A stretch of DNA of 64,000 nt from Hyaloraphidium curvatum SAG 235-1. Its lineage: Eukaryota; Fungi; Monoblepharomycota. The DNA lies in the NCBI GenBank assembly GCA_025558095.1, contig JAIVFI010000015.1, positions 1 through 64,000 on the forward strand. The letters run 5' to 3'. Positions 1 through 64,000 of the stretch are shown piece after piece. The position numbers were made by a program, and so were the translations under genes. Within the stretch, counting starts at the first letter, position 1. Each line of letters begins with the position of its first letter. A model generated the notes under the pieces. That model saw nothing but the letters and a program-made list of their open reading frames with translations. It was not told where the DNA came from and ran no database searches.

Positions 1-1285
1 ACGAGCTCCTGTCGTGCAGTTGCGTTAGAGACGAAAGACCGTCACAGCAGGCAGAACACACCTCCACGGACGGGCACAGTGTAGCTCCCATCATCCCCAT
101 CAGCTCTGCCATGATCTCGTCCAGGCCGACCCTGAAGGTCATGCTCAGCGCGGCGCGACCTTCGTGGAGCCGGCGGGCGAAAATCTCCAAGGTGTCGGCC
201 TTGGAGATCATGTTGGATTGCTCGGTGCCGATACGAGGAGGGTGGAAGTCGTCGACCGTTATGATGATCGGATCCTGTGCGACCCGTGGTCAGCGTCTCC
301 CCAACAAGCGAAAGCATGTCCCGTACCGGATCGTCGGTGATGTCCCCTTGAGCGACGCCCTGAGTACGGCAGCGAGATCAAGGCCAAGACCTTCGACGTG
401 GTCCCGAAGAACCGACCTGAGCGAGAGCTCCAGCAGGCGGTCCAACTTGCTGCGCGGCATCCTGGGCCCCCGCTGTGGATTCACCCGGAAAGACCTGAAG
501 AGCGGTGCAAGACTCCGTCAGCAAGGGCGGCCGATTGGGCACCGGCGACGAGCAGACCTGCGGCGTGGGCTGTCCGCTGTCAACGCCCTGCCGAAGGAGT
601 GCCGTCAGCATCGCCATCGACACCACGACGCGTGCGACACGGACCTCGGATCCCTCGAGAACGGGCGGGGCGGCAACCTCGGCTGGCTGCTCCTGGCAGG
701 CGGCTTGATCCTGGTGTTGCTCGACCTGGATGCCCTTGTGTCCGGCGACGGGAAAGCATGAGCGAGGTGAAGGCGTCGAGCGATTACGAGCGAACCTGAA
801 CGAAGCTTCCTGACTGCTGGACGATCTCCATGGGCACGGCAGCATCCTCGTGGAGCTTGCGGTCCTGGAGAAGGAGACCCATGGGAGCGACCGCCGTCGT
901 GGGCGTCGTATCCTGGAGGAAAGTGGCGGTGAGGACCGGCGCCAACGTAGAGCGCCGCAACCCACCTCGGCGACGTCGAACGCCTCCTTGAACGCCCCCG
1001 TGTACCCGACGCGCCCTTGGCCGGCAATGCCGTCGTCCTCGTCCGAGTCGGACGGCACCGACTTGCGCTCCTCCACGTCGTCGTCGTCCGAGTCCGGGTG
1101 CGGCCCGAAGCGGACCTTCTTGCCCCGCGAACCCGATTCCTCCGGCGACGGCGACCGACCGCGCTTGGTCGTGGCTGCCGGCTGGCCCGGGGCAGCGCCG
1201 CCTTGGTCCTCGTTGGGCGGCTGCGGCGGGCGGCGCGGCGTCAGGCGCCTGCGCGGTCCGCGGGCGGGCTGCCGCTCACGTCCAT
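1..1285 (-). CDS. Multi-exon hypothetical protein with acidic low-complexity N-terminus; runs off the left edge
   Basis: ATG GAC at 1285 is followed by intron 1279-1221 (GTGAGC..CTGAC..CAG), exon 1220-966 (PPNEDQGG...AFDVAE), intron 965-913 and further short GT-AG introns. It shares an intron plus flanks with the gene at 9135-10907. Confidence 0.55.
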
Positions 1286-2866
1286 CGTGGATCCGAGCGC
1301 GAAGTAGCGGCGAAAGGGCGGGAGAGGCGGCGTTCGAAGTGGGCCGGGGTGGGAAGAGAAAAAGCTGGTGGGGCGTCGGCGGCAACCGACCGAGTCGATG
1401 GCCAGCTCATCGCCTGCCCTTGCCGCACGATTCCCGCCCCGGGCTGGAGACATCGTGCGATCGGATCGGTCGCCACCAACCAACCAAGCAAGCAATCAAC
1501 GAGATCCAATGATGGATGGATCCGTCGAGCTGGGAATCTAATAAGAGGATGAGCGTCGATTGGAAGGTCGGAGCCCGGAGCTACATCGAGGGCTCCGTTG
1601 CCGTCCCTTCGTTCTCAAGCCCAGCTCCCCGGCGCCATCCAGCACGAGGACAAATGCTGCACGATGCGGACCCCGGCATCCGCGATTCGGTTGCCGGATG
1701 CGCGAGGTGCATGGTCACCGGGTCTGCACGGCGCCGGCGAAAACGGCCGGCGGCGGCGATGGGCCAAGGCTGGGAGCTCATCCCGGCGGAATCGTTTGTT
1801 GTGACCACCGCCGCAGCGACCGCGGGCGCGTGCCGGCGGACGACATGAGCGGAGAGCGCGGCCAGGGTTCAGGTCGCACGGCGGCCGCCGCCCTTGCCCC
1901 GGTCCGCCCGCGTCGTGCGCCTCCGGCCGCGATCGTCGAGCGACGGCAGGCACGCAGGGCAGACGACGGCGGGGCGGCAGGGGCCAGACGGGTCGGAACA
2001 GGGGCCCAGTGGCCGTGGATGAGAAGCGGGAGCTGGACCCTTCAACGGCGCGCGGGGGTCCCACCTCGGTCCGCCCCTGGCGATCTCTCTCAAGGCCCAT
2101 GTGCCACTCCATCTCGAAAACTAGATCGCATCCGCATCGTGCAGCTCGGATTGCTGAAGCCTGAGGGCAGCCGTGGAGCAGGGCGGCCCCCGATTCTATC
2201 GTGGCTGCCTATCCGTCGTGCACCTCGGAACCGTCCAGTCACGTGCTTCCTCGCTTCAGCGAGCTTCGTGAGAACCGCATTGAAGACTGTGCCTCTCCAT
2301 TCCCTTGATGGTGCATCCCGTGGATTCGCGAGCCGCATCGGCCAGGAAGAGGCCCACGCAGTGCCAGTGAGTGAGATGCACGACAAGATCTCTTCAACAG
2401 CTTCACGAAGCGATCAACCATGACGATCGCAGCTCACATGCGGAAATGGCGGACTAGTTTCGGGCGGAAAGGATCGGCGCCCGTGTTTCTCTGGCACGCG
2501 GTGCACATGGTCGATCCTGCATCACGAATCAGAAGAGTCCGACATCCAAAGCCCCTCAGATGTAATTCGTGGATAGCGCTGATGCTCTCGGCCAGTTGCC
2601 AGTAGGCTCGAAAGCCGTGAGCATCGGGGATGGCAAGTCGGAGAGTCAAGAAGATAAACGCCAGGTCATCGCGCCGAATACCGTCAAGTGCTGGCTGCTC
2701 CATCACGGGCAGCTCGTCGGCAGACCGAGTAATGCATTTAGCATCCAATCGGTGGCATCCAGCTCTGGCGAGAGTCCGGTCGAGGGGCGCCAAGGCTCGC
2801 TCGATCCGCACGCGATCCCCATCAGATCTCTATCACAGGCGCTGAGCGCCCCCCAACCCCGATACA

Positions 2867-3997
2867 TCACGTCACGCCATATACATTGAATTCGGGGAAG
2901 AGGGGAGGGGTTAGATGTCCGCCGAGCTGCCGGGTACAGGCTTCCTTGAACCTGTTCATAAGCTGTTGGCAACCCAGTACGCGCCCCCGCTGAACAACGG
3001 CGCGCAGACGGCCGGTCTGGCGGGCCATGAGACCATCGACATCCCAGTCTTTGCCGTCGGATTTGGTGCGCGGGGGAGAGATCTCTCGAGACCAAACACG
3101 GAGTTGTTCGTCCGCCCCGTCGTGCAGGCGGCCGAAGGTCGAGACCGCAAACCAAACGAGGTTGTGCACGGGGGGATCGGGAACGTAGAACTGGGTGGCA
3201 AGGGCCGTCGCCTTCTTCTGAACAGCGCGGCGCAGGAGCGAGGTCTCGTTGCGGGAGTCCGTCGAGCGCGAGGCCGTGACGCTGGGGGTAACAACGGTGA
3301 CGTCGACGAGGTCAGAACGAGCGCCCACGCGGCGGATGACGATGTCGGTCGAGGTTTTCCCGATGTCCAGGGCTCGTGCAAGTGTGGTGTCTTTGGGCAC
3401 GAACCCATTCTCGAGGTAACCACGATGACGACGGTCGACGACCACGCCACGGGAGGCGAGCTTGTCCTTGAGCTCATCCGCCAACGCAGATTCAAGCGCG
3501 TTGTGCCGCGCAACCTTGCCCATTATCGGGCACGTGAAGGCGTGCAGGAAGTCGGCTCCCCGCGGCGCAAGGATGCGTGTGACCTGCCTGCCACTGCCGT
3601 CGTCGACAGTGCACCCGAGCGGGCAGAGCATCTGCGATGGTAGGGCCGAGAGCCAAGGGGCAGGGAGACCGAGGTCGGTACAGATGTTCAGCTGCAACGC
3701 CTCGTCGTCCAGGCCGGTGTCCTTCTCCAAGCACTGCGCACCCAGGCAGGCACCCGAGTGGCCGGCCTTGACGCTAAGCCAAATGGCGCGCTGCTGGGAG
3801 CCCGCGGGAAGGTCCGCCAGAATGGCCTGGTGGATCCAGGCCAGCTGTGCCCGGTACAACTCGTGCTGCAGGCCTTTGACGCCGATGGAATCCATCCACA
3901 GCTCGATGCCCGACGCGGAGAGCGAGGCAAGCACGGGCTCGGCAAGCCCAGCGCCACGGACCGCGGTGAGCGCAAAGTCCAGGTCCCCATCATTCAT
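2867..3997 (-). mobile_element. C-terminal part of a CRE/Cnl1-like non-LTR retrotransposon (CCHC knuckle + restriction-like endonuclease); no RT
   Basis: Open 376-codon frame with RAIWLS..SGACL..LGLP, C-PLG-C..H-AFT-C, RHN, TDIV..DVTV, KK and STFGRL. This is the motif order of RLE-clade LINE C-termini. Confidence 0.75.
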
Positions 3998-4622
3998 TCT
4001 CGTTCCCGTCCGCCCTCCTCCGCGCCCTCGACCCCCGGCCGCGGCGATGGCGGCATCAGCGCTTCTGCAGACGCGGCACGCGCGGCCGCGCCGCCCCGCC
4101 GACCTCCCGGAGCGCCGCCGCGTCGGCCGCTGCGGACTTCGCGCCCTCGATATCCCGCCCGGCGCGACGGACAGCGTGCAGTTCTCCGCGCGCGAAGCGA
4201 CGGACGGCTCGTCGGGCGGGGCGACCCGTCTGTCCGCGTGCTGTTGGGGTCGGCCGTCTCCTCGCGCAGCGTTCTCGTCTCCCCCGGGGACCCCGGGAAG
4301 TGACCCGTTTCGAAGTGCTGGGGACAGGCTGCTGGTCGGGCTCACCCAGCCGCTGCGGCTGGGTAAGTGGGCATCATTGCTTCCCAGGACGCCGTCGGAC
4401 AAGGAGGGGAAGGAGGGAGGGAGGATGGAGGATGCGGGGGAGGCACTACAAGTGGGTCGATCGCTGAAAGTTGCTGAGCGTGGAGGCTCAACCCCATTGC
4501 GCCGGCTCTCGATTTCCTTGAGCTCGGAAATCTCGATGCGGAGGCCTCGTCGAAACCGCCGCCGCTCGACATGCCCCGCGCCGAGCGCGGCCAGCCGCTC
4601 ATCTCCCGCCGGGATCCGCGCC

Positions 4623-4772
4623 GGCACCTGCGACCCGCAACTGTACTCACCCTGCACTCGGTTTGCAAACTCCCCTCCTCGACCCACGACCTCGAGCCCG
4701 TGCCGGTGTTCCGCAGCAAGGCCGCCACCCAGGACCGCGACCCCAAGTTCGGCGACCGGTTCGACCTGGACT
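4623..4772 (+). pseudogene. Possible C2-domain fragment
   Basis: GTCDP followed by (other frame) VCKL..VFRSK...DRDPKFGDRFDL resembles C2 strands; no complete gene. Confidence 0.3.
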
Positions 4773-4901
4773 CAATGGCTGTCCCTCGATGGCTGCCGTT
4801 GCCGTCGTGGTGGTTGCTTCGGTCAGGAGGTCTACCGGGTGGGGGCACGGGTTGGGGGAATAGGCCGCTGCAGGATCTGTTTCGCGCGCCCAAAGCGAAT
4901 C

Positions 4902-7900
4902 TCATTGATTGTCTACAACATCCACGCGCGACCCTCCTTCCCCCGTCGCCGCCTTAGTGTGGTCCTTCTTCCGCAGCGTAACTCGCACGAACGCGTGACG
5001 ACCCGGTGGACCATGTCTTTTGCACCCACCCGATCTCTCCTTTCCCCACTTGCGGGCCGTCTTCACCCAAGACCGTTTACGGAACGCCGTCGCCAAACTG
5101 TCCAGGACCGTTTCTCGCCTTCTTAACGTCGTCGGGCGCGGAATGTGCGGGAAGACGGGATAGAATGATTCGAGGAGACCTTGAAAGCAAATCGCGAAGG
5201 AGCCATCTGGCTGGCCGAGTGTTTGCTCCTTGACCTTGCAACGCTCCTTTCCGTCCTCGCTGCGTACCATGGAGCATTGGTCCGGGTTCTTAACGTGGTC
5301 GAGCACCTCCGTGCACCTGACGACAATGGAGCCGTTGCTGATCCTCGTCACGAACTCGTCAAAGGCGAGGTCCTCTGCACTGAGGTGCTGCGCCTCCTCC
5401 TCGGTCAGCAGGTCGTCCTGATCCCCGACCAGGAGCGCGGGCTCGTTCTCGGCGGCCGGGAGAGGAGCTGCCGGCGGCGCAGCGGCAGGACTGCGTGCCC
5501 GCTCCTTCCCCTTTGCAGACCTGGACGAGGGCCCGGGCGACCCCACGAAAATCTCCTCCTCCAGCTCCGCAACGTTGTCGTCCGCTTCAAGGTCGACCGC
5601 GGTGCTTCCGGCTCCGACGTCCTTTGGGGTCGGGCTCCGCAAGTGAACGCCCGCGGAACTGCCAGAGAGCGCAGAAGCCTCGTCCTCCCACAGGATCTCC
5701 TCCATGAGGTCCTCCAAACTGCTCTCGCCGTCGTGCGTAGCACGGGCCTCTTTCCGTTCCCCGGCGGAAGCCTCCTCGACCGTCTGAGCCTCGTCCGCAG
5801 CGCGCTCGCGGTGCAGCTCCCCTCCCCCGAGGTCTGCGTCCGGCCCGATCCCGGTCTTGCTGCCCGAAAGAAGCAGCTCGTGGCTCGAGGGGAGCGCCGG
5901 CGGTAGAAACGACGGCGCGGGAAGCAGGCTGATGGGCGGCACGGTGGGGTCGAGGGCCAGCGCGGCAACCCCAGTATCCACATCCGCCGGAAGAAACCCG
6001 TCCCCTCCGTTCCCCAGGTTCTCGTGCTCTCCTCCGTCCTCGCTATCCTCATGCTCGGGAGCGGACTCATCGCTCGACGAATCCGTGACCGACGCCGTCC
6101 CCCGATGAAGGGCCTCCGCCGCAGCGCCGCCGGCCCCGTGGCCGTTTCCCGCGCCCAATCGCCCAATGCCGGCGCGGCCCTCCGGCGCCGCGTCGTCCGG
6201 CACAGGATGCACAGCAGTGGCAACAATAACATCCGAGGCCGGCGGCTCGGCCGCGTGCGCCGCGCGGCCTCGGTCGGCATCCACCAAGCCGCGCGAGGCG
6301 GCGACCTCCCCCGGCCCCACATCGGGCTCCGGCGGCGGCACATGCCCAGAATCCCGTGGGTCCGCAGCACCGGAACCCATCCGCGCCTGAGCCATCTGCT
6401 TCCGCGCCGTTTTGAGGCCGTCGCCCTGGTAGATGGCGGCCAGATCCACGCCCTCGAGGTACGGCCCACGGAGGAGCTCCTTCGCGTCAGCGCGGGAAGC
6501 CGGGTTGGGATCGAGTGCGCGCTGGATCCGAGGTGAGCAAAAGGAAGCTAAAGGGAAGAAGAGCGCGTACCTCGAGGAAGTGTTCCAAGTGCGGCGAAGG
6601 CTCACCGCCGTGACGTTTCCGAATTCGCTCCATCAACATTCCCGGCCCCGCGCCTGGCGAATCTGCTGCCACAGAGCCGAAAACGTCGAGAATTCCGAAG
6701 CTCTCCGTAATTTCGAACAAGCGAGGATATTGCGTCTGGGAGGGGGGACCGAATGGCGCCGAGAGGGCAGGTAGGACATGCCGAATGAAGCCACCAGGCG
6801 ACTGGTCCCTAGATCCAGCTAGAAGAGGGGCGTCAGGCGCCGCGAAACGGCAGATTCGTCGGGCCGTACCCCTCCGCGCGCTGTACAGCGCGTCCAGGTC
6901 ATGGACCTTCTCGCGGAGGTACAACTCGGCGACCACGATACCGAGCGCAAGGACGTCCCGCGGGGTCCCGGTGGGCTCTTCGAGGATAACCTCGGGGCCG
7001 GCGTACTCAAGGGTGCCTTGCGCAGGTTGTTGTGCCGGAAGCCGAACGGACACGCCAAGGTCGATGAGGCACAAGAGCATGTTCTCCTTCCCGTCGTCGA
7101 CGGGCTTGAGCATGATGTTTCTGGGGCAGACGGTTAGCCCCAGTAATTTCAGCCGAGGAGTCGAACCTACTCAGGCTTGAAGTCACAGTGCACGATCTTC
7201 TGGTCGTGCAAAAATGCGAGGGCCAGGCACATCTGGACAGTGTAGCTCTGCAGAGCAGATGAGATGAAGCACGATGGCAAGCGATCCGCAATCCACACCT
7301 TGAGCCTCCTTTCCGACTTGGGCCCGTTTTTCCACCTGCGGTGGATCGTCGCTTCCAGGTCGTGCTCGAGCTCTTCAAAAACCATTGACGCCACGTTGCC
7401 CGGGATGGAGCGGAAGTCCGGGCCGCGGCAGGCCCGGAGGTCGACCATAGCGTCAAAGTCCACGTCTTCCAAAGACAAGTTGACCCTGCGGCCCTCGAGC
7501 GGCACGAGGGTCAGGAGCGGCCTGGAACGAGGGGTGAGCAGCGGGCGGCGCGCGACAGCCACGCAGACCCACGGGAGGAAGTTCGGGTGCCCGCGAACGG
7601 CGCGATTCAGGAAGATCTCCGAGAGGGCAAGGACGGCGAAGTTGCCCGCCTCGTCCCCCGCCAGCACGATGTCCTTGGCGACGCAGGACTTTCCGCCTGC
7701 GTTGCAGCCGACCCGCCACACGGCAGTGCCGTTGCCCTTCCCCCGATGCTTCAGGGATTTCACGGTATAACCGTGGTCGATGAACGGGCCGGGCTCAGGC
7801 GGCGCCTCCCCCGCCTGGACCAGCCCGGCCACAGCGGGCTCCGCAGGGGCCTTCTGCGCGCCGCCGGTGCCCACGTGGTTCTGCCCGGCGTCCCCGTTCC

Positions 7901-8012
7901 CCCGATTGCGCTCCCCGCTGGCCGGCTCCGCGGGCTGCTCCGCCGCGGCTTGCGGGGCCCCGACGGGCGGTGCGGGCGCGGGCGGCGCGGGATCCGGCGG
8001 CAGATCGCCCAT
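4902..8012 (-). CDS. Ser/Thr protein kinase, multi-exon, with a long acidic C-terminal extension
   Basis: RGKGNGTAVW, VAKD, HPNF, IVHCDFKPE|N, LIDLG, GTLEYAGPE, DVLALGIV and ALDPNPASRADAKELL (subdomain XI), joined across GT-AG introns. Confidence 0.85.
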
Positions 8013-9134
8013 CGTCCCAGTATCGCGCCGCGGCGCGGGGGCGAGCGGGCAGCGCGGCGGAGCACGAAGGCGGGCAGGTCCGCCGCCGGGCTGACCCGCC
8101 ACACACGCCCCTCGCGCAGACGCCTCGAAACCACGCCGGATTCTAAGCGATCAATCAAGAGAAGGAGCTGCCAGCGGTCCGACTCGGCATCGGCGCCAGG
8201 CAGCAGAACGGAGTGTCGAATCATCGGTCCGGAAGCCCGAAGCGGGCTGGGGTCCGCCCCGTCAGCAGCTTCCCATCACCGCCAGCCGCGCCCGCGGAGC
8301 GCCACGAACGGGACGCTGGGAATCATCGAGCACGGATTTTCCCGTAGTTGTCGATCTACAGCTGTCTGCCGACCGGGATGAGCCTGAGCAGTCCAGCGGG
8401 CAAGCATGGTGCGGATGACCCACCCTATGCCCTCCATCGGCCACATCGGACCGCCGGGCAAATGCCACTGGTGACGGATCATGGCAATTGCGAAGGACTC
8501 GCGGTGTCCGAGCGCCCGTGGTTCAGAAACGCGGTGCGACGGCGGGGTCAGCGTCCCGTCCCTCCTCCGTTTAGCGTTCATGTCGGCGTCGATATCGGCG
8601 CAGGCCCGGCACGCCGAACGCAGCGCATACCGTAGCGGCGCAATCACGGCGGGCGCGAGCCGGATGCGCAACGCGGGCGCCGCCGGAGGTGCGGTCCGGA
8701 GCGCGACGGCGCAGGGACGCCGAGCGGCGGCAAACCGCTCGCGCTCGTCCCGGCGGTGGAAGCGCCCATTATCGGCGTCGGAGGTTCGTGTCGGCGGCCG
8801 CGGGCTTCGGCGAACCCGAGGCGCGATTAGGTCCAGTCGCGAAGTGGCGCAATGAGGGACCGCACCGCGCGGCGGCTCGGTGATGGATACTCGCGGGCGG
8901 TCGCCTCGAAACGCTGTCGATCCGAGAGAGCCTGAACATCAAGAGGAAGCACATCTATGCGGGCAGTCTCTCGTTCTTCATCTTGGATCGCCGGATGAGG
9001 ACCGCGTCCAGGTGGCGATCTCGGACTCGCGGAGAAATCGTGCACGATGGTGGCCAAGGCCTTTTCTCCCCCGATTTTAGGTCGTACATCTGGCATCGCA
9101 TTACGAGAAAGATCATCCGCCCTATTCCCCGCCT

Positions 9135-10907
9135 TCAATCCTCCGTCTCCATCTTCCCCTCGCTCTCCGAGCTCTCCCCGCTACCGCTGCTCGCCTCGCT
9201 ATCGTCGCCGTCACTGCTCGCCTCGCTATCGTCGCTGTCGCTGCTCGATCCGCCCGACTCGTTCCGCTGGCTCTCGTTGGTGACAAAGCTCCCCAAGCTC
9301 GACGAGCGCGACGTGGCGGTCGAGTTGGGCAGGGCAAGCAGCGAGCCTTGCTGAAGCCGCAGGAGGGTGTTGAGCTCGTCGTAGGCCTCCGAGGGGCCAT
9401 TGTCGTCGATCTCGATGGTCTTGAGCCGCGGCAGAAGACGCCTGGGCAGCGTGTGGGCTGGCGCATGCTTCGACCTCCAGTCGCTCACGAGCGTGATGAA
9501 CAGTCGGGCGACCTTGTCCTTGTGGAGCTTGATTAGCTGGAAAGGGGGTTAGCGACGAAGCCTCGGCGGCAGTCGAGGTCACCCACCTCTTCAATGTCCT
9601 TCCCGTCGTTCTCGGCCTCCTCCCTTTCCTTCGTCGTGGCCCACGACACCTTGCGCATCAGGAGCGTGTCAAGATTCTGCAGTGCCGCCTCCTCCTTGCC
9701 GACGACGATGGCGGTGCGAAGCATCTCTTTCACATCCCTGTATCGAAGGCCCGTGTCAATGACGTCCAAGAAAGTAGTGGCACGGAGCTGCCACAGGGCA
9801 TTCTTGAGCACCGGAAATGCCTCGTCGTGGGCGTGACCGTTGTGGAAGTCGAAAGAGACGATCGTATCCCCGAGAAGCGCGACCGTGGAAAGGAGAAGAG
9901 AAGCGGCGTAGGGCCTGTTGGGAAAATCGCCGATAGAAAGCGAAAGCTTCGAAACGTTGATATTTGCCAAAGCCCGAAGAAAGTCGAGATAGTGCTTCTC
10001 GTTCTCAAGGTCCGCAAGAGCCGGGGCACCTCGCATGATGAGCGTGCGAAGAGCGGTGGTCTTTCGGAGCATCGGCGCGTAGTCGAGGCCGAGGGCGGCC
10101 GAAGCCGAGCCGATGTTCCCAACCTCGAGGTGGCGGACCTTGAGGAGGTGGTCGAGAGAAGCAGGAAACCTGGGTGTCACTATCCCGTCCAATGTGAAAG
10201 TGTCCACACCGGCGTCCACGAAAGACTCGAAAATGTTCTTGAGCATCAGCGCAGTCCTTTGTTCCTCCTGAATCTTCTGCTCGCGCTTAAGGTTCTGGCC
10301 GGGAGACTGGACAGGCACGAGCGGGATGCAGGATAGGAACAGAAGGTAGACATGTTGAGAAGGGAGTCAGATCGAGGAAACACCGATAAGCGATGGCGAT
10401 GGGCACCTCCAAGTTTGGGGTGTGCTGCGTCACCATTACTGGCAGCACCTTCCCCTCCGCCGGGTCCAAGCAGGGCCCATTCAGCTTCAGCACCCGGACC
10501 AGCTCCCCGTGAACGCCCAAGAAAGCCTCCAGGGCAGTGAGGTCCCCGATGGAGCGGATCACGCTGATGGGTAAAGTACGATCGGCAGGGTGCGGCTCCG
10601 TGCGCCCGAGGACACGAAAGTTGAGGTCCAGGACCCCCTGCTCGTCGATGAAGAAGCCGCCGCCGCCCGGAGTCGCCTTGGAAGGAAGCCGTCAAGCAGC
10701 GCGCTGAATGGCACGAGTTCACGTACCTCGCCGACGGGGACCGCCACGGGCGCAGGGGCTTCGTTCGACAGCTCCGGTCCTTGCTGTCCTTGAGGAAGAT
10801 CCTGCGGGGCGACAGCCGTGGTGGGCGTCGTCTCCTGGAGGAAAGTGGCGGTGAGGACCGGCGCCAACGTAGAGCGCCGCAACCCACCTCGGCGACGCCG
10901 AACGCCC
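9135..10907 (-). pseudogene. LRR/RNI-like protein gene lacking its 5' exons
   Basis: Spliceable exons with LxxLxL-type repeats (VRHLEV, LRTLIM, LDTLLM, LKTIEI) and a Ser/Asp-rich tail. Homology to the gene at 1-1285 stops near 10907, where a duplicated block begins. Confidence 0.55.
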
Positions 10908-10917
10908 TGAGATGCGC

Positions 10918-12099
10918 GCCCGACGGCGGCGTACACGTCCAGCTTCGACGAGATTGTGCGGAAGGAACCCGTCTACGTCGCCGGCCTCGAATCGCTCCTC
11001 GCCGCGCTCGCGCAAGTCGCGTTCCGGGTCGAGATCCTCAAGGAGGACGCGGAGCTCGGCTTCGCCTCGGCGCTCGCGCAGGTCGAAGAAGCCTGCAAGG
11101 TGCTGGCCGGGTCGGCGTGCAAGGGGAGCTGCCTGCACCTCGACGCGATGGTCGCGGAGCTCCGGCGCGCTTCGGGACCGGGGTGCGTCCTGCTGCTGCT
11201 GGTCGAGCTCCACAGGTACCTCGCGCTGGACCTGCTCCGCAACGCGGGCGACACGTGGGTCATCGCGCAGGCCTTCGCGCTCAAGGTGCGCTTTCGGGTG
11301 CCTCCGCGCATCGCCGGTCGGGGTCTGACGAACCGTGCCCGCGCAGTGGCCTCAATTCGAGATTTACTACCTCGAGTACATCGGCTTGATCCCCCGCCTC
11401 CAGCAGGTCGTCGCCGCCGCCGCCGCTGCCGGGCTCGTGGACACGGTCCCGGGGGTGAACGGCAAAATCAAGGTGCCCATGCTCGAGATGCTGGTCGCGC
11501 CCGAGAGACAGCTCGCGAACTACAAGATGCTCTTCGAGGTGCGTCCGCTCCCCGCGCCCTCCTCCCGCTGGGCTGACACCCGCTGCCACAGCGAATGCTC
11601 AAGGAGCTCCCCTCCATCGACCCGACCCAGGCGGCGCGGTTCAACCTCCTCGCCTTCGACGGTCAGCTCAACTCGTTCCTGCAGAGGGCAAACGCGGCGC
11701 CGGAGACCGGGAAGTGGGGGTTCATGGGCACGTTCGTGGGGTTTCTGGACGGGATGGCGCGGTGGCGGAAGGAGGCGGCGTCCTCGCCCGTCAAGGGGGC
11801 CGGGTTCCCCGCGCCCGCTCCCGCCGGCGCCATGGGGATGCTCTCGACGCTGCTCAGCCCGGGCCAGGTGGGTACACCGGGACATGCGCAGCCGCGGCTC
11901 CGGGGCCCTGATCTCCGTCGTACCCAGAGCAAGAAGCGCAAGCAGCGGGACGAGGATGCGGACGCGGACGAGCACGCGGACGGGGTGAGCGCTACCGATA
12001 CCGCGGGTCGCAAAGCCGCGACGCTGATTGCCCGTCCGCGCGCAGGGATCGCCGAGCAAGAGGAAGCGGGCGGTGATCGGACGGCGCTGGGCCAGGTGA
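10918..12099 (+). pseudogene. 5'-truncated paralog of the DH/RhoGEF-like gene at 26827-28120
   Basis: Highly similar to 26938-28120 including introns; the ATG and first ~37 codons are missing. Confidence 0.8.
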
Positions 12100-12418
12100 T
12101 GCGGACGCGGGCGGGAGGGATCAGCAGAGGAGCGAGGGGGCGTTTCGGCGAGGCTTGATGCGGCTGATGCACGGTCCCCGGCTCGACATTTCCATGTACA
12201 TATTGCACGATACCATGATCTCTCCCAGACGCAAACCGATGGTTTTCGACTCGAGTCGTTTCGAGTCGTTGGACTCGTCGGGACGGAGACGTCAATGTAC
12301 TTGTGCTCGGTTAAGTTAGCGGCGGGAAGCTTTGCGAAAAGAAGAATCACGTTTCGTGCTCCATGCTGTTCTTGGACAAGAGACACCGTTGCATTCAGAC
12401 TGGCCATCCGAGGGATTA

Positions 12419-12514
12419 GTGCTGGTGCGGGACTGCGCTGAGTTCGAGTTCCACTCCCGGCGCGAGTTCCAGGATGCTGTCCAGGCCGACGTTTTCCGGC
12501 GCGTCCAACGGGCC
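12419..12514 (+). pseudogene. Internal fragment of the F-box gene at 28666-29865
   Basis: VLVRDCAEFEFHSRREFQDAVQADVFRRVQRA matches 29020-29115. Confidence 0.85.
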
Positions 12515-12905
12515 GACAGGGCGGGTCCAGCTGGGGGTAAGTGCGCCATGCTGCTGACCCCGCCCGAAACTTCCCACGGCCGCCCGCACCGAATCGCCCT
12601 CGCTCCCCTTTCCGCACCGCGATGCCCGACATTACCCTGCGTTCCGGCCGCACGGTGTCGTTCCTCGACGACGGCGACCCGTCGGGCGCCGTGGTGCTCC
12701 ACGCCCAAGGCGGGCTCTTCTCGTCCGCCTACGCCGAGCTCGCCGGCCCAACCGCACTCTCCCTGCGCGTGCGATTGATCACGCCGGACCGGCCGGGCAG
12801 CAACCGGTCGTCGCCGCAGCCCGGCCGGACGCTGAAGGACTGGGCGGACGACGCGGTCGAGCTGCTGGACACTTTGGGCGTCAAGGGACGGGACCCGTGG
12901 GCGTG
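12515..12905 (+). pseudogene. Upstream region and 5' third of the alpha/beta hydrolase at 31853-32707
   Basis: MPDITLRSGRTVSFLDDGDP...LLDTLGVKG matches ~31747-32131; breaks before GWSMGG. Confidence 0.85.
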
Positions 12906-12908
12906 GAA

Positions 12909-13157
12909 GGAGCTTCCCGAGCCAGCGGTACCCCGGCAGCTCCTTCCATAGAAGCAAGAAAGCGTCAGCGCCGGCATGAACCCGTCCGTCGGAGTCGACG
13001 GCGTGCAGCCGCTTCTTGGCATCCTCCGATCCCACGCCGCACCGCTCCGGCGACGAAGGCTCGCCGACGGCATCCGAAAATCCTACAGCGGAGCCCAGCC
13101 GGGCAGCGATGCGCTGGTAGTGCTCGATTTCCAGGCGGCAGATGGGGCAGCTGCCGT
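12909..13157 (-). pseudogene. Internal fragment of the DCC-family gene at 34525-35022
   Basis: GSCPICRLEIEHYQR...LWKELPGYRWLGKL matches ~34636-34883. Confidence 0.85.
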
Positions 13158-13766
13158 CCGCGCTTCGGCGCGTCCTCCCTCCCCCTCCCGGACGAGCTCG
13201 CCGAGACGCTGCCGGAAGCCTATCGGTTGGATCCCGCGGCGATGGCCGCCGGTGAACCCGCATTGGAACCGCCTGCGCCGCTGAGGGCCGGACGGATCGT
13301 CGTCGAGGTGTTCGAGAAGGAGTGCCCGAAGGCGGCGGCAAACTTCCTGTCCCTGGTCAGGGGCGGCACGGTGTCGACGGTGCTGAAGAAGGAGCTAGCG
13401 TACAAGGGGAACAGGTTCCACCGGATCGTGCGGGGGTTCGTGGCGCAGGCCGGCGTCATGAATGACAAGACCGGGGCGGGCGAGTCGGTCTACGGGGGCA
13501 CGTTCAACGACGATAAGGCCGGACTGAAGATGAAGCACGACGCGCCGGGCGTGCTGGGCATGGCCAACTCGGGGAAGCCCAACACGAACACGTCCCAGTT
13601 CTACCTTACCTTCGGCAAGGACGAGAGGCTGGACGGAAAGCACGTCGTTTTTGGCCGGGTGGTCGAAGGCATCGAAGTGCTGCGAATGATCGAGGAGGAG
13701 GCGGCGAAGGAGGATGGGAAGCCGCCGAAGGCGGTGATCGCGATCGCGGACTGCGGCGGTCTTTGA
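13158..13766 (+). pseudogene. 5'-truncated cyclophilin paralog
   Basis: Matches 35255-35863 (FHRIVRGFVAQAG, MANSGKPNTNTSQF, HVVFGRV). The native start and promoter are deleted; an in-frame Met (AMAAGEP) remains upstream of the core. Confidence 0.8.
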
Positions 13767-14194
13767 ACGAGGAAGGGCTCCGGCTGGAATGAGCTCACGG
13801 GTCGCAGAAGATGACGGTGCTGGTGCGAGGGACGGGCCGTGCTGGGGCCGGCGGACCGATCAGGGCAGGCACGGCACGCATTGACACTGCCATCTCTGCG
13901 GAGCGAGATGGAAGCAGGAGCTGATGATGAGGCCTTTCGTAGCATTACTCTCGTACTACTTCGACTTGCGATTGAGGCGCGAAGTTCGAATCAGCGCTCA
14001 TTAGCGCTCCGAACCGAGCGCCCCACAACTGGCTTAGTGGTCTTCCCGAGTCGGGCCCTCGGGTTTGTACCTTACCCGGGTCGCTTCCGGTTAAACAGCG
14101 CCGGGCACCGCTTGGTGCCTGCGGCCATACGTCTCAACTGGTCCCGCCGTCCCGATACCTTTCGAATCTCGGGCCGGGACAACATCGCGCCGCC

Positions 14195-15204
14195 ATGTTC
14201 TCCGTGCTCTTTGCTATTCGCATGTTCGACCCGCGCTGCCGAAGTTTCTTTGAGCTGGGCGAAGGGAGCTTTGGCGTCAGTGAACGCGCCCTGAGGTTCC
14301 TCCTGCGCTCGACGATGACGCGACCGGACCTCGAGGAACCCGAGCTGGGGCCCGCTTTCGAATTCTTGAAATCCGTCGTCGCGTTGCGCGAGTGGGATTG
14401 CGTCAGGTGCGGGGCTCCGGCCGACGTCGAGATGCCCCAGCACCTGCGGTTCCCGTTCGAGGCACCGGCGCCAAGGATGGCGTTCACCGCGGTGCCCACC
14501 TGCGGACGGCCCAACTGTGTCTACGAGGGCACTCGCTTTCTCGTAAACGCTGGTCAAATTGCGGTACCGCTGTGGACGAAAGGGCCGGGCAACACCCAAG
14601 CGGACGCCCGAAACCAGAAGGCCGCGGTGCTGGTGACGCTCAAAGTCCGGACTGGAAAGAGCGAGGGGGCTATCATCGATGTGCCGGTCACAATCGAAGT
14701 CGACGCCGGACTGGTTGAGACCATGGCCACCGTGGTAGAGCTGAACAAGGCCATCGACAGCGCGACCGCACCACACATGGAAGCCACCCTTCAGAGCCTG
14801 CTACCTCCCTGCACTGCGCGTCTTGCGACGGTCCTGTTGTAGTCGGAGATCCCTGGCAGGGCTACATCGTGGTGCAAGGGGACCTTCGCAGCGCCGACAA
14901 CTTCTGCCACGTTTTGTGCGCGTCGTCAAGGAATCCGAAGTGCGTCGCGGCTTCGATGCACATCATGAAGCGTGACACGGCCACCGTCATGGATCCCAAG
15001 ATGCTAATCAAGGCGGTCCGATGCGTAGTCTGCGGTGGGATCACCTCCGATCCCACGAAGGAGTTCAAGTGCTGCTCGCGCTGCAAGCAAGCTCGCTACT
15101 GCTCGAAGGAGTGCCAGGCCGCGGACTGGCCGAAGCACAAGCCCGTTTGCAACGCGATCGTGGAAATGAAGAAGAGCGGGGAGCTGAAGGGCGGGAAGAA
15201 GTAG
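14195..15204 (+). pseudogene. MYND zinc-finger protein with a frameshift near 14805
   Basis: Paralog of 41611-42627, ending in CVVC..CSRCKQARYCSKECQAADWPKHKPVC. The frame changes at LLPP|LHCASCD. Confidence 0.75.
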
Positions 15205-15242
15205 TTGGGGAGAGACCAATTGTGTTCGACGCACGGGGGGGA

Positions 15243-15640
15243 TGACCCCATACACAGCGTCTCCATCGTCACATACACCCCCTCAGTATCCCCCACAGTC
15301 CGGTCCCGACGGTGAACACCACCACCACCAGCGTCCTCAGGCTCCCGTACCCAACCGCGAACCCCAGCAGCCTCACCCTCCCGTCACCGACCTCGGCGCA
15401 CGAGCCAGCAGAACCTCGTGCCCCGCGATCTCGTCGCGAACGGGGTCGCCGGGGGGGAAGCGAAGCCGCAGGGAGCGGAGGTCCCGCCGCGCGAGGCGGT
15501 ACAGGTCCATGAGCGACTCGGCCTGCGCATTGCAGGCGGCGATGGTGAGCATGTCAAAGCCCAGGCTGTAGCCGAGGAAGAGCAGGAAAAGGGAAGGCCA
15601 CGGATTCGGGCGGCCGGCTTGCTCCGCAGGATCCAACAGC
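15243..15640 (-). pseudogene. 3' fragment of the multi-TM family gene at 35962-37412
   Basis: LFLLFLGYSLGFDMLTIAACNAQAESL...RLLGFAVGYGSLRTLVVVV matches ~35962-36350, with small deletions. Confidence 0.8.
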
Positions 15641-15890
15641 CCTCGTCCCCGAGCTCCCACTAGCCGCGAGCTCGCGCTTCTGCAGGCGCTTCCGCCGTCA
15701 CGGCTGCCATCCCTGCTCGAGGTGCAGTTCGACGCCCTCCTCGGGCGCCATGCACCGCGAATCGATGAGGATGGTTCCTGCGTGTCGAGCGGTACCCGCT
15801 TCTCGAAGCGGAAGACGCGTCACCTTGGCGTGGTTTATGGCGCGCTGCTGCACGTGCCTTGAGAATGTCGATGACGAAGTGAAGGAGATG

Positions 15891-16053
15891 GGTGCCGTCG
15901 GGGCCTGTGACGCTGACCGGGTTGCCGAGATCGTCCGTGCCGACCAGGTTGATGGTCACGCCGGGGATGCCGGTTCGGGAACAGGTAGGTTCCGTCCCGG
16001 CCCGTGGTCGTCGTGAGGCTGACCGGGTGGCCTAGGTCGTCCGTGCCGACCAG
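15891..16053 (-). pseudogene. Two truncated SdrD-B/Cna-B-like repeat fragments
   Basis: LVGTDDLGHPVSLTTTTGRDGTYLFPN and GIPGVTINLVGTDDLGNPVS..TGPDGT. Confidence 0.6.
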
Positions 16054-16370
16054 GCGCCGCCGAGCCGGACCGCGGTTTCGGCCGGCCGGTCCGCGATGGC
16101 CGGCCCTCGCGGGCGGGCGGCAGAGGTCACGCGACGGAGGGCCCCCGGACATCGAGGCCGTCCGGCGCCGAGGCCGAGCAGGAGAAGGCCGTCGAGGCGC
16201 TCGCCCGGAAGCGGGTGGGGGACACAGCTCATTGGTCCGCCCTTCTTCCTGCGCATCCCCGAAGCCCAACGCGCGATTCCGGAGGTCCGGCACGCACAGC
16301 AGCGGAATAATGGAAATTTGTCGATGCTGCGATGGCGACCTTCTTCACGTTGGGAACGGAGCTGTTGGCA

Positions 16371-16394
16371 TGGTCTGGTCTGGTCTGGTCTGGT
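16371..16394 (-). repeat. (TGGTC)~5 microsatellite, interpreted as the LINE 3' tail
   Basis: tggtctggtctggtctggtctggt lies directly downstream of the LINE 3' UTR on the minus strand. Confidence 0.85.
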
Positions 16395-16976
16395 ATTTTC
16401 CGTCGGCGTCGCAATACACGAGGTAGATCGATGCCACTAGGTTATCGCGCCAAAGCGCTGTGTCCGCCGTCAATTCCTTTCCGTCAAATCCATTTCGCCA
16501 TCGCCGCTTGGCGTTTCAGAGCTCCGGATCGGTCTTCTTCTCGCGCACCTTCAAGGCCGAAGCCACGAAGGACGCTACCCATTTCCGAGTCCGGGGGGGC
16601 AGGCGCTCATCCTCCAGCATTGTCGAAGGGTCCTGCCACGTCGTCTTGAACAAGGCGGGCGACCAAGTGCGCCCAACCGTCGCTAGGCGGTCGACGAGCA
16701 CCGCCCGCGAAGCAGCCACGTGCGTGCACTCGAAGAGCAGGTGCAGCTCGTCATCCACGGCACGCTCATCCGTGCCACCAATCCTCCATCCACAATTGCA
16801 CACCCGCTGGTAGCGCGGCACCGCGGAGCCGTCGAGGTTGCGTTCGCGCCGGCCCGTCTCCGGCCGGAGGCAATGAGTGCTCGTGAGGAGCCGCAGCATC
16901 GCTGTCCGCTGTGTACGATGCACGAGATTCAGCACCGGGTGCCGGCTAAAGTTCCACTCCGAGTCCTCCAGCTGTA
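16371..16976 (-). mobile_element. 3' end of a 5'-truncated LINE (RTE-X/L2-like C-terminal zinc-knuckle region) with 3' UTR and simple-repeat tail
   Basis: RLLTSTHCLRPETGR..PRYQRVCNC..DDELHLLFEC motif, stop at 16516, ~120 nt UTR, then an (AGACC)n tail. Confidence 0.8.
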
Positions 16977-19900
16977 GCTGCGCATGGCTCGAGACGCCCA
17001 CCGAAGCGCCGGTCCGACAGCAGCGCCCATGGCCCCGCCGCTGCCACTTTGCTCCATCAAATAGCACTGCTAGCTTCCAGATCCGTAGTTGAATCGTTGC
17101 CGGAAAACTATCCGCGGAAGGATTGGGGTCGGCCGCGCGGCGCGGCGCATGGCTCGAGACGCCCACCGAAGCGCCGGTCCGACAGCAGCGCCCATGGCCC
17201 CGCCGCTGCAACTTTGCTCCATCAAATAGCACTGCTAGCATCCAGATCCGTGGTTGAGTCGCTGCCGGAAAACTATCTGCGGGAGGATTGGGGTCGGCCG
17301 CGCGGCGCGGCGCATGGCTCGAGACGCCCACCGAAGCGCCGGTCCGACCGCAGCGCCCATGGCCCCGCCACTGCCACTTTGCTCCATCAAATAGCACTGC
17401 TAGCTTCCAGATCCGTAGTTGAATCTTTGCCGGAAAACTATCTGCGCGAGGATTGGGGTCGGCCGCGCTGCGCATGGCTGGAGACGCCCACCGAAGCGCC
17501 GGTCCGACCGCAGCGCCCATGGCCCCGCGGCTGCCACTTTGTAGCATCGAAAAGCACTCTTGGCTTCCAGATCCGTGGTTGAGTCGTTGCCGGAAAACTA
17601 TCTGCGGGAGGATTGGGGTCGGCCGCGCGGCGCGGCGCATGGCTCGAGACGCCCACCGAAGCGCCGGTCCGACCGCAGCGCCCATGGCCCCGCGGCTGCC
17701 ACTTTGCTCCATCAAATAGCACTGCTAGCTTCCAGATCCGTAGTTGAATCTTTGCCGGAAAACTATCTGCGCGAGGATTGGGGTCGGCCGCGCTGCGCAT
17801 GGCTGGAGACGCCCACCGAAGCGCCGGTCCGACCGCAGCGCCCATGGCCCCGCGGCTGCCACTTTGCAGCATCGAAAAGCACTTTTGGCTTCCAGATCCG
17901 TGGTTGAGTCGCTGCCGGAAAACTATCTGCGGGAGGATTGGGGTCGGCCGCGCGGCGCGGCGCATGGCTCGAGACGCCCACCGAAGCGCCGGTCCGACCG
18001 CAGCGCCCATGGCCCCGCCGCTGCCACTTTGCTCCATCAAATAGCACTGCTAGCTTCCAGATCCGTAGTTGAATCGTTGCCGGAAAACTATCTGCGCGTG
18101 GATTGGGGTCGGCCGCGCGGCGCGGCGCATGGCTCGAGACGCCCACCGAAGCGCCCGTCCGACCGCAGCGCCCAAGGCCCCGCCACTGCCACTTTGCTCC
18201 ATCAAATAGCACTGCTAGCTTCCAGATCCGTAGTTGAATCTTTGCCGGAAAACTATCTGCGCGAGGATTGGGGTCGGCCGCGCTGCGCATGGCTGGAGAC
18301 GCCCACCGAAGCGCCGGTCCGACCGCAGCGCCCATGGCCCCGCCACTGCCACTTTGCTCCATCAAATAGCACTGCTAGCTTCCAGATCCGTGGTTGAATC
18401 TTTGCCGGAAAACTATCTGCGGGAGGATTGGGGTCGGCCGCGCGGCGCGGCGCATGGCTCGAGACGCCCACCGAAGCGCCGGTCCGACCGCAGCGCCCAT
18501 GGCCCCGCGGCTGCCACTTTGCTCCATCAAATAGCACTGCTAGCTTCCAGATCCGTAGTTGAATCTTTGCCGGAAAACTATCTGCGCGAGGATTGGGGTC
18601 GGCCGCGCTGCGCATGGCTGGAGACGCCCACCGAAGCGCCGGTCCGACCGCAGCGCCCATGGCCCCGCGGCTGCCACTTTGTAGCATCGAACAGCACTCT
18701 TGGCTTCCAGATCCGTGGTTGAATCTTTGCCGGAAAACTATCTGCGGGAGGATTGGGGTCGGCCGCGCGGCGCGGCGCATGGCTCGAGACGCCCACCGAA
18801 GCGCCGGTCCGACACCAGCGCCCATGGCCCCGCGGCTGCCACTTTGTAGCATCAAAAAGCACTCTTGGCTTCCAGATCCGTGGTTGAGTCGCTGCCGGAA
18901 AACTATCTGCGGGAGGATTGGGGTCGGCCGCGCGGCGCGGCGCATGGCTCGAGACGCCCACCGAAGCGCCGGTCCGACCGCAGCGCCCATGGCCCCGCCA
19001 CTGCCACTTTGCTCCATCAAATAGCACTGCTAGCTTCCAGATCCGTAGTTGAATCTTTGCCGGAAAACTATCTGCGGGAGGATTGGGGTCGGCCGCGCGG
19101 CGCGGCGCATGGCTCGAGACGCCCACCGAAGCGCCGGTCCGACCGCAGCGCCCATGGCCCCGCGGCTGCCACTTTGCAGCATCGAAAAGCACTTTTGGCT
19201 TCCAGATCCGTGGTTGAGTCGCTGCCGGAAAACTATCTGCGGGAGGATTGGGGTCGGCCGCGCTGCGCATGGCTGGAGACGCCCACCGAAGCGCCGGTCC
19301 GACCGCAGCGCCCATGGCCCCGCGGCTGCCACTTTGTAGCATCGAACAGCACTCTTGGCTTCCAGATCCGTGGTTGAATCTTTGCCGGAAAACTATCTGC
19401 GGGAGGATTGGGGTCGGCCGCGCGGCGCGGCGCATGGCTCGAGACGCCCACCGAAGCGCCGGTCCGACACCAGCGCCCATGGCCCCGCGGCTGCCACTTT
19501 GTAGCATCAAAAAGCACTCTTGGCTTCCAGATCCGTGGTTGAGTCGCTGCCGGAAAACTATCTGCGGGAGGATTGGGGTCGGCCGCGCGGCGCGGCGCAT
19601 GGCTCGAGACGCCCACCGAAGCGCCGGTCCGACAGCAGCGCCCATGGCCCCGCGGCTGCCACTTTGTAGCATCAAAAAGCACTCTTGGCTTCCAGATCCG
19701 TGGTTGAGTCGCTGCCGGAAAACTATCTGCGGGAGGATTGGGGTCGGCCGCGCGGCGCGGCGCATGGCTCGAGACGCCCACCGAAGCGCCGGTCCGACAG
19801 CAGCGCCCATGGCCCCGCCGCTGCAACTTTGCTCCATCAAATAGCACTGCTAGCATCCAGATCCGTGGTTGAGTCGCTGCCGGAAAACTATCTGCGGGAG

Positions 19901-22900
19901 GATTGGGGTCGGCCGCGCGGCGCGGCGCATGGCTCGAGACGCCCACCGAAGCGCCGGTCCGACCGCAGCGCCCATGGCCCCGCGGCTGCCACTTTGCTCC
20001 ATCAAATAGCACTGCTAGCTTCCAGATCCGTAGTTGAATCTTTGCCGGAAAACTATCTGCGCGAGGATTGGGGTCGGCCGCGCTGCGCATGGCTGGAGAC
20101 GCCCACCGAAGCGCCGGTCCGACCGCAGCGCCCATGGCCCCGCGGCTGCCACTTTGTAGCATCGAAAAGCACTCTTGGCTTCCAGATCCGTGGTTGAGTC
20201 GTTGCCGGAAAACTATCTGCGGGAGGATTGGGGTCGGCCGCGCGGCGCGGCGCATGGCTCGAGACGCCCACCGAAGCGCCGGTCCGACACCAGCGCCCAT
20301 GGCCCCGCGGCTGCCACTTTGTAGCATCAAAAAGCACTCTTGGCTTCCAGATCCGTGGTTGAGTCGCTGCCGGAAAACTATCTGCGGGAGGATTGGGGTC
20401 GGCCGCGCGGCGCGGCGCATGGCTCGAGACGCCCACCGAAGCGCCGGTCCGACAGCAGCGCCCATGGCCCCGCCGCTGCAACTTTGCTCCATCAAATAGC
20501 ACTGCTAGCATCCAGATCCGTGGTTGAGTCGCTGCCGGAAAACTATCTGCGGGAGGATTGGGGTCGGCCGCGCGGCGCGGCGCATGGCTCGAGACGCCCA
20601 CCGAAGCGCCGGTCCGACCGCAGCGCCCATGGCCCCGCGGCTGCCACTTTGCTCCATCAAATAGCACTGCTAGCTTCCAGATCCGTAGTTGAATCTTTGC
20701 CGGAAAACTATCTGCGCGAGGATTGGGGTCGGCCGCGCTGCGCATGGCTGGAGACGCCCACCGAAGCGCCGGTCCGACCGCAGCGCCCATGGCCCCGCGG
20801 CTGCCACTTTGTAGCATCGAAAAGCACTCTTGGCTTCCAGATCCGTGGTTGAGTCGTTGCCGGAAAACTATCTGCGGGAGGATTGGGGTCGGCCGCGCGG
20901 CGCGGCGCATGGCTCGAGACGCCCACCGAAGCGCCGGTCCGACAGCAGCGCCCATGGCCCCGCCGCTGCAACTTTGCTCCATCAAATAGCACTGCTAGCA
21001 TCCAGATCCGTGGTTGAGTCGCTGCCGGAAAACTATCTCCGGGAGGATTGGGGTCGGCCGCGCGGCGCGGCGCATGGCTCGAGACGCCCACCGAAGCGCC
21101 GGTCCGACCGCAGCGCCCATGGCCCCGCCACTGCCACTTTGCAGCATCGAAAAGCACTTTTGGCTTCCAGATCCGTGGTTGAGTCGCTGCCGGAAAACTA
21201 TCTGCGGGAGGATTGGGGTCGGCCGCGCTGCGCATGGCTGGAGACGCCCACCGAAGCGCCGGTCCGACCGCAGCGCCCATGGCCCCGCCACTGCCACTTT
21301 GCAGCATCGAAAAGCACTTTTGGCTTCCAGATCCGTGGTTGAGTCGCTGCCGGAAAACTATCTGCGGGAGGATTGGGGTCGGCCGCGCGGCGCGGCGCAT
21401 GGCTCGAGACGCCCACCGAAGCGCCGGTCCGACAGCAGCGCCCATGGCCCCGCCACTGCCACTTTGCTCCATCAAATAGCACTGCTAGCTTCCAGATCCG
21501 TGGTTGAGTCGCTGCCGGAAAACTATCTGCGGGAGGATTGGGGTCGGCCGCGCGGCGCGGCGCATGGCTCGAGACGCCCACCGAAGCGCCGGTCCGACCG
21601 CAGCGCCCATGGCCCCGCCGCTGCCACTTTGCAGCATCGAAAAGCACTTTTGGCTTCCAGATCCGTGGTTGAGTCGCTGCCGGAAAACTATCTGCGGGAG
21701 GATTGGGGTCGGCCGCGCGGCGCGGCGCATGGCTCGAGACGCCCACCGAAGCGCCGGTCCGACAGCAGCGCCCATGGCCCCGCCGCTGCAACTTTGCTCC
21801 ATCAAATAGCACTGCTAGCATCCAGATCCGTGGTTGAGTCGCTGCCGGAAAACTATCTGCGGGAGGATTGGGGTCGGCCGCGCGGCGCGGCGCATGGCTC
21901 GAGACGCCCACCGAAGCGCCGGTCCGACCGCAGCGCCCATGGCCCCGCGGCTGCCACTTTGCTCCATCAAATAGCACTGCTAGCTTCCAGATCCGTAGTT
22001 GAATCTTTGCCGGAAAACTATCTGCGCGAGGATTGGGGTCGGCCGCGCTGCGCATGGCTGGAGACGCCCACCGAAGCGCCGGTCCGACCGCAGCGCCCAT
22101 GGCCCCGCGGCTGCCACTTTGTAGCATCGAAAAGCACTCTTGGCTTCCAGATCCGTGGTTGAGTCGTTGCCGGAAAACTATCTGCGGGAGGATTGGGGTC
22201 GGCCGCGCGGCGCGGCGCATGGCTCGAGACGCCCATCGAAGCGCCGGTCCGACAGCAGCGCCCATGGCCCCGCCGCTGCAACTTTGCTCCATCAAATAGC
22301 ACTGCTAGCATCCAGATCCGTGGTTGAGTCGCTGCCGGAAAACTATCTGCGGGAGGATTGGGGTCGGCCGCGCGGCGCGGCGCATGGCTCGAGACGCCCA
22401 CCGAAGCGCCGGTCCGACCGCAGCGCCCATGGCCCCGCCACTGCCACTTTGCTCCATCAAATAGCACTGCTAGCTTCCAGATCCGTGGTTGAATCTTTGC
22501 CGGAAAACTATCTGCGGGAGGATTGGGGTCGGCCGCGCGGCGCGGCGCATGGCTCGAGACGCCCACCGAAGCGCCGGTCCGACCGCAGCGCCCATGGCCC
22601 CGCGGCTGCCACTTTGCAGCATCGAAAAGCACTTTTGGCTTCCAGATCCGTGGTTGAGTCGCTGCCGGAAAACTATCTGCGGGAGGATTGGGGTCGGCCG
22701 CGCGGCGCGGCGCATGGCTCGAGACGCCCACCGAAGCGCCGGTCCGACCGCAGCGCCCATGGCCCCGCCGCTGCCACTTTGCAGCATCGAAAAGCACTTT
22801 TGGCTTCCAGATCCGTGGTTGAGTCGCTGCCGGAAAACTATCTGCGGGAGGATTGGGGTCGGCCGCGCGGCGCGGCGCATGGCTCGAGACGCCCACCGAA

Positions 22901-25900
22901 GCGCCGGTCCGACAGCAGCGCCCATGGCCCCGCCGCTGCAACTTTGCTCCATCAAATAGCACTGCTAGCATCCAGATCCGTGGTTGAGTCGCTGCCGGAA
23001 AACTATCTGCGGGAGGATTGGGGTCGGCCGCGCGGCGCGGCGCATGGCTCGAGACGCCCACCGAAGCGCCGGTCCGACCGCAGCGCCCATGGCCCCGCGG
23101 CTGCCACTTTGCAGCATCGAAAAGCACTTTTGGCTTCCAGATCCGTGGTTGAGTCGCTGCCGGAAAACTATCTGCGGGAGGATTGGGGTCGGCCGCGCGG
23201 CGCGGCGCATGGCTCGAGACGCCCACCGAAGCGCCGGTCCGACCGCAGCGCCCATGGCCCCGCCGCTGCCACTTTGCTCCATCAAATAGCACAGCTAGCT
23301 TCCAGATCCGTAGTTGAATCGTTGCCGGAAAACTATCTGCGCGTGGATTGGAGTCGGCCGCGCGGCGCGGCGCATGGCTCGAGACGCCCACCGAAGCGCC
23401 GGTCCGACCGCAGCGCCCATGGCCCCGCCACTGCCACTTTGCTCCATCAAATAGCACTGCTAGCTTCCAGATCCGTGGTTGAATCTTTGCCGGAAAACTA
23501 TCTGCGGGAGGATTGGGGTCGGCCGCGCGGCGCGGCGCATGGCTCGAGACGCCCACCGAAGCGCCGGTCCGACAGCAGCGCCCATGGCCCCGCGGCTGCC
23601 ACTTTGTAGCATCGAAAAGCACTTGTGGCTTCCAGATCCGTGATTGAGTCGCTGCCGGAAAACTATCTGCGGGAGGATTGGGGTCGGCCGCGCGGCGCGG
23701 CGCATGGCTCGAGACGCCCACCGAAGCGCCGGTCCGACCGCAGCGCCCATGGCCCCGCGGCTGCCACTTTGTAGCATCGAACAGCACTCTTGGCTTCCAG
23801 ATCCGTGGTTGAATCTTTGCCGGAAAACTATCTGCGGGAGGATTGGGGTCGGCCGCGCGGCGCGGCGCATGGCTCGAGACGCCCACCGAAGCGCCGGTCC
23901 GACCGCAGCGCCCATGGCCCCGCGGCTGCCACTTTGTAGCATCGAACAGCACTCTTGGCTTCCAGATCCGTGGTTGAATCTTTGCCGGAAAACTATCTGC
24001 GGGAGGATTGGGGTCGGCCGCGCGGCGCGGCGCATGGCTCGAGACGCCCACCGAAGCGCCGGTCCGACCGCAGCGCCCATGGCCCCGCGGCTGCCACTTT
24101 GTAGCATCGAACAGCACTCTTGGCTTCCAGATCCGTGGTTGAGTCGCTGCCGGAAAACTATCTGCGGGAGGATTGGGGTCGGCCGCGCGGCGCGGCGCAT
24201 GGCTCGAGACGCCCACCGAAGCGCCGGTCCGACAGCAGCGCCCATGGCCCCGCCGCTGCAACTTTGCTCCATCAAATAGCACTGCTAGCATCCAGATCCG
24301 TGGTTGAGTCGCTGCCGGAAAACTATCTCCGGGAGGATTGGGGTCGGCCGCGCGGCGCGGCGCATGGCTCGAGACGCCCACCGAAGCGCCGGTCCGACCG
24401 CAGCGCCCATGGCCCCGCCACTGCCACTTTGCTCCATCAAATAGCACTGCTAGCTTCCAGATCCGTGGTTGAATCTTTGCCGGAAAACTATCTGCGGGAG
24501 GATTGGGGTCGGCCGCGCGGCGCGGCGCATGGCTCGAGACGCCCACCGAAGCGCCGGTCCGACCGCAGCGCCCATGGCCCCGCGGCTGCCACTTTGCAGC
24601 ATCGAAAAGCACTTTTGGCTTCCAGATCCGTGGTTGAGTCGCTGCCGGAAAACTATCTGCGGGAGGATTGGGGTCGGCCGCGCGGCGCGGCGCATGGCTC
24701 GAGACGCCCACCGAAGCGCCGGTCCGACCGCAGCGCCCATGGCCCCGCCACTGCCACTTTGCTCCATCAAATAGCACTGCTAGCTTCCAGATCCGTGGTT
24801 GAGTCGCTGCCGGAAAACTATCTGCGGGAGGATTGGGGTCGGCCGCGCGGCGCGGCGCATGGCTCGAGACGCCCACCGAAGCGCCGGTCCGACAGCAGCG
24901 CCCATGGCCCCGCCGCTGCAACTTTGCTCCATCAAATAGCACTGCTAGCATCCAGATCCGTGGTTGAGTCGCTGCCGGAAAACTATCTCCGGGAGGATTG
25001 GGGTCGGCCGCGCGGCGCGGCGCATGGCTCGAGACGCCCACCGAAGCGCCGGTCCGACCGCAGCGCCCATGGCCCCGCCACTGCCACTTTGCTCCATCAA
25101 ATAGCACTGCTAGCTTCCAGATCCGTAGTTGAATCTTTGCCGGAAAACTATCTGCGCGAGGATTGGGGTCGGCCGCGCTGCGCATGGCTGGAGACGCCCA
25201 CCGAAGCGCCGGTCCGACCGCAGCGCCCATGGCCCCGCGGCTGCCACTTTGTAGCATCGAACAGCACTCTTGGCTTCCAGATCCGTGGTTGAATCTTTGC
25301 CGGAAAACTATCTGCGGGAGGATTGGGGTCGGCCGCGCGGCGCGGCGCATGGCTCGAGACGCCCACCGAAGCGCCGGTCCGACCGCAGCGCCCATGGCCC
25401 CGCCGCTGCCACTTTGCTCCATCAAATAGCACTGCTAGCTTCCAGATCCGTAGTTGAATCGTTGCCGGAAAACTATCTGCGCGTGGATTGGAGTCGGCCG
25501 CGCGGCGCGGCGCATGGCTCGAGACGCCCACCGAAGCGCCGGTCCGACAGCAGCGCCCATGGCCCCGCCGCTGCAACTTTGCTCCATCAAATAGCACTGC
25601 TAGCATCCAGATCCGTGGTTGAGTCGCTGCCGGAAAACTATCTGCGGGAGGATTGGGGTCGGCCGCGCGGCGCGGCGCATGGCTCGAGACGCCCACCGAA
25701 GCGCCGGTCCGACCGCAGCGCCCATGGCCCCGCGGCTGCCACTTTGCAGCATCGAAAAGCACTTTTGGCTTCCAGATCCGTGGTTGAGTCGCTGCCGGAA
25801 AACTATCTGCGGGAGGATTGGGGTCGGCCGCGCGGCGCGGCGCATGGCTCGAGACGCCCACCGAAGCGCCGGTCCGACACCAGCGCCCATGGCCCCGCGG

Positions 25901-26590
25901 CTGCCACTTTGCTCCATCAAATAGCACTGCTAGCTTCCAGATCCGTAGTTGAATCTTTGCCGGAAAACTATCTGCGGGAGGATTGGGGTCGGCCGCGCGG
26001 CGCGGCGCATGGCTCGAGACGCCCACCGAAGCGCCGGTCCGACAGCAGCGCCCATGGCCCCGCCGCTGCAACTTTGCTCCATCAAATAGCACTGCTAGCA
26101 TCCAGATCCGTGGTTGAATCTTTGCCGGAAAACTATCTGCGGGAGGATTGGGGTCGGCCGCGCGGCGCGGCGCATGGCTCGAGACGCCCACCGAAGCGCC
26201 GGTCCGACCGCAGCGCCCATGGCCCCGCGGCTGCCACTTTGCTCCATCAAATAGCACTGCTAGCTTCCAGATCCGTAGTTGAATCTTTGCCGGAAAACTA
26301 TCTGCGCGAGGATTGGGGTCGGCCGCGCTGCGCATGGCTGGAGACGCCCACCGAAGCGCCGGTCCGACCGCAGCGCCCATGGCCCCGCGGCTGCCACTTT
26401 GTAGCATCGAACAGCACTCTTGGCTTCCAGATCCGTGGTTGAATCTTTGCCGGAAAACTATCTGCGGGAGGATTGGGGTCGGCCGCGCGGCGCGGCGCAT
26501 GGCTCGAGACGCCCACCGAAGCGCCGGTCCGACACCAGCGCCCATGGCCCCGCGGCTGCCACTTTGTAGCATCAAAAAGCACTCTTGGCT
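16977..26590. repeat. Tandem satellite array, ~58 units of 165 bp (11 counted as a 160-bp variant)
   Basis: The unit gcgcatggctcgagacgcccaccgaagcgccggtccgac...ggaaaactatctgcgggaggattggggtcggccgcgcggc repeats continuously with sharp boundaries. Confidence 0.98.
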
Positions 26591-26826
26591 GAGCGATGCG
26601 CCGCGTTCTGCGTGCCCGTGCGGCCTCATCGGGTCGTGCCCGCGTGCCCTCCGCACCCCGCTCCCAAACTTCCCCTCGACTCTCGCGCGCGCCCCCGCTG
26701 ACGCGCCTGGCGCCCGCACCTGCCGCCCCGCCCCCGCGCTCTCCGCACGCGGTTCTTTGCGCAGGCGGCCGCGCGGCCCCCGCCGCCCGTTTCCCGCACG
26801 GACAAACAACGCAGCGCTTCTCGGAG

Positions 26827-28120
26827 ATGGCGTCCTACTCGGCGCAGCTGCCCGGGCCTCCCGCACCGCCTACCGCCACAGACTCCATCCTTACCCTCGG
26901 CGCTTCGTCGATGAACATCCTGGCCCCCGCAACCCCCGCCCCGACGGCGGCGTACACGTCCAGCTTCGACGAGATCGTGCGGAAGGAACAGCTCTACGTC
27001 ACCGGCCTCGAATCGCTCCTTGCCGCGTTCACCGAAGTTGCTTTCCGGGCCGAAAGCCTCAAGGAGTTCGCGGAGCTCGGATTCGCCTCGGCACTCGCCC
27101 AGGTCGAAGAAGTCTGCAAGGTGCTGGCCGGATCGGCGTGTAAGGGAAGCTGCCTGCACCTCGACGCGATGCTCGCGGAGCTCCGGCGCGCTTCGGGACC
27201 GGGGTGCGTCCTGCTGCTGCTGGTCGAGCTGCACAGGTACCTCGCGCTGGACCTGCTCCGCAACGCGGGTGACACCTGGGTCATTGCGAAGGCCTTCGCG
27301 CTCAAGGTGCGCTTTCGGTTGCCTCGGCGCATCGCCGGTCGGGGTCTGACGAACCGCGCCCGCGCAGTGGCCTCAATTCGAGATTTACTACCACGAGTAC
27401 ATCAGCTTGATCCCCCGCCTCCAGCAGGTCGTCGCCGCCGCCGCCGCCGCCGGGCTCGTGGACACGGTCCCGGGGGCGAACGGCAAATTCAAGGTGCCCA
27501 TGCTCGAGATGCTGGTCGCGCCGGAAAGACAGCTCGCGAACTACAAGATGCTTTTCGAGGTGCGTCCGCTCCCCGCGCCGTCCTCCCGCTGGGCTGACTC
27601 ACGCCGGCCACAGCGAATGCTCAAGGAGCTCCCCTCCATCGACCCGACCCAGGCCGCGCGATTCAACCTCCTCGCGTTCGACGGCCAGCTCAACTCGTTC
27701 CTGCAGAGGGCCAACGCGGCGCCGGAGGCCGGGAAGCGGGGGTTCATGGGCACGTTCGTGGGGTTCCTCGACGGCATGGCAAGGTGGCGGAAGGAGGCGG
27801 CGTCCTCGCCCGTCAAGGGAGCCGGGTTCCCCGCGCCCGCGCCCGCCAGCGCTATGGGGATGCTGTCGACGCTGCTCAGCCCGGGCCAGGTGGGTGCACC
27901 GGCGCATGCGCAGCCGCGGCTCCGTGGCCCTGATCTCCGTCGTGCCCAGAGCAAGAAGCGCAAGCAGCGGGACGAGGATGCCGACGCGGAAGAGCAGGCG
28001 GACGGGGTGAGCGTTCCCGACACCGCGGGTTGGAAGCCGCGGCGCTGATTGCCTGTCCGCGCGCAGGGATCGCCGAGCAAGAGGAGGAGGGCGGCGATCG
28101 GACGGCGCTGGGCCAGGTGA
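26827..28120 (+). CDS. Dbl-homology (RhoGEF)-like domain protein, multi-exon
   Basis: DEIVRKEQLYVTGLESL and MLVAPERQLANYKMLFE|RMLKE resemble DH conserved regions CR1 and CR3; GT-AG introns are present. Confidence 0.65.
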
Positions 28121-28665
28121 TGCGGACGCGGGCGGGAGGGATCAGAGGAGCGAGGGGGCGTTTCGGCGGGGCTTGATACGGCTGATGCACGGTCTGCGGC
28201 TCGACATTTCCATGTACATTTTGCACGATACCATGATCTCTCCCAGACGCACCGCTGGTTTTCGACACGAGTCGTTTCGAGTCGTTGGACTCGTCGGGAC
28301 CGAGACATCAATGTACTTATGGTCGGCCAAGTTTGCGGCGAGAAGCTTTTCGAAGAGAACAATCACGTTTCGTGCTCCATGCTTTTCTTGGATAAAGGAT
28401 ACCATTGCATTCGGACCGGCCGTCCGAGGATCCGGGGCGTGGCGAAGGCGACCTACGACGCGACCGCCGTCCCTTCCACAAACTCGGCCATCGCGGCGTC
28501 GGAGCAGAACTGGAAGCCGCCGTATTCGCAATGCAAATTGCTACCGGTACTCTTGCGGCGCAGGCCACGGGCTTCCCTGCCCGCGCCGGCGCGCCCGCTC
28601 CGTCGGAGAGGGTCGTGCTCGCGCGGGTCGCGGTCCGCCCGCGGGCGAGGTCGGCGCCGCCCGAG

Positions 28666-29865
28666 ATGGACCGCAGCCCATACGCGCTGCACCCGCGTCG
28701 CCTGACCGATCTGCCCGCCGAGCTGCTCGACGCCGTCGCCCGCATCCTCGCGTCGGCGGGCGACGCCATGGCGCTTGCCCGCCTCATGCGCGTGTGCCGC
28801 TCCCTCCGCGCCTCCGCCTCGCCCGCATTGGCAACGCTGGGCCGCGTGCTCGGCGAGGCCCGCATCTGCAAGGGCCGCCTGGTGCGCGTCTGCGGCTCCA
28901 CAGGCCTCGACCGCCTGTCGCACCTCAACCTGAGCCCCCTGTTCTCCGCGGACATCAAGACGTTGCGCATGTTCGCAGGATACGCCGGTTGCGACGAGAA
29001 CCTGGACAAGGTGCTCGGCGTGCTGCTGCGGGACTGCGTTGAGTTCGAGTTCCACTCCCGGCGCGAGTTCCACGATGCTGTTCAGGCCGACGTTTTCAGG
29101 CGCGTCCAACGGGCCATCGACGGCGTCGTCAGCCTGACCAAGCTCGAGCTGCTCTTCGGGAACGACGAGACGCGATTCGAGCTCCGCTCCGTCCCCCCCG
29201 GCGTCACGCAGGTCTGCGTTGGACAGGATCTACGGGCGCATGGCACTGGCATGGAACAATTTCTGGACCTGCTCGCCGGAATTCCCACCGTCGCCACGAT
29301 CGAGGTGGACGCGCGGAACGACTCGGCGATGTTGCACCGGCTGCGTCGTCCTCAAGTCGTCACTCGGATCAAGACCTACCACGTATTCGTGGCGGAGTGG
29401 GGCGGCCTCTCCCAGATCGCCGGCTTCGCGCCTGTTACGCTGGTGGTGCACTTGGCCACGGCGGATGGCAAGAGAGCCTTCTTTTCCCCCGAAACTTTCT
29501 GGTGGAAGGTCGCCAGGCTCCCCTCGCTCGAGAACCTGGTCTTCGTCGGCGCCGGGACGTCCGTTCTCGTCGGCGCCGGGACGTTCATTCTCGTGCATGC
29601 CGACCTTCGCAGCAACCTCAAGAGGATCGTGCTCGACCGACCCCGCCCCGACCTTCCCGTCAACGACTTCGCGGACATCCGCGGCACGTTCTCGGCGGAC
29701 TGCGCGCCGACGGTGCAGATCCGCGTGCGCGAGGGCGAGTGGTTCGGCCAGGGGCCCAAGGTGGAGAGGGAGCTCAAGTTCTGGCGGTCGCTGGGGGCCG
29801 ACGTGCACCCGGTGCTGAAATGGGACGATCTGCCGGCAGAGTACGGAACGTGGAGCCCGCTCTGA
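28666..29865 (+). CDS. F-box-like / degenerate LRR protein
   Basis: LTDLPAELLDAVARIL...LMRVCRSLR at the N-terminus, followed by LxxLxL-type repeats; long ORF. Confidence 0.7.
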   Translation: MDRSPYALHPRRLTDLPAELLDAVARILASAGDAMALARLMRVCRSLRASASPALATLGRVLGEARICKGRLVRVCGSTGLDRLSHLNLSPLFSADIKTLRMFAGYAGCDENLDKVLGVLLRDCVEFEFHSRREFHDAVQADVFRRVQRAIDGVVSLTKLELLFGNDETRFELRSVPPGVTQVCVGQDLRAHGTGMEQFLDLLAGIPTVATIEVDARNDSAMLHRLRRPQVVTRIKTYHVFVAEWGGLSQIAGFAPVTLVVHLATADGKRAFFSPETFWWKVARLPSLENLVFVGAGTSVLVGAGTFILVHADLRSNLKRIVLDRPRPDLPVNDFADIRGTFSADCAPTVQIRVREGEWFGQGPKVERELKFWRSLGADVHPVLKWDDLPAEYGTWSPL

Positions 29866-30069
29866 TGGGCCCGCGGGGTACGCGTGGAGGAGGGGCCGCG
29901 GTCGACCCTGGGCGTGGACGCGGAGGATGCGGAGCCGTGGAGATCGCGTACAGGGTAGTCGACGGGGCGACGATGGGGAAGAGATATCAGAGCCAGATTG
30001 GCAAATAATTCCTTATATCTACGCTGAACTGAGTCAAACGCACGAGGCCGAAGGCCAACTTGATGACGA

Positions 30070-31400
30070 TCATATCTCCGCGTGACCCCCTACGCACCCC
30101 CACCCGAAAGCCTCTGGAAGCTCGAACCTCGCCGCGCCGCCTCCACGCCCGGGAGGGCGGCACACGCTCCCGTGCGACGGCCAGGCGGCACGCTGGCAGG
30201 CGGAGGAGCAGTACCGCGCGAGCTTGCAGCTGCCGCAGCGGAGGAACTTGGTATGCTTGGTCTCGTGGTCGTGACCCGCGGAAAGGTTGGTTTCGTGCTC
30301 GCCGCCGGCCGCAGTCTGGCTTCCGGAGGCCGACGCGTGTCCCTCCTGCCGATCTTCGCCCTCCGCGGTCCTGCTTCCGGCGCCCGCCGCGCACCCGTTG
30401 TCGCACGTCTCTTCGGCCGCGTACACCCGCGCGGCCGCAAGCAGGAACCCAACGTGGTTCACGTCCTCCTCCGACGAGAGTGGCCCGGTGAGCTCCAGCG
30501 CCGCAGCCACCACCCGCAGCATCATCTCCTAATCCCGCAGGCTGTCGTCGTAGTCCTCGACGCACGTGCGCGACCACGGGGGCGTGTTGCGCATCGCACC
30601 GAGCATCAGGACGGCGGAGGAGAACTGTTCCACCGGCAGCGGGAGGCCGCGCGACCGCAAGGCACGGCAGTGGTCCCTCCAAGGCTTCTCTGTGGCCGCG
30701 ACCGCCCGCTCCAGGATCAGCGGGCTCGCCAGCATCCCCTCCACCAGATTGTCCAGATGCTTCGGCCACATGTGCAGCTGCGGCCACATGGTCTCCATGA
30801 CGAACCCATGCCGCCGGAGGCCCTCCGTCACCCGGATGGTGTAGATCGCGTGGCGGAACAGCGGGCGCAGTGCACCGTACAGCGCCAGGGCGTCCAGGAG
30901 CTCGGGATCCTCGGCGAGCCGGCGGCGGACGACCGAGTTGTAGGTCATGATCACGAGGATCCCCATCGCGTGCTTGGCTTCCCGCCCGAACAGGCCGTCG
31001 TAGACCTCGGTCGCCCAGCGCCCCATCTGCCCCACGGCTGTGTCGGGGAGCTCGGCACCCCACGCCGCGCGCCGCTCCCTGCTCACGAAGGCCATGATCA
31101 CCCGCCGCAGAACTGGGGCACGAAGGCCATGATCACCCGCCGCAGAACGGGGGCAATGCGGGGGAAGACGAGGCCCGACATGGTGATGAGCGGCTCCGCC
31201 GGGAAGCCGTCCTCGAAGTCCAGTGGGCGCAGCGCGCCCTTTGGGAAGAAGTCCGAAACTTGTTCCCAGGCCGACACGTCGTTGTCGAAACATAGCGTGT
31301 CGACCTGGCGGAAGACATTCTGCAGGCACCCGCCGTCGGCGCAGTGCCCCACGGGGTCGTGCGCGCGGACGTGGTGCGGTCTCGACGGAGGAAGCGCGGA
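30070..31400 (-). pseudogene. MYND zinc-finger pseudogene
   Basis: C-terminal CGSCKLARYCSSACQRAAWPSHGSVC. It has an in-frame TAG at 30529-30531, a 35-bp tandem duplication (31084-31153) causing a frameshift, and no in-frame ATG. Confidence 0.75.
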
Positions 31401-31852
31401 GTGGAAGGTGGAGTGGCGAAATCGTCGGGCGGGTCCAGGCCGTGGGGGATCGATCGCGCTGTGCTGCGGCTCCGTGGGACAGATAGGCCATTCGAAGATC
31501 GTTCACTGCATCCCGGGTTCTCCGAGGCAAATGATGCCTCGCTTCATCCTTTAGACCTGCATCCGCATCGCGATGCACGTGGTCAAGCAGGTTTCTCGGC
31601 ACACGGATCAATCTCGGCCTGACTGCCTCCCAAGTGTGCATCACGATCATCAAGGCAATCAAGGCGCAGGAGGACTATGCAAATTACTGCAGTACATGTA
31701 CGGCAAGCTCAAATCCCGGGCCGCATCGAGCCATTCTCGAGCTGGAGAAAGGGCGGGTCCAGGCGCGCCGCGCTGCGCCATTGCTGACGCCGCCCGAAAC
31801 TTCCCACGGCCGCCCACACCGAATCGTCCTCCGCTCCCTATTTCGCAGCACG

Positions 31853-32707
31853 ATGCCCGACGTTACCCTGCGTTCCGGCCGCATCGTGTCGTACCGCGAC
31901 GACGGCGACCCGGCCGGCGCCGTGGTGCTCCACGCCCACGGCGGCCTCTTCTCGTCCGCTTACGCCGAGCTCGCCGGCCCCACCGCCCTCGCCCTGCGCG
32001 TGCGGTTGATCACGCCGGACCGGCCGGGCATCAATCGGTCGTCGCCGCAGCCCGGACGGACGCTGAAGGACTGGGCGGACGACGCGGTCGAGCTGCTGGA
32101 CATTTTGGGCGTCAAGGGGCCCGTGGGCGTGCTGGGATGGTCTATGGGCGGGCAATACGCGCTCGCACTCGCTGCGTTCCACCCGGAACGCGTGTCGTCG
32201 GGCGTCGTGGTCGCCGGCGCCGTGCCGCTTGACGACCCCGCCGCCCGGGCGACGTTGAACCACATGGACGCAAAGTACACGCACCTTGCGGAGGACCAGC
32301 CGAAGAAGCTCGCCAGCAACTTCTCCGGAATGAAGGTCGCGGTGCAGCTGTTCCCGAACATCACGGCCAAGTACATCGGCAAGGCGATGGGGCCCGAGGA
32401 CAAGGCCGTGATCGCAGGGTTGCCCAACAAGGATCCGATCGTGCACTCGTTCGCAGAGGCCGTGAAGCAGACCGACGGGCTGGTGGAGGAGTACCGGGCT
32501 TGGGCGCTCCCCTGGGGATTCAATTACGGAGACGTGAAACCGCCCTTCACGGTGATCTGGGGCAAGGCGGACCACCTGATCCCGCAACAATGGGCCGAGG
32601 AGTACGCCAAAGGGCTCGGGACGGAGCTACGGATCGTCGACGGCGGGCATGCCTGGTTCTTGGCAGACTGGGAGCCGGTGCTGCGCCAGTTTGCGTGGAA
32701 GCAATGA
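31853..32707 (+). CDS. Alpha/beta hydrolase fold protein (intronless)
   Basis: HG oxyanion motif, DRPG, GWSMGG nucleophile elbow, WGKAD acid and GGH histidine. Confidence 0.9.
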   Translation: MPDVTLRSGRIVSYRDDGDPAGAVVLHAHGGLFSSAYAELAGPTALALRVRLITPDRPGINRSSPQPGRTLKDWADDAVELLDILGVKGPVGVLGWSMGGQYALALAAFHPERVSSGVVVAGAVPLDDPAARATLNHMDAKYTHLAEDQPKKLASNFSGMKVAVQLFPNITAKYIGKAMGPEDKAVIAGLPNKDPIVHSFAEAVKQTDGLVEEYRAWALPWGFNYGDVKPPFTVIWGKADHLIPQQWAEEYAKGLGTELRIVDGGHAWFLADWEPVLRQFAWKQ

Positions 32708-34087
32708 CGGGCCCGCCTGGATTAGAAATGTTGACTGAATCGTGTTCAATGGAAAACGGAGCCGAGCTACCCTTTTTCGTCGCGTGGTGTTCCACCGGAA
32801 ATCATCAATGCGTTCCATCCAGGACGCGGTCCAGAAGGCCTTCTCCTCCGCGTGGACGGCCCCCGAAAAGCGCACGCCAATCCTCGTCCCCTGCGCCCTC
32901 AGCCTCGCGACTGTAGCCTCAAGCGCATCCCAAATGAGCCACGGCGGAGAGAAACCGCCGATCCACGGGGGGTCGAAAGGCTCGAACTTATCGCCGTCAC
33001 GCACTATGGTGACCTTCTTGAGGCCGGGTCCGAGCGCATCCAAGGTCTTGAGCAGGGTGTTGAGGCCTCCGCAGTCCCATTGCAGCTCGATGACGCTCAT
33101 CTTGCGGATGCGGTCGAAATGCGGCATGACCCAGAAATCGTAGGGCACGACTAGTTTGCGGATCTGCACGGAATCAATCTTTGCAAGGTTGGTAAGGACG
33201 CGCCCGTCGCGCGTCAGGACGGTGTCGAGCTTGCGGACGAGGTTGGTGCAGGCGCCGAAGCCCGCAAGGCTGTTGGCAAAGGAGTCGTCCTCCGCGGCAA
33301 CATCCACGACCTCGATGCCGCGGATCGCGTCGAGCGCCTGCAGGAGTGTGGAAGAGGTGTCGCCGACGAGCCTGACGTGCTTGAGCTTGGGGAGAGCCCG
33401 CGCGAGGTCCAGCCCGTAGTGATTGCCCTCGCCCACGATGGAGGAAACGTGCTTCGCGCTGCCGGTGCAACCGAGGAAAAGCAGTTCCGGAAAACCTCTG
33501 GCGAGGACAGGGCCAAGGAACTCGTACGGCACGTCCGTGTCGAGGCGGACCAGGTTGGGCGTGGAGGCTCCGATGAGGCGCAGCGAAGGGTTGACGTAGC
33601 TCGCCTTGACGCCGCAGATTGCCGCCAGCTCCTTGATCAACCGGGTCTTGTCCTCGTCGGAGGCGAGCTTGCGGATCAGGAAGGGCGTGGTGTGGCCGTC
33701 GCCTGATGCGTCGACCGTGAAGGACCTGTACAGCTCCGGCATGGCCACATCGAACGCATCGCGGCAGGCCATCGATAGGGCGAGGAGATCTCAATAACTT
33801 CCTCCGACCTGGAGCACGCACTCGGCGACGAGGGAGAAGACATCCCATGGCAGCGTGGGCTCCTGTTTAGATGCCGGCACGGCGAACTCGGGCTCAGCGA
33901 GGAGGAGGAGAGCAGAGTCGATCGCGTCGGCAGGAATCTCCAGAGACGCGAGGACGCCCTTGATCCGGTCGAGCTGCCGCTGCGAGAACTCGTGCGGTCC
34001 GTGCTCCACTTGCGGGGACGCGTCCGACGCGGCGGTAGCAGCTGTCTGGCCCCTCGCGGGAACAGACTCTCCAACGACGGCAAGCAT
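32627..34087 (-). pseudogene. F-box/LRR-like gene interrupted by one in-frame TGA
   Basis: TLPWDVFSLVAECVLQVGGSY*DLLALSMACRDAF, with the stop at 33791-33793, followed by LRR-like repeats. Confidence 0.65.
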
Positions 34088-34524
34088 TCCCTTTCGCGTA
34101 GCAGACGTCCTTTTCGGCAGCGGAACGGGGCGCTGAGCCGGGTGAGAACTGTGCTATGTGTTATGTTGCGGGACGGCGATCCCGCAACGATCCCGTCGTT
34201 GAAGCCGCATTTCAGGTCGACTAAAAAAAAAAAACAGTTAGCAACAAAAGCATGTCAAGATGCGTGTTTCTGTGTTGCTATCTATTCCGGGAGTGCTTCC
34301 CGCGGTACATACAGGCCAGAGTGAAAAGTTAAGCCGCACGTGAATGCCAGCACCCCGGGCAGGAGAAAAATCACTGTATTGCTTCTTGTCAACTACGGCA
34401 ATAAATCGCTCGCACGTGCATAGTCGATCGGCAGCACGGCCGATCGTCGCCCTGTCGAATTGAGAGGACGAGCCAGCGTGGCACGGGACTATGGCTAGAT
34501 GTCGACGTGATCCCGGATCGCAGC

Positions 34525-35022
34525 TCAGGTCCCAATCGCACGCCGCTCCCGCCTCTTTTGCGCGGCATAGAGCGCCGGCGCCAGCACCCTATCGTAGGTC
34601 CACACTGCGACCGGCCTGATTACCGGCAGCGAGACGAGCTTCCCGAGCCAGCGGTACCCCGGCAGCTCCTTCCACAGGAGCAGGAAAGCGTCCACTCCAG
34701 CATGAACACGTCCGTCGGCGTCGATGGCGTGCAGCCGCTTCTTCGCGTCCTCCGATCCCACGCCGCACCGCTCCGCTGACGAAGGATCGGCGACGGCGTC
34801 CGAGAACCCGACGGCGGAGCCCCTCCGAGCAGCGATGCGCTGGTAGTGTTCGATTTCCACGCGGCAGATGGGGCAGCTGCCGTTGTAGAGCGCCGTGACC
34901 TTCGGCGAAGGAGGGGCAGTGGATTCGAATCGGCGCCGAAAGGGTGGCAAGGCGGCCGCAGAGGGGGCCAACGGGCCGAGTCTCCGTGTCGGGACCAACA
35001 ACGCCCTTCCGACGAAGCTCAT
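34525..35022 (-). CDS. DCC-family thiol-disulfide oxidoreductase (DUF393) with mitochondrial-presequence-like N-terminus
   Basis: LYNGSCPICRVEI (D/NxxCxxC) and G.DAF..LW..LP.YRWL; Arg-rich N-terminus with few acidic residues. Confidence 0.85.
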   Translation of the reverse strand: MSFVGRALLVPTRRLGPLAPSAAALPPFRRRFESTAPPSPKVTALYNGSCPICRVEIEHYQRIAARRGSAVGFSDAVADPSSAERCGVGSEDAKKRLHAIDADGRVHAGVDAFLLLWKELPGYRWLGKLVSLPVIRPVAVWTYDRVLAPALYAAQKRRERRAIGT

Positions 35023-35149
35023 CTCGTCCTCCTTCGTCTCTTTTCTTTCGAAGTTGCGACGTTGAATCGGGTTCGAGGCGACTTCTCAGAAGCACGCGGG
35101 CCGGCGTTTCCCGCGTTATTCTGCCGATTCCTGCCTCACCGCGGCCGTC

Positions 35150-35863
35150 ATGACGGCGAGAGCCTTCCTGGACATCGACATTGGCGACCCGGACGCCCAT
35201 GCTGCCGCCCAGGCCGCCCACTCGCGGTTCCTCTCCTTCCTCGCCGCCAACGGACCGCGTTTCGGCGCGTCCTCCCTCCCCCTCCCGGACGAGCTCGCCG
35301 AGACGCTGCTCGAAGCGTATCGGCTGGATCCCGCGGCGATGGCCGCCGGTGAACCCGCGTTGGAACCTCCGGCGCCGCTGAGGGCCGGCAGGATCGTCGT
35401 CGAGGTGTTCGAGAAGGAGTGCCCAAAGGCAGCGCAGAACTTCCTGTCCCTGGTCAGGGGCGGCACGGTGTCGAAGGTGCTGAAGAAGGAGCTGGCGTAC
35501 AAGGGGAATAGGTTCCACCGGATCGTGCGGGGGTTCGTGGCGCAGGCCGGGGTCATGAACGACAAGACCGGGGCGGGCGAGTCGGTCTATGGGGGCACGT
35601 TCAACGACGACAAGGCCGGGCTGAAGCTCAAGCACGACGGGCCGGGCGTGCTGGGCATGGCCAACTCGGGCAAGCCTAACACGAACACGTCCCAGTTCTA
35701 CCTGACGTTCGGCAAGGCCGAGAAGCTGGACGGGAAGCACGTCGTGTTCGGCCGCTTGGTCGAGGGACTCGAGGTGCTGCAGAGGATCGAGGAGGAGGCG
35801 GCGACGGAGGATGGGAAGCCGTCGAGGGCGGTGGTCGCGATCGCGGGCTGCGGCGTCCTTTGA
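35150..35863 (+). CDS. Cyclophilin-type peptidyl-prolyl cis-trans isomerase
   Basis: YKGNRFHRIVRGFVAQAG, GESVYGGTFND, MANSGKPNTNTSQFY and LDGKHVVFG. Confidence 0.95.
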   Translation: MTARAFLDIDIGDPDAHAAAQAAHSRFLSFLAANGPRFGASSLPLPDELAETLLEAYRLDPAAMAAGEPALEPPAPLRAGRIVVEVFEKECPKAAQNFLSLVRGGTVSKVLKKELAYKGNRFHRIVRGFVAQAGVMNDKTGAGESVYGGTFNDDKAGLKLKHDGPGVLGMANSGKPNTNTSQFYLTFGKAEKLDGKHVVFGRLVEGLEVLQRIEEEAATEDGKPSRAVVAIAGCGVL

Positions 35864-35961
35864 CAGCTATGGACGCGCCCACAGGGCTGGCTAACGGAGC
35901 AACTTCTTCAGAATTACTGCTTCCGGGTTGTGGCCCGGTCCGCGGTCCCATAGCCCCCCGA

Positions 35962-37412
35962 TCATCCCATGCACAGCGTCTCCATCGTCACGTACGTCCC
36001 CGCCCCCCTCAGTATCCCCCACAGCCCCGTCCCGACCGTGAACACCACCACCACCAGCGTCCTCAGGCTGCCGTAGCCCACCGCGAACCCCAGCAGCCTC
36101 ACCCTCCCGTCTCCGACCTCGGCGCAGGAACCCAGCAGCGCCTCGTGCCCCGCGATCTCGTCCCGACGGGGATCGCCGGGCGGGAAGCGCAGCCGCAGGG
36201 AGCGAAGGTCCCGCCGCGCGAGGCGGTAGAGATCCGTGAGCGACTCGGCCTGCGCATTGCAGGCGGCGATGGTGAGCATATCAAGGCCCAGGTTGTAACC
36301 GAGGAAGAGCAGGAAGAGGAGGGACCACGCCGGGATGCAGCCCGCAGCGATGGGGCCCAAGGCGGCCCCGACCAGGCCACCAAAAATGGCGAGTAACACG
36401 ATCAGGAATCGCTCACGGACGTTGGCAGTCTGCGCGGCCCATGAGACGGCAAGATGGTCGTGAATGGAGAAGTAGAGGCGCACGCTGGGCAGCGGGGTTG
36501 CGGCGACGTCGGTGGGCAGCTCCAGGCGCGAGATTTCGTCCGACAGGGCGAGGCGGAGAGCGCGGCGCTGCACGCGGAGCGACAGCTCCAGCAGCTTGGA
36601 GTTTGCCAACCCTATCTCGGACAGGCGTGAAAGTCCGCTGTACGTGAACCAAGAGGTGACTTCGATGGGGCCGTTAGGTGGTTAGAGAGAAGAAGAGTTG
36701 TCGCCCTGGAGATTTGTGCAGCAACGGCCAATCCGAGGGTGCGGATTATACCCCCCATGCACTCGGAGCTGGAGCAAGGGCAGGTAGGGTCGCCACCATG
36801 GTGCGCCAGCAGCAGAGATGTAGGCATTCCGTCAGCCTTTGCGCGGGCGTCGGCGTCCACGAGTTGAAAATACCGCGCGAGCACGGCGAACGTGTGGCGA
36901 TCTAGGGAGGCGTCCTTAATCCTTCCGGGGAATGCCGCATTGACCCGCCACCGGCTCATGAACAGGGGAAACACGCTGTTTGAGAAAATGCCGACCGCAA
37001 TCGCGGCGACGCCGGCTGCCAGTTGCCGCTGGGAAGCGCGGCCGCCGTCGTACGCCCACGCGCAGCCGATCACGCCCACGGCGGCCTTTGCCGCGGCATC
37101 CACGGGGCCGCGCACCACGTAGCCCCGCAACGAATGCAAGCCCGCCGCGGCGAGGTTGGCGCGCAGCAGCCCGCCCAGAAGCGGGACGCGGTCCGCGGCG
37201 GCCAGCAGCGCGGCGCGGTCGAGGGGGTCGGCGGCGCGCGCGGCGGCAGCGGGATCGCGCGGCGCAGCCTCCAAAAGCGTATCCGGAGGAGGTAGAGGCG
37301 CAGGGAAGATGACGAGCCATTCGGCCGCGGTGAAATCGAGCGCAGGCGGCGGCTTGGCCGAGGCGGAATCCTCCAGCACTACCCCCGTCATCCCGTTTCC
37401 CGCCTCCGCCAT
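35962..37412 (-). pseudogene. Lineage-specific multi-TM family member, disrupted near 36610-36690
   Basis: Shares F(T/S)AAEW..FP, LLAH..DPxCPC...C and terminal RLLGF.VG motifs with 62216-63739; split into two ORFs. Confidence 0.6.
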
Positions 37413-37855
37413 TGACCGTATCGTTAGCTGAAGCGCAACGAGATCCCAGCTCCGGGTGCCCGAACACAATCAGGGGAAATGGAGGCAATCGCACGGCACT
37501 GAGTATCGCGGCGAGTGGTGAAGGCCCTCGCGGTCTTGGAACCGAAGGCCCTCCGGTGCCCCAACGGAAGAGCTCCTTCGAAGCAATCCGTAGGGCCAAG
37601 AAAACGCGGAGACCAGTGCCAGACGCCACGAGCCCTGCCGGAGAAGGCGTATGGGGATCCTTCTGCGCAATCCCTTCCCGCGTCCCCAACTCAACTCGCC
37701 GGTCTCTCTCCCGGCGTCCTTAGCGGCGCACTTTCTCCGGACGCGTGCCAAATCGCCTTAAAGCTCTCCTTCATCTTTTGAGACCGCGGAGAGCGCGAAT
37801 CCTCGGGGCGAAACTCCTTGCCGCGTGTGACTCCCCTCCCGCCACCCGACGGACG

Positions 37856-38744
37856 ATGGACCCGCTCCCCTCCGCCTCGGGCTGCCTCCCCGGCACGCTC
37901 TGCCACTTCCTCGCATTCACCGCCTCCCCCGTCCTCGGCAACCTCTGCGCCGTCGCCCTGTTCCTCGCCCCCCTCCCGCAGGTCCTCCGCGTGCGCGCCT
38001 CGGGCCGCCTCGACGGGCTCAACGTGCTCCCCTACCCGCTGATCGTGGGCAACTGCCTCGCCTGGTTCCTTTACGGGTGCTTCCTCCGCGACACCTTCCT
38101 GATCCTGCCCAACGCCATCGGGTTCTGCGCCGGGCTGTTCTACATCCTCTCCACGTTCCCGATCACGCCCGCCGCCGGCCGCGCGAGGGGGACGGTGCTG
38201 CTGGTCGCCGCGTGCGCGTGGTGCTTCCTCGGCGCGGAGCTGGGGTTCGTCGTGTACGGGCACCCGGACGGGAGGTCGGTGATGGGGTGGTTCGGGACCG
38301 TGGTGCTGCTGGCCTTCTTCGCGAGCCCGCTGTCGAGCCTCCTGGAGGTGGGTTGCTCTCCAGGCGTGCGCGGTACCGCGGGGAGCTAATCCCGGGGTTC
38401 CGCGCGCCAGGTCCTCCAAAAGCGCGACTCGACCTCGATCCACGTCCCCCTCGCCGTCGCCGGCGTCTTCAACGGCGGCTTCTGGACCGTCTACGTGGGC
38501 CCCTTCCCCTCCCCCCTCCTTATTCTTGCTGACCCCCGCCTTGCAGGGCCTCGTGCTCTCGGACCCCTTCGTCTACATGCCCAACGCCTTCGGGCTGCTC
38601 TCCGCCTTCGCCCAGCTCGGCCTCGCGCAGGCGTTCCCGCGGAGGCCGGTGGGGGCGCAGGTGGTCCGCGGGGGTTCGCCCGGCGGGGAGCCGGAGGGTG
38701 AGGAGGGGCGCGGGAAGGAGAGGGAGAGGGAGGTGCTCGTTTGA
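37856..38744 (+). CDS. SWEET/MtN3 sugar transporter (2 introns)
   Basis: GNLCAVALFLAPLP, LPYP..GNCLAWFLYG, PNAIG, FASPL, NGGFWTVY|GL and PNAFG: two MtN3 repeats. Confidence 0.92.
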
Positions 38745-38885
38745 CGCCAGAGGGCGGGCGCCGGGGAAAGGGGACGGGGTCGGGGTTCGGACATCCGGGA
38801 CGGGCCGTTGGTCTAGCGGGAGCAGAGATTCTCGGCATCATATCTTAACAGGGCATGGCATCTCAACACGATCATCAATCTACGA

Positions 38886-40049
38886 CTACAGCTCCTCCCT
38901 CGCCGCCTCCAGCCCCTCCTCCTTCCACCCCCTCTTCCTCTTCCACCCCGGCGCCTGCACCGGCGCCGACACCTCCACGCTCCTCTCGTAAAGCTGCCTC
39001 GCCCTCTGCTTCCCCCCCGGCGCGTAGGCCTCGACCGCCTCGTCGATGCCCGCCTTGGGCCCGGCGTGCGGTTTGCCGTCCAGCGTCCGTGCGACGGGGA
39101 AGAAGGCCTCCAGCAGCCCCGCGGCGTCCAGCACGGCGGTGTGCGCGCCCGACGCCGTGCGCGGGGAGGCCATGTGCGCCGCATCCCCCACAAGGATCAG
39201 GCGGCCCTGCGCGACCTGCGCGGCGCCGAACTCGTACTGCGGGAGCTCGGCGATCTTGCCCTTCTTGGCGGCGGCCTCCATGGCGCGGTAGACTTCGCCG
39301 CCCGCGGCGCGGCCGAAGAGGGCCTTGTACTTGGGGAGGAACCACTCCGGCGGGGGCGGGGTGGGGCCGTCGGTGGCGGTCTGCCTTGCGGCGCCCCTGT
39401 TGGGGCGGTACGCGGGTTCGGGGGCCGCGAAGGAGGTCCCCCCCATGATCCAATCCGTCCCATCATCCGCGGCCACGTCGAGCAGGATGGTGGCGTGGCG
39501 GGTGCCGTCGCTCCCCGCGGCGTGGTACTCCCCGTAGGCGTCGAACCCGGGCACGTCCTCGGCGCGCACGCGGAAGCGCCAGACGGAGTAGCCGGCGTAC
39601 TCGGGCGAGGCGGGGGGGAAGTACTTGGAGCGGAGGGCGGACCAGCCTCCGTCGGCGATCACGGCGAGGTCGTACGGTTCGCCAAACACCGTGGGGCGGG
39701 ATGGGTCCGGGCCGAGGTCGTCCACCTCGGCGTTCCACACCACGGTGCCCTCGGGCAGCCCGTCGTTCCAGAAGTTCCAGAGGTCGCGGTAGAGGAAGGC
39801 GCCCTGCGCCCGGGACGCCGGCTCGCCCCTGCGCATCATGGTGCGGCCTGCGACGCCGCGCCAGAGGCGGACGTCGCAGAAGCCGAGGGAGCCGCCGAGG
39901 CCCTGCGCGGCGGCGCGCTCGAAGACGCGCACGCGCCAGCCGAGGCGGTGGAAGGCGGTGGCGGCGGCGAGGCCTGCGATGGAGCCGCCGACGATGGCGA
40001 CAGAAGGCGCTGCGGTGACGGCGGTGGCGACTGCGGTGACTGCTGCCAT
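38886..40049 (-). CDS. FAD-dependent monooxygenase (intronless)
   Basis: VAIVGGSIAGLAAA, VFER, IADGGWS and LVGDAAHMASPRTASGA. Confidence 0.9.
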   Translation of the reverse strand: MAAVTAVATAVTAAPSVAIVGGSIAGLAAATAFHRLGWRVRVFERAAAQGLGGSLGFCDVRLWRGVAGRTMMRRGEPASRAQGAFLYRDLWNFWNDGLPEGTVVWNAEVDDLGPDPSRPTVFGEPYDLAVIADGGWSALRSKYFPPASPEYAGYSVWRFRVRAEDVPGFDAYGEYHAAGSDGTRHATILLDVAADDGTDWIMGGTSFAAPEPAYRPNRGAARQTATDGPTPPPPEWFLPKYKALFGRAAGGEVYRAMEAAAKKGKIAELPQYEFGAAQVAQGRLILVGDAAHMASPRTASGAHTAVLDAAGLLEAFFPVARTLDGKPHAGPKAGIDEAVEAYAPGGKQRARQLYERSVEVSAPVQAPGWKRKRGWKEEGLEAAREEL

Positions 40050-40309
40050 GTTCCGAATGGGCGTCGGGGCAGTTGAATGGGTGTCGATTGCAAACAGCGG
40101 GCACCCCGCCGCCCTTTTATGGCCCGGGAGTCGAAACGTCGAGATCGTTTCGGAGATGACGAGATGGGCCGATTATCCGGCGGCGGCCGCGTCGCCGCCC
40201 CCGCGCCACGGCCGCCGCATTCCATCGCCGGCTTGGCCGCGCAGCACCTCCGCCGTCATGATCGAGGCTGCCAAGTCCTTGTAAGGAGCTCCGCGGCCGC
40301 CGGGACCCA

Positions 40310-41537
40310 ATGTTTACGCTGCGCGCGGCCTTTGTCACGCTGCGCGCGTCGCGGCCTCTCAGAAACTCGCCCGCCGGCCCGACTTTCTCGCCGCCTACAC
40401 GATGCGGCACCCGCTGGACGATGCCGTCCCGCTTCGCCCAATCGCGGACGGCGTGCTCTAGGGCCGCTTCTCGCGGGAGTGGGAGAGGGGCGACGGGCTC
40501 GCGCAGGGCGGATACACCAACGCCTGTGGGTTGTCCTCCGGGCGTAGGGGTCGCCTCTTCTGACTCGAATGCCCTTCCTCCCCTTGTGGGTGCAGACGCC
40601 ACGCGGGCGCTGATTGCCGCGGTCCCCACTCACCCGCACCCCGTCTCCGTCACGCTGCACTACCTCGACGCGCTCCCCCTCGAGCAGCCGTGCCTCTTCC
40701 GCGTGTCCGTCACGCGCAAGGGCAAGCGCCTCGCGTTCGCACGCCTCGAGATCGAAGTCGCGGGCAGCGTCCGGATCGCGGGGATGGCGGTGCTCGCGGC
40801 CCCCGGCGCCGGCCCGTTCGCCGGGCGCGAAGGGGACCTCGGCGAACCGGGGTGGGAGGTTCCCCAACTGGACGAAGGGGGCCTGGTGCCGATGCCGCAG
40901 GACGTCTTCGGCCGGCCGGACCGGCCGCCCACGGGTCCCAACGCCGAGGACGCGCAGGGACAGGGCGGCATGTGGCGCTTCATGGAGCAGCGGATGCCCC
41001 CCTCGGACGTCTGCGCCACCCGCGCCTGGCTCGCCTGGCGCTCCGCCAGCGACGGCCTCTCCCCGCCCCCCGACGGCCACCACGGGGCGGGCCAGCACCT
41101 CCGCACCTCCGGCCTGCTCCGCGTGCTCCCGCCCCGCCCCGCCGACGCGCTCTCGTGCGCGCTGCTGGTGGACAACTTCCCCGCGCTGTCGATGCTGGGC
41201 TGGACCGACCCCGCGAAACCGCGGGAGGGCACGCCGAGGATACCGGGGTGGACCACCGTGAGCCTGACGACGGAGTGGGCGTCCGAGTGCCCGCCCGACA
41301 ATCGTACGTCGCTCCCGTTGCCGCTGTCCGCTCGACCGCTAACGGTGGTTGGCAGACGGAAACCTCGTCGCCGTCTCGCGGATGGACCACGTCACCCCCC
41401 AGGGCCGCGGGTCCCTCTCCGTGCGGCTCTACCTGGACGGGAAGCTGCTGTGCACGGGGCGGCAGGTGGCGCTGCTGGTGGACCGCCGGCACGGGGGGGA
41501 TCAGCGGTGGAAGAGCCAGAGGGAGGGGAAGCTGTGA
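40310..41537 (+). CDS. Double-hotdog thioesterase-family protein, multi-exon
   Basis: HPHPVSVTLHYL..RKGKRLAFAR and LVDNFP..WTTVSLTTEW. Confidence 0.75.
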
Positions 41538-41610
41538 GGTGCGGGCGATAGATTTAGGGAGAGGTAGACTGCGGATCGATGTCGCGCGTTCTGTCCTGGC
41601 TCGTCCCCGG

Positions 41611-42627
41611 CTACTTCCTTCCCGCCTTCGCCTCCGAGTCCTTCTTCATGGCCACGATCTCGCTGCACACGGGCTTGTGCTTCGGCCAGTCCGCGACCTG
41701 GCAGTCCTTGGAGCAGTACCGCGCCTGCTTGCACCGCGAGCAGCACGAGAACTCCCTGGTGGGGTCCGCGCTGGCCTTGTCGCACGCCGCGCAGCGGGCC
41801 CCCTTGATGAGCTGCTTGGGATCCATGAGAGTGGCCGTGTCGCGCTTCATGATCTGCTTCGAAGCCGCCTCGCACTTCGGGTTCCTCGACGGCGGGCAGA
41901 CCACGTGGCGGAAATCGACGGCCCGGCGCAGATCCGGGGCCAGCACGAGGTAGCCGCGCAAAGCGCCTCCGGATTCGACCCGATGGTCGCACGCAGCGCA
42001 GCACATTGCAGGTGCCATTTTCCGGGCGGCGGCCTCGACGTGCGTTTTCGTCGCCTCAACGATCGCCTTGTGCAGAGCAACCCCGGTAGCCAGGCTCACC
42101 ACGAGTTCCCCATCGACTTCGACCGCGGTCGGAAACTCGGTGATTGCCCGCTCATTTTTCCCCGTGCGGAGCCAGAGCGAGACCTGCACTGTTGCCTTCC
42201 TGTCCTTGCCGGCGTCCGTCGCGGCCTCATTCCGCGGCCCGAACGTCCACAGAGGGACCGCGACCCCGTCCGCCTCCGGGAGCACGCGCTTGCCCTCGAA
42301 GGTGCAGTACGGCCGGCCGCACGTCGGTACCGCGGAGATCGCCAGCCGGGGCCGGGGCGCCAAGTACCGGATTCGGAACTGTTCCTGCTTCTCGATGTCG
42401 GCCGGGGACCCGCACCTCACGCAGCTCCACGCGCGCGACGCCACGAGCGAGTCCAGGAACGTGAACGCGGGCCCGAGCTCCGGATCCTCGGTGTCGGGCC
42501 GCCGGACCGTCGACCTCGTCAGGACGTCCATCGCCGAGTCGCTGACGTGGAAGCCGCGCTCGCCGAGCTCGACGAAGCTCTTAGACCGCGCGTCGTACAT
42601 GCGAATGGCGAAGGTAACGAGAAGCAT
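41611..42627 (-). CDS. MYND zinc-finger protein
   Basis: CAAC..CSRCKQARYCSKDCQVADWPKHKPVC plus two upstream CxxC..C..C units. Confidence 0.85.
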   Translation of the reverse strand: MLLVTFAIRMYDARSKSFVELGERGFHVSDSAMDVLTRSTVRRPDTEDPELGPAFTFLDSLVASRAWSCVRCGSPADIEKQEQFRIRYLAPRPRLAISAVPTCGRPYCTFEGKRVLPEADGVAVPLWTFGPRNEAATDAGKDRKATVQVSLWLRTGKNERAITEFPTAVEVDGELVVSLATGVALHKAIVEATKTHVEAAARKMAPAMCCAACDHRVESGGALRGYLVLAPDLRRAVDFRHVVCPPSRNPKCEAASKQIMKRDTATLMDPKQLIKGARCAACDKASADPTREFSCCSRCKQARYCSKDCQVADWPKHKPVCSEIVAMKKDSEAKAGRK

Positions 42628-43563
42628 GGCGGCACGGAGCTGTTGGTCGAGCAGGGACAGAGTTGTGGAGTGCCAGGAGCGGGACAGCGGGCCCACGCGA
42701 CGACGATCGACCCCGACTCGGGGAACTGGTTGTCAAGAGTGGAATCCTGAAATCGCTTGAAGAACGGGAAGCAGTCCACGCGGGAAGCAATCGGCATCAT
42801 TGTCGCGTAGCCGACCTTTCCCCAGTATTCCTCGTTTCCGTTGTCTGGGTCTGACATGGACCGGCCAGGATGCCGTAGGGAGACAATAGAAACGTCGAGA
42901 TACAAGTCCCTCGGGCACATTTTATCCGGATTCGGAGCAGAAATGTCGCGGATTCGTTCTGTCCGGCTTGTGTCCGTCCATGGCGGTGACCTGGCGGTGA
43001 GCAGCGAAAGCCCTGCCTGCGGGTACAAAAGGGCGCCCAATCTCCGCGACACACCCAACGTCCCGGTGACCGACGGCTAACCGCTCCAACCCGGGAGGGT
43101 GCGTTGGTTGGTTCCGTCCGTGGAGCCCCGTCTCGGGAGGGCCAACCCTGGGCGGCGCTCCCCGTCCGGACCCCGCCACCGCGCCCTTTCCGGGTGCCGG
43201 CCAGTTGAAGACGCGGCCGCGGCTCCTGCGGGAGTTTCGGGTGGGCAATCGCGGACATTGCGAGGCCGGTCGCGGCGGGAGGCCGAGGGGTGCCCTGAAG
43301 CCCGAGCTACGTATTCGGGCGGGCGGATCGGTCCTCGGGACTTTTGAGCAGTCCAAAGACGAAGCGAACGGAAGGATTTCTATCGAATCTGCGTCTTCAC
43401 TGCATCCTTGATCATCAGCCTCGGATGGCCCTGCGGGACCTCGCTTTCCGTCGGACCCTCGCGGGCGGTTGCACGGTGCGGCCCGAGCGCGACTGACTGA
43501 CTGACTTCCGCCACTCGGCACAGCACCCCAGGCGCGAGCTGCGGCGCGCGGCACGGCGGCGCC

Positions 43564-45821
43564 ATGTCGCGGACTCAGTCCCCACGGTTGGCCGCGGCGC
43601 GGAGGGGCCGCCGCGGCGCGTCGCTCGCCGTCTGCGCCGCCGCCCTCCTCGCGCTCGCGGCGCTGTGCGCGAACCCCGCCGCCGCCGACATCGACCTCTT
43701 CGCGAGGCAGACGTGCCCGGCCGGCCTCACTCTGTGCTTCGGCGGCTGCGTGGACACACAGAGCGACGTGGGTGGCGTGGGCGCCCGTCCCCCGAGGCGG
43801 CGTCTCACATGTGCCTCCCGTTGCCGCCATTCCGCTCCGATAACCCATCCGGCGCGTCATCCTGTCTCCTCACTCGCCTCGTTTTGCGTTGCCACGATTT
43901 TGCGGCCCGACATAGGCCTCGAACTGTGGTTCTTGCGGCACAAGGTGCCTGCTCACCCAGCGCTGCTCGCTGGGCCTCTGCGTCGCCCAGACGGCCACGA
44001 TCCTGACGACCGCGGCGCCGTCGGGGACGGGCTCGACGGGCACGGCGAGCGCTTCCGCATCGGTCACGTCGGGCACCTCGGCCGCGACCTCGGGCACCTC
44101 GGCCGCGACCTCGGGGACGTCGGCAGTGACCTCGGCCACGTCGCTGATCACCTCGGCCACCACCTCCGCGGCCACGACGGCGACCAGCTCGGCGGCGACT
44201 CCCTCGGCCACTACGACGACGGCGTCGGCTTCCGCCACGACGCTCACGAGCTCGCTGTCGACGGCTTCGGCAGCATCCACGTCGTCCCTCACGACGGCGA
44301 CCACCACGCAGCCTTCCACCACCACCGTCCAGAGCACCACAAGCACCATCTCCCGCTCCCTCCTCCCCACCCCCACGGGAACCCCCACCGTGCTGTACGC
44401 CGGCAACAACAACTTCCTCAACGTCTTCACCAACGCCTCGAGCCTCACCGCGTGCAGGGGCACCAACTGCGGCATACAGTGCAACGCAGTCTCGGGGCAG
44501 TGTTTCCTGGAGCCCGGCACAAGGGGTTCCAACTGGATCGTGGATTGCCAGGGGGCGCCCAACTGCTCCGAGTACAAGCTGGTCCTGTCGGGCAACTCGT
44601 CGGCGTGCCTGGCGAACCTCGATACCTGTGCGTTGCCTGTCGCCTTCCCGGGCGACCATCTTGCGATCTCATTCGCTGACCAATTTCGCACCCCGCCCAG
44701 CCCGGCTGCTCCTCGCCAACTGCGCGACGGGCGGACTCCTGGTCCCGCTTGCCCGCCGCTCCCTCCTCGCCCGCCTCGCCGCGCGGCTCCTACCCCCCAC
44801 ACTGCGTCCTGCCGAGGAACCGACGCTCGTCGCCGACCTCTTCCCGCGGCAGGGCATCCTCCCGACCTTCTGGTCGCTCAAGGCCATCCCCGGCACCGGC
44901 CTGTCGCAGTTCCAGTCGGCCGTCTCGGGCCTGAACGGCGGCAACTGCCTCCGCCACGACCTCTTCATCGGCGAGTGCGTCGGGGACGTCACCACGTCGT
45001 GGTCCTCGGGCGGCACGGCGACGGTGCCGCCCGTGCCCCCAGCCGAGGCCCCCGCCAACCTCGGCCTGATCATCGGCTGCGTCGTCGGCGGGCTGGCGGC
45101 GATCGTCCTGATCGGCATGGGCATCTGCTACTGGCGGCGTCGCCAGGCCAACAAGGAGCGCGAGGTGGTCGTCTCCACCGCCGGCGTCCCCGGCGCGGCG
45201 CCGGACAACGTCGCGGCGCCGCTGTACGACCCCAACCCCAAGCCCGTGGAGCTCGCCCCCCTCGCGGCGCCGGCGGCGGCGGCGGCGATCGGCACCCGCC
45301 CGACGAGCAACTACGGTGCCGCTCCCGCCGCCGCGCCCATCCTCGAGCTCCCCGCGCAGCCCAACACCCTCCAGCCCACGGCGGCGGCGGCCTCGTACCC
45401 CCCACATCAGGCCGCCCAGCCCATCTCTGCCTTCTACGGCGCGCCGACGCAGCCGGCGCCAAGCACCGCCTCGCTCGCCGCGCAGCCCGTCGCCGTGGCG
45501 CCCATCAGCACCGGCCAGGGCTCGCTTCCCCCCGTGGTGATCGCCACGGCGGCGCAGGTCCGCGACCTGGCGAGCCTGCGGGGCAAGACGCTACGGGTCA
45601 TCCAGGCGTACGCGGGGAGGCTGCAGGACGAGGTGCCGATACAGGTCGGGGACGTGGTGCAGATCGAGCAGGCGTGGGTGTCTTTTCGCGCGGGGTGACG
45701 TGAGGTTGGCGGTGCTGACGCGGTTCGTTCCGCCAGGTTCGACGACTCGTGGAGCTTCGCGACCAACCTGCGGACGGGGCAGAGGGGTTACGTGCCGCTG
45801 ACCAACCTGGCGGCGCCGTGA
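43564..45821 (+). CDS. Type I membrane protein: signal peptide, Stig1-like Cys-rich module, Ser/Thr stalk, second Cys-rich region, TM, Pro-rich linker, C-terminal SH3
   Basis: CFGGCVDTQSD|ASNCGSCGTRC..CSLGLC, a long S/T run, LGLIIGCVVGGLAAIVLIGMGICYWRRR, and VIQAYAGRLQDEVPIQVGDVV..|DDSW..GYVP. Confidence 0.8.
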
Positions 45822-46028
45822 GTGGGAGGCCCGCGGGTTGCTGGACTATGGGACGGTCGGGGTTCGCGAGATCGGGGCGACGGTGGAGGGGGAAATCGGG
45901 ATGGACGATAAGGTAACCTGTACGACGTGTTTATTCGACGGATTTATAGGCTTCGGCGGGCTCTTGGGGGATTGCTTTGGCTGGCGGCGGTCCCAGACCG
46001 TGTGTGTCAACAACGGCAAACAACCACG

Positions 46029-47366
46029 ATGGACGCCCGTCCGCCCTCGGCCGCGGGTTCTGATGCCTCGTCCCACTCCATTACGGAAACTTCGGACGAT
46101 CCCGGGCTGGGCCTGTTCGCCCTGCTGCCGTACGAGCTCGCGTTCGACGTGCTCTCGCGGCTGCGGCGCACGCCGCAGGCGCTCGCCAGGGCGATGCGGT
46201 GCAGCCGGGCCTTTTCGAGGCTGGTCTGCGATCCGCGGATCTGGAAGTCTATCGAGATCTCTTGGCGCGCCAGCCAGCAGACGTGGACGCTGAGCCCCGA
46301 CACGGGGATCCCGCCCGGATCGATGGCGATGCTCCTTCGCGGAGTCGCCGAGGCCGCCAGATCTTCGCCGGGCGCATCCGGCGTCCTCTCCTTCACGTTC
46401 CGGCCCCTTTCATACCCTATCGATGATCCGCTTCAGGAGAGCGATCCCGCGTACGCGGACAAGGCGGCAGCCTGCGCCCGAGGCCAGGACCGCGTCCTGG
46501 AAGCCTTCGCCGAGACGCAGGCCGAATGGGTGGAATCGGTGGACTTGTCCGCGCCGCTTTCCGGGTCGGCCAAGCTGCTCTCGCACCGGATGCCGCGGCT
46601 GAAGGAGCTCCGCGTGAGACTGGAGATGCCGCAAGAGGACTACTGCAGCGACGAGGAGGAGGACGACGCCCGTCGCGAGCGGGGGGAGCAGGCCGAAGTC
46701 ACCATTTTCCAGGCGGTCGCGGGGATATACCAGAACTGCCCCGAGTTGCGACGGCTGGACCTGGAATTCATAGCCGCGTCGGAGTACAACTTTTGGGCCG
46801 GGTTCTTCCCCAGCCATTCCCAGCTTTCCTTGACCAAGCTGGAGCACTTGGAGCTCAACGTGTTGCAGGAGAAGAAGTATTTCGTCTGGGCGGACTCGCT
46901 TGCGCGGCTGTTTCCCCGGCTCCGAAGCCTTCGCCTCAAAGAGACGTGCGCCCTGGACGTTTCCCAGCGGCCGGCCCACGAGTCGCAGGCTTTTCTGGCA
47001 TCGCTCCGGTGCCTCAAGTCGCTCGAGAAGCTCCGGTGCCCCGTTTGGGACGACCGCCCTGCCGGATTCTGCCGCGCATTCTTCCCGGCGTTCGCCAAGG
47101 ACCGCTCGCTGTTCCGAATCAGGGAACTTTGCTTCGAGATGATGAACCTAGGCTACGACAGCGGTGCTCTCGGGCGCTGGCAACGCGATGTGCGGCCAGT
47201 GTTGGCATCGTTCTGGGCGGAGCGCAGGGCGGCGCTCGCGAAAGCGGGTGGGACGGACCATCTCGAACGAGTCGTCATCCGACCTTTCGCATTCGGTGAC
47301 GACCACTGCGTCATCTCTACGCCCTCGAATCCGTTTGATATGCGGACGAAGGACGACTGGCCGTGA
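46029..47366 (+). CDS. F-box/LRR protein
   Basis: LFALLPYELAFDVLSRL..CSRAFSRLVCDPRIW, then PRLKEL, CPELRRLDL, LEHLEL and PRLRSLRL. Confidence 0.85.
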   Translation: MDARPPSAAGSDASSHSITETSDDPGLGLFALLPYELAFDVLSRLRRTPQALARAMRCSRAFSRLVCDPRIWKSIEISWRASQQTWTLSPDTGIPPGSMAMLLRGVAEAARSSPGASGVLSFTFRPLSYPIDDPLQESDPAYADKAAACARGQDRVLEAFAETQAEWVESVDLSAPLSGSAKLLSHRMPRLKELRVRLEMPQEDYCSDEEEDDARRERGEQAEVTIFQAVAGIYQNCPELRRLDLEFIAASEYNFWAGFFPSHSQLSLTKLEHLELNVLQEKKYFVWADSLARLFPRLRSLRLKETCALDVSQRPAHESQAFLASLRCLKSLEKLRCPVWDDRPAGFCRAFFPAFAKDRSLFRIRELCFEMMNLGYDSGALGRWQRDVRPVLASFWAERRAALAKAGGTDHLERVVIRPFAFGDDHCVISTPSNPFDMRTKDDWP

Positions 47367-47557
47367 CTCAAGGTGTACGAACCAATCAATCGGAAAAAGG
47401 CGGGGTCTTTCAACTAATCCAGACAAAAAGCTCCCATGTCCTGTTTTGAAACCATTGCCATCGACAGATACTAGCTTCACCAGGCTGGCGGGCAGGCTTC
47501 GGGGTTGCGCGGGGATCGAGCCCCTGAACGGCCCGCCAACAACCGCGAACGACCGCG

Positions 47558-48310
47558 ATGGACCCGCGTCCGCCCTCGGCTGCCGGCTCCAATGCCTCCT
47601 TCCATTCCGCAGCGGAGCCCTTGGACGATCCCGGGCTGGGCCTGTGCGCCCTGCTGCCGTACGAGCTCGCGTTCGGCATTCTGTCTTGGCTCCGCGGGAC
47701 CCCGCAGGCGCTCGTCAACGCGACGCGGTGCAGCCGGGCCTTTTCGAAGCTCGTCTGCGATCCGAAACTGTGGGAGTTCGTTGAGATTGCGCCGGACCGT
47801 CCCCCTCGGACCTCGCGACCGCGGCCAGATGCTCGGATCCCGCCCGGCGCAATGGAGAGGCTGCTTCGCGGCATTGCGGACAACGCGAGGACATCGTCGG
47901 CCTCCGGCGTTGTCGATCTGTTCTTCACCTGGACACCGTACCCGTTCGCGAGCCATGCCACGACGCCGTCCACCGACGCGGAGCGGGAAACCGCCTGCCT
48001 GCTCGCGCAGGGGCGCGTCCTGGCTGCCTTTGGGGAGACGCAGGCGGATTGGGTCGAGACGATGGACGTGCGCGGCCCGCTGCCTGCTCTGCTCGGGCTG
48101 TTTTCCAACCGCATGCCCAAGTTGAACCATCTCCACGTTATCCTGAAGATATCGGAGGAGAGGTACGACATCAACATCGACGAGCGCGCTCTGTCTAGGT
48201 GCCATGCAGAGCCTAGACGTCGCTCCTAATGAAATCTATTGGAAGATGATTTCGTAACGTCTTGATGGCATCTCTTGATAGCGAAAGCTTGCCCGCAGTT
48301 CGGCCGAAGC
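47558..48310 (+). pseudogene. Truncated tandem paralog of the F-box/LRR gene
   Basis: Same N-terminus (MD.RPPSAAGS..LLPYELAF); the ORF ends at 48229 before most LRRs. Confidence 0.7.
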
Positions 48311-48419
48311 ACTGGCGGCGTCGGCGCGAACGCCTGGGAGACATCGCACCATCCACACGCACCTCGTCTGCTCACGCACGCCCCCGCCCGCCCACGTCTT
48401 CGAATCGCGAGTGCAGAAA

Positions 48420-49345
48420 ATGCCGCAGATAGACACTTTCTTCAAGGACCATTGGGTCACGATTGAGCAGGACCGGCTCAAGACGTACGACAAACTCTTC
48501 GATCTTCCTCCCGCCGCGATGAAGACCCTCATCGCCCCTCTCGACCTCCAACCTGGCGAGACCGCGCTAGACTTTGGGTGCGGTCCGGGCTTCGTCGCCG
48601 CGGCGATGGCGGGCGCCGTCGGGGCCGGGGGAAAGGTTCACGGCACGGACGTGAACGCGGACTTCTGCGCGAGGGCGAGGCAGGTGGCGGACGAGAGGGG
48701 CGTGGGCAAGGTGGTGCAGATTCACCACGTGACGGACGGCGTGGGGGTGCCGGACGGGACAGTGGACGGGATCCTTGCCAAGAATGTCCTGGAGGTGGGA
48801 TCCCGACGGAACGGGAAGTCGTTCCCTCTGATCCATCATGCCACAGTACGTGCCCGACTTGGATCAAACCCTCACGAACCTCTTCCGCGCGGCCAAGCCC
48901 GGCGGCCGCCTCCTCGCCCTCGACTCGGACTGGGCCTTTGTGGTGGTCCAGCCCTGGACCCCGGACGAGGTCCGCGAAGTGTTTGGCGCGGCGGCGCCGG
49001 CGTTCAAGGAGCCGTTCGTGGGAAGGAAGCTGCTCGGTGCCTTCCGGAAGGCGGGCTTCGCGGACGTCAAGGTCGAGCTGCGGGCGACGGCCGACACTTC
49101 TGGCACTATGCGGGTAGGTGTCAGCAGTGGAAAGCTGCCATTCCATTTTCAACACCAAGAATCCAACTCAGGGAGTGATCCAGAACATGCTGAACTACGG
49201 CACCAAGTTCAAGACCCTCACCGAGGCCAGGGCCGCCGAACTGGCGGCCAAGGTGGACCAGGGGCTGAAGGACGGTACCTACATGATGGTTCTGCCTCAG
49301 TTTGTGGTTCTCGGGCAGAAGCCGGCCGGTAAAGCGGCTCTATGA
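48420..49345 (+). CDS. Class I SAM-dependent methyltransferase (2 introns)
   Basis: ALDFGCGPG, VHGTDVN, KNVLE|YVPD and KPGGRLLALDSDW. Confidence 0.9.
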
Positions 49346-49687
49346 GTGTTTGTTTGGCTTGGCAATGTGAAAGACACTGGCAGTGCAAGGCGGAGTGGCG
49401 GGCGGCGATGACGTTTCGAACCGGTCCCCCACTTCACTCTCTTCGCACTGGAATCCTCGCCGGCCGCCCAGATTCTTCATTTAGGCTTCGTGATCTTCGC
49501 TGCCAAGGATGATTTGGCCCCGCCGTGCGCTCGCTTCCCTCGGAAAGCTCCTCGGAAAAAGTCGCTGCGCCACGTCCACCCAGCCACGCGCTGTGGGTCC
49601 ACAGCACGGATCTTCCTCCTCGCGGCCTCAAATCAACCCCTCCCCAACCCAACGGCCCGCTCGAACACCCGGATCTCGTAACCCACG

Positions 49688-50291
49688 ATGCAGAGCACCT
49701 CCTACTACCCCTACGCGGCCAACGAGCAGCTCCCGCCCTACCCCGGCGCGGCCATGCCGGACGCGCCCAAGGACTTCGTCTCGGGCTACCCCGCCTACCC
49801 CGCGGCGCCCTCGACTGCCTACGCCCCCCCACCGTCTACAGTGGTTGCGGTGCCGGCCGCCGCCCCGGCCCCAGCCCCCAGTATGCCGTGGCGCTTCTGG
49901 TTCTACCTGGCCCTGGGCGCGGTGTCGATCGCCATCGGCATCGTCCTGCTGGTGCTGTTCAACAACACTGCCTACTACACTACCTGCTACAATGGGAGGT
50001 GCTACTACCGCTACGGCTATTCGTATGCCGGGTACGCCCTCATCGTGGGTTCACCCCGCCTCGCCGTCCCCGCACCTGCTCACCCCGTTCGCTCGACAGG
50101 CGACCGGCTTCATCGAGATCGCTGTCGGCCTTTTCATGATCTCCCGCTGGAGGAAAGCCAACCGGACGCCGGCTGTGAGCACCGTGGTGACGTCGTACCA
50201 GGTGCCGCCGGTGCCCGAGGCGAGCTGGAGCCTCTACGCGCCGTCGACGGTGGTCGCGCAGCCGCCGAGGACCGTGGTGACAGTAGTGTGA
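49688..50291 (+). CDS. Small Pro/Tyr-rich protein with 2 TM segments (1 intron)
   Basis: LPPY motif, hydrophobic helix, CYNGRCYY loop, intron ~50046-50099, second hydrophobic helix. Confidence 0.7.
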
Positions 50292-50387
50292 GGCGATCTC
50301 GCGACGATGAACTTCTTGTAGATACTTGATTGTCGTCTATTGCCGATTGAAGGCGCTTGTACCTATTGGCCAATGAAGCGACGAGAT

Positions 50388-51314
50388 CTAGACACCCAAT
50401 ATCCCTGGAATTGCCGGCACCATCCCCCCGACCATCAGCGCCCCCGCTGCGATACCCGCCTGCGTCGCGCCGGGCGTCGGCTGCGGGGGCGGGACGAAGT
50501 ACGGGTCCCCCGGGGCCGAATACCGCGGTTGCGAGCTCCTGCCGCCGCCGGCGACGGCCCAGCTCTGCGACAATCCCTGGAGCTGCGCCGTCAGCGGATC
50601 ACCCGCCGGTGGCTTGCCTGAGGGCGGAGCTGGGGCGTAGGTCTCGTCGGCGTAAGGGGGGCGGGAGTAAGGCATCGAAACAATGACGAGGGGTTCGACG
50701 GGGCGGAGCAGGTCGGCCATGGATTTGGGCTCCGACGGGGCGGGGGCTTTGGGGACGGGCGTGTTGGGGGCCGTTTCGACGTCCTCGGTGCGGGGATCGT
50801 CCCACTAGATGGAGACTAGGGTCAGAGGTCGAAAAAGAGGAAACCGCAGGAAGGAGACCCACTGTGCGCAAGACGGGCGACTTGGTGGTGTCGACGAAGA
50901 AGAATCTGCCGCTTGGCGCGTCGAGGACGGCAACCCAGCCTGCAGGCATGGGGGCAGAAGATCCCGCGGCGGCCCCCGCGGCCACAGGCGGGGAGTACGG
51001 CGTGTAGCCCGGCGGCCCGTGGGCCGGGGGCGGTGACGCGGCCGCCGCGGCCTGCGGGGCAGCAGAGGGCGCAGGAGCCACGGCACCGGGTGCAGCAGCA
51101 ACCGGCTTTCCCGGCGCCTTCTCGATGGCCTCGGTCCGGGGGTCATCCCATGTCGCTGGCGCCGGGAAGCCCGTCAGCCAAAGTCGGCCCTTGCGCGCGT
51201 CCCGGACCCACTCTGCGGCGGCGAGACGTTGGAATTGACGAAGTAATGTCGCTGAGATTTCGCATCGAAGTACGATTGCCAGCCCGAAGGCAGGAGGAGG
51301 GCGTTCCCGTCCAT
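50388..51314 (-). CDS. Protein with two WW domains, multi-exon
   Basis: LPSGWQSYFDAKSQRHYFVN..T|TWDDPR and MPAGWVAVLDAPSGRFFFVD..T|WDDPR, each completed by splicing. Confidence 0.85.
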
Positions 51315-51422
51315 CGGAGTGTGGCGCTCAGGGACGTCCGCCGCACACCGCCGGGCCGCCGGGGTCGCACCTCACGGTCAACCGGTGTGGCTGTTCGAGA
51401 ACGAGATCAATCAAGAAAAACA

Positions 51423-52292
51423 ATGCAAACCCACGGGAAAGATGTTGATTTCAAGGACGTTGCCCGCGGTGCTCGATTGCCCATGATGCTTTCGCCGCGA
51501 ATGGGCGACTTGGGCATCCCGCCCGATAAGATGCCGGACCGCCCGTCGGTCTATGCCTGCCTCCCCGAGCGAGGCCCGACCTTTGTCGAGGTCCCGCTGT
51601 ACGCGCTCTCGTGGGGCGGCTCCCTGCGGCGCGCCGTGGCGTGGGAGCTCGGGTTCCGCGCCGGCGACGAGGACCGCGTGGTGGAGCTGCGGTTCGCCGG
51701 CCCGCTGCAGCCGGAGCACCCCGAGTCGGCGGCGCTGTGGCGCGCCTCGCGGCCCGTGGGGGAGAAGGAGGACCTCGACCACGCCGCCGTCGCGGGCGGG
51801 TTCTTTGTCGCGCGCACGGCCGCGTGGCAGCCGGCGCCGACGCCCGTCCCGCCGCCCCGCGCCGCCGGAGCCGACCCCGAGCCCGGCGTTCCCGCCGTCA
51901 CGGTGGCGTTCCCCGAGCTGGGCCCGCCGGTGCGGGTCTCTGTGCGCGGCGTCGCAAACGGCCGCGCGCTGAGGGCCGCCGTGCGCGAGCGCTTCCGCCT
52001 GGACGCGGCGCGCTTCTCCGCGCTGGAACTGCGGCTCGCGGGCCTGGACCCGCCGGGCGGGGCCGGGGGGCTGCTTTGGGACGGCCTGCCGCCCATCGCG
52101 GACGGGGACCCATTCCCGGACAGGGAGAGGGGGTTCGACTGGGGCTGCGTCGTGGTGGCCAGGTGCACGCCAGCGGGGCAGGAGGACGGCTCGGTGGAGG
52201 AACACGGCATTTTCCGCGGCTCCGTAATGGGCTTGGTGTCTCTGCTGGGGCTCCACGGGGGGAATAGCGAGGCGGTCGGGACAGTTCAGTAG
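51423..52292 (+). CDS. Hypothetical protein with two internal repeats (possibly ubiquitin-like folds)
   Basis: VYACLPERGP..LRRAV..VELRFAG repeats as VTVAFPELGP..LRAAV..LELRLAG; start codon uncertain. Confidence 0.55.
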   Translation: MQTHGKDVDFKDVARGARLPMMLSPRMGDLGIPPDKMPDRPSVYACLPERGPTFVEVPLYALSWGGSLRRAVAWELGFRAGDEDRVVELRFAGPLQPEHPESAALWRASRPVGEKEDLDHAAVAGGFFVARTAAWQPAPTPVPPPRAAGADPEPGVPAVTVAFPELGPPVRVSVRGVANGRALRAAVRERFRLDAARFSALELRLAGLDPPGGAGGLLWDGLPPIADGDPFPDRERGFDWGCVVVARCTPAGQEDGSVEEHGIFRGSVMGLVSLLGLHGGNSEAVGTVQ

Positions 52293-52318
52293 TGCATCAG
52301 TGCTGTCTTTAGCGTACG

Positions 52319-52684
52319 CTACATGAGTTTGACACCCTTCTTCGAAACTTTCCACAGAACCGGGATTCCCGTGGTTGTGGCAGCTACGGCGGCTAGCCAG
52401 ATCGCCAGCCCGGTCTCCTCCTTGTGGAAGATGAGGTACCCAATCCTCAACAGGAGCACGAGAATCACGATGAAAGCACCGACGGCCTGCAGCGAGGGCA
52501 CCCTCTGAGCAGTCTCGAAGTCCTCCAGGAGCTTCTTGACTCGGTCTTCGGTTTCGCTCAGCCTGGTCTCGAGTCGGGCCTCTGACGTGGCATCGCGCGC
52601 GTCGGCAACAGCAGAACCCGAGCTGCCCCAAGAGCGTGAACAGGTCGGCCAATCTGGTGTGCAGGTGATGCCTGACCTGTCCAT
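52319..52684 (-). CDS. Possible small coiled-coil + 2-TM protein or fragment
   Basis: LETRLSETEDRVKKLLED followed by two hydrophobic segments; 5' structure unclear. Confidence 0.35.
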   Translation of the reverse strand: MDRSGITCTPDWPTCSRSWGSSGSAVADARDATSEARLETRLSETEDRVKKLLEDFETAQRVPSLQAVGAFIVILVLLLRIGYLIFHKEETGLAIWLAAVAATTTGIPVLWKVSKKGVKLM

Positions 52685-53689
52685 CGTAGAGGAGTACGGT
52701 GTATCTCGGTCCTTGTGGCGGGCACAATAGCCGCTGGTCCTTTGGTCGTCTGCTGCGGTGGACGTTGATCACAGCCGACGAACCATAGGTCAGCTGCTGG
52801 TTTGGAGACAAACCGGAACCGTACGCTGGACAGCGGGAACTTACAGCGCAACGGGAAGCAGGCTCAATGGGAGCCCGGTTTGTTGCGTGTTTTCGGTTGT
52901 CCACAACAAGGGAGGAAGCGATATGTCAGCACTTCTGCGAAGATGTCTGCCACCACGACGGAGACAATCGACATCGACAACTTTCGCGAAGCGCTCTTCA
53001 TCGGAAACAGATCCGATCTGCGGCACTCATCAGCCGGATGAATCGGGCCACGGGGGCAGATTCGCGCGACTCGTCAAATGCAAGATGATCGCGGGGACGG
53101 AAGAGGAGCAAAACCAGGGCACGCTGTTGCTCTGCGATCCTCCCCGTAGCGCGATCCGACGCCTTCCCCCCGCCCAACCCCTTCCCCTTCGCCCCCTCCC
53201 AGCACCTCCAGTAACAACCTGTTCCCGCCGATCTACGGGGAACTTGAACAGCGGAGAGGATTTCGGAGGGCATTGGGCGTTGGCTCACGGTCGGCACGCT
53301 TGTCTTTTGTGCGGATCAACGGGGAAGGGCTGATGGGGAAGGCGACAGGGGAGGCCGAGCTGAGGACGAGAAGGAAGAATCTGGCGGCGCTTCCGCCTTG
53401 ATGCCGTCGAAAAGGACGTGTAGTGAGGGGGAGAAGCTGAAGATCACGGTGAAGGTTGGCCCCTAGGCCTCGGAGCCCTTCATTCGGTACTCCAAGGACT
53501 TCGTGTTCCGCAGGAGGCGGCGCGGAAGAAGAACCGGAGGCGTCAGAGGAACATCATGATCACCCTACGGACGCGAGGCAAAGCGGCACTCCGCCTTGCT
53601 TGCCGCTGACTCGATCCTACGCCTCGCCGCTGCCAGTCCCCAGCCCCGTGCACCCCCTCCACCGCAAGCACCCTCGTCCCCCTGCCCCT

Positions 53690-53987
53690 CCAAGACGGCG
53701 AAGACCCCGCGGCAGCCACCCGCTTCCTCGAAGCGTGCCTGGAGCGGAACGACGCGGTCGCGCGGCGGCGGGAGCGGGAGCTCGAGCAGGTGCGGGCGAA
53801 AGTGTCGGAATTGGAATCGGACCCGGAAAGCGAGAGGGGGAGGAGGATCGAGGCGGAGGGGAGGGCGAGACAGCATGCTTCGCTGGCGGGGGGTTCGGAG
53901 GCGGTCGCGACGGCGGCAGAAGAATTGTCGGGGAAAGCTGGGGAGCTTTGGAGGCAGATCGCGGTTTTGAAGGAGACCGAGGGGTAA
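53690..53987 (+). pseudogene. Coiled-coil 3' region paralogous to the C-terminus of the CCCH gene
   Basis: EAEGRARQHASLAGG..LWRQIAVL versus EAEGRARQYESLVGG..LWRQIGAL at 58185-58320. Confidence 0.55.
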
Positions 53988-54174
53988 TTGGGGCGAAGGA
54001 GCAAGTGGTGAACGGGATCGAGGGGGAGTTTGGATCGTGCTTGAGAGGTTTTCGGAGGGCACTGTTGGAACCCCAGAGACGGCAAGCAGGTCGGGCAACG
54101 AGTAAAGAACCAATATCGATCGGGCTCCCCGTACATCCATGATACACAGATCCCATACCTGCACCTTCCGGCGG

Positions 54175-55704
54175 TCAGCGGCACACGTTGTCCATCTGAA
54201 TCCTCACCCCCAGACTCCTCGCGATCGTCCACGACCCCACAAGCACCGTGAAGGCCGTCGCCACGAACCCCCTCGCGGTACCGCTGCCCACGCGGAACCC
54301 GAGGAACTTGGCGCGGTACCGATCGGCGTCCGCGAACGAGCCCAGGAGGTTCTCGTGCTGCATCGCCGGCGCCACCGCCGGCGAGGCGAGGACGGCCGGG
54401 TCGGCGAGGGCGAGGAGGCGCTGCAGGCGCGACCGTGCGAGGGCGTACGAGGTCGCGGCGTCCTCGACCGATGTGTTGTTTGCCGCGACGACGAAGATGG
54501 TGCGGGCCATGTTGAGCAGCATGTGCACCCCCCCGGCCAGCACAAACACCGGCAGGCAGCTGGACGACACGATGTAGAGCACCGCGTCGGCGAATAGGAC
54601 CACGAGCATGGTCGACGACACCGCGGCCGGTGCTGAGGGTGCGGGTGCGGTTCATCCAATCGTGGGTCAGGCGGTCGTGCAGGGAGGCGTAGGAGGAGTC
54701 CAAAACGGGACGGTTGTTGGCCTCCACGGCACCGGACAGGGCTGCGTCCGCATCGGCGAGGAAGAAAGAGAGCGTGAGGAAGACGGCGCGGTTGTTGAGG
54801 CGCCTTTGGAGGGCGATCTGGGGCAAGCCCATCCGACGATCAAGGGCTGCACGGTCAGGCAGTACAGGGGAATGCTCAGGCCGATCAGGGTGGCGGCAAA
54901 GAGTACGCTCCACCAAACCGTCCATGTCTGCGCGCCGAGCGTGACCAGGGCCGTCCAGGCGCAGCAAAAGTGGCAGAAGATGTCGAGGGCCGCGGGGTAA
55001 ACCATGTCGGTCAGCCGGGCAGGGCCCATGACCGACAGGACGAAGCCGGCGCACGAGTCACGAGGGCAGGGACACAGTGGATCATCGCGCTGGTGCGAGA
55101 CCAGCGGCGACGAAGGCTCTTCGCGGAGGAGCATCCGGTAGCGCGCGATGGCGGCCAGGTCGAAACCGTCGAAGGAAGCGCCCGTCGTAGAGGGCAAGGG
55201 AGGCGGGGCAACGATTTCGGGGTCGCCGTCGTCGGATTTTCCCTCGACAGCGTCCCCGTCAGCGGTCGGCGCGAGCGTGCCGTCTGCCTCCCCGAAGTAC
55301 CGGAGCCAGGAGGTGCGGCCCAGCACCGTTGCGAAATAAAACACGATTGCGACGGTGGAAGTGATCGTCTGCGCGACCACTGCCACGGCCTTTTGCGTGG
55401 CGCCGAACTCGTCCCCGCCGAAGGCGTAAACCACGCCGACCAGGGCGATTTCCGGTAGGCTCACGAGAGCCCACAGATACGGCCAGCGCGCCGCAAACGG
55501 CGCGAGCACGATCTGATATCGTGCCCCTTCTAATCAGCAGCCCGGGCAGGCCGCTTAGGAGGTCGTCGCGGCCGAGCGGGGGCGCGGTTTCGCGGTTTCC
55601 CGGGGCGGCGGGGGCGCGTCGAACGACGGCGCCAGCTCCACCGGCGAGGGGAAGAGAGCCGCCCATTCCGCGGCGGAGAACTCAAAGTTGCCGCCGCGCT
55701 TCAT
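54175..55704 (-). pseudogene. Frameshifted inverted paralog of the multi-TM gene at 62216-63739
   Basis: Starts MKRGGNFEFSAAEWAALFP and ends SLGVRIQMDNVCR; split over several frames. Confidence 0.85.
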
Positions 55705-56079
55705 TCCGAGCCCGGAACGCGCGACCGGCGCCGACCTTGAATGGGTGGTTGGCGGATGTTCTCCGCGAGCATTCCGCAAAGGTGCCGCTACCACGCGTGC
55801 GCACCGCTCTTCTGATCCAGTTATCAAGCAGGTCTGCATCTTGCCATGTCCATCTCGAACCTCGCAGATTATTTATCGTCCGGACCTGGCGCGGGTTGGT
55901 GACCTCAACGAAGTGACCGGTGCGGATCCCCGACCTGGGGCACGGGAACGGAACCAGGTGCTCCTCGATCTGAGGGCGGATGTTGCGGGCGAGGGCAAAG
56001 CGCCGCCACGGGCCGATGTCAATCGGGCGACCCGAATACATCTTTTCCACGCCTCGATCCACCCCCACATCGTCTCCCA

Positions 56080-56410
56080 CCACTGGCCCAGGCGAACGGG
56101 ACTGTGATCGTCCCCGTGATGATTTGAGTTGGGGACTCGACGCACACTGCGTCGCCGTACAGCACAACCGAGTTGCAGTCTTGGCCAATCGCGAACGTCG
56201 GGCCGTTGCCGAGGTCGATGCAGGCCCCCGGCTCGCTGGTCCCCGTGACGACGGTGCAAGTTGAACGCCGTCGGGCGGCACCGAGAGGCCACGTGCCGCC
56301 GACGTCGTTGAACGAAAAGCAGTAGACCGTGCTGGCGGCGTAGCTTGGCCTCCAGCGCGGTCGAGGCAGTTGCTAGTGTAAGCGGCAGTAGAACGCGCCA
56401 TTGCGATAAG
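56080..56410 (-). pseudogene. Possible degenerate small secreted Cys-rich protein
   Basis: A hydrophobic leader (RVLLPLTLATASTALEA), then in another frame STVYCFSFNDVGG..GACIDLGNGPTFAIGQDCNSVVLYGDAVC. Confidence 0.3.
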
Positions 56411-56639
56411 GGCACCGAGTGTCCGACTGCGCCGAAAAGCGGCGGGAGCGAGGCGGGGGGTTTCAGGAAGCGTTTGATGGGGGACGCGATTGCCGGCGCT
56501 TAGTGACGGGTGGCCAGCCAGGTGTCCCTCAAACAAGCCAGACCTCCCCTCTCTCGGAGCGCTGTCCCATGTCGCGCTAGGCCACGTCAGAGAAATGCTC
56601 TCAAAATCCTTAGCAGACCGAGAATCGTCCTGCCCGGAC

Positions 56640-56918
56640 CATCGCGAGCCGCGGGTGGACGCCAAGTGCGGCGGGTGGCTTGGGGCGGTGCGGCGGGCGG
56701 CTACACTTGTAAAATGCTGCATCCCCGCCGCCGCGTTTCAAATCGTCTGCACAGGCGGCAAGAAGATGTGCGTGGCCGGGGCCTCGGCCGCCCTGACCGT
56801 GACGCAAGGCGTGAAGCGGACCTGCGACGTTACTACCGGCCAGGTGGACAGTGGCACCGGAACGTGCTCCGAGTCACTCAAGGCTATTTTGGCGGGCTGC
56901 TGCGAGGCCTCGACTTGA
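56640..56918 (+). other. Cys-rich coding-like segment
   Basis: CCIP..IVCTGGKKMC..RTCD..GTCS..GCC; start not identified. Confidence 0.3.
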
Positions 56919-57391
56919 TTTGCGCTGGTGACATCCCAGTGTGTCGCGCTCCGGATGCGTGGTTGACTTCCCCCCCACCTCGCAGGCGCCCCTCGGAGAG
57001 TTCGGGGAGCTTGCTTGAAAGGGGAAGGGAGCTTTGGAGGAGTAGGAGAAGTGATTTCTCCTGCATTGCTACTTAGACCGTGTTGATCACTCCCCAAATG
57101 AACTCGCCGACGTCGCCGTCAGATGAGTGCACAAGCCGGTCGGGGGGGAGCGTAGATCTCCCGAAGCGCTGGACAATCTAGTCTATCACCGGCCCGGAAA
57201 GAAAACGATCACGAGATCAGCGTCCAAAGTCGAGTTGCCCGCGACTGAGTGGATAGAGCGAACGGACCGTACAGCCTTACTGTTTGCGCACCATGCAGGG
57301 CGACGGGACGACTCGCAATCGAGTCATCGCAGAGTCCGATGCCGCACCTCCCCCAGAGCTCCGACTCCAGTCCTGTTCCCCGCCTCCCGCC

Positions 57392-58320
57392 ATGCCCTCC
57401 TTCGCGCACGCCATCCCCGTCGCCCCCGCCTCCCGCGACGGGCCCTACCCGCCCGGCCACCTGCTGCGCAAGTCGCGCCTGTGCCGGTACTTCTCGACCC
57501 CGCAGGGGTGCAGCAACGGGGACAACTGCTCCTTCGCACACGGTCCGTTGCTTTCCTCGGGTGAGGTTGTGGTCGGCTGACGTGTGGTGAAGGGACGGAC
57601 GAGATGCGCCAGGCGCCGCAATACTCCGCGACCCCGCGTCCGCGACCGCCTCCCCCGCCTCCGCCCCCGCCCCCGCCTCGCAGGGACGAGGACTGGGACA
57701 CGAGGAACGACGGCGGCCGGACGGAGGGCCTGGGCATCTCGACGCGGGTGGGGCGGCCCGTCGAATGTGCCGAGTCATCGGTGCTGATTCCCCCCGCGGG
57801 GGCGCAGGAACGGGACTGGCGGGGCGACGGGCGGGAGTGGTTCGAAGACCGGCGGTGGAACGATCACGGCGATACTGCAGCAGCCAAGCGCGCTCACTCC
57901 GAGGTGCCCCCGCTCGCCGCCGCCGCGATCGCCCTTTCCTGACGCGGCCCGAAAACGCAGCACGACGAACCCCGCATCAGCATCGGAACCCCTTCCACCG
58001 CCTCCACCCTCGTTTCCTTCCTCCCTCCCCCGCCCGACCCTTTCGCCCGCGCGCGGCAGCTCGAATCGCTCCTCGAACGTGCCGACGCCTCGGCCCGCGA
58101 CCGGGAGCGCGACGTCTCCCACCTCCGCTCGCGCATCGCCGCGCTGGAATCCGAGCTGGAGGAGGAGAGGGAAAGGAGGAGGGAGGCCGAGGGCAGGGCG
58201 AGGCAGTACGAGTCGCTGGTGGGGGGCCTGGAAGGGGTTGCGGGGGACGCGGAGGCGCTGGGGAGGCGGGCGGGGGCTCTGTGGCGGCAGATCGGGGCGC
58301 TGTCGAGGGGGAGCGGATGA
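57392..58320 (+). CDS. CCCH zinc-finger / Pro-rich / coiled-coil protein, multi-exon
   Basis: KSRLCRYFSTPQGCSNGDNCSFAHG (C-x8-C-x5-C-x3-H). Confidence 0.8.
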
Positions 58321-58498
58321 TCGGCATTGCGATGGAGATGGATCGTCACGGATACGAGTCGCTGGTGGGGGGCCTGGAAGGGGTTGCGGGGGACGCGGAG
58401 GCGCTGGGGAGGCGGGCGGGGGCTCTGTGGCGGCAGATCGGGGCGCTGTCGAGGGGGAGCGGATGATCGGCATTGCGATGGAGATGGATCGTCACGGA
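58207..58498. repeat. 146-bp direct tandem duplication
   Basis: 58207-58352 matches 58353-58498. Confidence 0.95.
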
Positions 58499-59283
58499 GC
58501 GTTGAAGTTCGCGCTGTGCCGCCGGTAGTACAGCAGCCCCTCGGGAACGTGGGCCACCGTCGCGTTGCGCGCCAGCAGCGCCCTGTACATGTCGTAATCC
58601 TCCTCGGCCTTTTTTGCGTCGGGTCCCTGGCCGGCCTTGCGGCTGGTGCGCATGTAGCCCCCCGCGGCGCGCAAGGCGGCGGTGCGTTGGAGCATGCCGC
58701 CCGAGTGGATCGTCGAGATGTTCCAGTACATGCCCTCGGGGACGGGGTGCATGATGCTGCGGAAGTGGTCTACGACCGCGGACGGGCCGGGGGAGGAGTT
58801 GACGAGGATGTAGTCGTACTTGACCACGTCGGCGTCGACGGCGGCGGTGCGCTCGTGGAGGTCCCTCCTGAACCAGTTGTCCGCGCCCAGGAAGATCATC
58901 CGCTCCGTGGCAACGCGGTCCAGGACGTCCTGCCAGTTCGCGATGGTCCCCAGCCGCTCTGGCCGCATCATGAAGGCCACCTCGGGGTAGAGCGCCGGCA
59001 GGTGTCCGCAGTCGCCCGCGCCGTCGTCCACGAACCAGATGAAATCGAAGGGGCGGGACTGCCCGAGCGCGGTCTCGAGCGCGTGCGCGGCGAGGTGGCC
59101 GTAGCGGAACGAGGCGACGATGGCGGTGGTCGCGTTGGGCCGCAGCGGCGCGCCGGGCGGGTGGACGGGCGGCCACAGCGACGGGTCTGTGCCGGGCGAC
59201 CGGGCGGGCGGCGGGCGCGACAGCCACGCGGCGGAGAGCACGAGGCACGCGGCGGCGGCGGCGGTGAGCGCCGGACGTCCCAT
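58492..59283 (-). CDS. GT-A fold (family 2-like) glycosyltransferase, type II membrane topology, intronless
   Basis: N-terminal hydrophobic anchor and Pro-rich stem, then FVDDG, IFLGADN, EDYDMY and LLYYRRH. Confidence 0.85.
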   Translation of the reverse strand: MGRPALTAAAAACLVLSAAWLSRPPPARSPGTDPSLWPPVHPPGAPLRPNATTAIVASFRYGHLAAHALETALGQSRPFDFIWFVDDGAGDCGHLPALYPEVAFMMRPERLGTIANWQDVLDRVATERMIFLGADNWFRRDLHERTAAVDADVVKYDYILVNSSPGPSAVVDHFRSIMHPVPEGMYWNISTIHSGGMLQRTAALRAAGGYMRTSRKAGQGPDAKKAEEDYDMYRALLARNATVAHVPEGLLYYRRHSANFNAP

Positions 59284-59408
59284 GCCTGCATGGCAGCGCT
59301 CCGAAGGGTGCCCGGATGGCTGGCCGGCGTTGTGTTTGGACCCCAACTCCCGCCCAAGGATCCGGATCCGGGTGTTTACAAACAACGGGCAAACCGCCCC
59401 TCCGCGGA

Positions 59409-60263
59409 ATGGAGTTTCTGGCCGACCGCGTGCGGCGCGACGGCTTCGCGGTGCTCCCCGCCGCGCTCACCCCCGCCGACGTCGCCGCCGCCCGCGCGAC
59501 CGTCCTCGCGCACCGGCACCTCCTGCGCAACACCCGGCCGACGCCCTCCGCCGGACACCTCGCCGGCTTCCACCGCTTCCCCGAACTGGAGCCGCTGCAT
59601 ACATTGCTCACCTCCTGCCCCGGCGTCCGCGAATGCATCGCCCGTCTGTGCCCCGGCGGCGCACGGACCATCGAGATGTCCGACATCACCGTCGACCGCT
59701 CCCAAGCGTGGCACAAGGACCTCCTCCGCGGCCCTTTCCGCACGCTGCTGGGCTGCACCGACCCGTGCGCACGCTGGCACTCCTCCGCGTTCAAGGTGCT
59801 GCTGTACCTGCAGCCCTCTTCCTCGCTGGTGGTCGTCCCCGGCTCGCACGAACGGGACGTTGACCTATCAGACGACGAGGCCGCAGTTCCCCACCCGGAC
59901 GAGGAGGTCGTCCGCGTGGCCGTGCAGCCGGGCGACGTGGTTGTGCTGGACGTGTGCTGCACGCACCGCGGGTCGGACGAGGATGCGTTCCGCCCGGGGG
60001 GGGAGCCCAAGGTGCTCGTGTCGACGGTGTTTGGCGCCAGTGGAAGCACGCTGGCGGACAGGTTGGAGCTGGGGAACGCTGTGCGGCTGGCGTGGTGGAT
60101 GAAGAGGACCGAGGGGGGAGGGGGGTACGCGGGCCGGGGGCCGCCGGAGGTACCGTTCGAGGTGTTTGGGCTGGATGATGGGGCGGAGGAAAGGCGGGTG
60201 CCGGGGAAGGATTGGCTCACGCCGGGGGAAGAGGATCGGCGGCCGGCTGGGCCGCGGCTTTAG
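59409..60263 (+). CDS. PhyH-family Fe(II)/2-oxoglutarate dioxygenase, intronless
   Basis: RDGFAVLPAALT, WHKD, LVVVPGSH and PGDVVVLD..THRG. Confidence 0.85.
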   Translation: MEFLADRVRRDGFAVLPAALTPADVAAARATVLAHRHLLRNTRPTPSAGHLAGFHRFPELEPLHTLLTSCPGVRECIARLCPGGARTIEMSDITVDRSQAWHKDLLRGPFRTLLGCTDPCARWHSSAFKVLLYLQPSSSLVVVPGSHERDVDLSDDEAAVPHPDEEVVRVAVQPGDVVVLDVCCTHRGSDEDAFRPGGEPKVLVSTVFGASGSTLADRLELGNAVRLAWWMKRTEGGGGYAGRGPPEVPFEVFGLDDGAEERRVPGKDWLTPGEEDRRPAGPRL

Positions 60264-60495
60264 GGTGGAGGAAAGGTTGAGGATCGCGGTGGTTCCGTGG
60301 GGGCAGGCCGGGGCGCTGTTGCAGGGAGCGACGGCATTGCGAAATCAATGCTCTGCTTGAAACCTTGGAAGTAGAAGTTGGGAGCGGGGCCCATGCCCAC
60401 GGCCAGTGAAGCCGGCCTGTCTGTTGGCGCCATCGTTCACCTTTGCCTCTCGCGTCCCACCTCCGCCATCCAGGTCCCCTCTCCGCCCGCCCGCG

Positions 60496-62062
60496 ATGCC
60501 CACGGCCGACGCAGAACTCGCCAAGGCGGCCATCGCCTACCCGCCCGTGCCCAACGCGGCGCTGGCGGCGCTGACGCAGGTCAAGTACGAGACGCCCGCG
60601 AGGTGCGCTTCGCTCTGCTTGGCGGCGGGGACGGGCGGCGGAGGACTGGGGCGCAAAATTGCGGCGCATCGTGGGGAGATGAAAGCAGAGGACGCGATTC
60701 CGGCGCGATGGAGGGGTCGGAACGCCGGGACGGAGGCCTGACCGCGTGTCTCCCAACCCCGCAGCCACCCGCACCTCGCCGTGATCTCGCTCAACCGGCC
60801 CAAAGTCGCCAACACCATGTGCGTCCCTCTCCATTCTGTTTGTCCCGCGCGCCCCGGGCTCATCGCCGCCCGCAGCTCCCGCACGATGACCAACGAGCTC
60901 GACCTCGCCTTCCTCGCCGCGGCGCAGGACCCCGCCGTCCGCGTGATCGTGCTCCGCGGGGAGGGCAGGCATTTCTCGTCGGGGCACGACCTGGGGACGC
61001 CGGAGCAGATGTCGGACCCGCACTGGAACGCCCTGTCGACGAGCGGGTTCAGGGGGGATTTTGAGAAGTTCTCGTCTCTGGATGTGGAGGCGGTGCTCAG
61101 GTGGAGGAGCATCGGGAAGATCGTGGTGGCGGCGGTCAAGGGGTGTGGGTTTCCGTCGCGTGGTGGACGGAGGGCTGGCAAAGGGGTCTGACCGGGTTCC
61201 GCTCGCCGTGCTATCACTGCTCCACCGCTCATCACCCTCCACCACGGGCGTCGATTCTTCCGCCATCTGACTGCCAGTCGTCGTCTACCACGGTTGCTCG
61301 CTCGCCGCAATCGCCGACATCGTCATCGCCGCCGACGACTTGAAGTACATGCCCACCATGGTGCAAGCCTTCATGCTGCCGTGGGACCTGGCGCTGAACG
61401 CGAAAAAGGTGGGCGGGATAGACTCGGCGATGATGGCGGGACCTTTATCGTGAGCGTTCGCGTTGCCCACAGGTCAAGGAGATCGTCCTCACCAAGCGCA
61501 TCGTCGAGGCCCGCGAGGCGGAGGAGCTCGGCATCGTATGTCCCCCCCCCGCCTTGCCCCTCCCTAGCACCCTCGCTTACGCCCGTGATTGGTAGGTCAA
61601 CCGCGTCGTCCCCACGGGAACCGAGGACGCCGAAGCCTTCCGGATCGCCGACCTGATCGCGGAGAACACGGACCCGTTCCAGGCGCGGATGATGAAGATG
61701 GGCGTGAACCAGGTTCGTCCTTCCTCTTGGGCAGCGATGGACGGCGGTGCTGACGCAGGGAGCAGGCGCAGGACGCGGCGGGGCTGACGGCGCACGTCAG
61801 GGGGAACCTCGGGGTGTACGGGAGCTACTCGGCGTCGAGGTTCGACCCGGGGGCGACGGTGGACTACGCCAAGGCGATGGTGGGTTCCCGCGAACTGCCC
61901 GACATCGGCTCAGGCTGATTGCCGTGGGTCTTCGCACGGTCGAACCCACAGGCGGAAAAGAAGCTCGCGCCCATTCCGAACGCGCTCAAGGAGGAGACGT
62001 ACTACTGGACGCGGACGGCGCCGCGGGATGCGGCGGGGCACAGGGGCAAGGCCAAGATCTGA
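60496..62062 (+). CDS. Enoyl-CoA hydratase/isomerase (crotonase) family, many introns, C-terminal AKI (PTS1-like)
   Basis: ISLNRPKVAN, VRVIVLRGEGRHFSSGHDL, KIVVAAVKG and AREAEELGI|VNRVVP. Confidence 0.88.
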
Positions 62063-62215
62063 TCGGAATAGAGGACCGATCGGGTCGCACTTTCGGGAAC
62101 GTTGCCAAGATCGGCAGCGGGACGTTGGCGGGAGCGCGCTTTGGCGCCCGCCACCCATCGCACCCGCTGACTGCCCACGGCCGTCCCCCTGCTGGGCGCG
62201 CTTCCGGCACTCGCG

Positions 62216-63739
62216 ATGAAGGAAAATGGAGAGTTCCAGTTCTCCGCCGCGGAATGGGCTGCACTATTCCCGTCGCCGGTGGAGCTGGCGCCCTCTTTCG
62301 ACCCGCCGCCGCCGCCGCGCGAGATGCCGCCCCCGCTCGGCCGTGCGGACCTCCTCGGCGGGCTGCCGCCATTGCTTCGCGCTGCGGCACGCTACCAGAT
62401 CATGCTCGCACCGATTGCGGCGTACTGGCCGTACCTTTGGGCCTTCCTTCATACCCCGATCTTCGGCCTGCTCGGCGCCGTCTACGCGTTTGGCGGGGAC
62501 GAGTTCGGCGCCACCCAGAAGGCCGTAGCCATTGCCACCCTGTCGCTCTCTTTCACCACCGCCCTGGTCTTCTACTTCGTCAGCGTGCTGGGTCGCACCC
62601 ATTGGATGCGGTTCTTTGGCGACGCGGACGGCCCAATCCCGCCCACCGACGATGATGCCAAGGTGGCAAATGGAGACGTGGAGAGGGCTGCCCCAGCTCC
62701 CTCGCCCCCTCCCACGGGCGCGTCGTTCGATCGCTCTGATCTGGCCGCCGTGGTTCGCTACGGGGTGCTTGTCCGAGGGCACCCAGAGTCGCCCCTTGTT
62801 TCGCATCGGCCCAACGACCCCCTATGTCCTTGCCAGCGCGATTCCTGCGCAGGACCGATTGTTTCCGTCATGGGGCCCGTCCGTTTGGCCGACATGCTGT
62901 ACCCGGCGGTGCTCGATATCTTCACACACTTTTGTGCGGCCTGGACGGCTCTGGTCACGCTGGCCTCCCAAACCTGGACGACTTGGTGGAGCGCCCTGTT
63001 TGCCGCCGTCTTTGTTGGCGTGGCGATTCCCCTGTATTCTTTGACCGTGCAGCCCTTGGTCGTCGGGATGGGCCTGCCCCAGATGGCTCTGCAGCGCCGC
63101 ATCAACAACCGCGCCATCACCTTGACTCTCTCCTCCTTCCTCACCGGCGCCGAGGCTGTTTTGTCCGGCGGTGCGTCTCTGGAGCCCGGGAACGCCGAGA
63201 TGCCGGCACTGGATTCTTCATACGCGACCCTCCACGACGGCCTGACCCACGAGTGGATGAACCGCACCCTCACCCTCAGCCGCGGCCGCGGCGGCCTCGT
63301 CGCCCTGCTTGTCGCCATGTTCCTGAATGCCGTGCTCTACATCGTCTCGTCCAGCTGTGTGCCGGTCTGGGTTCTCGGAGCGCTGGTGCAGATGCTCGTC
63401 AATCTCGCCCGCACCCTCTTCGTCGTCGCGGCAAACAACACATCGGTTGAGGACGCCGCGACATCGTACGCCCTCGCCCGGTCGCGGCTGCAGCGCCTCC
63501 TCGCCCTCGCCGACCCCGCGGTCCTCGCCTCCCCGGCGGTCGGCCCGGCGATGCAGCACGAGAAACTCCTGGGCTCGTTCGCGGACGCGGATCGGTACCG
63601 CGCCAAGTTCCTCGGGTTCCGCGTGGGCAGCGGGACCGCGAGGGGGTTCGTGGTGACGGCCTTCACGGTGCTCGTGGGGTCGTGGACGATCGCGAGGAGC
63701 TTGGGGGTGAGGATACAGATGGACAACGTGTGCCGTTGA
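62216..63739 (+). CDS. Lineage-specific multi-TM protein (intact family member)
   Basis: 507-aa ORF with ~7 hydrophobic segments, a SHRPNDPLCPCQRDSC loop and terminal KFLGFRVG. Confidence 0.8.
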   Translation: MKENGEFQFSAAEWAALFPSPVELAPSFDPPPPPREMPPPLGRADLLGGLPPLLRAAARYQIMLAPIAAYWPYLWAFLHTPIFGLLGAVYAFGGDEFGATQKAVAIATLSLSFTTALVFYFVSVLGRTHWMRFFGDADGPIPPTDDDAKVANGDVERAAPAPSPPPTGASFDRSDLAAVVRYGVLVRGHPESPLVSHRPNDPLCPCQRDSCAGPIVSVMGPVRLADMLYPAVLDIFTHFCAAWTALVTLASQTWTTWWSALFAAVFVGVAIPLYSLTVQPLVVGMGLPQMALQRRINNRAITLTLSSFLTGAEAVLSGGASLEPGNAEMPALDSSYATLHDGLTHEWMNRTLTLSRGRGGLVALLVAMFLNAVLYIVSSSCVPVWVLGALVQMLVNLARTLFVVAANNTSVEDAATSYALARSRLQRLLALADPAVLASPAVGPAMQHEKLLGSFADADRYRAKFLGFRVGSGTARGFVVTAFTVLVGSWTIARSLGVRIQMDNVCR

Positions 63740-63784
63740 CCGGTACAGTCGCCGCAGGTATTTGACGTTGTGTATCGGGGGTCG

Positions 63785-64000
63785 TGAAGCAGTGGGATCG
63801 GCCCTTTCTCGTCGCTCGCCCCTCGACCTGCCGGCCGTCTCCGCGAACCCCCCCTGCATGTCACCCCTCCCCCTGCTCCACCGCCCGCACCTGCACCAAA
63901 AGCTGCCTCGCCCCCCTTCCCACCCCCTCGGCACGCTCCGCGATCCCCTCCAGCGCCCTCGCGAGGCACGCGTGCTGCGCCGCCCGTCCTTCCGCGAGCA
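63785..64000 (-). other. 3' part of another coiled-coil paralog entering from the right edge
   Basis: LAEGRAAQHACLARALEGIAERAE resembles EAEGRARQYESLVGGLEGVAGDAE. Confidence 0.5.

Follow-up and report, generated by a model that had tools for sequence, protein, structure and literature searches.

A 5'-truncated LINE fragment directly adjoining a locus-specific 165-bp tandem array in Hyaloraphidium curvatum

Introduction

At one locus of the fungus Hyaloraphidium curvatum, a long tandem array of 165-bp units runs on the minus strand straight into the 3' end of a LINE, and the reading frame of the LINE continues into the array. The arrangement raises the question whether the array and the LINE tail constitute a single mobile element or are two unrelated repeats that happen to be neighbors. 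The first-pass annotation of the window (the entire stretch of 64,000 nucleotides analyzed here, that is, the first 64 kb of contig C15 in an assembly of 31.9 Mb, 55 contigs and ~66% G+C) offered two options: (a) a composite or retro-dispersed element that consists of a head of tandem monomers and a LINE tail, or (b) a 5'-truncated LINE inserted at the edge of an array. Had option (a) held, the locus would have represented an SVA/LAVA-like composite outside primates or a route for satellites spread by LINEs.

Layout of the locus

The claimed layout, with the array leading directly into a LINE C-terminus followed by a UTR and an (AGACC)n tail on the minus strand, was confirmed by Tandem Repeats Finder (TRF) and by reading of the sequence. 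The parts are as follows:

16372..16391, minus strand: LINE 3' tail, (AGACC)x4, read from the sequence, with a partial repeat base at 16371
16392..16515, minus strand: LINE 3' UTR, 124 nt, between the TGA stop and the tail
16516..16978, minus strand: C-terminal 153 codons and stop of LINE ORF2, 5'-truncated, with a Cys/His motif region (BLASTP and copy alignment)
16979..16979, minus strand: junction base 'A' (alignment with three longer LINE copies and comparison of unit variants)
16980..26590, minus strand: locus-specific tandem array (TRF; unit register and lengths)

The LINE 3' end spans 608 bp (16371-16978, minus strand), and its ORF2 terminates with a TGA stop (16518-16516, minus strand). 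The minus-strand translation across the join reads ..GVSSHAQ/LQLEDSEW..HCLRPETGR..CNC..H..C, followed by the TGA, the UTR and the tail.

The LINE fragment is a truncated member of a low-copy family

A Pfam search with the 154-codon junction frame 16519-16980 (1 array or filler codon plus 153 LINE codons) produced no match. BLASTP aligned the window peptide with residues 603-709 of a 724-aa RVT_1 ORF from an APE-type LINE in the same genome (E 4e-10), and what lies just upstream in the longer siblings could be aligned with residues 386-533, which follow immediately on the RT domain (E 9e-19). These alignments identify the window piece as colinear with the end of an APE-type LINE, comprising the C-terminus of ORF2, the 3' UTR and the tail. 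A DNA query (16371-16979) located ~30 further places in the assembly; a protein query with the corresponding domain of the C23 copy returned the same ~30 places along with ~90 more distant matches (33-44% identity) that belong to an abundant element family of this genome, with reading frames containing Exo_endo_phos_2 and RVT_1. A cluster look-up of the related ORF2 yielded RVT_1 clusters, with a Tx1-like cluster lower down the list.

The window LINE shows 98-99% nucleotide identity to the copies C23, C19 and C3, with the 3' UTR conserved at the same level in these three copies, and 98.2% identity to its closest siblings. In the family alignment, for which the longest young copy, C23, served as the reference, the copies have the 3' end in common, and the (AGACC)n tail ends nearly all of them; the 5' ends vary, falling between ~60 and at least 1380 bp before the tail (reference L002 positions 723-2047). 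In the C23, C19 and C45 copies, the LINE coding sequence goes on upstream exactly at the point where the window copy stops (16978); in C23, for example, LQLEDSEW is preceded by ..KLDFWRW. Because these copies read on as LINE ORF, the window copy is a 5'-truncated member of the family. An intact full-length master copy was not found in the assembly, and the RT-bearing part of the family was found solely in a degenerate form, on C35. The window LINE is a dead-on-arrival fragment of an uncharacterized family with a pentanucleotide tail.

The 165-bp array is specific to a single locus

TRF detected a single large array of ~9.6 kb with a period of 165 bp (58.5 copies, 92% matches) and a higher-order period of 490 bp. 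The array comprises 57 full units, 44 of them 165 bp and 13 of them 160 bp long, and two partial units at the edges. The full units represent 31 distinct sequences with a mean pairwise identity of 93%, and for many of them a 100% identical unit exists tens of units away; such identical units far apart indicate ongoing unequal exchange or conversion in the array. Compared to the interior units, the 128-bp partial unit that ends the array on the far side has 0 mismatches, and its 133-bp counterpart on the LINE side has 1. Since both edges are sharp and look freshly homogenized rather than decayed, the present size of the array is recent.

Outside the array, a 25-nt pattern from the unit, searched with up to 2 mismatches, matched at one position (C13:634829), compared to 58 matches within the array and 0 for the reversed-pattern control; a six-frame protein search with three units likewise recovered only the window array and C13. 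The C13 piece is a solo 250-bp fragment of 1.5 units, with no LINE tail beside it. It sits between stretches resembling exons of an unrelated leucine-rich-repeat-like gene, in sequence that is probably intronic or intergenic. The piece is 93% identical to a dimer from the array in which the end of a 160-type unit is followed by a 165-type unit, so that both unit variants are present, and its flanks are unrelated to the window by blastn or tblastn. With one array and one 250-bp solo piece in 31.9 Mb, a genome-wide satellite family was rejected: the 165-bp array is specific to a single locus.

Two other origins of the unit were considered and rejected. A ribozyme or circular-RNA (retrozyme-like) origin is countered by the absence of Rfam matches for the unit, whether at gathering scores or with E relaxed to 5, and by fold z-scores of +1.25 and +2.86, that is, a structure less stable than that of shuffled sequence. 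A coding origin is countered by the unit translation, for which no Pfam family reached the cut-off (best E 0.011), and by the lack of protein-level relatives in the genome besides C13.

The unit-LINE junction is unique

The array (from 16980) and the LINE (to 16978) are separated by at most 1 nt. The 'A' at 16979 may be a 1-nt filler; alternatively, with a terminal unit ending like the 160-bp variant, it would belong to a 2-bp (GC) microhomology.

No other unit-LINE junction exists in the 31.9-Mb assembly. When three units were compared by BLAST to 70 loci outside the window, 29 of which hold other LINE copies, only the C13 locus matched; thus, units are absent beside all 29 other LINE-copy loci, each taken with 1.5-kb flanks. 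The longer LINE copies (C23, C45 and C35) have no unit at their 5' ends, and the sequence upstream is either LINE ORF or unrelated flank. As to whether full-length LINEs carry the unit upstream, none of the longer copies does, and the assembly yielded no full-length copy. The junction is unique, the unit at C13 stands without a LINE and ~30 LINE copies stand without the unit, which is the pattern that the first-pass annotation itself had set against a fused element.

These observations bear directly on option (a), in the form of either a non-autonomous composite retroelement, in which a monomer head and a LINE tail are combined as in SVA or LAVA, or a satellite that the LINE machinery has spread. 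The orientation, the direct join and the 249-codon continuous frame would all suit such an element. However, its junction would be expected in more than the single copy seen here, the unit is missing at all other LINE loci and, apart from C13, where it has no LINE, throughout the remainder of the 31.9-Mb assembly, and an array of 9.6 kb far exceeds a typical retrotransposed head. Option (a) is therefore refuted for this assembly, and we regard it as extremely improbable.

Another concern is that the junction could be a chimeric join introduced during the assembly of repeats. Public reads from three runs of the same organism, with no run on record as RNA, cover parts of the stretch, in the form of short unitig-type contigs that break at every repeat. 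Among these short contigs, none listed bridges 16978/16980, and those that cover 16552-16978 have 7 differences from the window and continue into longer LINE copies, both of which speak for an artificial join; an empty-site joint was not seen in them either. The evidence for the unit-LINE junction hence comes from the assembly. Nevertheless, contigs of this type break at repeats by their nature, in X1 the window's own letters at 16929 and 16947 make up part of the depth (45.9 of 272.9) and the array bins are covered, the assembly is highly contiguous (55 contigs), and the pattern of variants inside the array is orderly. An assembly artefact thus appears very unlikely.

The shared reading frame is coincidental

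The claim that the stop-free frame of the unit is the LINE frame is valid for the 165-bp consensus, in which one of the three sense frames is open, but this continuity is limited and is not sustained across the array. Beyond the join, the LINE frame runs on through 249 codons of array sequence until a stop at 17727 closes it, giving a combined junction ORF of 399 aa (16516-17715); over the whole array, it meets 32 stops. The break is due to the 160-bp units, 13 of the 57 full ones, each of which rotates the frame. Open frames are common in sequence of this kind: when 165-mers of matched composition were shuffled, 62% contained one or more on a strand. In agreement with the one-in-three chance of a frame match that was noted at the outset, the two frames agree by coincidence, and selection has left no sign. 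The in-frame join is weak evidence, and nothing indicates a fusion protein.

Target-site duplications are not detectable in the LINE family

As originally noted, no convincing target-site duplication (TSD) is present at the window copy. A CCATGC 6-mer occurs after the tail and again 3 nt before the junction, which is within the null distribution. For 18 family copies, the longest words that the 5' and 3' flanks have in common do not exceed in length those of mismatched flank pairs. Because the entire family shows no detectable TSDs compared to these mismatched controls, their absence in the window says nothing about how this copy arose. A comparison around the whole composite (26591 onward versus below 16371) likewise gave no match and has low power for a family of this kind.

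Surroundings of the array and the LINE

Two direct copies of a gene block enclose the array and the LINE, and deletions have reduced the first copy from 9.4 to 4.7 kb:

10915..15602, plus strand: deletion-collapsed direct copy of block 26937-36329 (BLASTN, six colinear segments, 89-95% identity)
15603..16370: flank on the LINE-tail side, with remnants of a repeat-protein gene (~15640-16055) followed by unique sequence (genome search)
26591..26936: flank at the far array edge, unique, matching itself only in the genome search

Local alignment revealed no significant similarity between the flank 26591-26936 and the unit. The tail-side flank was considered as a decayed array unit and rejected, given that its local alignment to unit trimers was no better than that of shuffled sequence. 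Comparison of both flanks (15603-16370 and 26591-26936) with the sequence beyond the duplicated block gave noise only. There is no telomeric repeat at the contig start, and no association of the array with a centromere or telomere was seen. This interval is decaying and prone to rearrangement, in keeping with an ordinary accumulation of junk sequence; it also leaves room for later rearrangement as the origin of the junction.

Under such a scenario, a longer LINE would have lost its 5' part after insertion, through deletion, unequal exchange or segmental rearrangement, and the array would have been brought next to the remainder. The position between direct block copies, one of them halved by deletions, the gene remnants adjoining the LINE tail and the abruptness of both array edges are all compatible with a later breakpoint of this kind. 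Yet variable 5' truncation is the norm of the family and calls for no extra event, and the LINE is young (1.8% divergence from its siblings) compared to the block copies (8-11% divergence), so that we consider a post-insertion breakpoint unlikely, albeit the least so among the alternatives. A junction with 0-2 bp of microhomology fits both joining at the time of insertion and a later breakpoint.

A likely order of events

In our assessment, the locus is likely to have originated by an ordinary 5'-truncated LINE insertion that adjoins a pre-existing, locus-specific array and is in frame with it by chance. Option (b) is supported by three lines of evidence: the read-through of the sibling copies at the truncation point, the spectrum of truncations in the family and the apparent age of the repeat. 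With respect to the latter, the match of the C13 piece to a dimer of a 160-type and a 165-type unit implies that the repeat, with its variant types, predates the split from C13. The repeat would also be older than the LINE insertion, given the 93% identity between C13 and the array as against 98.2% between the LINE and its siblings; judging from these sequence identities, and assuming comparable neutral rates, it is probably several times older. Most probably, then, the LINE landed at or in an existing array or proto-array.

The events can be envisaged as follows. A low-copy APE-type LINE with an (AGACC)n tail would have retrotransposed by target-primed reverse transcription (TPRT), inserting next to, or into the end of, the already existing array or proto-array. 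Reverse transcription, or attachment of the 5' end, would have stopped 608 bp from the LINE 3' end, and end-joining would then have connected the cDNA end to the array, leaving either 0-2 bp of microhomology or a 1-nt filler at the junction. The lack of units on the tail side could be accounted for by insertion at the true array edge, by a proto-array that was short at the time or by a deletion at the target site, all of which are known outcomes of LINE insertion (PMC2912911, PMC1920257); chance insertion at the exact array edge, with neither a short array nor a deletion, is unlikely. On this reading, the array and the junction are both immobile.

An alternative is a chimeric retrocopy, whereby the RT, during TPRT, switched template from the LINE RNA to a transcript of the repeat (from C13 or from a lost array), so that one cDNA carried both the unit(s) and the LINE 3' end into the site, and the units were later amplified in place. 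The confinement of the array to the 5' side of the LINE, the clean join with at most 1 nt of filler and the fact that the unit otherwise occurs only as a short piece of 1.5 units are what such a switch could leave behind. However, no TSD is shared by the far array edge and the tail flank; the C13 piece, in its probable intron or intergenic stretch, shows no evidence of transcription or of a LINE tail; the array has neither an RNA-family match nor excess structure; and a single event of this kind is indistinguishable from simple adjacency. We accordingly assign this scenario a very low probability. The broader notion that the array was seeded by the LINE machinery, whether through a template switch or through capture of LINE cDNA at a double-strand break in a fragile repeat, with subsequent amplification of the units, seems equally doubtful; if true, a new tandem array would here have been founded by retrotransposition.

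Comparison to known systems

The closest parallel to the proposed insertion into or beside the array is found in human L1, for which 5'-truncated TPRT insertions and the structures of integration sites (PMC2912911), as well as endonuclease-independent variants (PMC1920257), have been described. As in the human L1 insertions, the window LINE has an intact 3' end with a family-specific tail, belongs to a set of variably 5'-truncated copies, is joined at its 5' end with 0-2 bp of microhomology or a short filler, and lies in or near repetitive DNA. Unlike human L1, it carries an (AGACC)n pentanucleotide tail instead of poly(A), and its family has neither detectable TSDs nor a full-length master in the assembly.

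SVA and LAVA (short for L1-Alu-VNTR-Alu-like) are composite retrotransposons with a VNTR (PMC5174737, PMC4432496). Their resemblance to the window locus consists in a tandem-repeat region 5' of a LINE-derived 3' end. In contrast to SVA and LAVA, with their many dispersed copies, common internal junctions and TSDs, the locus described here has a unique junction and a single array of 9.6 kb with one solo fragment elsewhere.

The tandem units that adjoin the window LINE in sense orientation also recall the monomers of rodent L1. The rodent monomers are located upstream of the 5' UTR and ORF1 in full-length elements and are present in many copies, whereas the window array borders on the final 153 codons of ORF2, and the unit accompanies none of the other LINE copies.

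The array itself is most similar to a locus-specific macrosatellite or large minisatellite: it is confined to a single locus rather than being genome-wide, has a ~165-bp unit with few variants arranged in higher-order patterns and includes identical units at a distance from each other. The locus is a chance juxtaposition of two ordinary things, a LINE fragment and a private, actively homogenizing 165-bp array, and as such matters little beyond its use in annotation: the 399-aa junction-spanning ORF is not to be annotated as a gene, and the array is to be masked as a locus-specific tandem repeat.

Distribution of the 165-bp unit

Across the whole 31.9-Mb, 55-contig assembly (G000), the 165-bp unit occurs outside the array only once, as a solo piece:

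G000:C13:634742-634991 (1499-1750 of L031, the sequence around this locus), 1.5 units

This piece is 93% identical to the array and has a period of 160 bp; the 5-bp CGCGC duplication found in the 165-bp variant is absent from it. On both sides it is flanked by exon-like sequence from an LRR-like gene. The array may have arisen from this piece, or the piece may be a captured fragment.

The array and the LINE occupy the interval between the two copies of a direct segmental duplication that consists of six colinear pieces, 89-95% identical, with the upstream copy cut to half its length by deletions:

Window 10915-15602, upstream copy
Window 26937-36329, downstream copy

LINE families

The (AGACC)n-tailed LINE family includes recent copies with 98-99% mutual identity, and is represented in the assembly at these loci, among others:

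C23, 264.0-265.4 kb
C19, 526.0-526.6 kb
C3, 176.4-176.7 kb
C35, 478.1-479.7 kb

A search of the assembly for an intact full-length copy found none; the only RT-bearing piece, on C35, contains a stop codon and has an inverted partner nearby (80% identical).

In the abundant related APE-type family, matches to the RT and C-terminal domains recur at fixed spacing, and therefore these LINE fragments have themselves been amplified as tandem arrays:

C12, 481.5-493.4 kb, spacing ~2028 bp
C37, 304-316 kb, spacing ~2011 bp
C36, 186-192 kb, spacing 1239 bp
C11, 506-540 kb, spacing ~11.08 kb

The contigs involved often carry a single cluster each, and the clusters look like centromere-type islands.

Other repeats in the window

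Two further repeats were detected:

Window 15840-16055, remnant of a repeat-protein coding motif, matching C2 (1108-1114 kb) and C7 (18-22 kb)
Window 58207-58498, 146-bp tandem duplication

The C2 and C7 counterparts of the remnant are long in-gene tandem repeats, and the very high summed contig depth over it in public runs is consistent with a multi-copy coding repeat. The two copies of the 146-bp duplication are 100% identical, and this duplication is apparently very recent.
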